Origin: Synechococcus sp. RS9909
Lineage (GTDB): Bacteria; Cyanobacteriota; Cyanobacteriia; PCC-6307; Cyanobiaceae
Length of the DNA stretch: 24,000 nt
NCBI RefSeq assembly: GCF_014279595.1
Contig: NZ_CP047943.1
Coordinates: 1,772,422-1,796,421 of the forward strand
Direction: 5' to 3'
In this document: piece after piece, positions 1 through 24,000 of the stretch
Layout: each line of letters opens with the position of its first letter
Position numbering within the stretch: the first letter of the stretch is position 1
Position numbers and translations under genes: made by a program
Notes under the pieces: generated by a model
Seen by the model: only the letters and a program-made list of their open reading frames with translations
Database searches by the model: none
Told to the model about the DNA's origin: nothing

Positions 1-639
1 CTGGGCCTGATTCAGAGCGTCGAGCCGATCCTGCTCCAGCCCCATGTTGTAGGTGGCATAGCGGAGCTGGAAGCGCAGCTCACCCACATAGAAGGCCAGG
101 CTGCGATCACTGTCTGACACAGCGATCGCCGTATGGTCGAATCCCATGAACAACGGCCTCTGCGGCCCATGCCAGCGGCGGTCTCCCTGCCCCTCGGGGA
201 AGCAGAGCAACTCCATCGCATGGCCGCAGGCATTGCGGAATTTCCAGGCGCCCACGCCATTCGGCAACCACTGGGGCGCCAAGGAGATCGGGGTGACCAG
301 GGGCCTGAGGCGGGCCGCAGCCTGCTCCAGATCGCTCACAACGATCGCCACATGCTGGAACCAGAGGGCGTTGGACGGCCCAGGCTCCAGGGGCGGCCGG
401 GGCGGCCGATCCGGGAAGGCGACCAACTCCAGCCGCTCCTGCCCCAGCTGATAGGGGTGCAGCACGGCATGGCCATCACGCAGGCCGAAACGACGTTGCA
501 ACCTCTCCCCTGCCAAGGCCTCGCATGGCAGGGGTCGGGCCTCCAGCGCCGCCATCAGGGGCGCCAGGCGCTGGGGATCGGGTGTGGACACAGCCAGACC
601 CTCGATCCGGCACTCGGATCGATCAACAGACACGGCCAT
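1..639 (-). CDS. VOC (glyoxalase/bleomycin-resistance/extradiol dioxygenase) family protein; 3' end lies beyond the left window edge
   Basis: Absent from the ORF track because there is no stop in the window. Hand translation of the minus strand from the ATG (revcomp of cat 637-639) gives 213 uninterrupted codons: MAVSVDRSECRIEGLAVSTPDPQRL...ALWFQHVAIVVSDLEQAAARL...FMGFDHTAIAVSDSDRSLAFYVGELRF. Two 'H-x-A-I-x-V-S-D' module starts are typical of tandem VOC folds. High GC3. Confidence 0.55.
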   Translation of the reverse strand, partial: MAVSVDRSECRIEGLAVSTPDPQRLAPLMAALEARPLPCEALAGERLQRRFGLRDGHAVLHPYQLGQERLELVAFPDRPPRPPLEPGPSNALWFQHVAIVVSDLEQAAARLRPLVTPISLAPQWLPNGVGAWKFRNACGHAMELLCFPEGQGDRRWHGPQRPLFMGFDHTAIAVSDSDRSLAFYVGELRFQLRYATYNMGLEQDRLDALNQAQ

Positions 640-732
640 GGCAGGACAAACGCACGTCTGGCAGACAGGGTGACAGGAACACAGCAGAATCGGCGAATCC
701 CGGCTATCCATAAGGAGCTTTCCTTTCCCTCC

Positions 733-1530
733 ATGACTCAGGTCCCCCAGGCGATGACCTCCCTGTGCCTGCAGGACAAGGTGATCGTCGTGACCGGTGG
801 CAATTCCGGCATCGGCAAAGCGATCGTGGAAACGGTCGGCGGCCTGGGCGCCAAAGTGGTGATCGACTACCGCTCCCATCCCGAGCGCACCGAGGAACTG
901 ATCGAGGAGGTCGGTGAACTCGGCGGCCAGGCGATCGGTGTGCAGGCCGACGTGAGCAAGCTGGAGGATCTGCAACGCCTGATCGACACCGCCGTATCAA
1001 CCTTCGGCCGGGTTGATGTGATGGTGAACAACGCTGGCATCGAGACGCGCACCTCGATTCTCGACACCACACCTGAGGACTTCGACAAGGTGATGAACGT
1101 GAACCTTCGGGGCGTGTTTTTCGCCACTCAGTATGCCGCCAAGCAGATGATCAAGCAGGGCACGGGTGGGCGCATCATCAACATCTCCTCGGTGCATGAA
1201 GACTGGCCGATGCCCAACAACACCCCTTACTGCGTGGCCAAAGGTGGGGTGCGCATGCTGACCCGCACCGCCGGTGTGGAGCTGGCTGGCAAGGGCGTGA
1301 CGATCGTCAACGTTGGCCCTGGTGCCGTTGCCACGCCCATCAACGACTCCACCATGAACAATCCGGAGCTCCTCGCCAAGCTCAATGCCGCCATTCCGAT
1401 GGGGCGCATGGCCCAGCCGGAGGAGATCGCGTCGGTGGTGGCCTTCCTCGCCAGCAACGGTGCCAGCTACATGACCGCCACCAGCCTCTTCGCCGACGGC
1501 GGCATCATGATGAGCAGCCCCGGGCTCTGA
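733..1530 (+). CDS. Classical short-chain dehydrogenase/reductase, glucose 1-dehydrogenase-like
   Basis: Internal ATG at 733 of the 133..1530 ORF. Motifs: TGGNSGIGKA (TGxxxGxG), NNAG, catalytic Ser plus YCVAK (YxxxK), PGAVATP. AAGGAG sits 14 nt upstream. The upstream 200 codons of the ORF are shadow of the minus-strand VOC gene. Confidence 0.85.
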   Translation: MTQVPQAMTSLCLQDKVIVVTGGNSGIGKAIVETVGGLGAKVVIDYRSHPERTEELIEEVGELGGQAIGVQADVSKLEDLQRLIDTAVSTFGRVDVMVNNAGIETRTSILDTTPEDFDKVMNVNLRGVFFATQYAAKQMIKQGTGGRIINISSVHEDWPMPNNTPYCVAKGGVRMLTRTAGVELAGKGVTIVNVGPGAVATPINDSTMNNPELLAKLNAAIPMGRMAQPEEIASVVAFLASNGASYMTATSLFADGGIMMSSPGL

Positions 1531-1945
1531 GCGCGAACGCCTCCACACCGGCACGAGCGACCGCTGCATCCACATCCGGCGTCATGCCGGACACTCCGAT
1601 CGCCCCCACCAGCGCTTGATCGCAGCGCAGCACCAGCCCACCGGCCATCAGGGCACAGGGCTGGTGCATCACCCCCTGCAAGGAGAGCAGCGCCACCCGC
1701 CCGCCGGCGATCGCCTGCTCGGCTGCAGCGCTGTCAGCACCCGTCAGGGCGGCGGTGCGCGCCTTGGCCATGGCCGTTTCCACACTGGCAGGCGAGGCGC
1801 CATCGCGACGGCGGAAACAGACCAACTGGCCCGCCCCATCCACCACCGCAATCGAGACCCGAGCCGCAGCCTGCTCGGCGGCGGCAAAGGCTGACGCCAG
1901 CACAGCGTCCGCATCGGCGAGATCCATCCAGAGGCGCTGATGCAT
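1505..1945 (-). CDS. GlcG/HbpS-like (DUF336) putative heme-binding protein
   Basis: 146 aa from the internal ATG: MHQRLWMDLADADAVLASAFAAAEQAAARVSIAVVDGAGQLVCFRRRDGASPASVETAMAKARTAA...GGLVLRCDQALVGAIGVSG. The layout is typical of the GlcG family. The start lies 4 nt after the upstream stop; the MDL start at 1927 is an alternative. Confidence 0.65.
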   Translation of the reverse strand: MHQRLWMDLADADAVLASAFAAAEQAAARVSIAVVDGAGQLVCFRRRDGASPASVETAMAKARTAALTGADSAAAEQAIAGGRVALLSLQGVMHQPCALMAGGLVLRCDQALVGAIGVSGMTPDVDAAVARAGVEAFALRARGCSS

Positions 1946-1949
1946 CAGC

Positions 1950-2210
1950 TCAGCTCCACTGAATCGCCATTGTCCAGAGGTGACCCTCCAGCTCCACGCC
2001 GGCGGCCAGAGCCTCGAGGGATTCCGCCGGCAAGCGGAGGGTGGCTTCAGCCTGATGCACGAGGATGTCGACACCCGTGAAATGGAAGCCCATCGCCTCA
2101 CCCTGGGCGGCGATGTCATTGAGACAGGTGGCGGTGTGAAAGCGCTCCAGAAGCGCCGGATCGGCTTTCACGGTGCGGAGGAAGGCCTCCAGTTGGGGAT
2201 TGCTGGTCAT
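1950..2210 (-). CDS. Nif11-like leader peptide domain protein (86 aa), candidate RiPP-type precursor
   Basis: MTSNPQLEAFLRTVKADPALLERFHTATCLNDIAAQGEAMGFHFTGVDI...LPAESLEALAAG|VELEGHLWTMAIQWS. It aligns by eye to the Nif11/prochlorosin leader pattern (QLKAF..KV.AD..LQE.L....AI.AI.AKEAGF.I...DL....LSDEELE.VAGG). ATG start verified. Confidence 0.65.
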   Translation of the reverse strand: MTSNPQLEAFLRTVKADPALLERFHTATCLNDIAAQGEAMGFHFTGVDILVHQAEATLRLPAESLEALAAGVELEGHLWTMAIQWS

Positions 2211-2226
2211 GGCAAAGGATGGCGAT

Positions 2227-2622
2227 TCAGTCTTTGATGGCGATGCAGGAGATTTCGATCCGGGCTCCCACCACCAGCTTGCTGATGCCGATCACGGCAC
2301 GGGAGCAGTAGTTGTCGGCATTGGGGAAGAACTCCTGCCACACCGCATCCATCTCTTCAATTTCATCGATGTTGGTCATGTACACCACCGCCTGCCCCAC
2401 ATCGCGATAGGTGCATCCGGCCGCTTCCAGCACACCGAACACATTCTTCAAGCATTGGCGCGTGTGCTCGGCCGTGCCTCCCGCCACGGTCTGATTCGTG
2501 ACCGGATCCACAGGCATCTGGCCGGACACAAACACAAACTGACCGATGCGATACCCCTGGCTGTAGCTGGCAACCGGTTGGTTGGCATGCTCTGTGCGAA
2601 TCGGATGGCGCTCAAGCGGCAT
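2227..2622 (-). CDS. ridA: RidA/YjgF/TdcF family reactive-intermediate (enamine/imine) deaminase
   Basis: 131 aa from the internal ATG: MPLERHPIRTEHANQPVASYSQGYRIGQFVFVSGQMPVDP...AEHTRQCLKNVFGVLEAAG...VVYMTNIDE...SRAVIGISKLVVGARIEISCIAIKD. This is a typical family signature. Confidence 0.85.
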   Translation of the reverse strand: MPLERHPIRTEHANQPVASYSQGYRIGQFVFVSGQMPVDPVTNQTVAGGTAEHTRQCLKNVFGVLEAAGCTYRDVGQAVVYMTNIDEIEEMDAVWQEFFPNADNYCSRAVIGISKLVVGARIEISCIAIKD

Positions 2623-2660
2623 GACGCTGATGCGTGCTGGCGATCCCTTGATAGCGGCGG

Positions 2661-3608
2661 TCAGGGCATGGCGGGGTGTTGAACGCCACGGGTGTTGAGG
2701 TGAATGGCGTACACCGCATCCCAGCTGCAAAGGAACAAACGGTTGCCGAACTCACCACCGAAACAGAGATTGCCCACCAGTTTCGGGGTGAGAATCTTGC
2801 CGAGCAGGCTGCCATCGGCGGCGATGCAGTGCACGCCATCCCCGGCGCTGCTCCAGAGATGGCCCTGCTCATCCACCCGAATGCCGTCGGCATTGCCCGG
2901 GGCGACGCGATGAAAACTGCGACCGTTGGCCAGGGTCCGGCCGCCATCGCGCAGATCGAACACCCGGATCTGTCGATCGGGGTCGGGGTCATCGGGGGCA
3001 CCGGTGTCAGCGACATACAGCAGCGACTCATCCGGCGAGAACGCCAGACCATTGGGGCCTTGCACCTCCTCCAGCGTGGTCATCGCCTGCAGGGAGCCAT
3101 CGGCGGGATCAAAGCGATACACGGATGGAGCCTGCCAGGAGGCACGGCGCCCACCCTCGTAGTCGTTCACCAGACCGTAGAGGGGATCGCTGAACCAGAT
3201 CGTGCCATCACTCTTCACCACCACATCGTTGGGCGTGTTGAGGGGTTGGCCGGCATGGGAATCCACCAGAGTCACCACGCGCCCGTTGTGCTCCGTGCGC
3301 AACAGGGCGCGATGGCCATGGCTGCAGGTGAGCAAGCGCCCTTGCCGATCCCGGGTCTGACCGTTGGGGAAACCGGCACGGTGGCGGTACACCGTGAGGC
3401 CCAGCGCGTCATCCCAAGCGAGGATCCGATCGTTGGGGATGTCGGACACCAGCAGCCGCTGCTGATCACCGAACCACACCGGGCCCTCCAGCCAACGACA
3501 GCCATCGAACAGGCGCTCCAGCTGGGCGTTGAACAACACCAGCTGCTGAAAGCGGGGATCGACAATTTCGAACCGTGTCTCCACGAACTGACTGCAAGGC
3601 ACGCTCAT
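2661..3608 (-). CDS. SMP-30/gluconolactonase/LRE-like beta-propeller hydrolase
   Basis: 315 aa from the ATG at 3608 (MSVPCSQFVETRFEIVD...). Motifs: LEGPVWF, SDIPNDRI, FPNGQT, PNDVVVKSDGTIWFSDP, GPNGLAFSPDESLLYVADT, ADGIRVDEQGHLW. The longer start at 3662 would overlap the upstream gene. Confidence 0.8.
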   Translation of the reverse strand: MSVPCSQFVETRFEIVDPRFQQLVLFNAQLERLFDGCRWLEGPVWFGDQQRLLVSDIPNDRILAWDDALGLTVYRHRAGFPNGQTRDRQGRLLTCSHGHRALLRTEHNGRVVTLVDSHAGQPLNTPNDVVVKSDGTIWFSDPLYGLVNDYEGGRRASWQAPSVYRFDPADGSLQAMTTLEEVQGPNGLAFSPDESLLYVADTGAPDDPDPDRQIRVFDLRDGGRTLANGRSFHRVAPGNADGIRVDEQGHLWSSAGDGVHCIAADGSLLGKILTPKLVGNLCFGGEFGNRLFLCSWDAVYAIHLNTRGVQHPAMP

Positions 3609-3618
3609 GGCCACCGCC

Positions 3619-4080
3619 TCAGTGAAAGGAGCCGGGTGGGAGGTTGCGCCAGGCCTGGTCATGGCGCTGGATGATCAGCTGCACGCAGGGCTCGTCCCCC
3701 ACCTGGGCGGAGAGATGGCCCTGCTTGCCGTCGGCAGTGGCCACGCAGCCCTGATCGCCGCCATAGGAATACTCCCCAGCGTGCATCACCACCCTGGTGC
3801 CATCCATGCTCTCCACCGACCAGGCCCCTCGCAATACGTAGATCCATTTCGGGACGTGGTTTTCATGCCAGTCGGCGGTCCAGCCCACCGGCAGATAGGT
3901 GACGAAGGCATGCCCGTTGTCGAACAACTCACGGGAGAACTGGGGCGAATCCCCCGGCCCGAGTTGGCCGAGCTGAAAGTCACTGATCGTGCACTGCTCC
4001 TGGCGACTGACCCCTTGCGCATCGGTCCAGAGATGCCAGTAACGCTCGGGCTGGGGAGCCTGGCTGAAGGGATCGCTCAT
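3619..4080 (-). CDS. Cupin-like small protein (hypothetical)
   Basis: 153 aa from the internal ATG (MSDPFSQAPQPERYWHLW...). WHENHVPKWIYVLRGAWSVESMDGTRVVMHAGE resembles a cupin beta-barrel core. High GC3. Packed 10 nt upstream of the lactonase gene. Confidence 0.5.
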   Translation of the reverse strand: MSDPFSQAPQPERYWHLWTDAQGVSRQEQCTISDFQLGQLGPGDSPQFSRELFDNGHAFVTYLPVGWTADWHENHVPKWIYVLRGAWSVESMDGTRVVMHAGEYSYGGDQGCVATADGKQGHLSAQVGDEPCVQLIIQRHDQAWRNLPPGSFH

Positions 4081-4109
4081 GCCATTGCAGATGCCTGCGC
4101 GCACCCTAT

Positions 4110-5213
4110 TCAGAACGTTCCCCTCTGCCCAGCCTTCTCCACACTCCAATCCAACACCTCGCCGGCATGGAACAGCCGTGGCGCTTCAGCAACGTCGAGA
4201 GGTTGCCTCATCGCCGCATCCAGCTCCAACCGCTTGGGCACGATTTGGGGCTGGCGCACCAGGGTGACCGTTTCGCTGTTCAGAGGCAGGCGGTAGAAGC
4301 GCGGTCCATGCTCACTGGCAAAGCCTTCCAGTCGATCCAACGCCCCTTCCCGATCAAAAATCGCGGCGTAGCTCTCCAGGGCGTGGGCCGCATTGAAGAT
4401 GCCCGCGCAGCCACAGCTGGTTTCCTTGCCGGAGCGGGCGTGGGGAGCGGAATCGGTGCCGAGGAAAAAGCAGGGTTCACCACCAGTGGCTGCCGCCACC
4501 AGCGCCCGGCGATGCCGCTCCCGCTTCAACACCGGCAGGCAGTAGGCATCGCTGCGCAAGCCACCGGCAAACATCGCATTGCGATTGAGATGGAGGTGGT
4601 GGGGGGTGATCGTCGCCGCCAGGGTGGTCTCACCGGCGCGGTGGCAGGCACGCACGTAGTGGGCGGCCTGCTCGGTGGTGATGTGCTCCAGCACCACGCG
4701 CAGGGCGGGGAAGCGTTGGCGCAACGGCACCAGATGCCGTTCGATGAACACCGCCTCCCGATCAAACACATCCACCTCGGGATCGGTGACCTCGCCATGG
4801 ATCAGCAGGGGCCGATCAATCGCCTGCAGCATCTCCAGCACGGGCGTGATCGCCTCCAGATCACTGACCCCCGCAGCGGAGTTGGTGGTGGCATTGGCGG
4901 GATAGAGCTTGACCGCCGTGAACACCCCGGTCTCAAATCCCTGCTTCAGATCCTGCGGATCGGTGGAATCGGTGAGATAGGCCGTCATCAGCGGCGTGAA
5001 CGACAGGCCGGGCGGCAAGGCCGCCAGGATCCGTTCGCGGTAGGCGACGGCAGCGGCCGCGGTCGTGACCGGAGGCCTGAGGTTGGGCATCACGATGGCC
5101 CTGGCGAAAAGGCGCGCTGTTGACGGCAGCACCGCCGCCAACATGGCCCCATCCCTCAGATGCAGATGCCAGTCGTCGGGGCGACGCAGGACGAGGCGAG
5201 AGGGAGAGGCCAT
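4110..5213 (-). CDS. pyrC: Dihydroorotase, homodimeric (E. coli) type
   Basis: MASPSRLVLRRPDDWHLHLRDG..., VMPNLRPPV, KLYPANATTNSAAGV (carboxylated-Lys region), HGEV, LEHITT, GTDSAPH. The start at 5213 lies 13 nt below the upstream stop. Confidence 0.9.
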   Translation of the reverse strand: MASPSRLVLRRPDDWHLHLRDGAMLAAVLPSTARLFARAIVMPNLRPPVTTAAAAVAYRERILAALPPGLSFTPLMTAYLTDSTDPQDLKQGFETGVFTAVKLYPANATTNSAAGVSDLEAITPVLEMLQAIDRPLLIHGEVTDPEVDVFDREAVFIERHLVPLRQRFPALRVVLEHITTEQAAHYVRACHRAGETTLAATITPHHLHLNRNAMFAGGLRSDAYCLPVLKRERHRRALVAAATGGEPCFFLGTDSAPHARSGKETSCGCAGIFNAAHALESYAAIFDREGALDRLEGFASEHGPRFYRLPLNSETVTLVRQPQIVPKRLELDAAMRQPLDVAEAPRLFHAGEVLDWSVEKAGQRGTF

Positions 5214-5226
5214 GGGCTGCAGACGA

Positions 5227-6876
5227 TCAGGCGGGAAGGCCTGCCACGGCGGAGCGCAGGGCCTCCAACCGATCTTCGCTGATCTGCTCCTGGGGGATCC
5301 GCTCAAGCAGCTTCAGCTTCTCCAGCCGGTTGCGGGCACCACCGGGCAGAAGCACAAGGTGCACCCGACGGCCCACCTCAAGCGCTTCCTTGATGGCATT
5401 CTCCAGGGCCAGGGAGGCTGTGACGCCGAGATGGGTGACCTCACTGAGGTCAAACACCACGGCATTGCAGTTGCTGATCGCGTTGTGCTCCCGGGCGATG
5501 GTCTTGGCCACGCCGAAGATCATCGGGCCGGCCAACTGGAACAGCAGCACCTTGCCGCCAGCCTGGTCAAGCAGTTGCTGCTCCTCGCCAGACAGCTCCA
5601 CGTCATCGTCAGCGGTGCTGATCGTTTTCACCCGTTTCGACTGCAGCGCGCTCATGCGATCGATGGTGAGCACGTTGGCCACGAACACGCCGATGCCCAC
5701 GGCCGCGATCAGATCCACCAGCACGGTGAGGGCGATGACGCCATAGGTGATCAAGGCGGCCTTCAACGACAGGTGATGGGCCCGGCGCAGGAAGTCCCAG
5801 TCGATGATGTCAATACCGACCTTGAGCGCGATCCCGGCCAGCACCGCCAGAGGAATGGTGGAGACCAGGGGCGCCGCCAGCAGGATCACGAGCATCAGAA
5901 TCACGGCCCGCACCACGCCGGACAGGGCGGAGCGTCCACCGGCCTGAATGTTCACCACCGTTCCCATGGTGGCGCCGGCACCGGGCAGTCCTCCGAACAA
6001 GCCGGAGGCGATGTTGGCCAGGCCCTGCCCCACCAGCTCCTTGTTGGAGTTGTGTTCTGTACGAGTGAGGCTGTCGGCCACCACCGATGTGAGCAGGGCA
6101 TCGATGCAGCCGAGCATGCCGAGCACGGCACCATCGATCACCATCAGCCGCCACTGATCGGCGGCGAAGATAGGCATGCGCAGGCTGGGAAATTCCGCCT
6201 GAAAGTCGGGAATCGTGCGCAGACCTGCGGCACTGAAGAGGGTGAGGGAGAGAAGCGTGCCGATCACCAGCGCCAGCAGCTGGGGCGGGCAGACTTTTTT
6301 CAGCCTGGCGGGGGTGAACCAGAGGATGGCCACGGTGATCAGGGCCAGGATCAATTCATAGGGCCGCACGCCCGAGAGCAACTGGGGCAGCTGCGACAGG
6401 GTGCCGATCACACCGCCTTTGGGGCTGGCCTGCCCCAGAAAGGGAGCCAGCTGCAGGATCACCAGGATGATGCCGATCCCCGACATGAAGCCGGAAATCA
6501 CCGTGTAGGGCATCTGGGTCACATACCGGCCCAGGCGGAACACCCCAAAGAGGATCTGGAACAGTCCGGCCAGGATCACCACGGTGAAAGCCATCGCCAG
6601 GGCCGTTTCCCTGTCGGGGGCCGTGGCGGTGAAACTGAGGATCACCGAGGTGAACACCACGGTCATGGGACCGGTGGGCTCGGAGATCAGGGTGGGGGTT
6701 CCACCGAACAAGGCAGCCACCAGGCCGATGATCACGGCAGCCCAGAGACCAGCGGCAGCACCGGCTCCGGAAGCCACACCGAAGGCCAGGGCCATCGGCA
6801 GGGCGATCACGGCGGCGGTGACGCCACCGAAGGCATCACCACGCAGGTTTCTAGTTCTGATGTGGTTAAAGAGCAC
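5227..6876 (-). CDS. bicA: SulP-family anion transporter with C-terminal STAS domain, BicA-like (probable Na+-dependent bicarbonate transporter)
   Basis: The N-terminus NLRGDAFGGVTAAVIALPMALAFGVASGAGAAAGLWAAVIIGLVAALFGGTPTLISEPTGPMTVV matches my memory of cyanobacterial BicA almost residue for residue. STAS tail: VLLFQLAGPMIFG...VVFDLSEVTHLG. GTG start (revcomp of cac 6874-6876). Confidence 0.8.
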   Translation of the reverse strand: MLFNHIRTRNLRGDAFGGVTAAVIALPMALAFGVASGAGAAAGLWAAVIIGLVAALFGGTPTLISEPTGPMTVVFTSVILSFTATAPDRETALAMAFTVVILAGLFQILFGVFRLGRYVTQMPYTVISGFMSGIGIILVILQLAPFLGQASPKGGVIGTLSQLPQLLSGVRPYELILALITVAILWFTPARLKKVCPPQLLALVIGTLLSLTLFSAAGLRTIPDFQAEFPSLRMPIFAADQWRLMVIDGAVLGMLGCIDALLTSVVADSLTRTEHNSNKELVGQGLANIASGLFGGLPGAGATMGTVVNIQAGGRSALSGVVRAVILMLVILLAAPLVSTIPLAVLAGIALKVGIDIIDWDFLRRAHHLSLKAALITYGVIALTVLVDLIAAVGIGVFVANVLTIDRMSALQSKRVKTISTADDDVELSGEEQQLLDQAGGKVLLFQLAGPMIFGVAKTIAREHNAISNCNAVVFDLSEVTHLGVTASLALENAIKEALEVGRRVHLVLLPGGARNRLEKLKLLERIPQEQISEDRLEALRSAVAGLPA

Positions 6877-6997
6877 CGAAGACGAAGAATCAAGAGCGGC
6901 GAAATGCTAGGTGGCTCCTGAGAATGGAAGCCCCGGTTCCGATCAGCGTTCGTGATCAGACTGGACAGGACAATGAATCCCCTGGCCCTGCGGAGCG

Positions 6998-8113
6998 ATG
7001 TCGCCGTTCCTGATCTCCGTTCTTGACGTTGTGGTGGGGATCGGCCTGCTCTTCGGTGGTGGCGAGCTGTTTGTGCAGGGGGCCGTGAGTCTGGCCCTGA
7101 TCCTGGGCATTCCCCAGCTGGTGATCGGCCTCACCGTGGTGGCCCTCGGCACCAGCGCCCCGGAACTGTTCGTGAGCGTGGGCTCGGCGCTGGCTGGCTC
7201 CGCCGATCTGGCCGTGAGCAACGTGGTGGGCAGCAACATCTTCAATGTGATGGTGGTGCTGGGCAGCAGCGCCCTGGTCATGCCACTGCACGTGGAAAGT
7301 CGATTGGTGCGCCGCGATGTGCCCCTGTTGCTGGCGGTCTCGGCGGCCGTGTGGGGGATGGCATCGGCGGGTCGGGTCACCTGGCAGGCGGGCGTCGCCT
7401 TGCTGATCGCTCTGGTGATCAACACCCTCTGGGAGATCCAAACCGCCAAGCAGGAACCGGAGGGGATCGAGGAGGCCGAGCCGGAGGTGGATGCGACAAG
7501 CGCCAACCGCGGCTGGGCTGGCTCCCTGATCCGCCTGGCGATCGGCATCGTGCTGCTTGGCTTCGGTTCCAATGTTCTGGTGAGGGGAGCGAGCGCAGCA
7601 GCGGCCATGCTCGGCGTGAGTGAAGCGGTGATCGGCCTCACGATCGTGTCGGCGGGAACCTCGATGCCGGAACTGATCACCTCCCTGATGGCGGCGATGC
7701 GGGGGCGCACCGATCTGGCGATCGGCAACGTGGTGGGCAGCAATCTGCTCAACCAGTTGCTGGTGCTCAGCGGCTCCGCCCTCGCTTCAGGCGCCTATGG
7801 CCTGCACGTGGATCCGATCCTGATTCAGCGGGACCTGCCGGTGATGCTGCTCACCACCCTGGCCTGCATGCCCATTTTCTGGAGTGATGGCCGGATCACC
7901 AGGGTCGAGGGCGGCGTCCTGCTTGGTCTTTACGTATTTTATGTCATCGATCAGGTGCTGCCCCGCACCCTGCCCAGCTGGCAGGACGAGTTCCGCCTGG
8001 CCCTGCTCTGCCTGGTGCTGCCGGTCGTATTGGTGTTGATCAGCGTGCAGGTGATCAGCCACTGGCGCCAACTTCGCTACAGCCGCCGGCGGGGCGACGA
8101 CGACCTGGCGTGA
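6998..8113 (+). CDS. CaCA-family Na+/Ca2+ exchanger (YrbG/ecm27-like)
   Basis: Two alpha-repeats: GLTVVALGTSAPELFVS...SNVVGSNIFNV and GLTIVSAGTSMPELITS...GNVVGSNLLN, with about 10 TM segments. ATG at 6998 verified. Confidence 0.85.
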   Translation: MSPFLISVLDVVVGIGLLFGGGELFVQGAVSLALILGIPQLVIGLTVVALGTSAPELFVSVGSALAGSADLAVSNVVGSNIFNVMVVLGSSALVMPLHVESRLVRRDVPLLLAVSAAVWGMASAGRVTWQAGVALLIALVINTLWEIQTAKQEPEGIEEAEPEVDATSANRGWAGSLIRLAIGIVLLGFGSNVLVRGASAAAAMLGVSEAVIGLTIVSAGTSMPELITSLMAAMRGRTDLAIGNVVGSNLLNQLLVLSGSALASGAYGLHVDPILIQRDLPVMLLTTLACMPIFWSDGRITRVEGGVLLGLYVFYVIDQVLPRTLPSWQDEFRLALLCLVLPVVLVLISVQVISHWRQLRYSRRRGDDDLA

Positions 8114-8157
8114 TCGACAGCCTCGCGTGATCGACAGCCTGGCGTGATCGACAGCAC
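8107..8157. repeat. Three tandem 17-bp direct repeats (core GCGTGATCGACAGC)
   Basis: ggcgtgatcgacagcct / cgcgtgatcgacagcct / ggcgtgatcgacagcac at 8107-8123, 8124-8140 and 8141-8157. The first copy contains the exchanger stop codon (TGA 8111-8113). Confidence 0.85.
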
Positions 8158-8261
8158 AGGGGAGCAGTCGGCATGGGCACACCCACATTTGCAATCCGAC
8201 AAGAGGGGATGACTCCTGGGGCAAAGCTGACCATCCTTGAGAGGCCAAGTGCGGCTTGCCG

Positions 8262-8762
8262 ATGCTGGAGCTGCTGCCTCCCCTTAACGACAAGAATCTT
8301 CCCTGGCTCGATGTGATCCACCCGATCGTGGTTCATTTCGTGATCGCGATGGCTCTGATCACGGTCGTCTTCGACTTCCTGGGCGTGCTGACCAAACGGC
8401 GCAACCTGTTTGAAGTCAGCTTCTGGAATCTGGTGGTGGCCACGGTGGCCATCTTCGTGGCGATCATCTTCGGGCAGATCGAAGCCGGGCTCGCCAACCC
8501 CTATGGCGCATCCCGCGACATCCTCAATTACCACAGCACCCTCGGCTGGTCCTTGGCCGGCGTGCTCGGCCTGCTGACCGGCTGGCGCTATGTGGTGCGG
8601 CAGAAAGACCCCACCAGCCTGCCTTCAGGCTTCCTGGTGATTGATGCGGTTCTGGCGGTGCTGGTGTTCTGCCAGGTCTATCTGGGCGACAAGCTGGTGT
8701 GGGTCTATGGGCTGCACACCGTGCCTGTGGTGGAAGCGGTGCGTAGCGGGGCACTCTCATGA
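8262..8762 (+). CDS. DUF2231-like integral membrane protein (4 TM, conserved His)
   Basis: ATG at 8262 (the track ORF begins at TTG 8256). IHPIVVHFVIAMALITVVFDFLG TM1 motif, four predicted TM segments. The stop overlaps the next start (ATGA 8759-8762). Confidence 0.7.
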   Translation: MLELLPPLNDKNLPWLDVIHPIVVHFVIAMALITVVFDFLGVLTKRRNLFEVSFWNLVVATVAIFVAIIFGQIEAGLANPYGASRDILNYHSTLGWSLAGVLGLLTGWRYVVRQKDPTSLPSGFLVIDAVLAVLVFCQVYLGDKLVWVYGLHTVPVVEAVRSGALS

Positions 8763-9394
8763 CCACCGTTTCGATGGATCTCCTGATCGAGATTGCGTCG
8801 CCGATCAATGACATCGTCGACCAACTCGGGGCCAACGATCTCCCCTATGCCATCCCCCTGCACCCCAACCTGGTGCACTTCACGATCGGCTTGTTCGCCA
8901 TCGGCATCGCCTTCGACTTCGCTGGCGCCTTCTATCCCCTCGAGAAGCGGGTGTTTCGGTTTCTGGCGCTGCCGGTGACCCGCACCGGCTTCCACGACGT
9001 GGGCTGGTACAACGTGCTCGCCTGCGCCGTGATCACCTTCTTCACGGTGGCTGCGGGGTTCTACGAAATGCTCCTGGCGGTGCCGCTGCCGGGGATCCGC
9101 AGTGTGATCGGCCAGAACGCGATCGACACCATGCTCTGGCATGCGATCGGCGGCGTTGCCCTGCTCCTGATCATCGTCGCCATGACGATCTGGCGGGGCT
9201 ATCAACGCTTTGTGTGGCGCAAGGACCTCGGCCGTCAGGTTACCTGGCTGTATCTGGGCTGCGGAGCGCTGATCCTGGTGATCATGGGCGTTCACGGCAG
9301 CCTCGGCGCCTGGCTTGCCAGCGAATTCGGCGTGCACATCACAGCGGATCAACTCCTCGCAGCCGGAGCCGATCTCCAAGAGGTTCTGCCATGA
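8759..9394 (+). CDS. DUF2231-like integral membrane protein, paralog of the preceding gene
   Basis: LHPNLVHFTIGLFAIGIAFDFAG TM1 motif and the same TM layout as 8262..8762. ATGA overlaps at both ends (8759-8762 and 9391-9394). Confidence 0.7.
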   Translation: MTTVSMDLLIEIASPINDIVDQLGANDLPYAIPLHPNLVHFTIGLFAIGIAFDFAGAFYPLEKRVFRFLALPVTRTGFHDVGWYNVLACAVITFFTVAAGFYEMLLAVPLPGIRSVIGQNAIDTMLWHAIGGVALLLIIVAMTIWRGYQRFVWRKDLGRQVTWLYLGCGALILVIMGVHGSLGAWLASEFGVHITADQLLAAGADLQEVLP

Positions 9395-10338
9395 CATCGA
9401 CAACCCCCAAAGGCAAGAGCGGTTGGCCGATCCGCCTCATCGCCGTCATCCTCCTGGCCACGGCCAGCGATGCCCTGCTGAGCTATCAGGTCTCGCAATG
9501 GGCCTATGGATGGCTGCCGGTGCCGGCTTCCACCGCAGCTCCCTATGTCGATGATCTCTTCAGCCTTGAAGTGGGAATCGGCGCCTTCATCTTCTTCGGT
9601 TGCACCGGTTTCATTCTTTGGTCGGTGCTGTTCAATCGGGCCGAGAAATACGACGAAAGCGATGGCCTGCCGATCGAAGGCAACAACAAACTGGAGGTCA
9701 CCTGGACGGTGATTCCTTTCATCATCGTGATGATTCTGGCCTATCAGGCCATCCACGTGAGTGAAACCCTCTCAGCCCTCGGCCCCAAGGTGAAATACGA
9801 CGTGGAAGGGGGCCTGAGCCCAGACACGGCCATTGTGACGGGAGTGCGGGATGACATTGGCCCCATCGATGTGATCGCAAGGCAGTGGAGCTGGGAGTTC
9901 ATCTATCCCAACGGCGTGCACAGCTCAGAACTCCATCTCCCCCTCGATCAGCGGGCCAATTTCCGCATGAGCAGCGAGGATGTGATCCATGGTTTCTTTG
10001 TGCCCGCCTTCCGCCTGAAGCAGGACATCGTTCCCGGCAGCGTGATTTCCTACAGCATCACACCCACCCGAGAAGGGCGTTATCGCCTTCGGGATTCCCA
10101 GTTCAGCGGTGCTTATTTCTCCCAGAATCAAACCGATGTGGTGGTGGAGAGCGAAGATATGTTCAACGCCTGGTTGAAACAAAGTGCTGCCAATCCCCTG
10201 GTTCCCGGATTGAGCCCGGGAACGGCCCTCTACAACGAGCGCCTCGCCAAGGGCAATAAGGGCTGGGCCACGGTGCCACCGGCACCGCCTCCGATGGTGA
10301 ATGATCCCGGCAATCCCGACGCTCCTCACGACGCCTGA
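9391..10338 (+). CDS. ctaC: Heme-copper oxidase subunit II lacking the CuA site (ARTO/CtaCII type)
   Basis: 315 aa from the ATG at 9391. Two N-terminal TM segments plus a cupredoxin domain (DVIHGFFVPAFRLKQDIVPG). Where CuA oxidases read CAELCGxxHxxM, this protein reads RDSQFSGAYFSQN. Confidence 0.85.
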   Translation: MTSTTPKGKSGWPIRLIAVILLATASDALLSYQVSQWAYGWLPVPASTAAPYVDDLFSLEVGIGAFIFFGCTGFILWSVLFNRAEKYDESDGLPIEGNNKLEVTWTVIPFIIVMILAYQAIHVSETLSALGPKVKYDVEGGLSPDTAIVTGVRDDIGPIDVIARQWSWEFIYPNGVHSSELHLPLDQRANFRMSSEDVIHGFFVPAFRLKQDIVPGSVISYSITPTREGRYRLRDSQFSGAYFSQNQTDVVVESEDMFNAWLKQSAANPLVPGLSPGTALYNERLAKGNKGWATVPPAPPPMVNDPGNPDAPHDA

Positions 10339-10343
10339 CCCCG

Positions 10344-12032
10344 ATGACGACCACCAAGTACGACCCGAGAGTTCTCAAGGCGCCCCATCCGGTGCCCGGT
10401 GCGCCCGACAACTGGAAGCGGTTCTTCACCTTCAACACCGACGCCAAGGTGATCGGCATCCAGTACATGGGCCTGTCCCTGTTCTTCCTGCTGGTGGGAG
10501 GACTGCTGGCCATGGTGATGCGCGGTGAACTGATCACACCGCCATCGGATCTGGTGGATCCCACCGTTTACAACGGTCTTTACACCATGCATGGAACAGT
10601 GATGCTGTTCCTGTTTCTGTTCCCGATTCTCAACGGCTTCAACAACCTGCTGATCCCCACCATGATCGGCGCCCCCGACATGGCCTTCCCGAAAGTGAAC
10701 GCCGCCGCCTTCTGGCTGGTTCCGGTGTTCTCGGTGGTGCTGCTCTCCAGCTTTTTCGTGCCAGGAGGTCCGGCCTCAGCCGGTTGGTGGTCCTATCCAC
10801 CGGTGAGCATCCAGAACCCGCTCGGCCACTTCCTCAACGGTGAATTTCTTTGGATTCTCGCCGTGGCCCTCTCGGGGATCTCTTCGATCTTGGGCGCGCT
10901 GAATTTCGTGACCACAATCATTCGCATGCGGGCCCCTGGCATGGGCTTTTTCCGGATGCCCGTGTTCGTCTGGACCGCCTGGGCAGCCCAGACCCTGCAG
11001 TTGGTGGGCCTGCCCGCCCTGACCGGTGGGGCGATCATGCTGCTCTTTGACCTGAGCTTCGGCACCAGCTTTTTCCGGCCCGAAGGTGGCGGCGATCCGG
11101 TGCTCTATCAACACTTTTTCTGGTTCTATTCGCACCCGGCGGTGTATGTGATGGTGCTGCCGGTGTTCGGCATCTTCTCCGAGCTGATCACCGTGTATTC
11201 GCGCAAGCCTCTGTTTGGCTACAAGTTTGTGGCGATCGCCTCCTTCATCATCACCTTCCTGGGCTTGATCGTGTGGGTGCACCACATGTTCTATTCAGGT
11301 ACGCCCCAGTGGATGCGCAACATCTTCATCGTCACCACGATGCTGATCGCCGTGCCCACCGGCGTGAAGGTGTTCGCCTGGCTCGGCACGCTTTGGGGAG
11401 GAAAGATCCGACTCACCACGCCGATGCTGTTCGTGCTTGGTGGTGTGGTGAATTTCATTCTGGGTGGTGTTACTGGAATCATGCTCGGCACCGCACCGAT
11501 CGACATCCATGTGGGCAACACCTATTTTGTGGTGGCTCACTTCCACTACATCATCTTCAACACGATCGGCTTCGGAATCTTTGCCGGCATCTACCACTGG
11601 TTCCCCAAGTTCACCGGCCGCATGTATTACGAAGGCCTCGGCAAAATTCATTTTGTGCTCACCTTCATCGGTGCCACCCTCAACTGGCTGCCGATGCACT
11701 GGGCTGGCCTTTACGGCATGCCCCGTCGCGTTGCCTCCTACGACCCTGAATTCGCCATCTGGAACGTGATTGCCAGCATCGGCGCCTTCATGCTCGGCGT
11801 CGCTTCGATCCCCTTCATCCTCAACATCGTCAGCTCCTGGGCCCGCGGCGCCAAGGCCTCCGCCAACCCCTGGAACGCGATCGGCCTCGAATGGCTGCTT
11901 CCCTCACCGCCACCGGCTGAGAACTTCGAGGATGACGTTCCCACCGTGATCAGCGAGCCCTATGGCTATGGCCTGGGCAAGCCCCTCGTAAAGGACGAGG
12001 AGTATTACATCCGCCGTTCCATGGAGGCGTGA
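10344..12032 (+). CDS. ctaD: Heme-copper oxidase subunit I (A2 type)
   Basis: YTMHGTVMLF (heme a His), WFYSHPAVYVMVLP (CuB His, cross-link Tyr, YS motif), VWVHHMF (CuB His pair), VVAHFHYIIF (heme a3/a His). Confidence 0.95.
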   Translation: MTTTKYDPRVLKAPHPVPGAPDNWKRFFTFNTDAKVIGIQYMGLSLFFLLVGGLLAMVMRGELITPPSDLVDPTVYNGLYTMHGTVMLFLFLFPILNGFNNLLIPTMIGAPDMAFPKVNAAAFWLVPVFSVVLLSSFFVPGGPASAGWWSYPPVSIQNPLGHFLNGEFLWILAVALSGISSILGALNFVTTIIRMRAPGMGFFRMPVFVWTAWAAQTLQLVGLPALTGGAIMLLFDLSFGTSFFRPEGGGDPVLYQHFFWFYSHPAVYVMVLPVFGIFSELITVYSRKPLFGYKFVAIASFIITFLGLIVWVHHMFYSGTPQWMRNIFIVTTMLIAVPTGVKVFAWLGTLWGGKIRLTTPMLFVLGGVVNFILGGVTGIMLGTAPIDIHVGNTYFVVAHFHYIIFNTIGFGIFAGIYHWFPKFTGRMYYEGLGKIHFVLTFIGATLNWLPMHWAGLYGMPRRVASYDPEFAIWNVIASIGAFMLGVASIPFILNIVSSWARGAKASANPWNAIGLEWLLPSPPPAENFEDDVPTVISEPYGYGLGKPLVKDEEYYIRRSMEA

Positions 12033-12643
12033 AACCAATGACTTCAGCGAGCCAAGACCTCAACCTCAATCACGAGCCAGGCCACATCAAGCACGATGGC
12101 CACAACCTCACTGGCTTCATCATCTTTCTCTGCTCAGAGAGCATCATCTTTCTGGCTTTCTTCAGCGGCTTTGCCCTGCTAAAGCTCACCAGCCCCGAAT
12201 GGCTTCCGGAAGGGGTGGAAGGCTTGGAGACCAAGCTGCCCCTGATCAACACGATTGTGCTGGTGAGCTCCAGCTTTGTGGCCTACTTCGCAGAGCGTTA
12301 TCTCCACAAGGAAAACCTCTGGGGATTTCGGGCTCTCTGGCTGCTCACCATGGCGATGGGCACCTATTTCGTGTATGGGCAATACGTGGAATGGTCGGAG
12401 CTTCCCTTCAGTCTCTCCAATGGTGTGTTCGGGGGCACGTTCTATCTGCTCACCGGATTTCATGGCCTGCATGTGATCACGGGCATCCTCTTGATGGCCC
12501 TGATGCTGTTCCGTTCCTTCCGTCCCAACAATTACGCCAAGGGCGACATGGGGGTCACCTCCGTGAGCCTGTTCTGGCACTTTGTGGATGTGATCTGGAT
12601 CATTCTCTACATCCTGATCTACGTGTGGCAGCGCCACACCTGA
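12029..12643 (+). CDS. ctaE: Heme-copper oxidase subunit III
   Basis: FYLLTGFHGLHVITG and SLFWHFVDVIWIILY signatures. The GTG at 12029 overlaps the ctaD stop (GTGA); the ATG at 12038 is an alternative start. Confidence 0.9.
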   Translation: MKPMTSASQDLNLNHEPGHIKHDGHNLTGFIIFLCSESIIFLAFFSGFALLKLTSPEWLPEGVEGLETKLPLINTIVLVSSSFVAYFAERYLHKENLWGFRALWLLTMAMGTYFVYGQYVEWSELPFSLSNGVFGGTFYLLTGFHGLHVITGILLMALMLFRSFRPNNYAKGDMGVTSVSLFWHFVDVIWIILYILIYVWQRHT

Positions 12644-12667
12644 GTCGTTCCCTACCTGAATCGAGCC

Positions 12668-14188
12668 ATGATCATCGATGATTGCCACTACGACGTCATC
12701 ATCATCGGCAGCGGTGCCGGTGGTGGAACCCTGGCCGGTGCCCTGAGCCGCAAGGGGCACAAGGTGCTGCTGTTGGAGCGGGGCGGCGCCATGGCTCTGG
12801 AGGATCAGAACGTGGCCGATGTGGATCTGTTCAGGAAAGATCGCTACCACCCCAAAAATGAGCGCTGGTTCGGTCCTGACGGTGATCCCTTCGCTCCCCA
12901 GACCACCTATGCCCTGGGGGGCAACACCAAAATCTGGGGAGCTGCCCTGGAACGGATGCGCGAGAAAGATTTCGGCGAAATCCCACTCCAGGACGGCGTG
13001 TCACCAAGCTGGCCTTTCGATTACGCCAGCCTGGCGCCTTACTACGACGCCGCCGAAGCGCTCTATCAGGTGCATGGCCAAGCGGGTGTGGACCCCACGG
13101 AGCCGTCACGGTCGACACCTTTTCCCCACGCCCCGAAGCCGCTGCTTCCTTTCCTGGAACCATTGCGCGATGGCCTGCAGCGTCAGGGGTGTCAGCCCTA
13201 TGACCTCCCCCTGAGCTGGTCGACCGATCCCGAGGATCCTTCCGGCGACGCCCAGATTTTCGGCCTGAACCAGGCCGACCCCAACACGCTGGAGACGCGA
13301 GCCCTGGCGCGGGTGACCCGCCTGCACACCAGCCCCGATGGACGGGAGGTGAAAGGGGTGGAGGCCGAAGTGGCCGGGGACCTGTGGTTGTTCAGCGCTG
13401 ATCTGGTGGTGCTGGCCGCCGGCGCGATCAACAGCGCAGCCATCCTGCTGCGCTCCAGCTCCGATCGGCATCCACGCGGCCTGAGCAACGGCTCCGACCA
13501 GGTGGGCCGCAACCTGATGAATCTGCAGCTCACCTCAATCCTGCAGCTGGCGGCAGAGCCGAATAGCGGACGTTACGCCCGCTCTCTCGGCATCAACGAC
13601 TACTACTGGGGAGACAAGAACGTCAGCTTTCCGCTCGGTCATCTCCAGAGTGCCGGCGGCGTCTTGCAGGACGCCCTGTTTGCGGAGTCGCCGCCAGTGC
13701 TCTCCCTGGTGAGCAAGCTGATCCCCGATTTCGGTCTCGAACGACTCGCCTCCCGTTCGGTGGCCTGGTGGGCGATGACCGAAGTGCGACCCGATCCCCA
13801 CAACAAAGTGTGGCTTCACAACGACCAGATCAGGATCAACTACCTCCACAACAATCGAGAGGCTCACGATCGCCTGGTGTATCGCTGGATCGACACCCTC
13901 AAAGCGGTGGAGGCTGATCCGGTGACCCGGGTCGTGACCTCAGCGCCCACCCACCCGCGCGGCGAAGCTCCCCTGAGCGTGGTGGGTTATGCCTGCGGAA
14001 CCTGCCGGATGGGACAGGATGCGGCCGCCTCAGTGGTGGATGCCACCGGCAAGTGCCATGAACTCAACAACCTCTACCTGGCCGACGCCAGCGTGTTCCC
14101 CAGCTGCCCGAGCGTTGGCCCTGGTCTCACCGTGATTGCCCTGGCCCTCAGGCTCGCCGATCAGCTCGATCAGCGCCTTCAGGGCTGA
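12668..14188 (+). CDS. GMC-family FAD-dependent oxidoreductase
   Basis: N-terminal YDVIIIGSGAGGGTLAGALSRKGHKVLLLERGG (Rossmann FAD fold). C-terminal GTCRMG...NLYLADASVFPSCPSVGPGLTVIALALRLA (GMC C-terminal domain). Starts 24 nt after ctaE. Confidence 0.85.
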   Translation: MIIDDCHYDVIIIGSGAGGGTLAGALSRKGHKVLLLERGGAMALEDQNVADVDLFRKDRYHPKNERWFGPDGDPFAPQTTYALGGNTKIWGAALERMREKDFGEIPLQDGVSPSWPFDYASLAPYYDAAEALYQVHGQAGVDPTEPSRSTPFPHAPKPLLPFLEPLRDGLQRQGCQPYDLPLSWSTDPEDPSGDAQIFGLNQADPNTLETRALARVTRLHTSPDGREVKGVEAEVAGDLWLFSADLVVLAAGAINSAAILLRSSSDRHPRGLSNGSDQVGRNLMNLQLTSILQLAAEPNSGRYARSLGINDYYWGDKNVSFPLGHLQSAGGVLQDALFAESPPVLSLVSKLIPDFGLERLASRSVAWWAMTEVRPDPHNKVWLHNDQIRINYLHNNREAHDRLVYRWIDTLKAVEADPVTRVVTSAPTHPRGEAPLSVVGYACGTCRMGQDAAASVVDATGKCHELNNLYLADASVFPSCPSVGPGLTVIALALRLADQLDQRLQG

Positions 14189-14237
14189 GCCTGAGGCGCA
14201 CGGCATCACAGCGGGCCTCCATCACGACCGACGCCAT

Positions 14238-14705
14238 TCACTCACCGAGGAGGAAGGCGCGCAGAGAACCGATCGCACCAGCCTGAGACGGTTCCGATAC
14301 CAGCGCTCCCAGCACCAGACCACCGGCAAGAACACCATTGGGCAGAAAACGGGAGGCCAGCCGGGCCTCCAGTTCGGCATTGATGTCGTCGTTGGGGTAG
14401 AGGCTGAGCACAGCCATCACTTCCCGATCATCCATGAACTCTCGCACCAGGGGGGTGAGGAGAACATCGGGAAGAAATCCCTGTTCACGGCCGAACTGAT
14501 GCTGGAGGCCATGAAACAGTTCGTGGCGGGCCACCTCCGCCATGCTGCGTCGCTTGCGACGCGCCACCTCGGGGCAAAGGCTCACCCTCTGCTGCGCGGG
14601 ATCAAAACTGCCGACAAGGTTGCTGATCGCGTAACAGCCGCTTCCTCCCTCCACCACGTGAATGCCCGCCAACGACGACACCAGAAAAAGCAGAAACAGG
14701 GGCAT
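14238..14705 (-). CDS. Hypothetical small secreted/membrane protein with an HExxH motif
   Basis: Signal-like N-terminus MPLFLLFLVSSLAGIHV, ARHELFHGLQH (HExxHxxxH), hydrophobic C-terminal stretch LPNGVLAGGLVLGALV. The antisense ORF 14136..14726 is R/H/Q-rich and overlaps the GMC gene, so I prefer the minus frame. Confidence 0.5.
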   Translation of the reverse strand: MPLFLLFLVSSLAGIHVVEGGSGCYAISNLVGSFDPAQQRVSLCPEVARRKRRSMAEVARHELFHGLQHQFGREQGFLPDVLLTPLVREFMDDREVMAVLSLYPNDDINAELEARLASRFLPNGVLAGGLVLGALVSEPSQAGAIGSLRAFLLGE

Positions 14706-14707
14706 CG

Positions 14708-14730
14708 AGGGTTAACGCATTCTTAACCCT
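14708..14730. promoter_or_regulatory. Perfect 8-bp inverted repeat AGGGTTAA-N7-TTAACCCT
   Basis: Read directly at 14708-14715 and 14723-14730. It lies 3 nt upstream of the ATG of the HExxH gene and 47 nt downstream of the TonB-like stop. It could be a weak hairpin or a protein-binding palindrome. Confidence 0.35.
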
Positions 14731-14776
14731 TCCATCATGAAAGGTCTCACCGGATTCCCACAGTCCGTTTGAATAC

Positions 14777-15409
14777 CTATTCGAAGGGTCGACGTCCGAT
14801 CCAGACCCCCTGATCGTCAGCCCGCACCAGAAACTGATCGGCGTCGGATGTGAGGCTCAAACGGTTCAACTGCTTCACGTTGACGCCAGGAAAGGCCGTG
14901 AGGGGCAAGCGCCGGAGCTGAATCCCCTCAGGCAGTGGGCCGAAACGCTCCGGCCAGCTCCCCGCCACCGTTCCCTCCTCCCAACGGGCCCGGATCATCT
15001 CCACCGACAGCCCTGAAGCCACAGCGACAGGCTTGCCCCTGTCGACAGCTTTGTCCTTCGCAACAGCCTTATCCTCCAAAGCACTCGGAGGACAGGCCGG
15101 GGGCTTTTCGGCACCGGGCTTGGCAGCCGCATCCTTGGCCTCGACCAGCTCCGGTGGCGGCGGCAACTTGGCACTGAGGGTGAGCAGGGAGGAGGGCACC
15201 AGCGGCTCCTGTCCGCCCAGGCGCCGGCTCAGCCTCACGAGCTGGCGCGTGTTGTCCACCACCGTGGCCGCAGCGGCGGGAGGCGCGGCTCGGCTGCGCC
15301 AGCTGGAGGCACCGATCACCACCGCATGGATCACGATGGCCACGGCAACAGGAAGGGCCAGGGGCCACGCCTCAGGGGCGCGCCGGAGGAGGGAGTTCAA
15401 GGTCCACAT
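14777..15409 (-). CDS. TonB/TolA-like energy-transducer candidate: TonB-type TM anchor, Pro/Ala-rich spacer, non-TonB C-terminal domain
   Basis: 210 aa from the internal ATG at 15409: MWTLNSLLRRAPEAWPLALPVAVAIVIHAVVIGASSW resembles E. coli TonB LPRRFPWPTLLSVCIHGAVVAGLL (RR-x-P, WP, TM His). Spacer KLPPPPELVEAKDAAAKPGAEKPPACPP. The C-terminal ~90 aa lack the TonB_C pattern. Overlaps the upstream ExbD-like gene by 38 nt. Confidence 0.5.
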   Translation of the reverse strand: MWTLNSLLRRAPEAWPLALPVAVAIVIHAVVIGASSWRSRAAPPAAAATVVDNTRQLVRLSRRLGGQEPLVPSSLLTLSAKLPPPPELVEAKDAAAKPGAEKPPACPPSALEDKAVAKDKAVDRGKPVAVASGLSVEMIRARWEEGTVAGSWPERFGPLPEGIQLRRLPLTAFPGVNVKQLNRLSLTSDADQFLVRADDQGVWIGRRPFE

Positions 15410-15731
15410 GGAGCGTGCTGGAGTCAAGTCGGGGGAGCAGGTCTTGAACCACACCCCAGGGAACCTGGGGTGCCACCACCAAGCGAACGCGCGTGCTGGA
15501 ATCCAGGCGTTCGGCGCGCCGCAGCAGAGCGGGCAGGGCGGTGGCGGCAATCGGGCGGTTCCAGAGTCGGAGCGAGCCATCGGCGGTCAGATGGAGACTG
15601 ACCAGTCCCTGCCGTGCCGGCAACTGCCGCTGCCACTGGGGCATCACCACCGCTGCGGTGGCGAGGAGCGCAACGCAGACACTGGAAGCAGCGAAGGCCA
15701 GCGCCCAGGGCGCTGAAGGCGTCTCGTTCAT
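15372..15731 (-). CDS. ExbD/TolR-like biopolymer transport protein (copy 2)
   Basis: 119 aa with a single N-terminal TM. The periplasmic part LHLTADGSLRLWNRPIAATALPALLRRA...TRVRLVVAPQVPWGVVQDLLPRL aligns by eye to E. coli ExbD LSVKADNSMFIGNDPVTDETMITALNAL...TTIFFRGDKTVDYETLMKVMDTL. ATGA overlap with the upstream gene. Confidence 0.55.
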   Translation of the reverse strand: MNETPSAPWALAFAASSVCVALLATAAVVMPQWQRQLPARQGLVSLHLTADGSLRLWNRPIAATALPALLRRAERLDSSTRVRLVVAPQVPWGVVQDLLPRLDSSTLHVDLELPPPARP

Positions 15732-16090
15732 GGCTGCGCCAATCCCTCCGGCCGCTCCAGATGAATCGGCACGTTGCTCTGGCGCCTCAGCCAGCTGAGA
15801 TCGGCCGCAACCGCAGCGCTGGTGCGTGCACTGGAGGGCAGAAGCAACACCGCAGAGGGCCTGGGCCTGGCCTGACGCAAGGAGCGAGCCAACACCGCGG
15901 ACGACACGGCATCACCATTGAGATACCAGCTGCCGCTGCTGGAGCGGACCAGCAGCCATTGGCCCGCCGTCCGGGTCTTGGCTGCCGCCTCGACGACGGC
16001 AAGGTCCGGCGAACTCAGCAATGCGGGCACCAGAGCCAGAAAGCCGGTCAGGCTGACCACAACAACCGCAGTGGCAAGCACGAAAGGCAT
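15728..16090 (-). CDS. ExbD/TolR-like biopolymer transport protein (copy 1)
   Basis: 120 aa from the ATG at 16090 (TGATG overlap with the ExbB-like stop). MPFVLATAVVVVSL compares with ExbD TPFIDVMLVLLIIF. The periplasmic part WLLVRSSSGSWYLNGDAVSSAVLARSL...AVLLLPSSARTSAAVAADLSWL has the same pattern. Confidence 0.5.
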   Translation of the reverse strand: MPFVLATAVVVVSLTGFLALVPALLSSPDLAVVEAAAKTRTAGQWLLVRSSSGSWYLNGDAVSSAVLARSLRQARPRPSAVLLLPSSARTSAAVAADLSWLRRQSNVPIHLERPEGLAQP

Positions 16091-16611
16091 CAACCCAGGG
16101 CCGCTCGGCGGTGGAAACAAGCGTCGGCGAAGGTGCTGATCACCGCCTGGCGTTGCATCCGGCAGAGACGCTGCACCACCAAGGCGATGGTGGCAATCAA
16201 CAGACCCAGCACGGTGCCCACCAGCACCTGGCCATAGCCCACCACCAGGGCAGCACTCTGCGCCGGGAGCACCAGATCAGGGCCCAGATCCCTGAGCAAA
16301 CGCATGAGGCCCACCACGCTGGCGAGCAGACCGAGCAGGGGGCCGAGCACCATGGCGAGCTCCAGGCAGCCATCCCAGCGAGACAGCGATCGCTCCAGTC
16401 GGCGGCAAAGCCGCTCCTGATGCAACGCCGCCTGGGCGGCGGTTCGATCACTGACTTCACTGAGCAGGGCCTCGAGCTGGGCGGCACCGACCTGACGCCA
16501 CCGCCACCAGAACCGCAGGCGATCGATGGCCACCGCAACGACAGCCACCGACAGAAGCAGCAGAGGCACGATCAGTACGCCACCGTGGCGCAGGGCCTCA
16601 GCAGTGAGCAC
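16090..16611 (-). CDS. MotA/TolQ/ExbB-family proton-channel protein
   Basis: 173 aa with 3 TM. GGVLIVPLLLLSVAVVAVAIDRL (TM1) and LGPLLGLLASVVGLM...GYGQVLVGTVLGLLIATIALVV (TM2-TM3, compare PLLGLLGTVxGM...AL..T..GL). GTG start 18 nt after the TauE stop. Confidence 0.7.
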   Translation of the reverse strand: MLTAEALRHGGVLIVPLLLLSVAVVAVAIDRLRFWWRWRQVGAAQLEALLSEVSDRTAAQAALHQERLCRRLERSLSRWDGCLELAMVLGPLLGLLASVVGLMRLLRDLGPDLVLPAQSAALVVGYGQVLVGTVLGLLIATIALVVQRLCRMQRQAVISTFADACFHRRAALG

Positions 16612-16629
16612 GATTCCGCCACCACGCGA

Positions 16630-17463
16630 TCAGGTCGACGTTAGGGACCCCTGGACGACACCCATGTGCTGCACCTGCTTGACAGGAGCACGTTGACGCC
16701 GCAATCCCTCCCATCCTGTGAGCAAGGCCGCAGACACCAGCAGGACAGAGAAGCCGATGCGGAGCTGGCGATCCTTGAAATGGGGCGCAAGGGCCTGGCC
16801 GACCAGTCCACCCACCCCACCGCCGATCAACAGGGGAAGTACCAGGGGCAACCGTTCGGCAGGCCAGTGCCCCAGGGCACCGAGGGCCACCAGGCTGTTC
16901 AGGGCAATCAGCACCAGGCTGGTGCCGCTCGCCAACTGCATCGGCAGGCCGGCCAGAAGCACGAGGGCTGGCACGAGCGCAAAGCCGCCACCGACGCCGG
17001 CAATGCCCGTCAGCAAGCCCACCAACACCCCCTGCAGCATCAGGGCCGGTGCTCGCACCGTGGCAGCGGCAACAGCGGGCTCGTCATGCGCGCGATCCGT
17101 TCGCTTCTGACGGCTGAGCATCAACCAGGCCGCCAGCAGGGCCGCGATGGCAAACACAGCCAGCTGCACCGGCTCGGCGATCCAGCCAGCCTTCACCATC
17201 GTGCCTCCGATCCAGGCCCCCATCAGGGCCGGAACCCCCAGCAGCAGGGCCGGACGGGGCGCGACGAGGCGACGGCGCAGATAGGGAATCATGTTGGCGA
17301 TCGCCAGCAGGGTCACCACCACCAGCGAAAGGGGCACCGCATCGCGGGTGGAGAGGCCAGCTCCCGTCACGAGGATGGGAAGCAGCAGGATCGATCCACC
17401 GGCACCGAGCACCGCCAACAGGAAACCGATCACACCACCACCGAGAAGCAGCAACGCAATCAC
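16630..17463 (-). CDS. TauE/SafE (DUF81) family sulfite/organosulfonate exporter-like membrane protein
   Basis: Duplicated 4-TM halves with LGAGGSILLLPIL and GIAGVGGGFALVPALVL motifs. The GTG start overlaps the upstream stop (GTGA 17460-17463). Confidence 0.8.
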   Translation of the reverse strand: MIALLLLGGGVIGFLLAVLGAGGSILLLPILVTGAGLSTRDAVPLSLVVVTLLAIANMIPYLRRRLVAPRPALLLGVPALMGAWIGGTMVKAGWIAEPVQLAVFAIAALLAAWLMLSRQKRTDRAHDEPAVAAATVRAPALMLQGVLVGLLTGIAGVGGGFALVPALVLLAGLPMQLASGTSLVLIALNSLVALGALGHWPAERLPLVLPLLIGGGVGGLVGQALAPHFKDRQLRIGFSVLLVSAALLTGWEGLRRQRAPVKQVQHMGVVQGSLTST

Positions 17464-17987
17464 GGGCGCACCTGATTCCAGGGCATGGCAGCCAGCAGGC
17501 GAGCCATCCCGCAGAAACCACTGATGCCGGCGAACATCAAGCCGGCACCGACAAAGCCACTGAGCCAGATCCAGCCCGGGGCCACCAGCACCGACAGAAG
17601 CACGCCAGCGAGCACCAGGCCGCCGGCCACGATCTGCACCTGACGCATCAGGGGCAACGGGGCCCCCTTGCGCTTCTCCACAGGAAGACCGGCCTGCTGC
17701 CAGGCCAACATGCCGCCCTCCAGATCCGCGAGGCCTTCGCCGAAGCCCTTGGCGCGCAGAGCCGCCATCCCCCGCTCACTGCGGGCACCGCTCTGGCACA
17801 CCAGCACCAGAGGCGCGGAAGGGAGTGGCGCTTCGGTGAGCTGACCGAGGGGCACATTGCGACTGCCGGCGATATGGCCGCCGACGTATTCCATCGGTTC
17901 ACGCACGTCGATCACGCTGACGCGACCCTGGCGTAAACGGTCCTGCAATTCGTGGGGACTGAGACGCAATGGAGTGATGCTGGTCAT
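17460..17987 (-). CDS. Rhodanese domain fused to a DUF2892 membrane domain (YgaP-like)
   Basis: 175 aa from the ATG at 17987: MTSITPLRLSPHELQDRL..., active-site loop VCQSGARS (CxxxxR). C-terminal VAGGLVLAGVLLS...GAGLMFAGISGFCGMARLL matches the DUF2892 pattern. The longer track ORF (to 18320) reads through a C/T-rich spacer and the upstream gene. Confidence 0.8.
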   Translation of the reverse strand: MTSITPLRLSPHELQDRLRQGRVSVIDVREPMEYVGGHIAGSRNVPLGQLTEAPLPSAPLVLVCQSGARSERGMAALRAKGFGEGLADLEGGMLAWQQAGLPVEKRKGAPLPLMRQVQIVAGGLVLAGVLLSVLVAPGWIWLSGFVGAGLMFAGISGFCGMARLLAAMPWNQVRP

Positions 17988-17993
17988 GGCGAA

Positions 17994-18028
17994 GGGATGG
18001 GGTGAATGGGAATGGGAAGGGGAAGGGG
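17994..18028 (+). other. G-tract array (six G3-4 runs, loops 2-5 nt); canonical G-quadruplex motif on the + strand, C/T-rich on the mRNA-sense (-) strand
   Basis: GGGatGGGGtgaatGGGaatGGGaaGGGGaaGGGG read directly. It lies in the 85-nt spacer between the PDO-rhodanese and ygaP-like genes. Confidence 0.7.
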
Positions 18029-18072
18029 AAGGAAGGCGGTGAATCAACCCTGGGAAACAGGTCCGGTGCCGC

Positions 18073-19185
18073 TCAGACGCTGAGGGGTTCGGGCATGGGC
18101 AGCCCTTTGCGATACCAGTCCTGAAGTCCGCCGCGCAGGTTGGCGACCTTCTTGAAACCGGCCTTGACCAACTGCTGGGTCGCGAGGGCGGAACGGCTAC
18201 CGGCATGGCAGAACACCACGGTGGCAACCTCCGGATCGAGTCGATCGAGATGCTCCGCCAGTTCGGGCAGAGGGATGTTGCGGCTGCCGGGCAGCGCGCC
18301 ATCGGGCCCCCGGGCTTCATCGGCGTTGCGAACGTCGAGAATCGTGAGCTCGGCGAGATGGTCGGCGACCCACTCGGGCTCCAGCTCCGGCAGGCCGGAG
18401 TAGCTGCGCTTCAACGGTGCCCACGCGGGTTGGTCCGGCCCATCGATCCGGGGGCGCCCACTGCGCAGATTCGCCGGCAGGGCCTGGGCGATGCGATGCG
18501 GGTGGGGAAGTTTGAGCGATTCCATATGAATCACGAAATCCCGCTCATCGGCCCCACCACCCAGACGGGCGTTGAGGGCACGCTCCTCGGCAACGCTGGT
18601 CACCTGACGACCGCTGTAGTCGTGGCCGGGATAGAGAAGGCACTGGTCGGGCAGGGAGAGGATCTGCTCGGTGATCGAGCGATAGAGGGTGTGAGCGTTG
18701 CCCTGCTGGAAATCGGAGCGGCCGCAACCCCTGATCAACAAGGCATCGCCGGTGAAGGCCGCACTGGCGTCATCCAACACGAAGGTGAGACAGCCATCGG
18801 TGTGCCCTGGAGTGGCACGCACCTCCAGGGCACGGGCTCCGAAACCGACCCGATCGCCGTGTTGCAGGGGCTGGGTGACATTCTCGGCGCGAGCGGCGGC
18901 GGCGAGGCCGATGGCGGCACCGGTGGCCTCATGCATCAGCCAGCTGCCGGTGACATGGTCGGCATGGGCGTGGGTGTCGAGGCAGGCCACCAGATCGACC
19001 CCTAACTCACGCACCAGGGCGAGATCCCGCTCATGACGCTCGAAGACCGGATCGATCAGCACACCCTTGGCCGAGGGCACATCCACCAGGAGGTAGCTGA
19101 AGGTACCGGTCTCAGCATCGAACAACTGGCGCAGAAGCAGGGAATGGCCTCCTGCGGCGGCCTGGAGAAGCGAAGAGCTAGCCAT
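18073..19185 (-). CDS. Persulfide dioxygenase (ETHE1/Blh-type MBL fold) fused to a C-terminal rhodanese domain
   Basis: THAHADHVTG (HxHxDH), TPGHTDGC, GDALLIRGCGRSDFQQGNAHTLYRSI, LYPGHDY. C-terminal rhodanese with FCHAGSRS (CxxxxR). Confidence 0.85.
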   Translation of the reverse strand: MASSSLLQAAAGGHSLLLRQLFDAETGTFSYLLVDVPSAKGVLIDPVFERHERDLALVRELGVDLVACLDTHAHADHVTGSWLMHEATGAAIGLAAAARAENVTQPLQHGDRVGFGARALEVRATPGHTDGCLTFVLDDASAAFTGDALLIRGCGRSDFQQGNAHTLYRSITEQILSLPDQCLLYPGHDYSGRQVTSVAEERALNARLGGGADERDFVIHMESLKLPHPHRIAQALPANLRSGRPRIDGPDQPAWAPLKRSYSGLPELEPEWVADHLAELTILDVRNADEARGPDGALPGSRNIPLPELAEHLDRLDPEVATVVFCHAGSRSALATQQLVKAGFKKVANLRGGLQDWYRKGLPMPEPLSV

Positions 19186-19203
19186 GGGTCCTCAGATCAC
19201 TTT

Positions 19204-19219
19204 ATGAGTGTACACGCAT
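19204..19219. promoter_or_regulatory. 16-bp near-perfect palindrome ATGAGTGTACACGCAT (7 of 8 pairs; core GTGTACAC); candidate ArsR-family operator
   Basis: Read directly. It lies 19-34 bp upstream of the PDO-rhodanese ATG, in the divergent region shared with the ArsR-like gene. Confidence 0.3.
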
Positions 19220-19362
19220 ATCAACATCGCTCATGGTTTTCGGCCCAGGACCTGCACCACGGCGCTGTCTCCCTGGTGGTAGCGCCCTTCCGCGATCGGG
19301 CGGGCATCCATGGCCGCATCGCATCACGACGGCATAATGCCTGTATCGGCATAGGGGAGGCC

Positions 19363-19725
19363 ATGGCGAGACAACCAGAACACGCCGAAGGGTGTTCCAT
19401 GCATCAGCTCTCCCCCGAAATGATCGAGGAGCTGAGCGGCTTTTTCCGACTGCTGGGCGAACCGGCACGCCTGCGCCTGATGTGCGAAATCCGCAACGGC
19501 AGCAGCGATGTGGCCACTCTGATGGACCGCACCGGCTTCAGTCAGTCCCATCTCAGCCGCCAGCTCGGCCAACTGCAGAAAGCCGGGCTGGTGCAGGTGG
19601 AACGGGATGGGAACCGCTCTCGGTATACGGCCACCGATCCGGTGGTGGAGGCCATCTGCCAGCTGGCGCAGGAGCGGCTGATGAACCACCTGCGGCAACG
19701 GCTCGACAGCCTCAATGTCGCCTGA
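19363..19725 (+). CDS. ArsR/SmtB-family winged-helix regulator, BigR/SqrR-like (two-Cys persulfide-sensor layout)
   Basis: FFRLLGEPARLRLMCEIRNGSSDVATLMDRTGFSQSHLSRQLGQLQKAGLVQVERDGNRSRYTA (HTH). Cys in alpha2 (LMCEI) and alpha5 (AICQL). Alternative start ATG 19399. Divergent from the PDO operon. Confidence 0.75.
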   Translation: MARQPEHAEGCSMHQLSPEMIEELSGFFRLLGEPARLRLMCEIRNGSSDVATLMDRTGFSQSHLSRQLGQLQKAGLVQVERDGNRSRYTATDPVVEAICQLAQERLMNHLRQRLDSLNVA

Positions 19726-19736
19726 GCCGCCCCAGC

Positions 19737-21098
19737 TCAGGCCATCGTGACGAATTCCTCCGAGATCGTGGGGTGCAGCGCCATGGTGCGATCGAAATCG
19801 GCCTTGGTGGCCCCCATGCCAACGGCGATCGCCGCCATCTGAATGATCTCGGCCGCATGCTCTCCCACCATGTGGCAGCCGAGCACGCGATCGCTCTCCT
19901 TGTTCACCACCAGCTTGAGCAGGCAGCGCGGCCCACTCTTCGGCAAGGCCTGGGCCATGGAGCGGAACCGGGCGCGATGCACCACGATCGCCTCGGCCCC
20001 ATAACGCTCCAACGCCAGCTCTTCGCTCAGCCCTACGGTGGCCAGCTCCGGCTGGCTGAACACAGCGCTGGCGACCAGATCATGATCCACCCGACGGGGG
20101 GATCGGCCGAACACGGTGTCGGCGTAGGCGCGTCCCTCATCCACAGCCACGGGGGTCAGGCAGATCCGATCGGTCACATCACCGACGGCATGAATGTGGG
20201 GCACGTTCGTGGCCTGGTCAGCATCGACGGCAATGTGATGCCCTTCCACCGCCACCCCGGCGGCCTCCAGGTTGAGACCCTCCAGAAAAGGGCGACGACC
20301 GGTGGCGAGCAATACGCCACCGCACGCAAGCCGCTCTCCCGCCTGGGTGATCACGGTGCAATCCCCTGGCGCCCCCTCGATCGCCGCTGGACTGTGGCAG
20401 AAGCGCAAGGCGATGCCTTTCTCCTCCATGCCCTCCTGCACCACCGCCGACAGCTCACGATCGAACCCCCGGAGGAGGTGATCGCCTCGCACCAACTGGG
20501 TGACCTGCACCCCGAGGCCGCTGAGGATGCAGGCGAATTCACAGGCAATGAAGCCGGCACCCACGATCACCACCCGCTCCGGAAATTGATCCTGGAGGAA
20601 CATGTCATCGCTGACCCAACCGAGCTCGGCACCGGGAATCTGGGGCCGATGGGGGCGGCCACCGACGGCGATCAGGGTGCGCCCGGCCTGCAACACCTGC
20701 TCCGCCTCTCCTCCGGGACGCGACGACACGGCAATCCGATGGGGATCCTGAAAGCGACCCCAGCCACTCACCAGGGTGACGCCAGCCTTCTCCAACAGGC
20801 TGATGTGGAGGGCATTGAGACGATCCACCTCCTGGCGGACATTGGCCAGCAAGCGGGAGGTGTGGAACTGGGCGGAGGCGATCTCCACGCCATAGGCAGG
20901 GGCTTCCTGGAGTTGCTCACTCACCCTGGAGCCATACACCAGCAGTTTTTTGGGCACGCAGCCCCGGATCACACAGGTGCCGCCAACCCGATCCCCTTCC
21001 ACGATGGCGACTCTGGCGCCATAACGCGCCGCCCGTTTGGCAGCGGCCAGACCACCGGAACCGGCCCCCAGCACCACCAGATCAAATGACGTTTCCAT
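19737..21098 (-). CDS. gor: Glutathione-disulfide reductase
   Basis: METSFDLVVLGAGSGGLAAAKRAARYGARVAIVE, redox-active GGTCVIRGCVPKK, C-terminal HPTISEEFVTM. The ATG at 21098 is preferred over the upstream GTG at 21122. Confidence 0.9.
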   Translation of the reverse strand: METSFDLVVLGAGSGGLAAAKRAARYGARVAIVEGDRVGGTCVIRGCVPKKLLVYGSRVSEQLQEAPAYGVEIASAQFHTSRLLANVRQEVDRLNALHISLLEKAGVTLVSGWGRFQDPHRIAVSSRPGGEAEQVLQAGRTLIAVGGRPHRPQIPGAELGWVSDDMFLQDQFPERVVIVGAGFIACEFACILSGLGVQVTQLVRGDHLLRGFDRELSAVVQEGMEEKGIALRFCHSPAAIEGAPGDCTVITQAGERLACGGVLLATGRRPFLEGLNLEAAGVAVEGHHIAVDADQATNVPHIHAVGDVTDRICLTPVAVDEGRAYADTVFGRSPRRVDHDLVASAVFSQPELATVGLSEELALERYGAEAIVVHRARFRSMAQALPKSGPRCLLKLVVNKESDRVLGCHMVGEHAAEIIQMAAIAVGMGATKADFDRTMALHPTISEEFVTMA

Positions 21099-21123
21099 CG
21101 GCGCAGCCAACAGGCGACCCACA

Positions 21124-21141
21124 CATCACAGCATTGTGATG
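21124..21141. promoter_or_regulatory. Perfect inverted repeat CATCACA-N4-TGTGATG upstream of gor
   Basis: Read directly. It lies 26-43 bp upstream of the gor ATG. Confidence 0.3.
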
Positions 21142-21270
21142 ACGAACGGAGGACGACACAAGCCCTGACCTGTTCTGTGGCCAAAGGCAATCATCACCTC
21201 GGGGGTGTGCTGGGACACCTGACCGCAGGTAAAGAGATCGTTATCGTGCGGGAAAGAGCTGGAACACCCC

Positions 21271-21510
21271 ATGAAAAACAAGCGACGCCCCCAGCCACCT
21301 GATGGCCGCATCAGCGCTCCGATGCGCCGGGAACTGACCATGCTGATCACCTGCGACGACATGGCAGCCCGCTTAAAAAGCCTCGCTCAGGAAGGACGAC
21401 GCGACGATTGCCTGGCCCTGATGCAGGAGCTGGGGGAGTGGCAGAGCCGCAGCGCCAAAGCCAAAACCAGCGTGCTCTGGATCCCCTTGGTGACTCAGGC
21501 GCCCGAGTAG
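21271..21510 (+). CDS. Hypothetical small protein (79 aa, or 62 aa from MRRELT)
   Basis: Open frame with mostly G/C third positions. I recognise no family. Its stop codon sits in the loop of the 21494-21520 hairpin. Confidence 0.35.
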   Translation: MKNKRRPQPPDGRISAPMRRELTMLITCDDMAARLKSLAQEGRRDDCLALMQELGEWQSRSAKAKTSVLWIPLVTQAPE

Positions 21511-21520
21511 GGCGCCTGAG
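21494..21520. terminator. Perfect 11-bp stem / 5-nt loop hairpin between convergent genes (candidate bidirectional terminator)
   Basis: ctcaggcgccc-gagta-gggcgcctgag read directly. It starts 18 nt downstream of the cpcB stop. There is no U-tract on either side, which is common for cyanobacterial terminators but lowers confidence. Confidence 0.5.
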
Positions 21521-21537
21521 CGCAGAATGGAGCCGGA

Positions 21538-22056
21538 TCAGGCGACAGCAGCGGCAGCGCGGTCGAAGTAGGTGCCGATTTCAGACATCAGAGCGGAGCA
21601 GTCACCAGCGGTGATGCCGTTCTTGTCGTTGGCGATGGCGATAGCCGCATCCTTCATCTTGCGAACGCCTTCAGCGACGGAAGCGCCGGGGACGCCCAGG
21701 GCCAGGTAGGTCTCACGCAGGCCGTTGAGGCAACGGTCTTCCAGCACGGAAGCATCGCCGGTGAAGGCGGCGTAGGTGACGTAGCGGAGGATGATCTCCA
21801 TGTCGCGCAGGCAGGCAGCCATGCGGCGGTGGGTGTAAGCGTTCCCCCCGGGGGCGATCAGGGCGGGCTGCTGGGCGAAGAGTTCGCGAGCGGCGTTGGT
21901 GACGATGGAAGAAGCGTTGGAGGTGATGCGGTTCACAGCATCCATGCGCTTGTTGCTGTCAGCAACCATGGCAGCCAGAGCATCGATCTGGCCGGCGTTG
22001 ATGAATTCGCCACGGGCGTCAGCCTGGGCAACAACCTTGGTGAAGGCGTCGAACAT
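21538..22056 (-). CDS. cpcB: Phycocyanin beta subunit
   Basis: 172 aa: [18 protein letters not shown]...[23 protein letters not shown]...[30 protein letters not shown]...[18 protein letters not shown]...[26 protein letters not shown]. Cys-82, Cys-153 and Asn-72 contexts are intact. Near-identical in pattern to C-/R-phycocyanin beta chains. Confidence 0.9.
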
Positions 22057-22153
22057 GGGAAAAGGGAGAAGGGGCAAGCGTTCCAGGCCAAAAGCTAGAG
22101 AGCCCGAAGCCCGAAACGCGATTCAGAATCACGGCATTGCCAACCCTTCCAGC

Positions 22154-22714
22154 ATGGGGACGATTCAGCGCAGGTTCAAGGCGGCCATCAGCACCGCCAT
22201 CAGCATCGCCATGACCGGGTTATGGGTGCCGCCACCGGCGCTTCAGGCGATCGAGATCAACGGTCAGACCAGCTTTGTGGCCGTGCCCACCAAAGCGAAG
22301 CTGATCAATTACCGCTGGTATGCCTTCGAGGGAGGCGCAGAACTCTTCTTCGTGCTTGAGCTGCCCGCCGGCGCCGAAGCCGGCCTCGGCGGCATCAGCC
22401 TGGAACAGATTCGCGGCGTGCAACCCGCCTTCTATTACGGAGCGATCCAACCCACCGCATTTCTGGGCACACCCCGCCGCGAAGGCGCCGCCGTGCCGGT
22501 GACCGCCAGCTTCAGCAATGAGGCCCGCTCGATCGCGATCCGATTTCCGAAACCCGTACCCGCCGGCTCCACCGTCACCGTGGCCTTTCGCATCGGCACC
22601 AACCCTCCGGCCGACATCTATACCTTTGCCGTTTCAGCCACGCCCTGGGGACCGAAGCCGATCCCTCAGAGCGTTGGCGTGGTGCAGATGAGCATCCTCG
22701 AGGCGGGAATTTGA
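22154..22714 (+). CDS. Secreted hypothetical protein, probably the cyanobacteria-restricted DUF2808 family
   Basis: Signal peptide MGTIQRRFKAAISTAISIAMTGLWVPPPALQA|IE. FFVLELPAGAEAGLGGISLEQI and PVPAGSTVTVAFRIGTNPPADIYTFAVSATPWGPKP resemble my memory of DUF2808. Divergent from cpcB. Confidence 0.55.
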   Translation: MGTIQRRFKAAISTAISIAMTGLWVPPPALQAIEINGQTSFVAVPTKAKLINYRWYAFEGGAELFFVLELPAGAEAGLGGISLEQIRGVQPAFYYGAIQPTAFLGTPRREGAAVPVTASFSNEARSIAIRFPKPVPAGSTVTVAFRIGTNPPADIYTFAVSATPWGPKPIPQSVGVVQMSILEAGI

Positions 22715-22742
22715 GACTCCATAGTGGGTGAGCCACCGCCCC

Positions 22743-24000
<1,258 letters not shown>

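Follow-up and report, generated by a model that had tools for sequence, protein, structure and literature searches.

Cyanobacteria have three main terminal oxidases, of which the alternative respiratory terminal oxidase (ARTO) is one. Its operon in Synechococcus sp. RS9909 raises the question of how electrons reach the enzyme, and whether the two small membrane-protein genes at the front of the operon have a part in it. In Anabaena, ARTO is expressed in heterocysts and required for diazotrophic growth, and it is regarded as a quinol oxidase because CuA is missing from subunit II (PMC6616624). The window, i.e. the whole stretch of 24,000 nucleotides that was analyzed, contains the following features in and around the operon, where D1 and D2 denote the two small genes as well as their products:

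8104..8155, no strand assigned: 17-bp tandem repeat in 3.1 copies (CCTGGCGTGATCGACAG), spanning the stop codon of a Na/Ca-exchanger gene, upstream of D1
8262..8762, + strand: D1, DUF2231 protein of 166 aa from ATG, four TM helices
8319-8321, 8334-8336, 8532-8534 and 8715-8717, + strand: codons of D1 His20, His25, His91 and His152
8759..9394, + strand: D2, DUF2231 paralogue of D1, with 211 aa if the ATG at 8759 is the start or 206 aa if it is the one at 8774
8861-8863, 8876-8878, 9140-9142 and 9335-9337, + strand: codons of D2 His35, His40, His128 and His193
9391..10338, + strand: ctaCII, heme-copper oxidase subunit II without CuA ligands, whose ATG overlaps the D2 stop codon (ATGA)
10344..12032, + strand: ctaDII, subunit I with a YSHPAV motif, without TM0 and the bo3 quinol-site residues
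12029..12643, + strand: ctaEII, subunit III, whose start overlaps the ctaD stop codon
12668..14188, + strand: GMC-family FAD oxidoreductase without signal peptide, 25 nt past ctaE

Electron Entry Sites in the Core Subunits of ARTO

A preliminary description of this DNA had stated that subunit II has no CuA site, and that the oxidase thus needs another electron entry. Indeed, the CtaC of the window has one Cys, which is located within a TM helix, and RLRDSQFSGAYFSQNQ is found at the position expected for the CuA motif C-x-E-x-C-x3-H-x2-M. The motif is present in none of 74 CtaC proteins (the one of the window and those of 73 loci). CtaD keeps the six haem- and metal-binding histidines and the cross-link Tyr (H106, H284, Y288, H333, H334, H419 and H421 in CyoB numbering; alignment A6).

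E. coli cytochrome bo3 (CyoABCD) and B. subtilis aa3-600 are, like ARTO, heme-copper oxidases with a subunit II that is devoid of CuA, and both receive their electrons from quinol. Subunit I of bo3 is 36% identical to the CtaD of the window, with all metal ligands conserved, but its quinol site, which is formed by TM0 together with R71, D75, H98 and Q101, has no counterpart in ARTO. In an alignment with four ARTO sequences, helix TM0 is deleted relative to CyoB, while R71, D75, H98 and Q101 are replaced by V/I, L, V/L and G/S/A, respectively. Furthermore, a CyoD-like gene is absent from ARTO, which has the D1/D2 pair instead. Since CuA is absent and subunit I is without TM0 and the bo3 quinol-site residues, electron entry into ARTO is unexplained; no known entry route is left in the three core subunits, so that the premise of another entry is stronger than originally put.

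The D1 and D2 Genes and the DUF2231 Family

Two ORFs of 166 and 211 aa are present as originally described, D1 being an exact match to QNI79910.1 of Synechococcus sp. RS9909, with a TTG (8256) ahead of its ATG (8262). The two genes had been proposed to be chained to ctaC by ATGA overlaps, and for the D2/ctaC junction at 9391 (gccATGAca) this holds. Together with the overlap of ctaD and ctaE (12029-12032), which is likewise clear, it shows the overlapping or abutting codons of translational coupling. At 8759 an ATGA is also present in the sequence (ctcATGAcc), but the start of D2 is ambiguous, with orthologues matching Met1 (8759) in 1% and Met6 (8774) in 82%. Since Met6 is favoured among the orthologues, and most members of the D2 90% cluster have 206 aa, the D1/D2 junction may be an 11-nt gap rather than an overlap. 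In Nostoc loci the ATGA overlap coincides exactly with the Met6-equivalent start of D2, and start/stop junctions are tight in the window as well as in other loci. Scanning the upstream region for promoters gave no signal exceeding background.

As had been suggested, both proteins belong to the DUF2231 family. Against Pfam PF09990, D1 scores 127 bits (E 7e-37, model positions 4-138 of 139) and D2 134.9 bits (E 2.5e-39, model positions 2-138), far above the curated gathering threshold of 26.4 bits. D1 and D2 are true paralogues by their sequences, with 25% identity in BLASTP (E 9e-11). The BLASTP pairing offsets the histidines of TM3 by a few residues; the family alignment lines them up. When 26 D1 and D2 sequences are aligned jointly, the histidines described as shared between the two proteins match column for column (20, 25, 91 and 152 of D1 with 35, 40, 128 and 193 of D2), and all four are 100% conserved in 80 D1 and 82 D2 sequences, the window's included. 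Their loss in orthologues, named beforehand as grounds for giving up the proposal, was thus not encountered. H35, H40, G100, H128, G132, W145, R146, G183 and G191 of D2 are invariant even when distant DUF2231 members (22-32% identity) are included, which gives a family-wide pattern of H-P-x3-H opening TM1, Gly in TM2 and TM4, His in TM3 and W-R following TM3. The ortholog alignments reveal no conserved Met or Cys common to D1 and D2. On the cytoplasmic side, both proteins have conserved Asp, Asn, Trp-Arg and Arg residues.

The absence of an assigned function for DUF2231 was confirmed in the databases, where Pfam has the label “predicted membrane protein” only and NCBIfam has no model. In the searchable literature, DUF2231 is mentioned incidentally and, as for the PCC 7002 locus tags, no functional study was found; sll1485/sll1486 of Synechocystis, candidate D1/D2 homologues whose tags adjoin that of ndbC (sll1484), appear there as an incidental table entry only. 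A single-sequence search of 1.84 billion representatives yielded 99 matches, mostly fragments from close relatives, and so gave no picture of the family at large. An apparent fusion of D2 and COX1 (P0127) is a 200-aa chimera of fragments, and was treated as an assembly artefact rather than a Rosetta-stone fusion.

Linkage of the Pair to the CuA-Less Oxidase

The order D1-D2-ctaC-ctaD-ctaE is kept in nearly every sufficiently long locus among 80 genome loci that span many cyanobacterial orders (Nostocales, Pseudanabaena, Leptolyngbya, Chroococcales, Spirulina and others), and independent gene calls give the same order. All 73 full-length CtaC proteins adjoining the pair are without CuA cysteines. 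In the reverse direction, D1 and D2 are present at 73 of the 74 CuA-less ctaC loci with enough upstream DNA, and at the sole exception the 2.2 kb preceding ctaC contain transposase-like ORFs. The co-occurrence of DUF2231 pairs and CuA-less oxidases, which had been proposed as a check, is therefore near-perfect both ways. Since Scytonema HK-05 has three D1-D2-oxidase loci, one of which is on a plasmid, the pair travels with the oxidase. At two cyanobacterial loci (L028 and L068) the pair has no oxidase within about 7 kb; at the former, from Elainella, it is followed by a gene for an NDH-2-like flavoprotein. In Synechocystis, sll0814/sll0815, which are tagged beside ctaCII, were considered as the pair and rejected, because sll0814 is not a DUF2231 gene but has been described as homologous to a protein with which Synechococcus PCC 7002 makes myxoxanthophyll. 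For this reason, the ARTO of Synechocystis may function with no pair next to it.

The arrangement is already on record for Anabaena, without a function. Like the window, Anabaena sp. PCC 7120 has two small membrane-protein genes followed by those of a CuA-less subunit II and of subunits I and III (alr2729-alr2730-coxB3-coxA3-coxC3), and alr2729 and alr2730 are part of the cox3 operon, whose genes are transcribed and regulated together, with an NtcA site preceding the first of them (PMC6616624; PMC3898017; PMC7065334). They are annotated as putative or hypothetical membrane proteins, and no function, cofactor or family analysis of them was found in the searchable literature. From synteny in relatives, namely the presence of D1-D2 at the alr2729-alr2730 position in all Nostocales loci examined, we infer that they are homologues of D1 and D2. 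Unlike Anabaena, the Synechococcus RS9909 host of the window is a marine, unicellular organism without heterocysts.

Two further features of the gene neighborhoods are new, namely a GMC gene after ctaE in cyanobacterial operons and the location of distant DUF2231 relatives beside GMC dehydrogenases or copper proteins. Of 53 evaluable genome loci, 41 have the GMC gene as the sixth of the cluster, behind ctaE and in the same orientation, often with less than 100 nt in between; the other 12 have no GMC gene nearby. Since a signal peptide is absent, the GMC protein of the window is probably cytoplasmic. At non-cyanobacterial sites, DUF2231 is clustered with Gluconate_2-dh3 and GMC genes in six of the nine cases inspected, and in five of these six clusters it is directly followed by the gene of a polytopic membrane protein of ~270 aa. 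Such clusters resemble the gluconate 2-dehydrogenase type, which consists of a flavoprotein, a small subunit and a membrane cytochrome c, in having the Gluconate_2-dh3 small subunit and the GMC flavoprotein; however, they are without the cytochrome c, whose genomic place is taken by the DUF2231 protein, mostly together with the ~270 aa protein. The cyanobacterial cluster also ends with a GMC flavoprotein but, unlike the gluconate 2-dehydrogenase type, has no small subunit. Altogether, the redox enzymes adjoining distant DUF2231 genes comprise GMC flavoproteins, a multicopper oxidase and an NDH-2-like protein. One DUF2231 clade adjoins YHS-domain proteins, DUF4396 (fused to a multicopper oxidase at L168) and an RND metal-efflux system, and some relatives bear a C-terminal heavy-metal-binding domain (PF19335) or His-rich tails predicted to lie on the outer side. 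D1 and D2 consist of the DUF2231 domain only and have no His-rich tail that would mark them as copper-handling proteins, and the cluster of the window contains no YHS or HMBD gene.

Predicted Topology and a Possible Haem Site

The four-helix layout originally assigned to both proteins is backed by AlphaFold2 models (pLDDT 85.7 for D1 and 78.5 for D2), in which D2 differs from D1 by an additional cytoplasmic amphipathic helix (residues 59-68) and a longer loop on the outer side. Since loops 1-2 and 3-4 of the orthologues are strongly enriched in K+R, the His cluster of D1 and D2 is predicted to face the periplasmic or lumenal side, which is where CuA would be. With the helix limits of the models, H40, G100, H128 and G183 are 7-8 residues from the helix ends of the same side. 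Haem-binding four-helix bundles, cytochrome b among them, show such a layer of His and Gly. The membrane-anchor b-type cytochromes of respiratory enzymes (NarI, FdnI, cytochrome b/b6 and cytochrome b561), which link quinone or quinol to a partner enzyme, are, like D1 and D2, small helical-bundle proteins with invariant His on alternate helices and glycines on the intervening ones. However, their two haems span the membrane, and the His of a pair are separated by 10-14 residues, whereas D1 and D2 have all four His on the same side, with a spacing of 5 residues between the two in TM1. Two haems per protein, as in a transmembrane di-haem cytochrome b, are therefore ruled out. Each protein could plausibly hold one bis-His haem at most, ligated by the TM3 His and the second His of TM1. 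Counted against a haem are the lack of a match of D1 and D2 to the Pfam cytochrome b families, phmmer and profile searches of all PDB chains that returned nothing meaningful, and Foldseek comparisons of both models with the PDB, which gave generic helical bundles with best E-values of 0.6 and 0.19, none of them significant.

A Putative Electron Entry Module and Alternative Roles

The reading judged best, which is put forward tentatively and falls somewhat short of an even chance, is that D1 and D2 are putative accessory subunits of ARTO that either oxidise plastoquinol or pass electrons on by means of an outer-side redox cofactor, which in each protein would probably be a single bis-His haem b. 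It is preferred because of the linkage to the oxidase, the loss of CuA, the invariance of the His, the His/Gly layer, the outer-side topology and the absent quinol site in subunit I, as well as the tight junctions, the co-regulation in Anabaena and the redox-enzyme neighbours of distant DUF2231 genes. The L028 and L068 pairs that have no oxidase, and the finding that Synechocystis sll0814 is not a DUF2231 gene, count against it. The preliminary description had considered bis-His haem b or quinol-interacting subunits; its family assignment, His conservation, co-occurrence and entry-site premise stand, while the haem idea is narrowed by the one-sided geometry of the His.

As a mechanism, we infer that D1 and D2 would form a heterodimeric accessory module, made together with the three core subunits of ARTO. 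In each protein a single bis-His haem b would sit in the conserved layer of His (TM1), Gly (TM2), His (TM3) and Gly (TM4), which lies about 6-7 residues below the periplasmic or lumenal helix ends. Nearer to the surface, a further group of residues, comprising the first TM1 His, a Glu ending TM2 and the His just past TM4, appears as a set to be specific to the ARTO-linked clade, and could bind and deprotonate plastoquinol or touch the oxidase. Quinol (or a partner flavoprotein, via quinone) would supply the electrons, which would reach the low-spin haem of subunit I through the outer-side cofactor, such that the module would stand in for the absent CuA and the absent bo3-type quinol site. A wider proposal, which seems rather doubtful, is that DUF2231 proteins are widespread, unrecognised quinone-interacting modules with a single haem or another His-ligated cofactor, the D1/D2 heterodimer being the plastoquinol-oxidising entry of ARTO. 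If so, ARTO would have five subunits and a new way of coping without CuA, and a dedicated GMC flavoprotein might be wired to it as well.

Alternatively, D1 and D2 could be non-catalytic assembly or cofactor-delivery factors of ARTO, with the outer His transiently holding copper (for CuB) or haem for subunit I. Assembly genes are frequent in heme-copper oxidase operons, and the DUF2231 clade beside YHS, DUF4396/multicopper oxidase (L168) and RND metal-efflux genes would suit such a role, as would the PF19335 domains and outer-side His-rich tails of some relatives, since these point to metal handling and not to electron transfer. Delivery is nevertheless considered unlikely: D1 and D2 themselves have neither a metal-binding domain nor a His-rich tail and share no conserved Met or Cys, their strict pairing and placement directly ahead of the structural genes suggest stoichiometric subunits, and GMC and NDH-2 contexts are ill-suited to copper delivery. 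In another alternative, D1 and D2 would belong functionally to a flavoprotein dehydrogenase rather than to the oxidase, as the membrane partner of the GMC protein (or of an NDH-2), and would link the oxidation of some substrate to the quinone pool or directly to ARTO in a self-contained substrate-to-oxygen chain. The GMC gene after ctaE (41/53 loci), the Gluconate_2-dh3 and GMC genes clustered with DUF2231 (6/9 non-cyanobacterial sites), the ~270 aa polytopic protein encoded directly after DUF2231 in five clusters, and the Elainella pair (L028) followed by an NDH-2-like flavoprotein without an oxidase all speak for this role. It is improbable in view of the 12 of 53 operons that have no GMC gene, although the pair accompanies the oxidase almost everywhere sampled, and of the probable cytoplasmic location of the GMC protein, which has no signal peptide, as opposed to the outer-side His cluster, though the conserved residues on the cytoplasmic side could still offer a docking or quinone site. 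D1 and D2 as structural or regulatory subunits without a cofactor, likened to the small extra subunits of other oxidases, would use their His for packing, proton handling or lipid contacts. The lack of a detectable likeness to cofactor-binding folds agrees with this, but three His with flanking Gly are invariant between clades at ~25% identity, which is unusual for purely structural residues and makes this role very unlikely.

Implications for ARTO and DUF2231

Since the pair has invariant His on the outer face and precedes the CuA-less ARTO in essentially all sampled cyanobacteria, D1 and D2 are the best candidates for the electron-entry route of ARTO. A phylum-wide, near-obligate, His-bearing pair that heads the operon offers a concrete and testable candidate for the missing entry part. 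If confirmed, DUF2231 would gain a function and the composition of ARTO would need revision, and the links to GMC flavoproteins and multicopper oxidases would suggest an electron-transfer module that many bacteria reuse.

The Gene Cluster and Its Junctions

In the window, the paralogous DUF2231 membrane proteins D1 and D2 are encoded ahead of the three subunits of the alternative respiratory terminal oxidase (ARTO), in a cluster of seven genes:

6998-8113, + strand, Na/Ca exchanger gene, first of the seven
8262-8762, + strand, D1, 166 aa, DUF2231
8759-9394, + strand, D2, 211 aa, DUF2231
9391-10338, + strand, ctaC, oxidase subunit II
10344-12032, + strand, ctaD, oxidase subunit I
12029-12643, + strand, ctaE, oxidase subunit III
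12668-14188, + strand, GMC-family FAD oxidoreductase gene, last of the seven

D1 is an exact match to QNI79910.1 of Synechococcus sp. RS9909, which is labelled "uncharacterized conserved membrane protein (DUF2231)". The ATGA overlaps at 8759 and 9391 noted in the preliminary description can be read from the window sequence, the one between D1 and D2 depending on the choice of the D2 start. Since Met6 (ATG at 8774) is conserved in 82% of orthologues, versus 1% for Met1, and most members of the 90% cluster of D2 are 206 aa long, the two genes either overlap by 4 nt or are separated by 11 nt. Nostoc loci have an ATGA overlap exactly at the Met6-equivalent start, and independent gene calls in two Chroococcales genomes give a spacing of 0 or -1 nt, so that tight coupling is the rule across loci. 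A 17-bp unit (CCTGGCGTGATCGACAG) in 3.1 tandem copies (8104-8155) spans the stop codon of the Na/Ca exchanger gene and extends toward the sequence that precedes D1; a regulatory site and a product of slippage are both conceivable. The exchanger gene itself lies immediately upstream on the same strand, while a divergent Na/H exchanger gene is found upstream of the cluster in two Chroococcales genomes (L170, 4112-5698; L171, 4115-5698), and the presence of a cation antiporter at all three loci may be coincidence.

Linkage With a CuA-Less Oxidase

A genome scan with a D2 alignment returned no fewer than 577 relatives. The top 80 are all from cyanobacteria and cover many orders. At these 80 loci, every contig of sufficient length keeps D1-D2-ctaC-ctaD-ctaE in this order, except at L028 and L068, where the pair stands without an oxidase within ~7 kb. 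The CuA cysteines are absent from all 73 full-length adjacent CtaC proteins, in which the site reads D-S-x-[YF]-S-G-T-Y-F-A-x-M. The lack of a CuA site noted earlier for subunit II also holds for the window CtaC. The co-occurrence of the pair with CuA-less oxidases, suggested as a check in the preliminary description, was also examined in reverse by scanning metagenome contigs with an alignment of the ARTO subunit II (CtaCII). All 80 loci recovered are CuA-less. In 74 of them the contig reaches far enough upstream for the comparison, and 73 of these have D1 and D2 directly ahead of ctaC. The sole locus without the pair (L089) has transposase-like ORFs (214-1686) directly upstream of ctaC, and its contig ends 2.2 kb upstream of that gene. 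Furthermore, Scytonema sp. HK-05 carries three complete loci (L009, L016, L066), one of them on a plasmid, the whole five-gene set being mobilised and copied together. The association of D1 and D2 with ARTO is real and far beyond chance, and about as strong as genomic evidence of this kind gets. At one locus (L001, 56-1550 and 1556-6176) a second, long-form pair is convergent to a canonical D1-D2-ctaCDE operon; the D2 of this second pair is longer at the C-terminus by ~115 aa that have no Pfam match, as in P0130, P0136 and P0145.

This gene arrangement is partly known already. The ARTO (Cox3/Qox) of Anabaena PCC 7120 is reported to be encoded by alr2729-alr2730-coxB3-coxA3-coxC3 (PMC6616624), NtcA binding upstream of alr2729 has been entered under "cox3 operon" (PMC3898017), and transcriptome data place alr2729 and alr2730 ("putative membrane protein") together with cox3B and cox3A (PMC7065334; PMC4390870). 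Because D1-D2 occupy this position in all Nostocales loci examined, alr2729 and alr2730 are almost certainly the same pair. A literature search found no functional assignment for the pair and the term DUF2231 in a single unrelated paper, in keeping with the earlier remark that the family has no assigned function.

Conservation, Fold and Topology

Both proteins match PF09990 (DUF2231; E = 7e-37 for D1, 2.5e-39 for D2), and neither has an NCBIfam model. They are paralogues with 25% identity (E = 9e-11), and the four histidines said to be shared by the two ORFs indeed fall in the same columns of a joint alignment. His20, 25, 91 and 152 of D1 and His35, 40, 128 and 193 of D2 are 100% conserved in the 80 genome loci; the two remaining histidines of D2 vary (H79, 2%; H179, 77%). 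Of the refuting outcomes named in the preliminary description, a lack of co-occurrence with CuA-less oxidases and histidines that vary among orthologues were both checked, and neither is seen. Also invariant in both proteins (D2 numbering) are the Leu-Pro before TM1, D53, N85, G100, E103, W145, R150, R154, G183 and G191. Comparison with remote family members of Gemmatimonadota and further uncultured bacteria (22-32% identity) narrows the invariant set to H35, H40, G100, H128, G132, W145, R146, G183 and G191, whereas E103 and the fourth histidine occur specifically in the oxidase-linked clade of cyanobacteria.

In line with the 4-TM layout first proposed, alignment-based AlphaFold2 models are confident bundles of four helices for D1 (pLDDT 85.7; helices 19-44, 47-77, 85-115, 122-149) and D2 (pLDDT 78.5; helices 34-57, 75-106, 121-152, 163-190, with a short additional helix 59-68). 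Across ~80 orthologues of each protein, loops 1-2 and 3-4 are strongly enriched in K+R (for D1 a mean of 1.85 and 3.79, versus 0.06 at the N-terminus and 0.26 in loop 2-3), which places both termini and loop 2-3 on the predicted periplasmic or lumenal side. Each protein has its four histidines on this outer side: two stand where TM1 begins, a third is seven to eight residues into TM3, and the fourth comes just past TM4. Searches of all PDB sequences with phmmer and profiles found nothing, nor did Foldseek place either model against the PDB at E <= 0.001; its top matches (E 0.2-2) are generic bundles, such as chemoreceptor ligand-binding domains, the four-helix part of oxidase subunit III, CcmF, cytochrome b6 and STEAP1.

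In a proximity-labelling study of Synechococcus PCC 7002, APEX2 targeted to the lumen gave A0728 some of the strongest labelling of all proteins, and the Synechocystis homologue listed for it is sll1486 (PMC7880944). The A0728 tag adjoins ctaCII (A0727), and only two tags separate sll1486 and ndbC (sll1484), a spacing that would echo the arrangement in Elainella described below. If the putative assignment of A0728 as D2 is right, this lead would give experimental support for outer-side exposure and for a Synechocystis pair linked to NdbC.

Electron Entry and Possible Roles of D1 and D2

The window CtaD and three other ARTO CtaD sequences, aligned with E. coli CyoB (subunit I of bo3), keep all haem and CuB ligands. 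Unlike CyoB, they lack the N-terminal helix TM0 and the residues that form the bo3 quinol site, R71 being replaced by V/I, D75 by L, H98 by V/L and Q101 by G/S/A. With no CuA in subunit II and no bo3 quinol site, the three core subunits have neither known entry device, which supports the earlier argument that the oxidase needs another route for electrons. The window CtaD (10344-12032) also has YSHPAV where CyoB has GHPEV, which puts alanine in place of the D-channel glutamate (E286 in CyoB) and is the signature of A2-type heme-copper oxidases.

By the AlphaFold2 helix limits, H40 (TM1), G100 (TM2), H128 (TM3) and G183 (TM4) lie in one layer in both proteins, at a depth of 7-8 residues below the outer ends of the helices. 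The bis-His haem sites of four-helix membrane cytochromes such as cytochrome b have histidines on alternate helices with glycines between, and the layer would match this pattern. A transmembrane di-haem arrangement is excluded, as the TM1 histidines are five residues apart and everything is on one side. The clade-specific outer residues (the first TM1 histidine, the glutamate at the end of TM2 and the histidine past TM4) are of a kind that binds and deprotonates quinol; contact with the oxidase or with a metal is just as possible.

Contexts of distant relatives bear on these roles. Among nine non-cyanobacterial places (e.g., in Gemmatimonadota) inspected for relatives of the distant member P0207, six have the DUF2231 gene clustered with genes for Gluconate_2-dh3 and a GMC oxidoreductase (L167, 6915-10635; L081, L082, L083, L166). 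Glycoside hydrolases are frequent neighbours, and no cytochrome c subunit is present in these clusters. In five of the six, L082, L083, L166 and L167 among them, the DUF2231 gene is directly followed by one for a polytopic membrane protein of ~270 aa without a Pfam match, bearing a repeated His-containing motif (GHYRRAF..YAP / ILHYRGAF..YAP). In Elainella saxicola (L028, 6263-8931) D1-D2 precede a Pyr_redox_2 flavoprotein resembling NDH-2, and a stretch of 7 kb holds no oxidase. Of the 53 cyanobacterial genome loci that could be evaluated, 41 have a GMC gene directly downstream of ctaE in the same orientation, in many cases no more than 100 nt away (window, 12668-14188; L170, 10372-11877; L171, 10373-11878). 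This oxidoreductase has no signal peptide and matches GMC_oxred_N weakly. A role of D1 and D2 as partner of a GMC or NDH-2 flavoprotein is improbable as such, and would be compatible with electron entry. The other three places have the order YHS, DUF2231, DUF4396 (L168, 665-3579; L084, 2436-5721; L085, 2702-7063), and in L168 DUF4396 forms one protein with a multicopper oxidase, ahead of genes for RND efflux. Some relatives end in a heavy-metal-binding domain (PF19335) at the C-terminus or have tails rich in His. With such copper contexts a role in metal handling stays in play, and assembly or copper/haem delivery factors are an unlikely but live alternative; cofactor-less structural subunits are very doubtful. 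The best-supported explanation, which we infer at somewhat short of even chances, is that D1 and D2 are accessory, cofactor-bearing electron-entry subunits of ARTO.

The common theme of these contexts is a DUF2231 membrane module beside enzymes that exchange electrons with the quinone pool or oxygen. ARTO, a known oxidase, comes with a conserved, uncharacterised two-protein module, often together with a GMC flavoprotein, which makes the question of its electron donor approachable by straightforward experiments.

What the first reader, a model, noticed from the sequence alone, without database searches (positions are those of the whole stretch)
14777..16611. Divergent ExbB-ExbD-ExbD-TonB/TolA-like four-gene motor cluster with no TonB-dependent receptor in sight
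Four minus-strand genes are chained by overlapping stop/start codons: TGATG at 16088-16092, ATGA at 15728-15731, and a 38-nt overlap at 15372-15409. They encode a 3-TM MotA/TolQ/ExbB-type channel, two ExbD/TolR-like single-TM proteins, and a TM-anchored Pro/Ala-rich protein. This is the architecture of a proton-motive-force transducer. No TonB-dependent outer-membrane receptor, Pal/TolB or flagellar gene is nearby, and every component is sequence-divergent (see the next two findings). What such a motor energises in a picocyanobacterium is not obvious. Possibilities include outer-membrane uptake, envelope maintenance or a surface process.
Basis: partly seen in the sequence, partly recalled or inferred. 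Interest (0 to 1): 0.75.

Follow-up and report, generated by a model that had tools for sequence, protein, structure and literature searches.

The report
Ton/Tol-like envelope module lacking its aspartate
A marine Synechococcus carries a conserved four-gene relative of the bacterial Ton/Tol "membrane motor", but its outer arm has an unknown end domain and its lineage has lost the acidic residue that known motors of this kind need to use the proton gradient, so both its target and its power source are open questions.

Summary
The four overlapping minus-strand genes are real. They match annotated proteins of Synechococcus sp. RS9909/RS9917 exactly. The same four-gene module recurs in every related marine, MAG and freshwater locus whose downstream genes I examined.

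- **g1** is a short, three-helix ExbB/TolQ-type protein (Pfam MotA_ExbB, 40.9 bits against a cutoff of 22.9).
- **g3** has an ExbD/TolR periplasmic fold (AlphaFold2 pLDDT 89). Its seven best PDB matches are all ExbD or TolR.
- **g2** is probably a paralogue of g3, on weak profile evidence.
- **g4** resembles TonB/TolA only in layout: a membrane helix with a conserved His, a conserved motif just after it, a proline-rich linker and a globular end. The end domain matches no TonB, TolA or other solved fold. The family is small and, on the sources that name an organism, picocyanobacterial.

No TonB-dependent receptor, TolB/Pal or flagellar gene lies in the 24 kb window.

The new point concerns the membrane-helix acid. 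In 73% of g3 relatives a conserved Asp/Glu sits at the cytoplasmic end of the helix. This strain's lineage has Trp there, and g2 never has an acid. All four genes are nevertheless under purifying selection.

Verdict: a new variant of a Ton/Tol-type transducer, with unknown target and doubtful proton coupling.

The parts
16090..16611 (-). g1: short (173 aa) three-TM ExbB/TolQ-type subunit. In RS9909 it is annotated 'MotA/TolQ/ExbB proton channel family protein', QNI79920.1.
   Evidence: Pfam MotA_ExbB scores 40.9 bits against a gathering score of 22.9. A profile of the family hits ExbB (5sv0, E 1.8e-8) and TolQ (8odt) in the PDB. Three TM segments. Exact match to the database protein.
16156..16371 (-). 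g1 TM2-TM3 core (residues 81-152). Ser98 and Thr133 align with the ExbB pore-ring residues T148 and T181. Gln128 (codon 16228-16230) aligns with ExbB E176.
   Evidence: HMMER alignment of the g1 family profile to E. coli ExbB and TolQ. These are the most conserved columns of the family alignments.
15728..16090 (-). g2: 120 aa with a single TM helix at the extreme N-terminus. Probable divergent ExbD/TolR paralogue with no TM acid. Annotated as hypothetical protein SynRS9909_01937.
   Evidence: No Pfam or NCBIfam hit. hhalign against the g3 family gives P 2.9e-4 over 89 colinear columns. Against a five-sequence canonical ExbD/TolR profile it gives P 0.002 over 88 columns. Two of nine homologues hit Pfam ExbD at E about 0.08. 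No Asp/Glu in the TM helix of any of 13 homologues.
15372..15731 (-). g3: 119-aa ExbD/TolR-fold protein with one TM helix. Annotated as hypothetical protein SynRS9909_01936; IMG calls relatives ExbD.
   Evidence: AlphaFold2 mean pLDDT 89.2. The top seven Foldseek PDB hits are all ExbD or TolR periplasmic domains (E 1.1e-4, rmsd 2.1 A, TM-score up to 0.79). hhalign of the family against a canonical ExbD/TolR profile gives Prob 86%, E 5.5e-6. Ten of 41 relatives hit Pfam ExbD.
15705..15707 (-). g3 Trp9 codon. This is the position, 22 residues before the Pro-Gln that ends the TM helix, where most family members carry Asp/Glu. That acid is the probable equivalent of ExbD D25.
   Evidence: 78 of 107 evaluable cluster representatives have D/E at -22 or -23. 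29 have none, including the window lineage.
15396..15605 (-). g3 periplasmic alpha/beta domain (residues 43-112).
   Evidence: Secondary structure from the model and the region aligned to ExbD/TolR structures.
14777..15409 (-). g4: 210-aa protein with TonB/TolA-like architecture (TM helix, conserved motif, Pro/Ala-rich disordered linker, globular C-terminal domain). Annotated as hypothetical protein SynRS9909_01935.
   Evidence: No Pfam or NCBIfam hit. Only 19 clusters at 50% identity among 1.84 billion representatives. Model and domain layout. Family alignment.
15299..15373 (-). g4 TM helix (residues 13-37) with a nearly invariant His28 (codon 15326-15328) in a P-x3-A-x3-H pattern. E. coli TonB has P12-x3-S16-x3-H20, recalled from memory.
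   Evidence: His is present in 15 of 17 aligned family members, with Gln or Asn in the other two. Hydropathy. The SHLS motif as the motor-binding face of TonB/TolA comes from PMC12204202.
15221..15262 (-). g4 conserved motif VVDNTRQLVRLSRR (residues 50-63). It lies about 13-26 residues after the TM helix, in the same post-helix region where TonB/TolA carry the D-box/motor box.
   Evidence: It is the most conserved block of the family: N53 and L57 are invariant, and D52, T54 and R59 are at least 90% conserved. The D-box position and pattern come from PMC10907165. Binding to g2/g3 is inferred, not tested.
15152..15163 (-). g4 PPPP run (residues 83-86) at the start of the disordered Pro/Ala/Lys-rich linker.
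   Evidence: P85 is invariant. pLDDT is below 50 for residues 68-82 and 86-129. Composition.
14780..15022 (-). g4 C-terminal globular domain (residues 130-210), fold unassigned.
   Evidence: pLDDT is 83-95 across this region. No Foldseek PDB match at E <= 0.001; the best hits are 38-43-column matches to Ragulator/roadblock proteins at E 0.2-0.5. No PDB sequence hit.
14238..14705 (-). g5: 155-aa secreted-type protein with an HELFH (HExxH) motif, 71 nt downstream on the same strand. Found in the window and three of the marine-type loci (L001, L003, L012); a possible accessory gene, not part of the core module.
   Evidence: Present after g4 in the window, WH7803, WH8017 and L012. Absent from L013 and from the freshwater loci, and not determined for L002 and L005. 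It is the most constrained of the five genes in the two pairs that could be scored (dN/dS 0.07-0.17). Weak Pfam Zn_peptidase_2 hit, E 0.012.

Best explanation
This is a conserved Ton/Tol-type inner-membrane module, found so far only in picocyanobacteria.

Shown:
- g1 is an ExbB/TolQ-family three-TM protein.
- g3 has the ExbD/TolR fold.
- g4 has a TM helix with a conserved His, a conserved motif after the helix, a Pro-rich disordered linker and a confident globular end domain of unassigned fold.
- The four genes travel together with overlapping junctions and are under purifying selection.

Inferred:
- g2 is a second ExbD-type paralogue.
- g1 forms the pentameric collar around the TM helices of g2 and g3, probably as a heterodimer.
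- g4 docks on the outside of that collar through its His-bearing helix.
- The g4 motif is held by the g2/g3 periplasmic domains, as the TonB D-box is held by ExbD.
- The g4 linker spans the periplasm, and its end domain contacts an outer-membrane or peptidoglycan-associated partner that is not a TonB-dependent receptor.

I therefore read it as a Tol-like envelope link or an outer-membrane process, not as siderophore or B12 import.

In most relatives g3 carries the helix-end Asp/Glu expected of a proton-driven stator. In this strain's lineage (marine subcluster 5.1B: RS9909/RS9917, and also WH7803 and WH8017) that acid is replaced by Trp or another neutral residue, and g2 has none. Canonical proton coupling is therefore doubtful here. 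The complex is still maintained by selection. It either couples to the ion gradient by an unrecognised route or works as a passive tether.
For: - g1: Pfam MotA_ExbB above the gathering score. Family profile hits to ExbB, TolQ and MotA structures, with the pore Thr/Ser positions kept.
- g3: model pLDDT 89. The seven best PDB matches are ExbD or TolR. hhalign to a canonical ExbD/TolR profile gives E 5.5e-6. Ten of 41 relatives hit Pfam ExbD.
- g2: colinear hhalign matches to g3 (P 2.9e-4) and to canonical ExbD (P 0.002).
- g4: architecture and conserved His and motif.
- Precedent: motor-linked transducers with an SHLS helix, a motor box and a non-TonB end domain are described in PMC12204202.
- Module conservation.
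- Selection: dN/dS is 0.12-0.27 for WH7803 against WH8017, both acid-less. It is 0.21-0.36 for a comparably diverged acid-bearing freshwater pair.
- Acid: present in 78 of 107 g3 relatives and absent in the window lineage.
- No receptor gene in the window.
- Published surveys place TBDT clusters, which carry their own tonB-exbBD, only in Synechococcus 5.1A subclades (PMC9122953; PMC10119275).
Against: - No complex was modelled, so stoichiometry, g2/g3 pairing and g4 docking are all inferred.
- The g2 assignment is statistically weak.
- The g4 end domain has no recognisable fold and no identified partner.
- The g4 motif is modelled as a helix at modest confidence and does not follow the TonB D-box pattern of alternating hydrophobic and polar residues.
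- Equating the family's helix-end acid with ExbD D25 rests on position only, within about three residues, because no alignment covers the TM helices.
- I could not scan the RS9909 genome for TBDTs or for a second ExbBD/TonB set.
- The absence of a TM acid argues against any motor activity of the known kind in this strain.
Confidence: 0.6

Rival explanations
1. It is an ordinary TonB-ExbB-ExbD energiser that serves TonB-dependent receptors encoded elsewhere in the genome, for example for iron or B12. It is simply too diverged for the profile models to recognise.
For: - The gene order ExbB-ExbD-ExbD-anchor is a known Ton arrangement.
- Synechocystis has an exbB-exbD3-exbD4 cluster that responds to iron and to Fur (PMC8634477).
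- g4 keeps a TonB-like His in its TM helix.
Against: - The g4 end domain is confidently modelled yet matches no TonB_C or TolA structure or sequence.
- In canonical Ton loci recovered in the same session, Pfam recognises the ExbD (both loci) and a weak TonB_C in one.
- Published TBDT clusters in marine Synechococcus carry their own tonB-exbBD and lie in 5.1A subclades, not in this strain's group.
- There is no TM Asp in this lineage.
Confidence: 0.07
2. In this lineage the module is a former motor turned into a static scaffold. It still assembles across the envelope, as a tether or organiser, but no longer converts ion flow into work.
For: - There is no Asp/Glu in either ExbD-like TM helix, whereas 73% of relatives have one.
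- The ExbB E176 position is Gln.
- Published work calls the TM Asp of MotB/ExbD/TolR essential (PMC12204202).
- All four genes are still under purifying selection.
Against: - The pore-lining TM2/TM3 block of g1, including the Thr/Ser ring, remains the most conserved part of the protein in the acid-less clade. A pure tether would not obviously need this.
- Constraint is not relaxed relative to the acid-bearing clade.
Confidence: 0.25
3. It is a decaying relic on its way to loss in marine Synechococcus, with no current function.
For: - The canonical acid has been lost.
- In Synechococcus MIT S1220 only a truncated g1 fragment remains at the syntenic place.
- The genes evolve fairly fast. g2 and g4 are only 43-54% identical between RS9909 and its relatives.
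Against: - All four ORFs are intact, with conserved starts and conserved overlaps, in RS9909, WH 8101 (same 90%-identity clusters), WH7803, WH8017 and several MAGs.
- dN/dS is 0.12-0.38, no higher than in the acid-bearing clade.
- Strongly conserved motifs persist in g3 and g4.
Confidence: 0.05
4. The module works with the neighbouring sulfur-stress genes (ArsR-type regulator, beta-lactamase-fold/rhodanese protein, rhodanese-YgaP, TauE exporter, pyridine-nucleotide disulfide oxidoreductase), for instance in moving a sulfur compound across the envelope.
For: - g1 starts 18 nt after the TauE stop on the same strand.
- The same sulfur genes lie upstream of the module in distant marine-type and freshwater loci: L010, L011, L012, L014 and the P0112 locus.
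Against: - In WH7803 and L013 the sulfur genes are missing and the module directly follows the oxidoreductase gene.
- In freshwater loci an oppositely oriented PALP gene separates the two sets.
- The pattern fits inherited synteny near dnaA equally well.
- No mechanistic link between Ton/Tol motors and these enzymes is known to me.
Confidence: 0.08
5. It is a stator for surface motility, or a Zorya-type anti-phage system built on a MotAB-like core.
For: MotA/ExbB-type cores are reused in gliding motors and in Zorya (general knowledge).
Against: - No PADLOC model matches any of the five proteins.
- No ZorC/D-like genes, motility genes or mobile-element context are present. The locus lies in a stretch near dnaA that is syntenic with WH7803.
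- From my own knowledge, swimming in marine Synechococcus is confined to clade III, not to these strains.
Confidence: 0.03

Closest known systems
TonB-ExbB-ExbD system (E. coli type; also operons with ExbB and two ExbD genes)
   Same: - An ExbB-family three-TM subunit with the pore Thr/Ser positions kept.
- ExbD-fold periplasmic domain(s) on a single TM helix.
- A fourth protein with an N-terminal TM helix bearing a conserved His, a proline-rich linker and a globular end.
- A tight, overlapping operon.
   Different: - No TonB_C domain, and no TBDT nearby or reported for this clade.
- The ExbD-like proteins of this strain lack the D25-type carboxylate.
- ExbB E176 is Gln.
- The cytoplasmic domain of g1 is only about 50 residues.
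- g2, g3 and g4 fall below all curated family thresholds.
TolQ-TolR-TolA of the Tol-Pal system
   Same: The same motor family and the same three-domain transducer layout. A role in the envelope rather than in receptor-mediated import is plausible because no receptor is present.
   Different: No TolB, Pal or CpoB genes are present. The g4 end domain is not TolA domain III. The linker is proline-rich and disordered rather than helical. Cyanobacteria are not reported to have Tol-Pal.
Alternative motor-driven force transducers with non-TonB end domains (vWA-type; PMC12204202, Mol Biol Evol 2025)
   Same: They are found next to ExbB/TolQ-type motor genes. They have a TM helix with the SHLS His, a motif after the helix, a linker of about 100 disordered or proline-rich residues, and an end domain unrelated to TonB/TolA.
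   Different: The end domain here is a small alpha/beta domain of about 80 residues with no recognisable fold, not vWA. The family has so far been seen only in picocyanobacteria. The partner ExbD-like proteins have lost the Asp in this lineage.
Synechocystis sp. PCC 6803 sll0477-sll0478-sll0479 (exbB, exbD3, exbD4)
   Same: A cyanobacterial ExbB gene followed by two small ExbD-type genes. I recall that the two small genes are annotated as unknown proteins in older annotations.
   Different: I could not obtain those sequences, so orthology is untested. That cluster is iron- and Fur-responsive (PMC8634477), and Synechocystis has TBDTs and a recognised TonB.

Membership tests
MotA/TolQ/ExbB (PF01618) - g1 | Match to the family profile above the curated threshold | tested here: met
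   40.9 bits against a gathering score of 22.9, E 2e-10. A profile of 20 relatives hits ExbB 5sv0 (E 1.8e-8), TolQ 8odt (6.4e-7) and MotA.
MotA/TolQ/ExbB (PF01618) - g1 | Three TM helices with conserved polar ring residues in TM2 and TM3 (ExbB T148 and T181) | tested here: met
   Three hydrophobic segments. Ser98 (Thr in most relatives) and Thr133 align with T148 and T181.
MotA/TolQ/ExbB (PF01618) - g1 | Acidic residue at the start of TM3 (ExbB E176 / TolQ E173) | tested here: not met
   Gln128 aligns with E176. Gln is invariant among the 11 closest relatives and replaced in a few more distant ones.
ExbB or TolQ equivalogs (NCBIfam TIGR02797, TIGR02805, and others) | Score above the equivalog cutoff | tested here: not met
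   The best is TIGR02805 at 23.6 bits against a cutoff of 135.
ExbD/TolR (PF02472) - g3 | Periplasmic alpha/beta domain of the ExbD/TolR fold on a single N-terminal TM helix | tested here: met
   Model pLDDT 89. Foldseek ranks 1-7 are ExbD or TolR, with E down to 1.1e-4 and rmsd 2.0-2.2 A over 70-72 columns for ranks 1-5. hhalign Prob 86%, E 5.5e-6.
ExbD/TolR (PF02472) - g3 | Match to the Pfam profile above the gathering score | tested here: not met
   The window protein has no hit. Ten of 41 relatives hit at E < 1, and the best is 25.3 bits against a cutoff of 25.4. The hits cover only profile positions about 32-119.
ExbD/TolR (PF02472) - g3 and g2 | Essential carboxylate in the TM helix (ExbD D25, TolR D23, MotB D32) | tested here: not met
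   No D/E in the TM segment of g2 or g3. 78 of 107 g3 relatives have D/E at the cytoplasmic end of the helix, but the window lineage has Trp. No g2 homologue has one.
ExbD/TolR (PF02472) - g2 | Detectable homology to ExbD/TolR | tested here: inconclusive
   hhalign P 2.9e-4 against the g3 family (Prob 40%) and P 0.002 against a canonical profile (Prob 14%), both colinear over about 88 columns. Two of nine homologues hit Pfam ExbD at E about 0.08.
TonB (TonB_C, PF03544) / TolA - g4 | C-terminal TonB/TolA domain that binds its partner by strand addition | tested here: not met
   No Pfam or NCBIfam hit. The confident end-domain model has no PDB fold match at E <= 0.001. The profile has no PDB sequence hit. 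No TonB appears among 19 related clusters.
TonB / TolA - g4 | N-terminal TM helix with the SHLS motor-binding motif (Ser-x3-His-x6-Leu-x3-Ser) | tested here: inconclusive
   His is conserved in 15 of 17 members, with P-x3-A-x3-H spacing. The Ser, Leu and Ser positions are not kept.
TonB / TolA - g4 | D-box/motor box: a strand-forming motif after the TM helix that is captured by the ExbD/TolR dimer | tested here: inconclusive
   A strongly conserved 14-residue motif lies in a similar post-helix position. It is modelled as a helix at pLDDT 57-73 and does not follow the published hydrophobic/polar pattern. Binding is not testable with these tools.
TonB-dependent transport | A TonB-dependent receptor with a Ton box in the genome | not testable with these tools
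   None in the 24 kb window. The literature places TBDT clusters in other Synechococcus subclades.
Tol-Pal | tolB and pal (and cpoB) linked to tolQRA | tested here: not met
   No such domains in the window or in the related loci whose gene tables were read.
Zorya or other MotAB-based defence systems | Match to ZorA/ZorB models and presence of ZorC/D-type partners | tested here: not met
   No PADLOC hit at E <= 0.1 for g1-g5. The neighbours are housekeeping and respiratory genes.
5:2 ion-driven rotary motor | A pentamer of the A subunit enclosing two B-subunit TM helices | not testable with these tools
   No multimer prediction tool was available.

The most novel reading that the evidence does not exclude
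A Ton/Tol-derived envelope complex has lost the proton-binding carboxylate of its ExbD-like subunits in a whole marine lineage, yet stays under selection as strong as in its acid-bearing freshwater relatives. If so, a 5:2-type 'motor' either runs on a coupling chemistry not yet described or has been converted into a non-motor trans-envelope tether. In both cases it acts through a new type of periplasm-spanning arm whose target in the cyanobacterial outer envelope is unknown.
Probability: 0.3. Interest if true: 0.75.

Novelty: new variant of a known kind. Interest (0 to 1): 0.6.

Why it matters
Marine Synechococcus are major primary producers, and most of them have no TonB-dependent receptors. 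What energises processes at their outer membrane is therefore unclear.

This module is a conserved candidate for such a link, and it is not mentioned in the literature I could search. It also offers a natural experiment on 5:2 motors. Closely related operons exist with and without the supposedly indispensable TM carboxylate, under similar selective constraint.

Finding the partner of the g4 end domain could reveal how picocyanobacteria connect inner membrane, peptidoglycan and outer membrane without Tol-Pal. Testing whether the acid-less version still responds to the proton gradient would test how general the Asp-based mechanism is.

Tried and rejected
- **Concatenated query.** One homology search with g2 and g3 joined, to save quota, returned only two hits because the candidate list saturated at 8000. 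That search was wasted.
- **Genome-locus search.** The first attempt used an alignment too diverse to yield patterns. The repeat found only six loci because it depends on two short peptide patterns. The phyletic range in marine clades is therefore under-sampled.
- **Profile searches of PDB sequences.** These were uninformative for g2 and g4 and gave only E about 1 hits to ExbD for g3.
- **Promoter and terminator scan.** The scan of 14000-19900 gave nothing above the shuffle expectation, so operon boundaries remain unknown.
- **Literature.** Jiang et al. 2015 on cyanobacterial ExbB-ExbD is not in the held library. No paper mentions the RS9909 or WH 8101 locus tags.
- **Compensating acid.** I looked for a marine-specific acid elsewhere in g1, g2 or g4. 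The acids at g1 D30 and E84 are also present in acid-bearing freshwater relatives, so they are not a compensation.
- **Defence and motility readings.** Rejected; see the rival explanations.


Full report
**Observation**

- g1 runs 16611..16090 and starts with GTG.
- g2 runs 16090..15728, with a TGATG overlap.
- g3 runs 15731..15372, with an ATGA overlap.
- g4 runs 15409..14777 and overlaps g3 by 38 nt.

Hydropathy gives three TM segments in g1 and one each in g2, g3 and g4. The g4 linker is rich in Pro and Ala.

They are real genes. All four translations, and those of the neighbours, match annotated proteins of Synechococcus sp. RS9909 exactly, and the MULTISPECIES/EAQ records appear to be RS9917. 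In those records g1 is named 'MotA/TolQ/ExbB proton channel family protein'. g2, g3 and g4 are 'hypothetical protein' (SynRS9909_01937, _01936, _01935). IMG calls some g3 relatives ExbD.

**Conservation**

Homologues of g1 form a family of short (154-176 aa) proteins, and every source that names an organism gives a picocyanobacterium. In every locus whose downstream genes I examined, g1 is followed by genes of about 115-125, 115-132 and 210-320 codons that carry no Pfam domain, and the junctions overlap at almost every gene pair. These loci are:
- Synechococcus WH7803 and WH 8017;
- three MAG or Tara contigs;
- freshwater Synechococcus CS-1325;
- several freshwater metagenome contigs.

The 38-nt g3/g4 overlap recurs in the five other marine-type loci and in L017. 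In MIT S1220 only a truncated g1 remnant is left.

Nei-Gojobori dN/dS for g1-g4 is 0.12-0.27 between WH7803 and WH8017. It is 0.19-0.38 between the window and L012 or WH7803.

**What each protein is**

*g1.* It passes the Pfam MotA_ExbB threshold (40.9 bits against 22.9) but is far below every NCBIfam ExbB/TolQ equivalog cutoff. A family profile aligns TM2 and TM3 to E. coli ExbB and TolQ.
- Ser98 (Thr in most relatives) and Thr133 fall on the ExbB pore-ring residues T148 and T181.
- Gln128 falls on ExbB E176.
- The loop between TM1 and TM2 is only about 50 residues.

*g3.* The window protein has no Pfam hit. An alignment of 41 relatives gave an AlphaFold2 model with mean pLDDT 89.2: a TM helix followed by a small alpha/beta domain.
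- Its seven best Foldseek matches in the PDB are all ExbD or TolR periplasmic domains (E 1.1e-4 to 0.02). For the five best, rmsd is about 2.1 A over 70-72 columns, and TM-score normalised to the target reaches 0.79.
- hhalign of the family against a five-sequence canonical ExbD/TolR profile gives Prob 86%, E 5.5e-6.
- Ten of 41 relatives touch Pfam ExbD, the best 0.1 bit below threshold and only over the periplasmic part.

*g2.* The case is weaker. hhalign gives P 2.9e-4 against the g3 family and P 0.002 against the canonical profile, both colinear over about 88 columns. Two of nine homologues hit Pfam ExbD weakly. I treat g2 as a probable paralogue of g3.

*g4.* It belongs to a small family: 19 clusters at 50% identity among 1.84 billion representatives, none of them a recognisable TonB. 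The alignment and model show:
- a short cytoplasmic N-terminus;
- a TM helix with a nearly invariant His in a P-x3-A-x3-H pattern (E. coli TonB has P12-x3-S16-x3-H20, from my memory of that sequence);
- an invariant-rich motif, VVDNTRQLVRLSRR;
- a PPPP run;
- a disordered stretch, residues 68-129;
- a confident C-terminal domain, residues 130-210, pLDDT 83-95.

That end domain has no Foldseek match in the PDB at E <= 0.001 and no TonB or TolA hit at all. The family profile finds nothing in PDB sequences. g4 is therefore TonB/TolA-like in layout, not in its business end.

A 2025 survey describes just such motor-linked transducers, with an SHLS-type helix, a 'motor box' and a non-TonB (vWA) end domain (PMC12204202). 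The TonB D-box that ExbD captures lies 11-14 residues after the TM helix (PMC10907165). The g4 motif lies in the same post-helix region, about 13-26 residues after the helix, but does not share the published residue pattern. Its role is inferred.

**The missing acid**

Published work describes the TM Asp of MotB/ExbD/TolR as the essential proton-binding residue (PMC12204202). Neither g2 nor g3 of this strain has any Asp or Glu in its TM segment.

Across the g3 family the picture is split. Of 107 evaluable cluster representatives, 78 carry Asp or Glu exactly 22 or 23 residues before the Pro-Gln that ends the helix, that is, at its cytoplasmic end. The other 29 have none. The acid-less set comprises:
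- the window lineage, with Trp at -22 and Pro, His, Gln, Ala or Ser at -23;
- WH7803 and WH8017;
- a second, separate subgroup.

No g2 homologue has a TM acid.

The equivalence of this acid with ExbD D25 rests on position only, because no alignment covers the helices. I found no marine-specific acid elsewhere in g1, g2 or g4.

Constraint is not relaxed in the acid-less clade. dN/dS is 0.12-0.27 there, against 0.21-0.36 for a comparably diverged acid-bearing freshwater pair. The TM2/TM3 core of g1 stays the best-conserved part of the protein.

**Surroundings**

The window holds no TBDT, TolB/Pal or flagellar gene.
- Upstream on the same strand lie a beta-lactamase-fold/rhodanese protein, a rhodanese-YgaP protein and a TauE exporter. 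The TauE stop is 18 nt before g1.
- Further upstream are a divergent ArsR-type regulator and a pyridine-nucleotide disulfide oxidoreductase.
- Beyond those are a phycobilisome protein, DUF2808, a ParB-like nuclease and dnaA.
- Downstream are g5 (a small secreted-type HExxH protein), a GMC oxidoreductase and an alternative cytochrome oxidase operon with two DUF2231 genes.

WH7803 has the same block without the sulfur genes. Freshwater loci keep the sulfur genes upstream but differ downstream. PADLOC finds no defence-system match.

Published surveys report TBDT clusters, which carry their own tonB-exbBD, only in Synechococcus 5.1A subclades II, III, IV, UC-B and CRD2 (PMC9122953; PMC10119275). 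From my own knowledge, RS9909/RS9917 and WH7803 belong to 5.1B. I could not scan their genomes.

**Interpretation**

The best reading is a Ton/Tol-type module with a lineage-specific transducer. In this reading:
- a g1 collar encloses the g2 and g3 helices;
- g4 docks through its His-bearing helix, and its motif is held by the g2/g3 periplasmic domains;
- the g4 linker and end domain reach an unidentified outer-envelope partner that is not a TonB-dependent receptor.

The family memberships and the architecture are shown. The assembly and the target are inferred.

For this strain, canonical proton coupling is doubtful. The complex may be a tether derived from a motor, or it may couple by an unrecognised route. 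A conventional Ton system, a decaying relic, a sulfur-linked function, motility and defence are all less likely, for the reasons given under the rival explanations.

**Novelty**

g1 is already annotated, and IMG labels some g3 relatives ExbD. I found no paper on the cluster. What appears new is the following:
- the four-gene module as a unit;
- the g4 family with its unassigned end domain;
- the lineage-specific loss of the TM acid under continued selection.

I rate it a new variant of a known kind.

Noticed in passing
window 16630-19725 and 19737-21122; also L010, L011, L012, L014: A sulfur-stress-type gene set lies directly upstream of the module: an ArsR-family regulator, a beta-lactamase-fold + rhodanese protein, rhodanese-YgaP, a TauE exporter and a Pyr_redox_2 oxidoreductase. 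Parts of the same set recur upstream of the module in distant freshwater loci. In WH7803 and L013 only the oxidoreductase remains. It could be inherited synteny or a functional link.
   Followed up: partly
window 14238-14705 (-): g5 is a 155-aa protein with an N-terminal signal-like segment, an HELFH (HExxH) motif and a hydrophobic C-terminal stretch. It follows g4 in the window and in L001, L003 and L012, and it is the most constrained gene of the group in the two pairs that could be scored (dN/dS 0.07-0.17). It gives only a weak Zn_peptidase_2 hit (E 0.012). RS9909 annotates it as 'putative conserved secreted protein'.
   Followed up: partly
L006 10001-10342 (Synechococcus sp. MIT S1220): Only a 116-codon fragment of g1 remains, and no ORF resembling g2-g4 follows it. 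This looks like a recent loss of the module in one marine strain.
   Followed up: no
window 8256-14188 (+): Two DUF2231 membrane-protein genes precede a ctaC-ctaD-ctaE cytochrome oxidase operon, which is followed by a GMC oxidoreductase. The same set of genes, in the same relative order, is seen in L012.
   Followed up: no
L016 5001-5642: A 213-aa MotA_ExbB-family gene stands alone, next to LmeA and a cytosine/purine permease, with no ExbD-like gene beside it. It came up as a distant hit of g1.
   Followed up: no
L013 9231-9706: In this Tara contig about 475 nt separate g3 from the called start of g4, unlike the 38-nt overlap elsewhere. This may be a mis-called start, an insertion or a frameshift.
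   Followed up: no
window 21538-23980: The window ends close to dnaA (C-terminal part at 23396-23980, minus strand), with a ParB-like nuclease, DUF2808 and a phycobilisome-protein gene in between. dnaA and the ParB-like nuclease gene also lie upstream of the module in WH7803, so the module sits in a dnaA-proximal block that is syntenic between the two strains.
   Followed up: partly

What the first reader, a model, noticed from the sequence alone, without database searches (positions are those of the whole stretch)
15372..16090. Both ExbD-like paralogs lack the canonical transmembrane aspartate
In ExbD/TolR/MotB the single TM helix carries an essential Asp (E. coli ExbD TPFIDVMLVLL). Here copy 1 reads MPFVLATAVVVVSLTGFLALV: the PF(I/V) context is kept but Asp is replaced by Leu. 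Copy 2 reads APWALAFAASSVCVALLATAAVV, with no acidic residue in the helix. The periplasmic domains still align by eye. Either the proton-accepting residue has moved (the ExbB-like protein has Glu at the start of TM2, LELAMVLG), or the stator uses another mechanism or ion, or these are non-motor scaffolds.
Basis: seen in the sequence. Interest (0 to 1): 0.65.

Follow-up and report, generated by a model that had tools for sequence, protein, structure and literature searches.

The report
Ton-like motor genes missing their proton-binding residues
A marine Synechococcus carries a conserved ExbB–ExbD–ExbD–TonB-like gene cluster in which both ExbD-type proteins, and ExbB too, have lost the membrane acidic residues that all studied motors of this kind need to use the proton gradient, yet the genes are still kept by selection.

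Summary
Window 14777–16611 (minus strand) is a translationally coupled operon: ExbB-like (Pfam MotA_ExbB), two small single-pass proteins c1 and c2, and a TonB-like protein.

- **Fold and family.** c1 and c2 match no Pfam model. Their predicted periplasmic domains have the ExbD/TolR fold, and profiles link them (E about 1e-11) to the ExbD pair of an equivalent operon in Synechococcus lacustris.
- **The lost residues.** The S. lacustris pair keeps the canonical PL(I/V)D aspartate. That Asp aligns with Leu5 in c1 and Ser17 in c2. No D/E occurs in the membrane helix of any of 44 c1 relatives or of 12 close c2 relatives. The ExbB helix-3 Glu (E. coli E176) is Gln here.
- **The proposed replacement.** The Glu at the start of ExbB helix 2 is also present in the Asp-bearing relative, so it is not a relocation.
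- **Selection.** dN/dS is 0.15–0.36, so these are not pseudogenes.

Most likely (about 0.45) this is a Ton/Tol-type complex that is no longer proton-coupled and serves as an envelope anchor or scaffold. A non-canonical ion path (about 0.3) is not excluded. It is a new variant of a known kind, and I found no paper describing it.

The parts
16090..16611 (-). ExbB-like protein, 173 aa, GTG start, three hydrophobic segments (residues 6-35, 81-106, 119-152)
   Evidence: Pfam MotA_ExbB E 2e-10, 40.9 bits against a cut-off of 22.9. Best PDB sequence hit is E. coli ExbB 5sv0, E 0.001. Hydropathy.
16228..16230 (-). ExbB-like Gln128, at the position of E. coli ExbB Glu176 (helix 3)
   Evidence: HMMER alignment to 5sv0: 'giaEallaT' against 'gygQvlvgT'. 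The position is E in S. lacustris and L010, D in L017, Q in L003/L008/L012/L013/L016, and R in L001/L002.
16318..16320 (-). ExbB-like Ser98, at the position of Thr148; Thr133 (16213-16215) is at the position of Thr181
   Evidence: Alignment to 5sv0. Thr148 and Thr181 surround ExbD Asp25 in the E. coli complex (PMC6778125).
16360..16362 (-).
   Evidence: D/E is conserved in all orthologues, including the Asp-bearing S. lacustris operon. It aligns with Ala in E. coli ExbB.
15728..16090 (-). c1: ExbD-type protein, 120 aa, no cytoplasmic tail, membrane helix residues 1-25 (16016-16090), ExbD-fold periplasmic domain
   Evidence: AF2 model: periplasmic domain pLDDT about 90, and the top 6 Foldseek PDB hits are all ExbD/TolR. 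hhalign to S. lacustris ExbD1 (Pfam ExbD 1.2e-10) gives probability 97.6, E 4e-12.
16076..16078 (-). c1 Leu5, in the column of the canonical ExbD aspartate
   Evidence: hhalign 'MPFVLA' against 'IPLIDV'. Column composition is L35/A4/F3/I2 of 44.
15372..15731 (-). c2: ExbD-type protein, 119 aa, membrane helix about residues 9-30 (15642-15707), conserved PQWxxQ after the helix, ExbD-fold periplasmic domain
   Evidence: AF2 pLDDT 75.7, and the top 8 Foldseek PDB hits are all ExbD/TolR (8pek E 2.5e-4). hhalign to S. lacustris ExbD2 (P0088) gives probability 97.4, E 1.5e-11. The c2 profile reaches a canonical ExbD (P0096) at E 1.1e-4 in 1.8 billion proteins.
15681..15683 (-). c2 Ser17, in the column of the canonical ExbD aspartate
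   Evidence: hhalign 'AASSVCV' against 'PLVDLLL'. Column composition is S6/A5/G1 of 12.
14777..15409 (-). TonB/TolA-like transducer, 210 aa. It has one membrane helix with invariant His28 (15326-15328), a conserved membrane-proximal motif DNTRQLVRLSRR (15221-15256), a Pro-rich stretch and an unassigned C-terminal domain of about 75 aa. Its start overlaps c2 by 38 nt.
   Evidence: The start was chosen by agreement with orthologues (MWTLNS / MLNFSS). Alignment A6. No Pfam or PDB sequence match for the C-terminal domain.
14238..14705 (-). Conserved downstream gene: 155-aa protein with a hydrophobic N-terminus and a HELFH motif. It is a possible partner, and its membership of the system is not shown.
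   Evidence: It follows the operon in L001, L013 and L014. Weak Pfam Zn_peptidase_2, E 0.012. dN/dS 0.23.

Best explanation
This is a derived Ton/Tol-type inner-membrane complex that has lost every membrane-embedded carboxylate of the canonical proton path.

Inferred composition: an ExbB-like pentamer around a c1/c2 heterodimer, with a TonB/TolA-like partner at its side.

The three losses are c1 Asp to Leu, c2 Asp to Ser, and ExbB helix-3 Glu to Gln. The complex therefore most likely no longer works as a proton-driven 5:2 rotary motor.

It still appears built to assemble, because it keeps:
- the ExbB pore-lining helices, with the Ser/Thr ring;
- ExbD-fold periplasmic domains;
- the TonB-like helix with its His, followed by a conserved membrane-proximal motif.

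I infer that it acts as an energy-independent anchor or scaffold. It would hold the Pro-rich TonB-like protein and its unassigned C-terminal domain across the periplasm, in an envelope-tethering or assembly role.

Shown here: homology, fold, residue losses, synteny, purifying selection. Inferred: stoichiometry, lack of PMF coupling, scaffold role.
For: 1. Homology and fold. ExbB-like passes the Pfam cut-off. c1 and c2 models match only ExbD/TolR at the top of the PDB searches. Both are linked to the Asp-bearing S. lacustris ExbD pair at E 4e-12 and 1.5e-11.

2. Same four-gene order in every relative checked: ExbB, c1, c2, TonB-like.

3. All three carboxylates are gone in the window, while S. 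lacustris keeps all three.

4. Asp25 is described as essential and sits inside the Thr148/Thr181 ring (PMC6778125). The aspartate is described as the conserved proton-binding residue essential in MotB/ExbD/TolR (PMC12204202).

5. The genes are under purifying selection, with dN/dS 0.15-0.36, and have intact overlapping start and stop codons.

6. No TonB-dependent transporter lies in the 24-kb window, and the TonB-like C-terminus does not match TonB_C.
Against: - The pore-lining ExbB helices and the Ser/Thr ring stay well conserved, and c1 carries a conserved Ser/Thr ladder. This fits a still-dynamic pore as well as it fits mere packing.
- No experiment or multimer model was available, so assembly, stoichiometry and loss of coupling are all inferences.
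- dN/dS is two to four times that of neighbouring genes. This could mean relaxed constraint rather than a new stable role.
- The rest of the genome was not seen, so TBDTs or a second exbBD may exist elsewhere.
Confidence: 0.45

Rival explanations
1. It is still an ion-driven motor that uses a non-canonical path. The hydroxyl-rich c1 helix and the ExbB Ser/Thr rings would form a hydrogen-bonded or Na+-coordinating path. The conserved D/E at the cytoplasmic start of ExbB helix 2, or the D/E-R pair at the end of helix 1, would act as the terminal acceptor.
For: - c1 has a conserved Ser/Thr ladder at positions 8, 11, 13, 15 and 16.
- ExbB helix 2 (L[DE]LAMVLGPLLGLL[AS][ST]V) is almost invariant across orthologues that are only about 55% identical overall.
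- The Thr148- and Thr181-equivalents are kept.
- The TonB-like His is invariant.
- The genes are under purifying selection.
- Some Asp-less lineages still keep a carboxylate at the ExbB Glu176 position (E in L010, D in L017).
- From memory, not checked here: in GldLM the key Glu sits on the pentamer subunit GldL (Hennell James et al. 2021).
Against: - No characterised MotAB/ExbBD/TolQR-type motor works without the axle carboxylate.
- In the window the ExbB helix-3 carboxylate is gone as well (Gln; Arg in L001/L002).
- The helix-2 D/E is ancestral, being present alongside the Asp in S. lacustris, and lies about four helical turns from the canonical site.
- The window's own c1 has a weaker Ser/Thr ladder (T7, S13, T15).
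Confidence: 0.3
2. It is a decaying remnant of a Ton system that became useless, for example after loss of TonB-dependent transporters, and is on its way to pseudogenisation.
For: - In Synechococcus MIT S1220 the syntenic site holds only a truncated 116-aa exbB-like ORF.
- The family is small and patchy, with 47 representatives at E<=1e-3 among 1.8 billion proteins.
- dN/dS is higher than in neighbouring genes.
Against: - All four ORFs are intact, with conserved overlapping junctions, in lineages that have diverged to 35-55% identity.
- dN/dS of 0.15-0.36 is well below 1.
- The periplasmic domains give confident ExbD-like models.
Confidence: 0.12
3. c1 and c2 are not ExbD homologues at all but unrelated small membrane proteins, so a missing Asp means nothing.
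For: There are no Pfam or NCBIfam hits for either protein. NCBI calls them hypothetical proteins. The c1 profile finds nothing in PDB sequences.
Against: - The Foldseek top hits are exclusively ExbD/TolR for both models.
- hhalign links both to the S. lacustris ExbD pair at E about 1e-11.
- The c2 profile finds a canonical ExbD at E 1.1e-4 library-wide.
- Both genes sit directly after an exbB gene.
Confidence: 0.03

Closest known systems
ExbB-ExbD-TonB (Ton) system, e.g. E. coli (PDB 6TYI, 5SV0, 8P9R)
   Same: - An ExbB-family protein with three membrane segments and the Thr148/Thr181-equivalent hydroxyls.
- Single-pass partners with the ExbD periplasmic fold.
- A third protein with a His-bearing membrane helix and a Pro-rich linker.
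- Operon organisation.
   Different: - Two different ExbD-type genes instead of one.
- No transmembrane Asp in either, and ExbB Glu176 is replaced by Gln.
- c1 has no cytoplasmic tail.
- ExbB is short (173 aa against 244 aa).
- The TonB-like C-terminal domain does not match TonB_C.
- No TonB-dependent transporter is nearby.
The ExbB-ExbD1-ExbD2-TonB-like operon of Synechococcus lacustris (loci L005-L007)
   Same: Same four-gene order and similar gene sizes. c1 and c2 are its detectable homologues (E 4e-12 and 1.5e-11). The TonB-like protein shares the His helix, the PPPP stretch and the C-terminal motifs. ExbB shares the D/E at the start of helix 2.
   Different: S. lacustris keeps IPLIDV and LPLVDL in the two ExbDs and IAEVLVAT in ExbB. 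Its ExbD1 passes the Pfam cut-off. Its genomic neighbourhood differs, so orthology as opposed to old paralogy is not settled.
TolQ-TolR-TolA
   Same: A 5:2-type stator with a His-bearing transducer helix and an envelope-stabilising rather than transport role, which is the kind of role proposed here.
   Different: TolR keeps its essential Asp. No tolB, pal or cpoB genes are adjacent here. In the PDB sequence search the ExbB-like protein matched ExbB and MotA chains best, and no TolQ chain was listed.
Heterodimeric-axle systems (AglR-AglQ-AglS of Myxococcus; exbB-exbD1-exbD2 of Xanthomonas); from my own knowledge, not tested here
   Same: One ExbB/TolQ-type gene is followed by two different ExbD/TolR-type genes.
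   Different: As far as I recall, in those systems the ExbD/TolR-type proteins retain the Asp.
GldLM / PorLM (from memory, Hennell James et al. 2021)
   Same: A precedent for the key ionisable residue sitting on the pentamer subunit rather than on the axle.
   Different: It is unrelated in sequence and the axle helix carries an Arg. Here neither the axle helices nor the window's ExbB pore helices carry a buried charge.

Membership tests
ExbD/TolR (Pfam PF02472) | Matches the family profile | tested here: not met
   No hit at E<=1 for c1 or c2. Indirect links exist: hhalign to a Pfam-positive ExbD at E 4e-12 for c1, and the c2 profile reaches a Pfam-positive ExbD at E 1.1e-4.
ExbD/TolR (Pfam PF02472) | Single N-terminal membrane helix followed by a periplasmic domain with the ExbD/TolR fold | tested here: met
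   AF2 helices cover residues 2-25 (c1) and 7-40 (c2). Foldseek top hits are 8p9r, 8pek, 8vgc/d, 2pfu and 5by4, with TM-score to target 0.5-0.78. Hydropathy.
ExbD/TolR (Pfam PF02472) | Conserved, essential Asp in the membrane helix (E. coli D25) | tested here: not met
   The column is Leu5 in c1 and Ser17 in c2. There is no D/E in the helix in 44/44 c1 relatives and 12/12 c2 relatives.
ExbD/TolR (Pfam PF02472) | Encoded next to an exbB/tolQ gene | tested here: met
   Overlapping start and stop codons with the ExbB-like gene. The same order is seen in all related loci.
ExbB/TolQ/MotA (Pfam PF01618) | Matches the family profile above the curated cut-off | tested here: met
   E 2e-10, 40.9 bits against a cut-off of 22.9.
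ExbB/TolQ/MotA (Pfam PF01618) | Pore-lining Thr148 and Thr181 equivalents | tested here: met
   Ser98 and Thr133 in the alignment to 5sv0. The first position is Thr in the other orthologues.
ExbB/TolQ/MotA (Pfam PF01618) | Helix-3 Glu (E. coli ExbB E176 / TolQ E173) | tested here: not met
   Gln128 in the window. Other relatives have Q, R, E or D.
TonB | N-terminal membrane helix with the conserved His (SHLS motif) | tested here: inconclusive
   His28 is invariant in 7 orthologues. By my own reading of the sequence, the Ser, Leu and Ser positions of the motif are not kept.
TonB | Pro-rich periplasmic linker | tested here: met
   LPPPPPEL plus further Pro-rich stretches.
TonB | C-terminal TonB_C domain that binds Ton boxes | tested here: not met
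   No Pfam hit at E<=1 in any of 7 orthologues, and no PDB TonB hit with the profile.
TonB | Membrane-proximal D-box strand bound by the ExbD dimer | tested here: inconclusive
   A conserved motif DNTxQLVRLSRR sits at the corresponding position. It does not follow the published hydrophobic/hydrophilic pattern flanked by prolines (PMC10907165).
5:2 ion-driven rotary motors | 5:2 stoichiometry and ion-driven rotation | not testable with these tools
   No multimer modelling or experiment was available.
Anti-phage Zorya-type MotAB-like systems | Match to PADLOC models | tested here: not met
   No hits at E<=0.1 for any of the five proteins.

The most novel reading that the evidence does not exclude
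The complex is a working energy transducer with no carboxylate on the axle helices and, in this lineage, none in the ExbB pore helices. Ion flow or force coupling would run through a Ser/Thr hydroxyl ladder and peripheral acidic residues. That would show that the 'essential' Asp of MotB/ExbD/TolR-type motors is not a universal requirement.
Probability: 0.2. Interest if true: 0.85.

Novelty: new variant of a known kind. Interest (0 to 1): 0.6.

Why it matters
The transmembrane Asp of ExbD/TolR/MotB is treated as the defining, indispensable proton-binding site of this motor class. Here there is a natural, selectively maintained system in an abundant group of marine phototrophs in which that Asp is gone from both axle proteins, and the ExbB helix-3 Glu is gone as well. 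A close relative, S. lacustris, keeps all three.

This pair is a ready-made comparison for two questions. One is what the ExbB/ExbD scaffold can do without proton coupling. The other is what Ton-like systems do in picocyanobacteria: no transporter gene lies in this window, and the rest of this genome was not examined.

It also shows that standard annotation misses these proteins. NCBI calls them hypothetical and Pfam does not match them.

Tried and rejected
**Searches that found nothing**
- Direct Pfam and NCBIfam scans of c1, c2 and the TonB-like protein gave no hits.
- BLASTP of c1 against c2 found nothing.
- The c1 profile against PDB sequences found nothing. The c2 profile gave only E 0.2-0.3 hits, though these were in register with ExbD.
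- hhalign of the c2 family directly against E. coli ExbD was weak (E 0.024). The link had to go through the S. lacustris proteins and through structure.
- The TonB-like profile against PDB and Pfam gave only chance-level hits.
- PADLOC gave no hits, which excludes a Zorya-like defence system.
- Six literature searches found no report of Asp-less ExbD in picocyanobacteria (one further query was rejected as malformed). The siderophore-cluster papers concern a different, canonical tonB-exbBD cluster.

**Explanations rejected**
- Upstream alternative starts that would add an Asp.
- Assembly or sequencing error, because the state is shared by dozens of independent clusters.
- Relocation of the acceptor to Glu84 of ExbB, because that residue is ancestral.

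**Limitations**
- The pattern-based genome scan with ExbB found only 4 loci, so the phyletic distribution was not mapped.
Full report
**What is there**

On the minus strand, window 16611..14777 carries four tightly packed genes.
- An ExbB-like gene, 16611..16090, 173 aa.
- c1, 16090..15728, 120 aa. Its ATG shares one base with the ExbB stop (TGATG).
- c2, 15731..15372, 119 aa, with an ATGA overlap with c1.
- A fourth gene whose conserved start (MWTLNS...) at 15409 overlaps c2 by 38 nt and which ends at 14777, 210 aa.

Hydropathy gives three membrane segments in the ExbB-like protein and one in each of the other three. The quoted peptides and the E. coli comparison motif are correct.

The window's own ExbB-like protein is recorded on a 2.60-Mb NCBI contig. 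Its 90% cluster includes SynWH8101_1955 of Synechococcus sp. WH 8101. There the two small proteins are annotated as hypothetical proteins, although JGI sometimes calls c2 'ExbD'.

**Are c1 and c2 really ExbD-type proteins?**

Direct family scans say nothing. Only the ExbB-like protein hits Pfam (MotA_ExbB, 2e-10, above the cut-off); c1, c2 and the fourth protein have no Pfam or NCBIfam match. Three independent lines nevertheless establish homology.

1. *Structure.* AlphaFold models built on family alignments have mean pLDDT 77 (c1) and 76 (c2), with about 90 in the c1 periplasmic domain. Each shows a membrane helix followed by a β-β-β-α-β-α-β domain. In Foldseek searches of the PDB the top 6 (c1) and top 8 (c2) hits are exclusively ExbD or TolR periplasmic domains, with best E 2e-3 and 2.5e-4 and TM-score to target up to 0.73 and 0.78.
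2. *Profiles.* An exhaustive HMMER search with the c2 family profile finds only 47 representatives at E<=1e-3. Among them are P0088 (E 1.3e-8) and a textbook ExbD, P0096 (E 1.1e-4; Pfam ExbD 2.6e-28).
3. *Context.* P0088 lies in a Synechococcus lacustris contig within an operon of identical architecture: ExbB (202 aa, Pfam), ExbD1 (140 aa, Pfam ExbD 1.2e-10), P0088, and a 203-aa TonB-like protein. hhalign links the c1 family to that ExbD1 (probability 97.6%, E 4e-12) and the c2 family to P0088 (probability 97.4%, E 1.5e-11).

c1 and c2 are only remotely related to each other. BLASTP finds nothing, and hhalign gives probability 58%, E 1e-4.

**Is the aspartate really missing?**

The S. lacustris proteins read IPLIDVLLVVL and LPLVDLLLVLI, the canonical motif. 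In the profile alignments the Asp column falls on Leu5 of c1 and Ser17 of c2.
- In 44 c1 relatives down to about 30% identity, no D/E occurs in residues 1-25. The Asp column is L35/A4/F3/I2.
- In the 12 close c2 relatives, no D/E lies inside the helix. The Asp column is S6/A5/G1.
- Some more distant c2 relatives have a D/E at the cytoplasmic edge, about 8 residues N-terminal of the canonical column (for example WLDALALG...PQR). This is neither conserved nor present in the window's clade.

Alternative starts cannot add an Asp. c1 has also lost the whole cytoplasmic tail that ExbD1 of S. lacustris still has.

Aligned to E. coli ExbB (5sv0), the Thr148 and Thr181 positions are Ser98 and Thr133. 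Glu176 is Gln128. Across relatives the Glu176 position is:
- E in S. lacustris and in L010;
- D in L017;
- Q in L003, L008, L012, L013 and L016;
- R in L001 and L002.

L010 and L017 already lack both ExbD aspartates. The axle Asp was therefore apparently lost first and the ExbB carboxylate later.

It lies 14 residues towards the cytoplasm from the Thr148-equivalent and aligns with Ala in E. coli. It is ancestral, not compensatory.

**The fourth protein**

It has an invariant His in its membrane helix (IVIHAVV; compare E. coli TonB CIHGAVV). After the helix come a strongly conserved motif DNTxQLVRLSRR, where TonB has its ExbD-binding D-box, then a PPPP(P) stretch, a variable linker, and a conserved C-terminal domain of about 75 residues (D-box from PMC10907165). 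The C-terminal domain matches neither Pfam TonB_C nor any PDB sequence. I therefore call it TonB/TolA-like by architecture only.

**Is it alive?**

Against syntenic relatives L012, L013 and L008, dN/dS is as follows.

| Gene | dN/dS |
|---|---|
| ExbB-like | 0.21-0.27 |
| c1 | 0.25-0.26 |
| c2 | 0.15-0.36 |
| TonB-like | 0.34 |
| GMC oxidoreductase (neighbour) | 0.09-0.12 |
| COX3 (neighbour) | 0.06-0.09 |

dS is about 1, so these values are rough. The genes are constrained, though less tightly than their neighbours. All four ORFs and their overlaps are intact in lineages that have diverged to 35-55% identity. In Synechococcus MIT S1220 the same site holds only a truncated exbB-like ORF, so the operon can be lost.

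**Context**

The window holds no TonB-dependent transporter.
- Upstream side: glutathione reductase, then an ArsR, MBL-rhodanese, rhodanese/YgaP and TauE block.
- Downstream side: a 155-aa HExxH protein, a GMC oxidoreductase, and a ctaC/D/E oxidase operon.

There is no match to anti-phage models.

**How it most likely works**

The literature treats the ExbD aspartate as essential. It sits in the ring of ExbB Thr148 and Thr181 (PMC6778125) and is described as the conserved proton-binding residue essential in MotB/ExbD/TolR (PMC12204202). With both axle aspartates and the ExbB helix-3 Glu replaced by non-ionisable residues, the canonical proton path does not exist here.

My best reading (0.45) is a Ton/Tol-type complex that still assembles but is no longer proton-coupled. 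It would serve as a static anchor or platform for the TonB-like protein spanning the periplasm.

The main rival (0.3) is a non-canonical ion path. It is suggested by:
- the near-invariance of ExbB helix 2;
- the retained hydroxyl ring;
- the Ser/Thr ladder in c1 (positions 8, 11, 13, 15, 16).

Decay (0.12) and non-homology (0.03) are poorly supported. The stoichiometry, the heterodimer and the physiological role are inferences; none could be tested here.

**Novelty**

Six literature searches found no description of Asp-less ExbD-type proteins in picocyanobacteria or elsewhere. The library does not hold most subscription-journal papers, so this is not proof of absence. I rate it a new variant of a known kind. 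Interest is moderate to fairly high because it offers a natural test of a residue considered indispensable.

Noticed in passing
window 14238-14705 (-): A 155-aa protein with a hydrophobic N-terminus and a HELFH (HExxH) motif directly follows the operon. It is conserved at the same place in L001, L013 and L014. Pfam gives only a weak Zn_peptidase_2 hit (E 0.012). It may be a secreted partner of the system.
   Followed up: partly
window 16630-19725: A sulfur-related block lies between glutathione reductase and the operon: TauE/SafE exporter, rhodanese-YgaP, metallo-beta-lactamase-rhodanese fusion and an ArsR-type regulator. In L001-L004 glutathione reductase directly precedes exbB, so this block looks like an insertion in the window's lineage. 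The TauE stop is only 18 nt from the ExbB start.
   Followed up: partly
L004 3992-4342 (Synechococcus sp. MIT S1220): At the syntenic site between glutathione reductase and the GMC oxidoreductase, only a truncated 116-aa exbB-like ORF remains. c1, c2 and the TonB-like gene are gone, which is an example of loss of the operon.
   Followed up: partly
window 8256-12643 (+): Two tandem DUF2231 membrane-protein genes are followed by a ctaC/ctaD/ctaE cytochrome oxidase operon. This may be the alternative ctaII-type oxidase discussed for low-iron picocyanobacteria in PMC10119275. The GMC oxidoreductase and oxidase genes are syntenic with the operon in L008, L013 and L014.
   Followed up: no
proteins P0053, P0057, P0059, P0076: Several database 'proteins' are chimeras of c1+c2 or c2+TonB-like reading frames, or carry frameshifted tails. 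They probably come from assembly or frameshift errors at the overlapping gene junctions and should not be read as natural fusions.
   Followed up: no
proteins P0082, P0083, P0091, P0097, P0100: Very long proteins (800-1700 aa) hit the c2 profile in 4-14 separate short stretches. They are likely repeat or low-complexity matches. I did not examine them.
   Followed up: no
window 15221-15256 (-) and orthologues: The TonB-like proteins share a strongly conserved membrane-proximal motif (V)DNTxQLVRLSRR, where E. coli TonB has its D-box. The motif is more helix-like and basic than the published D-box pattern, which suggests a different way of gripping the ExbD-type domains.
   Followed up: partly
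L001, L002 ExbB-like: In two marine MAG lineages the ExbB Glu176 position is Arg (YGRML). This would place a ring of positive charges where the canonical protein has carboxylates.
   Followed up: no

Follow-up and report, generated by a model that had tools for sequence, protein, structure and literature searches.

A picocyanobacterial ExbB/ExbD-like gene module with a candidate TonB/TolA-like transducer bearing an unfamiliar C-terminal domain

The locus and its genes

The DNA considered here, referred to as the window, is a stretch of 24,000 nucleotides from Synechococcus sp. RS9909. It harbors a module of four genes in the order ExbB-like, D1, D2 and T, with T as the last gene (Table 1). The ExbB-like gene starts 18 nt past the TauE stop, and the module genes overlap at each junction: by 1 nt (the D1 ATG shares its A with the ExbB-like TGA), by 4 nt, and by 38 nt, where the start of T lies inside the 3′ end of D2. 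The module is translationally coupled. Site prediction yields no promoter-like site, and two terminator-like sites, neither of them between or after the module genes. The four proteins are currently unannotated or listed under a generic family name.

Table 1. Genes of the module, segments of T and the neighboring gene, with positions in the window.
Feature	Position	Strand	Remarks
ExbB/TolQ-like subunit, 173 aa	16090..16611	-	First module gene; three membrane helices
D1, first ExbD-like protein, 120 aa	15728..16090	-	N-terminal membrane helix plus periplasmic domain
D2, second ExbD-like protein, 119 aa	15372..15731	-	ATGA overlap with the D1 stop
T, force-transducer candidate	14777..15409	-	TonB/TolA-like, single-pass; 210 aa plus stop
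T membrane helix, residues 16-38	15296..15364	-	AF2 helix at residues 12-39; column counts
T juxtamembrane motif VVDNTRQLVRLSRR, residues 50-63	15221..15262	-	Column counts
T LPPPPEL segment, residues 82-88	15146..15166	-	Column counts
T Ala/Lys/Pro/Asp low-complexity spacer, residues 89-130	15020..15145	-	pLDDT; dN/dS
T C-terminal globular domain, residues 131-210 (80 residues)	14780..15019	-	AF2 model
Candidate accessory gene, 155 aa	14238..14705	-	71 nt downstream of T

All 13 related loci in which the module is complete have the same gene order (L001, L002, L003, L012, L015, L017, L018, L020 and L023-L027), and partial loci agree. The D1 gene is present in every complete locus, and the genetic link of T to the ExbB-like and the two ExbD-like genes in all loci. 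Across these loci the flanking genes are unrelated and the identity of T falls to 27%. T adjoins or overlaps D2 everywhere except on two low-GC Tara contigs, its start overlapping D2 in the window and in L001, L017/L018, L019, L022, L023, L025 and L027. The module is confined to picocyanobacteria; in the window and in L026 it occupies a conserved chromosomal position near dnaA.

The T frame runs on the minus strand from an ATG at 15409 to a stop at 14777-14779. This is the ORF named in a preliminary description of the DNA, and both peptide strings quoted there are found in its translation. The ORF listing also contains a longer ORF of 267 aa, open from 15580; the MWTLN start at 15409 is the one conserved across homologues. 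The window has 57-69% GC and many spurious overlapping ORFs, a Pro-rich tail on any single-pass protein would give a resemblance to TonB, and the similarity of the T anchor to TonB is not significant, all of which might favor an open frame that arose by chance in DNA of high GC, or a gene that has nothing to do with its neighbors and is TonB-like by accident. However, the conservation data already refute such an accident. The preliminary description named a lack of orthologues as evidence against the ORF, but homologues fall into 19 clusters of 46-100% identity (search of 5.8 billion proteins) and 39 representatives (full-length profile against 1.84 billion representatives, with no match outside the T family). 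Orthologues extend down to 27% identity and occur also in DNA of 48% GC, and T stands constantly downstream of D2 in the same order. The overall dN/dS is 0.12-0.34, with the smallest values (0.08-0.27) in the N-terminal part and in the C-terminal domain, and the largest in the spacer. T is a genuine gene under purifying selection, and the chance frame is scarcely credible.

Downstream of T lies a gene for a protein with a HELFH (HExxH) motif, a hydrophobic N-terminus that resembles a signal peptide by eye and a weak match to Pfam Zn_peptidase_2 (E 0.012). Only members of the window's own clade (L001, L004, L006-L010, L012-L015) have it next to T; in L003 it lies 2.5 kb from T, and L002, L017 and L022-L027 have no such gene beside T. 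It is possibly an accessory gene. Across the family, no partner candidate is encoded with the module. There is no tolB, pal or cpoB-like gene beside the module in the window or in any related locus, and no TonB-dependent transporter gene within the 24-kb window. A reading as a defense system (Zorya-like MotAB) was discarded, as PADLOC gives no match for any of five proteins.

The ring subunit and the ExbD-like pair

The first module protein matches Pfam MotA_ExbB (PF01618) at E 2e-10, with 40.9 bits against a cut-off of 22.9, and gives weak matches to NCBIfam exbB and exbB2. It has 151 homologues, and the nearest ones (154-176 aa) are named from picocyanobacteria only. TM2 contains GLL[AGST][ST]V in 35 of 35 relatives, with Ser in the window. 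In TM3 all 35 have a Thr or Ser ahead of a conserved GL (as G[TS], S[TA] or AT), the window carrying Thr and one member Ser-Ala. Aligned by eye to T148 and T181 of the E. coli protein, these positions suggest that the polar Thr-type ring of 5:2 motors in TM2 and TM3 is kept. An acidic residue occupies the cytoplasmic start of TM2 in 27 of the 35 members (E83 in the window), and Gln is found at the position of E. coli ExbB E176 (again aligned by eye). Among the ExbB residues that contact TonB, Ser34 has a counterpart, while Trp38 and Pro190 have none.

The D2 profile matches the ExbD periplasmic domains 8pek and 7ajq in the PDB (E 0.005-0.008), its sole matches there, and six of 11 D2 members match Pfam ExbD (best E 8.3e-5). 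The direct ExbD signal of D1 is weak (PDB E 0.61; one member with a Pfam match at E 0.078). D1 and D2 align to each other over the periplasmic domain (hhalign E 5.8e-5), by which D1 is a paralogue of D2.

To our knowledge, a membrane Asp is needed in every characterized ExbD, TolR and MotB. Neither Asp nor Glu is present in or at the membrane helices of window D1 (MPFVLATAVVVVSLTGFLALVPALL) and D2 (PWALAFAASSVCVALLATAAVVM), and D2 carries Pro8/Trp9 at the cytoplasmic helix edge, a place taken by Asp or Glu in relatives. An acidic residue at this edge is found in the D2 orthologues of 8 of 16 loci and in the D1 orthologues of 0 of 13. The conserved protonatable Asp of the 5:2-motor inner dimer has no counterpart in the two window proteins, a point that the preliminary description does not make. 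In T, Asn takes the place of the membrane His in three of the 15 loci where T and D2 are both readable. There is no clean pattern of compensation among the D2 Asp, the acidic TM2 residue of the ExbB-like protein and the His or Asn of T; at the extremes, one locus has all three residues (L001) and another has none (L023).

Because window D1 and D2 lack the canonical membrane Asp, a proton-driven mechanism is something that we only infer. Were the proton-binding Asp of the ExbD-like pair lost, the complex would be static: the same assembly, not an ion-driven motor here but a scaffold or tether of the envelope, in which T would be a passive strut that links the inner membrane with the wall or outer membrane. 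The helices of window D1 and D2 and of half of the D2 orthologues, all free of acidic residues, the Asn of T in three of 15 loci and the Gln at the E176 position are consistent with such a strut. However, the Ser/Thr positions that ring the Asp of real motors persist in 35 of 35 ExbB-like relatives, the four genes are all under purifying selection and stay together, and the acidic residue at the start of ExbB-like TM2 (27/35) could take over. GldL of the gliding motor likewise bears a protonatable Glu on the ring subunit. A static tether is unlikely on this evidence, though not negligible.

Anchor, juxtamembrane motif and spacer of T

T is composed of a short cytoplasmic tail, one membrane helix, a juxtamembrane motif, LPPPP, a low-complexity spacer and a C-terminal domain, which is the domain layout of TonB and TolA. 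A role as anti-sigma factor or signaling protein was dropped because the cytoplasmic tail has merely about 15 residues. The conserved stripe on the helix, P20-A24-H28-I32, forms an i/i+4 face; P20 is present in 25 of 31 members and A24 in 30 of 31, and position 32 is Ile in 16 and Leu in 16. His28 (codon at 15326-15328) is His in 24 of 32 family members, Asn in seven and Gln in one. The corresponding H20N variant of E. coli TonB is functional.

Hhalign pairs the T helix LPVAVAIVIHAVVIGA with WPTLLSVCIHGAVVAG of E. coli TonB at E 0.14 (probability 0.4%), and neither hhalign nor the PDB sequence search detects significant similarity of T to TonB or TolA. From the TonB motif S-x3-H-x6-L-x3-S, T keeps the His alone: the first Ser is replaced by Ala24, and the Leu and the last Ser are unmatched. 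Of the TonB-like anchor in the preliminary description, which included the membrane His, the His is largely kept and the Ser is gone. The likeness is one of pattern and not significant homology on its own. It rises above chance through the gene context, which is ExbB/ExbD-like.

The juxtamembrane motif is the most conserved stretch in the family, with the near-invariant form DNTxQLVRLSRR (D52 28/32, T54 30/32, L57 32/32, R59 30/32, R62 28/32). It lies about 13 residues past the helix, at the place of the TonB D-box, with a sequence unrelated to it; the position of the D-box, 45-ISVTMVT-51, which binds ExbD, is taken from published work (PMC10907165, PMC12215075). AF2 draws the T motif as a low-confidence helix and not as a strand.

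The columns of the invariant LPPPP segment are L82 (29/32), P83 (29), P84 (31), P85 (32), P86 (29) and L88 (26). The spacer that follows contains degenerate DKAVAK-type repeats. Residues 81-131 have pLDDT below 50 in the AF2 model and are predicted to be disordered, and the dN/dS of the spacer (0.13-0.60) is the highest in the protein. Its length varies among close strains, with an 18-bp repeat present 6.8 times in L010, and the protein ranges from 210 to 254 aa. A Pro/Ala/Lys-rich spacer after the anchor had already been proposed, and this part of the description is borne out.

The C-terminal domain of T

AF2 (30-sequence alignment) predicts for the C-terminal head a helix, a strand, a short helix and then a three-stranded meander, with pLDDT 88.9 and pTM 0.77. 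The dN/dS of this region is 0.08-0.24; W143 is invariant and R166 nearly so. The model thus suggests with confidence a compact fold, which is under purifying selection. The TonB C-terminal domain has the element order helix-strand-strand-helix-strand. The head of T (helix-strand-helix-strand-strand-strand) differs from it.

Searches with T and its head return no known domain. Window T has no Pfam or NCBIfam match, and no TonB, TolA or related Pfam family is matched by any of 32 T members, which give only six unrelated one-member Pfam matches (best E 0.0016). The PDB sequence search yields nothing except a chance match to bL20m (E 0.5), and hhalign gives no alignment of the C-terminal profile with E. 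coli TonB. Foldseek of the head model against the PDB reaches at best E 0.16, with TM 0.37 or less, and no TonB, TolA, ExbD or vWA structure is among the 50 listed matches; the best partial matches are roadblock/LAMTOR-type hairpins (29-43 columns, E above 0.15), which are regarded as chance. Foldseek of the full-length model returns noise alone because 60 residues are disordered. In the BFVD viral structure library nothing matches the head (best E 0.18), and the head profile retrieves from 5.8 billion proteins only fragments of 54-133 aa, none with a Pfam domain. The idea of a third ExbD-like domain was also rejected (hhalign E 0.24). The head is a domain unlike those known in Pfam, NCBIfam, PDB sequences and PDB folds.

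The claim that the head is not TonB_C is therefore sustained at the levels of sequence, profile and predicted fold, where no clear match to TonB_C or TolA-III appears; this includes the Foldseek comparison that had been proposed for it. Both halves of the original reading survive: T directly follows an ExbB-like and two ExbD-like genes, its layout is that of TonB/TolA, and its head has no TonB_C or TolA-III signal. A partner other than a TonB box may reasonably be expected.

The TolA system offers another way to view such a protein. T could be the functional equivalent of TolA rather than of TonB, in a cyanobacterial substitute for Tol-Pal by which the outer membrane stays attached while the cell divides; its head would bind a wall-linked or outer-membrane tether. 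The window has no TonB-dependent transporter, such transporters are lacking from genomes such as Prochlorococcus (PMC2771747), and in picocyanobacteria the canonical tonB-exbBD genes belong to a separate siderophore cluster in few genomes (PMC10119275). The Ala/Lys-rich repeat spacer also recalls TolA domain II, and the position near dnaA shared by the window and L026 would fit as well. On the other hand, tolB, pal and cpoB-like genes are missing beside the module in every locus, the head has no similarity to TolA-III, and the family is rare (39 representative clusters), although a function essential to division would be expected throughout the clade. Equivalence to TolA is accordingly improbable.

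A model for the complex

The reading that we favor, and consider fairly likely, assigns T to a picocyanobacterial complex with kinship to ExbB-ExbD-TonB and TolQ-TolR-TolA, in which it would be the coupling subunit that spans the periplasm. The parts of this reading that we infer are the assembly of the complex, the functions of the motifs, the transmission of force and a partner for T. The ExbB-like protein would form a membrane ring and, by analogy with 5:2 motors, D1 and D2 would form a heterodimer inside it. The T helix may dock on the ring exterior via its conserved P20-A24-H28-I32 face, and just outside the membrane the periplasmic domains of D1 and D2 may grip DNTxQLVRLSRR in the way that ExbD holds the TonB D-box. 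The reach across the periplasm would come from the LPPPP segment together with the variable spacer, and the 80-residue head would bind a partner in the wall or outer membrane other than a TonB box or TolB/Pal.

A bolder proposal, which we regard as doubtful, is a cyanobacteria-specific Ton/Tol-type machine that works without the Asp of ExbD, TolR and MotB, its ion path running via E83 of the ExbB-like protein or its gating being quite different. The new head would energize an envelope process in organisms that mostly have no TonB-dependent transporters. If so, this process could be porin-mediated uptake of scarce nutrients or outer-membrane tethering.

The Ton and Tol systems, the flagellar stator and gliding motors have a common 5:2 ion-driven core; the part that reaches outward differs and defines the biology. 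Before 2025, the only heads known to us on externally docked transducers were TonB_C and TolA-III; a vWA head was proposed then. The T family adds a third head, new at the level of the fold, in picocyanobacteria, which dominate ocean photosynthesis. Most picocyanobacterial genomes have no TonB-dependent transporter. The partner of the T head, once found, would reveal an energized envelope process in these organisms. Furthermore, part of the family has naturally lost the ExbD-type Asp, which provides a ready test of the indispensability of this residue.

Comparison with known systems

T shares with the Ton system of E. coli a lone membrane helix at the N-terminus, whose conserved face bears a conserved His, a short conserved motif about 13 residues past the helix, a Pro-containing disordered periplasmic spacer followed by a small C-terminal globular head, and ExbB-like and ExbD-like gene neighbors. 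In contrast to TonB, T lacks TonB_C, has Ala for the Ser of S-x3-H and carries a juxtamembrane motif that bears no relation to the D-box. Instead of one ExbD gene the module has two that are ExbD-like and differ from each other, and their products do not have Asp25. The ExbB-like protein is shorter (173 aa vs 244), with almost no cytoplasmic domain, and no TonB-dependent transporter is encoded near the module.

TolA, with TolQ-TolR, presents the same three-part layout, membrane His and Ala/Lys-rich repetitive spacer, and a role that need not be nutrient import. However, T does not have the domain III fold, its spacer falls far short of the length of helical TolA domain II in gamma-proteobacteria, and tolB, pal and cpoB are absent from the locus.

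GldL-GldM and PorL-PorM form a 5:2-type ring with a periplasm-spanning partner whose tip is not TonB-like. The protonatable residue of GldLM is on the ring subunit and not on the inner dimer, and a motor that lacks the ExbD Asp might be modeled on it. Unlike in the T module, the inner dimer of GldLM serves as the periplasmic arm, GldLM is not known to have a third subunit docked from outside, and no sequence relationship between the two is known.

TonB-like transducers with a vWA head, encoded beside a tolQ-like gene and two tolR-like genes, were described in 2025 (Williams-Jones et al., 2025, Mol Biol Evol, PMC12204202). The head of T is an 80-residue alpha/beta domain as opposed to a vWA fold of roughly 200 residues (PMC12204202), and neither window T nor the 32 members have a vWA Pfam match. 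Their hosts are Proteobacteria, the PVC group, Bacteroidetes and Rhodothermaeota rather than picocyanobacteria, and the T module differs in having no TPR gene and a tolR-like pair without the Asp (PMC12204202). Nevertheless, the gene order and layout of the T module are as described there, and these vWA-headed force transducers are the closest precedent for T (PMC12204202).

Organization and conservation of the module

T, the TonB/TolA-like protein, is encoded by the last of four consecutive minus-strand reading frames in which the stop of each overlaps the start of the next, following an ExbB-like gene and the genes of two ExbD-like proteins, D1 and D2. The mechanical ORF list gives T as 267 aa, from 15580; unlike this longer ORF, all homologues start at the MWTLN/MLNF methionine. 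The N-terminal and C-terminal peptides of the preliminary description are both found in the window, and the observation of this ORF is confirmed.

Coordinates of the module, the regions of T and the neighboring genes in the window
Feature	Position	Strand	Remark
ExbB-like protein, 173 aa	16611..16090	-	reading frame
D1, 120 aa	16090..15728	-	ATG takes its A from the ExbB-like TGA
D2, 119 aa	15731..15372	-	ATGA overlap with D1 stop
T, 210 aa	15409..14777	-	starts 38 nt within D2
T, tail	residues 1-15		short basic cytoplasmic tail
T, helix	residues 16-38		single membrane helix; conserved stripe every four residues
T, motif	residues 50-63		VVDNTRQLVRLSRR; highest conservation in the entire protein
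T, proline motif	residues 82-86		LPPPP; essentially invariant
T, spacer	15020-15145 (residues 89-130)	-	disordered, Ala/Lys/Pro/Asp
T, head	residues 131-210		compact domain
HExxH protein, 155 aa	14238-14705	-	HELFH; two Cys
DUF2231, COX2, COX1, COX3, GMC-family oxidoreductase	8759-14188	+	membrane-protein gene, then cytochrome oxidase cluster, then oxidoreductase
Sulfur-handling cluster	16630-19725		directly upstream of the module
TauE	16630-17463	-	stop 18 nt ahead of ExbB-like start
Rhodanese with YgaP-like membrane domain	17460-18320	-	mechanical ORF, 286 aa
MBL-fold hydrolase fused to rhodanese	18073-19185	-	sulfur-handling cluster
ArsR-type regulator	19033-19725	+	divergent; sulfur-handling cluster

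The ExbB-like protein matches Pfam MotA_ExbB above the curated cut-off (E 2e-10) and the NCBIfam exbB models weakly. Its closest relatives measure 154-176 aa, the source being, for the few where one is named, Synechococcus or an unclassified cyanobacterial MAG, and ordinary ExbB proteins (215-230 aa) are reached at ~30% identity only. As single sequences, neither D1 nor D2 matches Pfam. A D2 profile of 11 orthologues finds the ExbD periplasmic domain as its sole matches in the PDB (8pek, 7ajq, E 0.005-0.008), and six of the 11 individually match Pfam ExbD (best E 8e-5). D1 aligns with D2 across the domain matched to ExbD (hhalign, E 5.8e-5) and by itself matches ExbD weakly. By these matches, T therefore shares its module with one ExbB/TolQ-like and two distinct ExbD/TolR-like genes.

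Related loci were gathered by metagenome and genome scans, plus exact-sequence look-ups. Thirteen span the whole module (L001, L002, L003, L012, L015, L017, L018, L020, L023-L027), and all 13 hold the identical four genes in identical order, even with T at 27-35% identity to the window; the incomplete contigs are all compatible with this order.

Genomic context

The flanks of the module vary between loci. Some, including the window, carry the sulfur-handling cluster and cytochrome oxidase genes; others carry CorA, CHAD and DUF7219, a two-component system, an RND pump, or PALP with a Na/Ca exchanger and SulP. The Tara Oceans contig L026 (48% GC) shares the window's synteny (dnaA, ParB-like nuclease, pyridine-nucleotide disulphide oxidoreductase, module, GMC oxidoreductase), and the dnaA-proximal synteny is also kept in L021, likewise a low-GC marine Tara Oceans contig (48% GC). 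Both lack the sulfur cluster and the HExxH gene downstream of T, and their D2 and T genes are separated by 280-475 nt rather than overlapping.

The window's sulfur cluster resembles BigR/Blh-type sulfide detoxification operons, and sulfur-related genes (PALP, SulP, rhodanese-YgaP, ArsR) also lie beside the module in L024, L025 and L027. The mechanical rhodanese-YgaP ORF has ~250 nt in common with the end of the MBL-rhodanese gene; the true start of the rhodanese-YgaP gene is probably near 17990, because the L001 orthologue (3424-3951) has 175 aa. The DUF2231-COX-GMC arrangement is conserved in the syntenic L001, with two DUF2231 genes there. The HExxH protein has a hydrophobic N-terminus, signal-peptide-like by eye, and matches Pfam Zn_peptidase_2 weakly (E 0.012). 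Its gene follows T within the window's own clade and not at more distant loci, and may therefore be a lineage-specific accessory or partner.

Conservation and anatomy of T

Among 5.8 billion protein clusters, 19 relatives of T were recovered (46-100% identity), the named ones being 'hypothetical protein' entries of Synechococcus BS55D, BS56D and one Synechococcaceae MAG. HMMER, run exhaustively over 1.84 billion representatives, recovers 39 proteins at E <= 0.001. The layout is identical in every full-length family member retrieved (31/39). Against six orthologues, dN/dS is 0.12-0.34 (Nei-Gojobori), tightest over the first third of the protein and in the C-terminal domain (0.08-0.27) and loosest in the spacer (0.13-0.60). 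T is thus a genuine gene, and since its orthologues occur in DNA of 48% up to 71% GC, its frame is not a by-product of composition. The family is small and clade-restricted; its members are unannotated and the ExbB-like subunit carries a generic family name only.

The anatomy of T was derived from column counts over 32 diverse members and an AlphaFold model. The helix stripe consists of P20 (25/31), A24 (30/31), position 28 (His in 24, Asn in 7, Gln in 1) and I32 (Ile/Leu in 32/32). E. coli TonB H20N is reportedly functional, with which the His/Asn alternation at position 28 is consistent. Within residues 50-63, L57 is invariant (32/32), followed by T54 and R59 (30/32 each) and D52 and R62 (28/32 each). 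The spacer of close relatives contains an 18-bp tandem repeat encoding DKAVAR/DKAVAK, whose copies vary among nearly identical strains from ~2 degenerate (window) to 6.8 (L010, 493-614), L008 and L009 being further loci with the repeat, and the length of T consequently ranges over 210-254 aa at 74-97% identity.

The head

The head is modeled confidently from an alignment of 30 C-terminal domains (pLDDT 88.9, pTM 0.77), in the order helix 6-13, strand 34-38, short helix 48-51 and strands 54-57, 61-67 and 72-78. Foldseek against 350,542 PDB chains returned none at E <= 0.001 (best E 0.16, every TM-score <= 0.37); the best partial matches are LAMTOR/roadblock hairpins, and no TonB, TolA or ExbD chain is among the 50 matches listed. 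A viral structure library gave nothing either, nor did hhalign of the head with E. coli TonB or with the D2 domain. Pfam over 32 family members yields zero TonB, TolA or related families, and the head profile finds short fragments alone (54-133 aa), none with a Pfam domain. The earlier proposal that this domain is not TonB_C is thus borne out by sequence, profile and predicted fold alike, with very remote kinship still conceivable.

Membrane Asp and energy coupling

To our knowledge, an Asp close to where the membrane helix ends on the cytoplasmic side is essential in all characterised ExbD, TolR and MotB proteins. At this site D1 is acidic in 0/13 loci and D2 in 8/16, with Asp in L001, L017, L019, L020 and L022 and Glu in L024, L025 and L027; the remaining D2 loci have Pro, His, Arg or nothing (Pro8/Trp9 in the window). 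The Ser/Thr of ExbB-like TM2/TM3, which surround the Asp in real motors, are kept in 35/35 members, the ExbB E176 position is Gln, and 27/35 are acidic where TM2 begins on the cytoplasmic side (E83 in the window, 'CLELAM'). No clean pattern of compensation links the D1/D2 Asp site with the ExbB-like ring sites. Judged from these residues, canonical ion conduction by the window's complex is uncertain. Because D1 and D2 of the window lack the Asp, the reading of T as a force transducer becomes less certain, while that of a TonB/TolA-like subunit of an ExbBD-like complex is unaffected. Overall, the analysis supports T as a TonB-like anchor with a new, non-TonB_C head, and as a probable externally docked periplasmic transducer whose mechanism, with the Asp absent, is uncertain.

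Comparison with known systems

In E. coli cryo-EM structures, Ser16/His20 of TonB (Ser18/His22 of TolA) touch a Ser and a Trp of ExbB/TolQ TM1 from the ring exterior (PMC12215075), and the TonB D-box (45-ISVTMVT-51), directly past the helix, is gripped by the ExbD periplasmic dimer (PMC10907165; PMC12215075). In T, a His lies on the conserved face of the helix and the strongest motif follows ~13 residues past it, the spacing of the D-box. The ExbB-like protein has an invariant TM1 Ser (12/12), roughly at the depth of ExbB Ser34, but is without a Trp38 or Pro190 counterpart. Searched against the PDB, the T family profile matches neither TonB nor TolA; hhalign pairs the His helix of T with that of E. 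coli TonB, but only at E 0.14. Of the suggested mirroring of the TonB anchor, the His on the conserved face is kept, and the similarity is non-significant. At the level of sequence, the parallels with TonB/TolA are those of position and pattern, without detectable homology.

Picocyanobacterial iron-uptake papers describe the canonical fecDCAB-tonB-exbBD cluster only, in few genomes (PMC10119275), and TonB-dependent transporters are missing from genomes such as Prochlorococcus (PMC2771747). A literature search found no paper describing the ExbB-like-D1-D2-T module. The closest published parallel is the vWA-headed transducers, TonB/TolA-like proteins that combine a His-bearing membrane helix, a vWA head and a disordered linker containing a motor box; Cyanobacteria are named there solely as known TonB carriers (Williams-Jones et al., 2025, PMC12204202). 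The T family resembles them in genetic and domain logic but differs in its other, far smaller head, its host clade and its degenerate ExbD pair.
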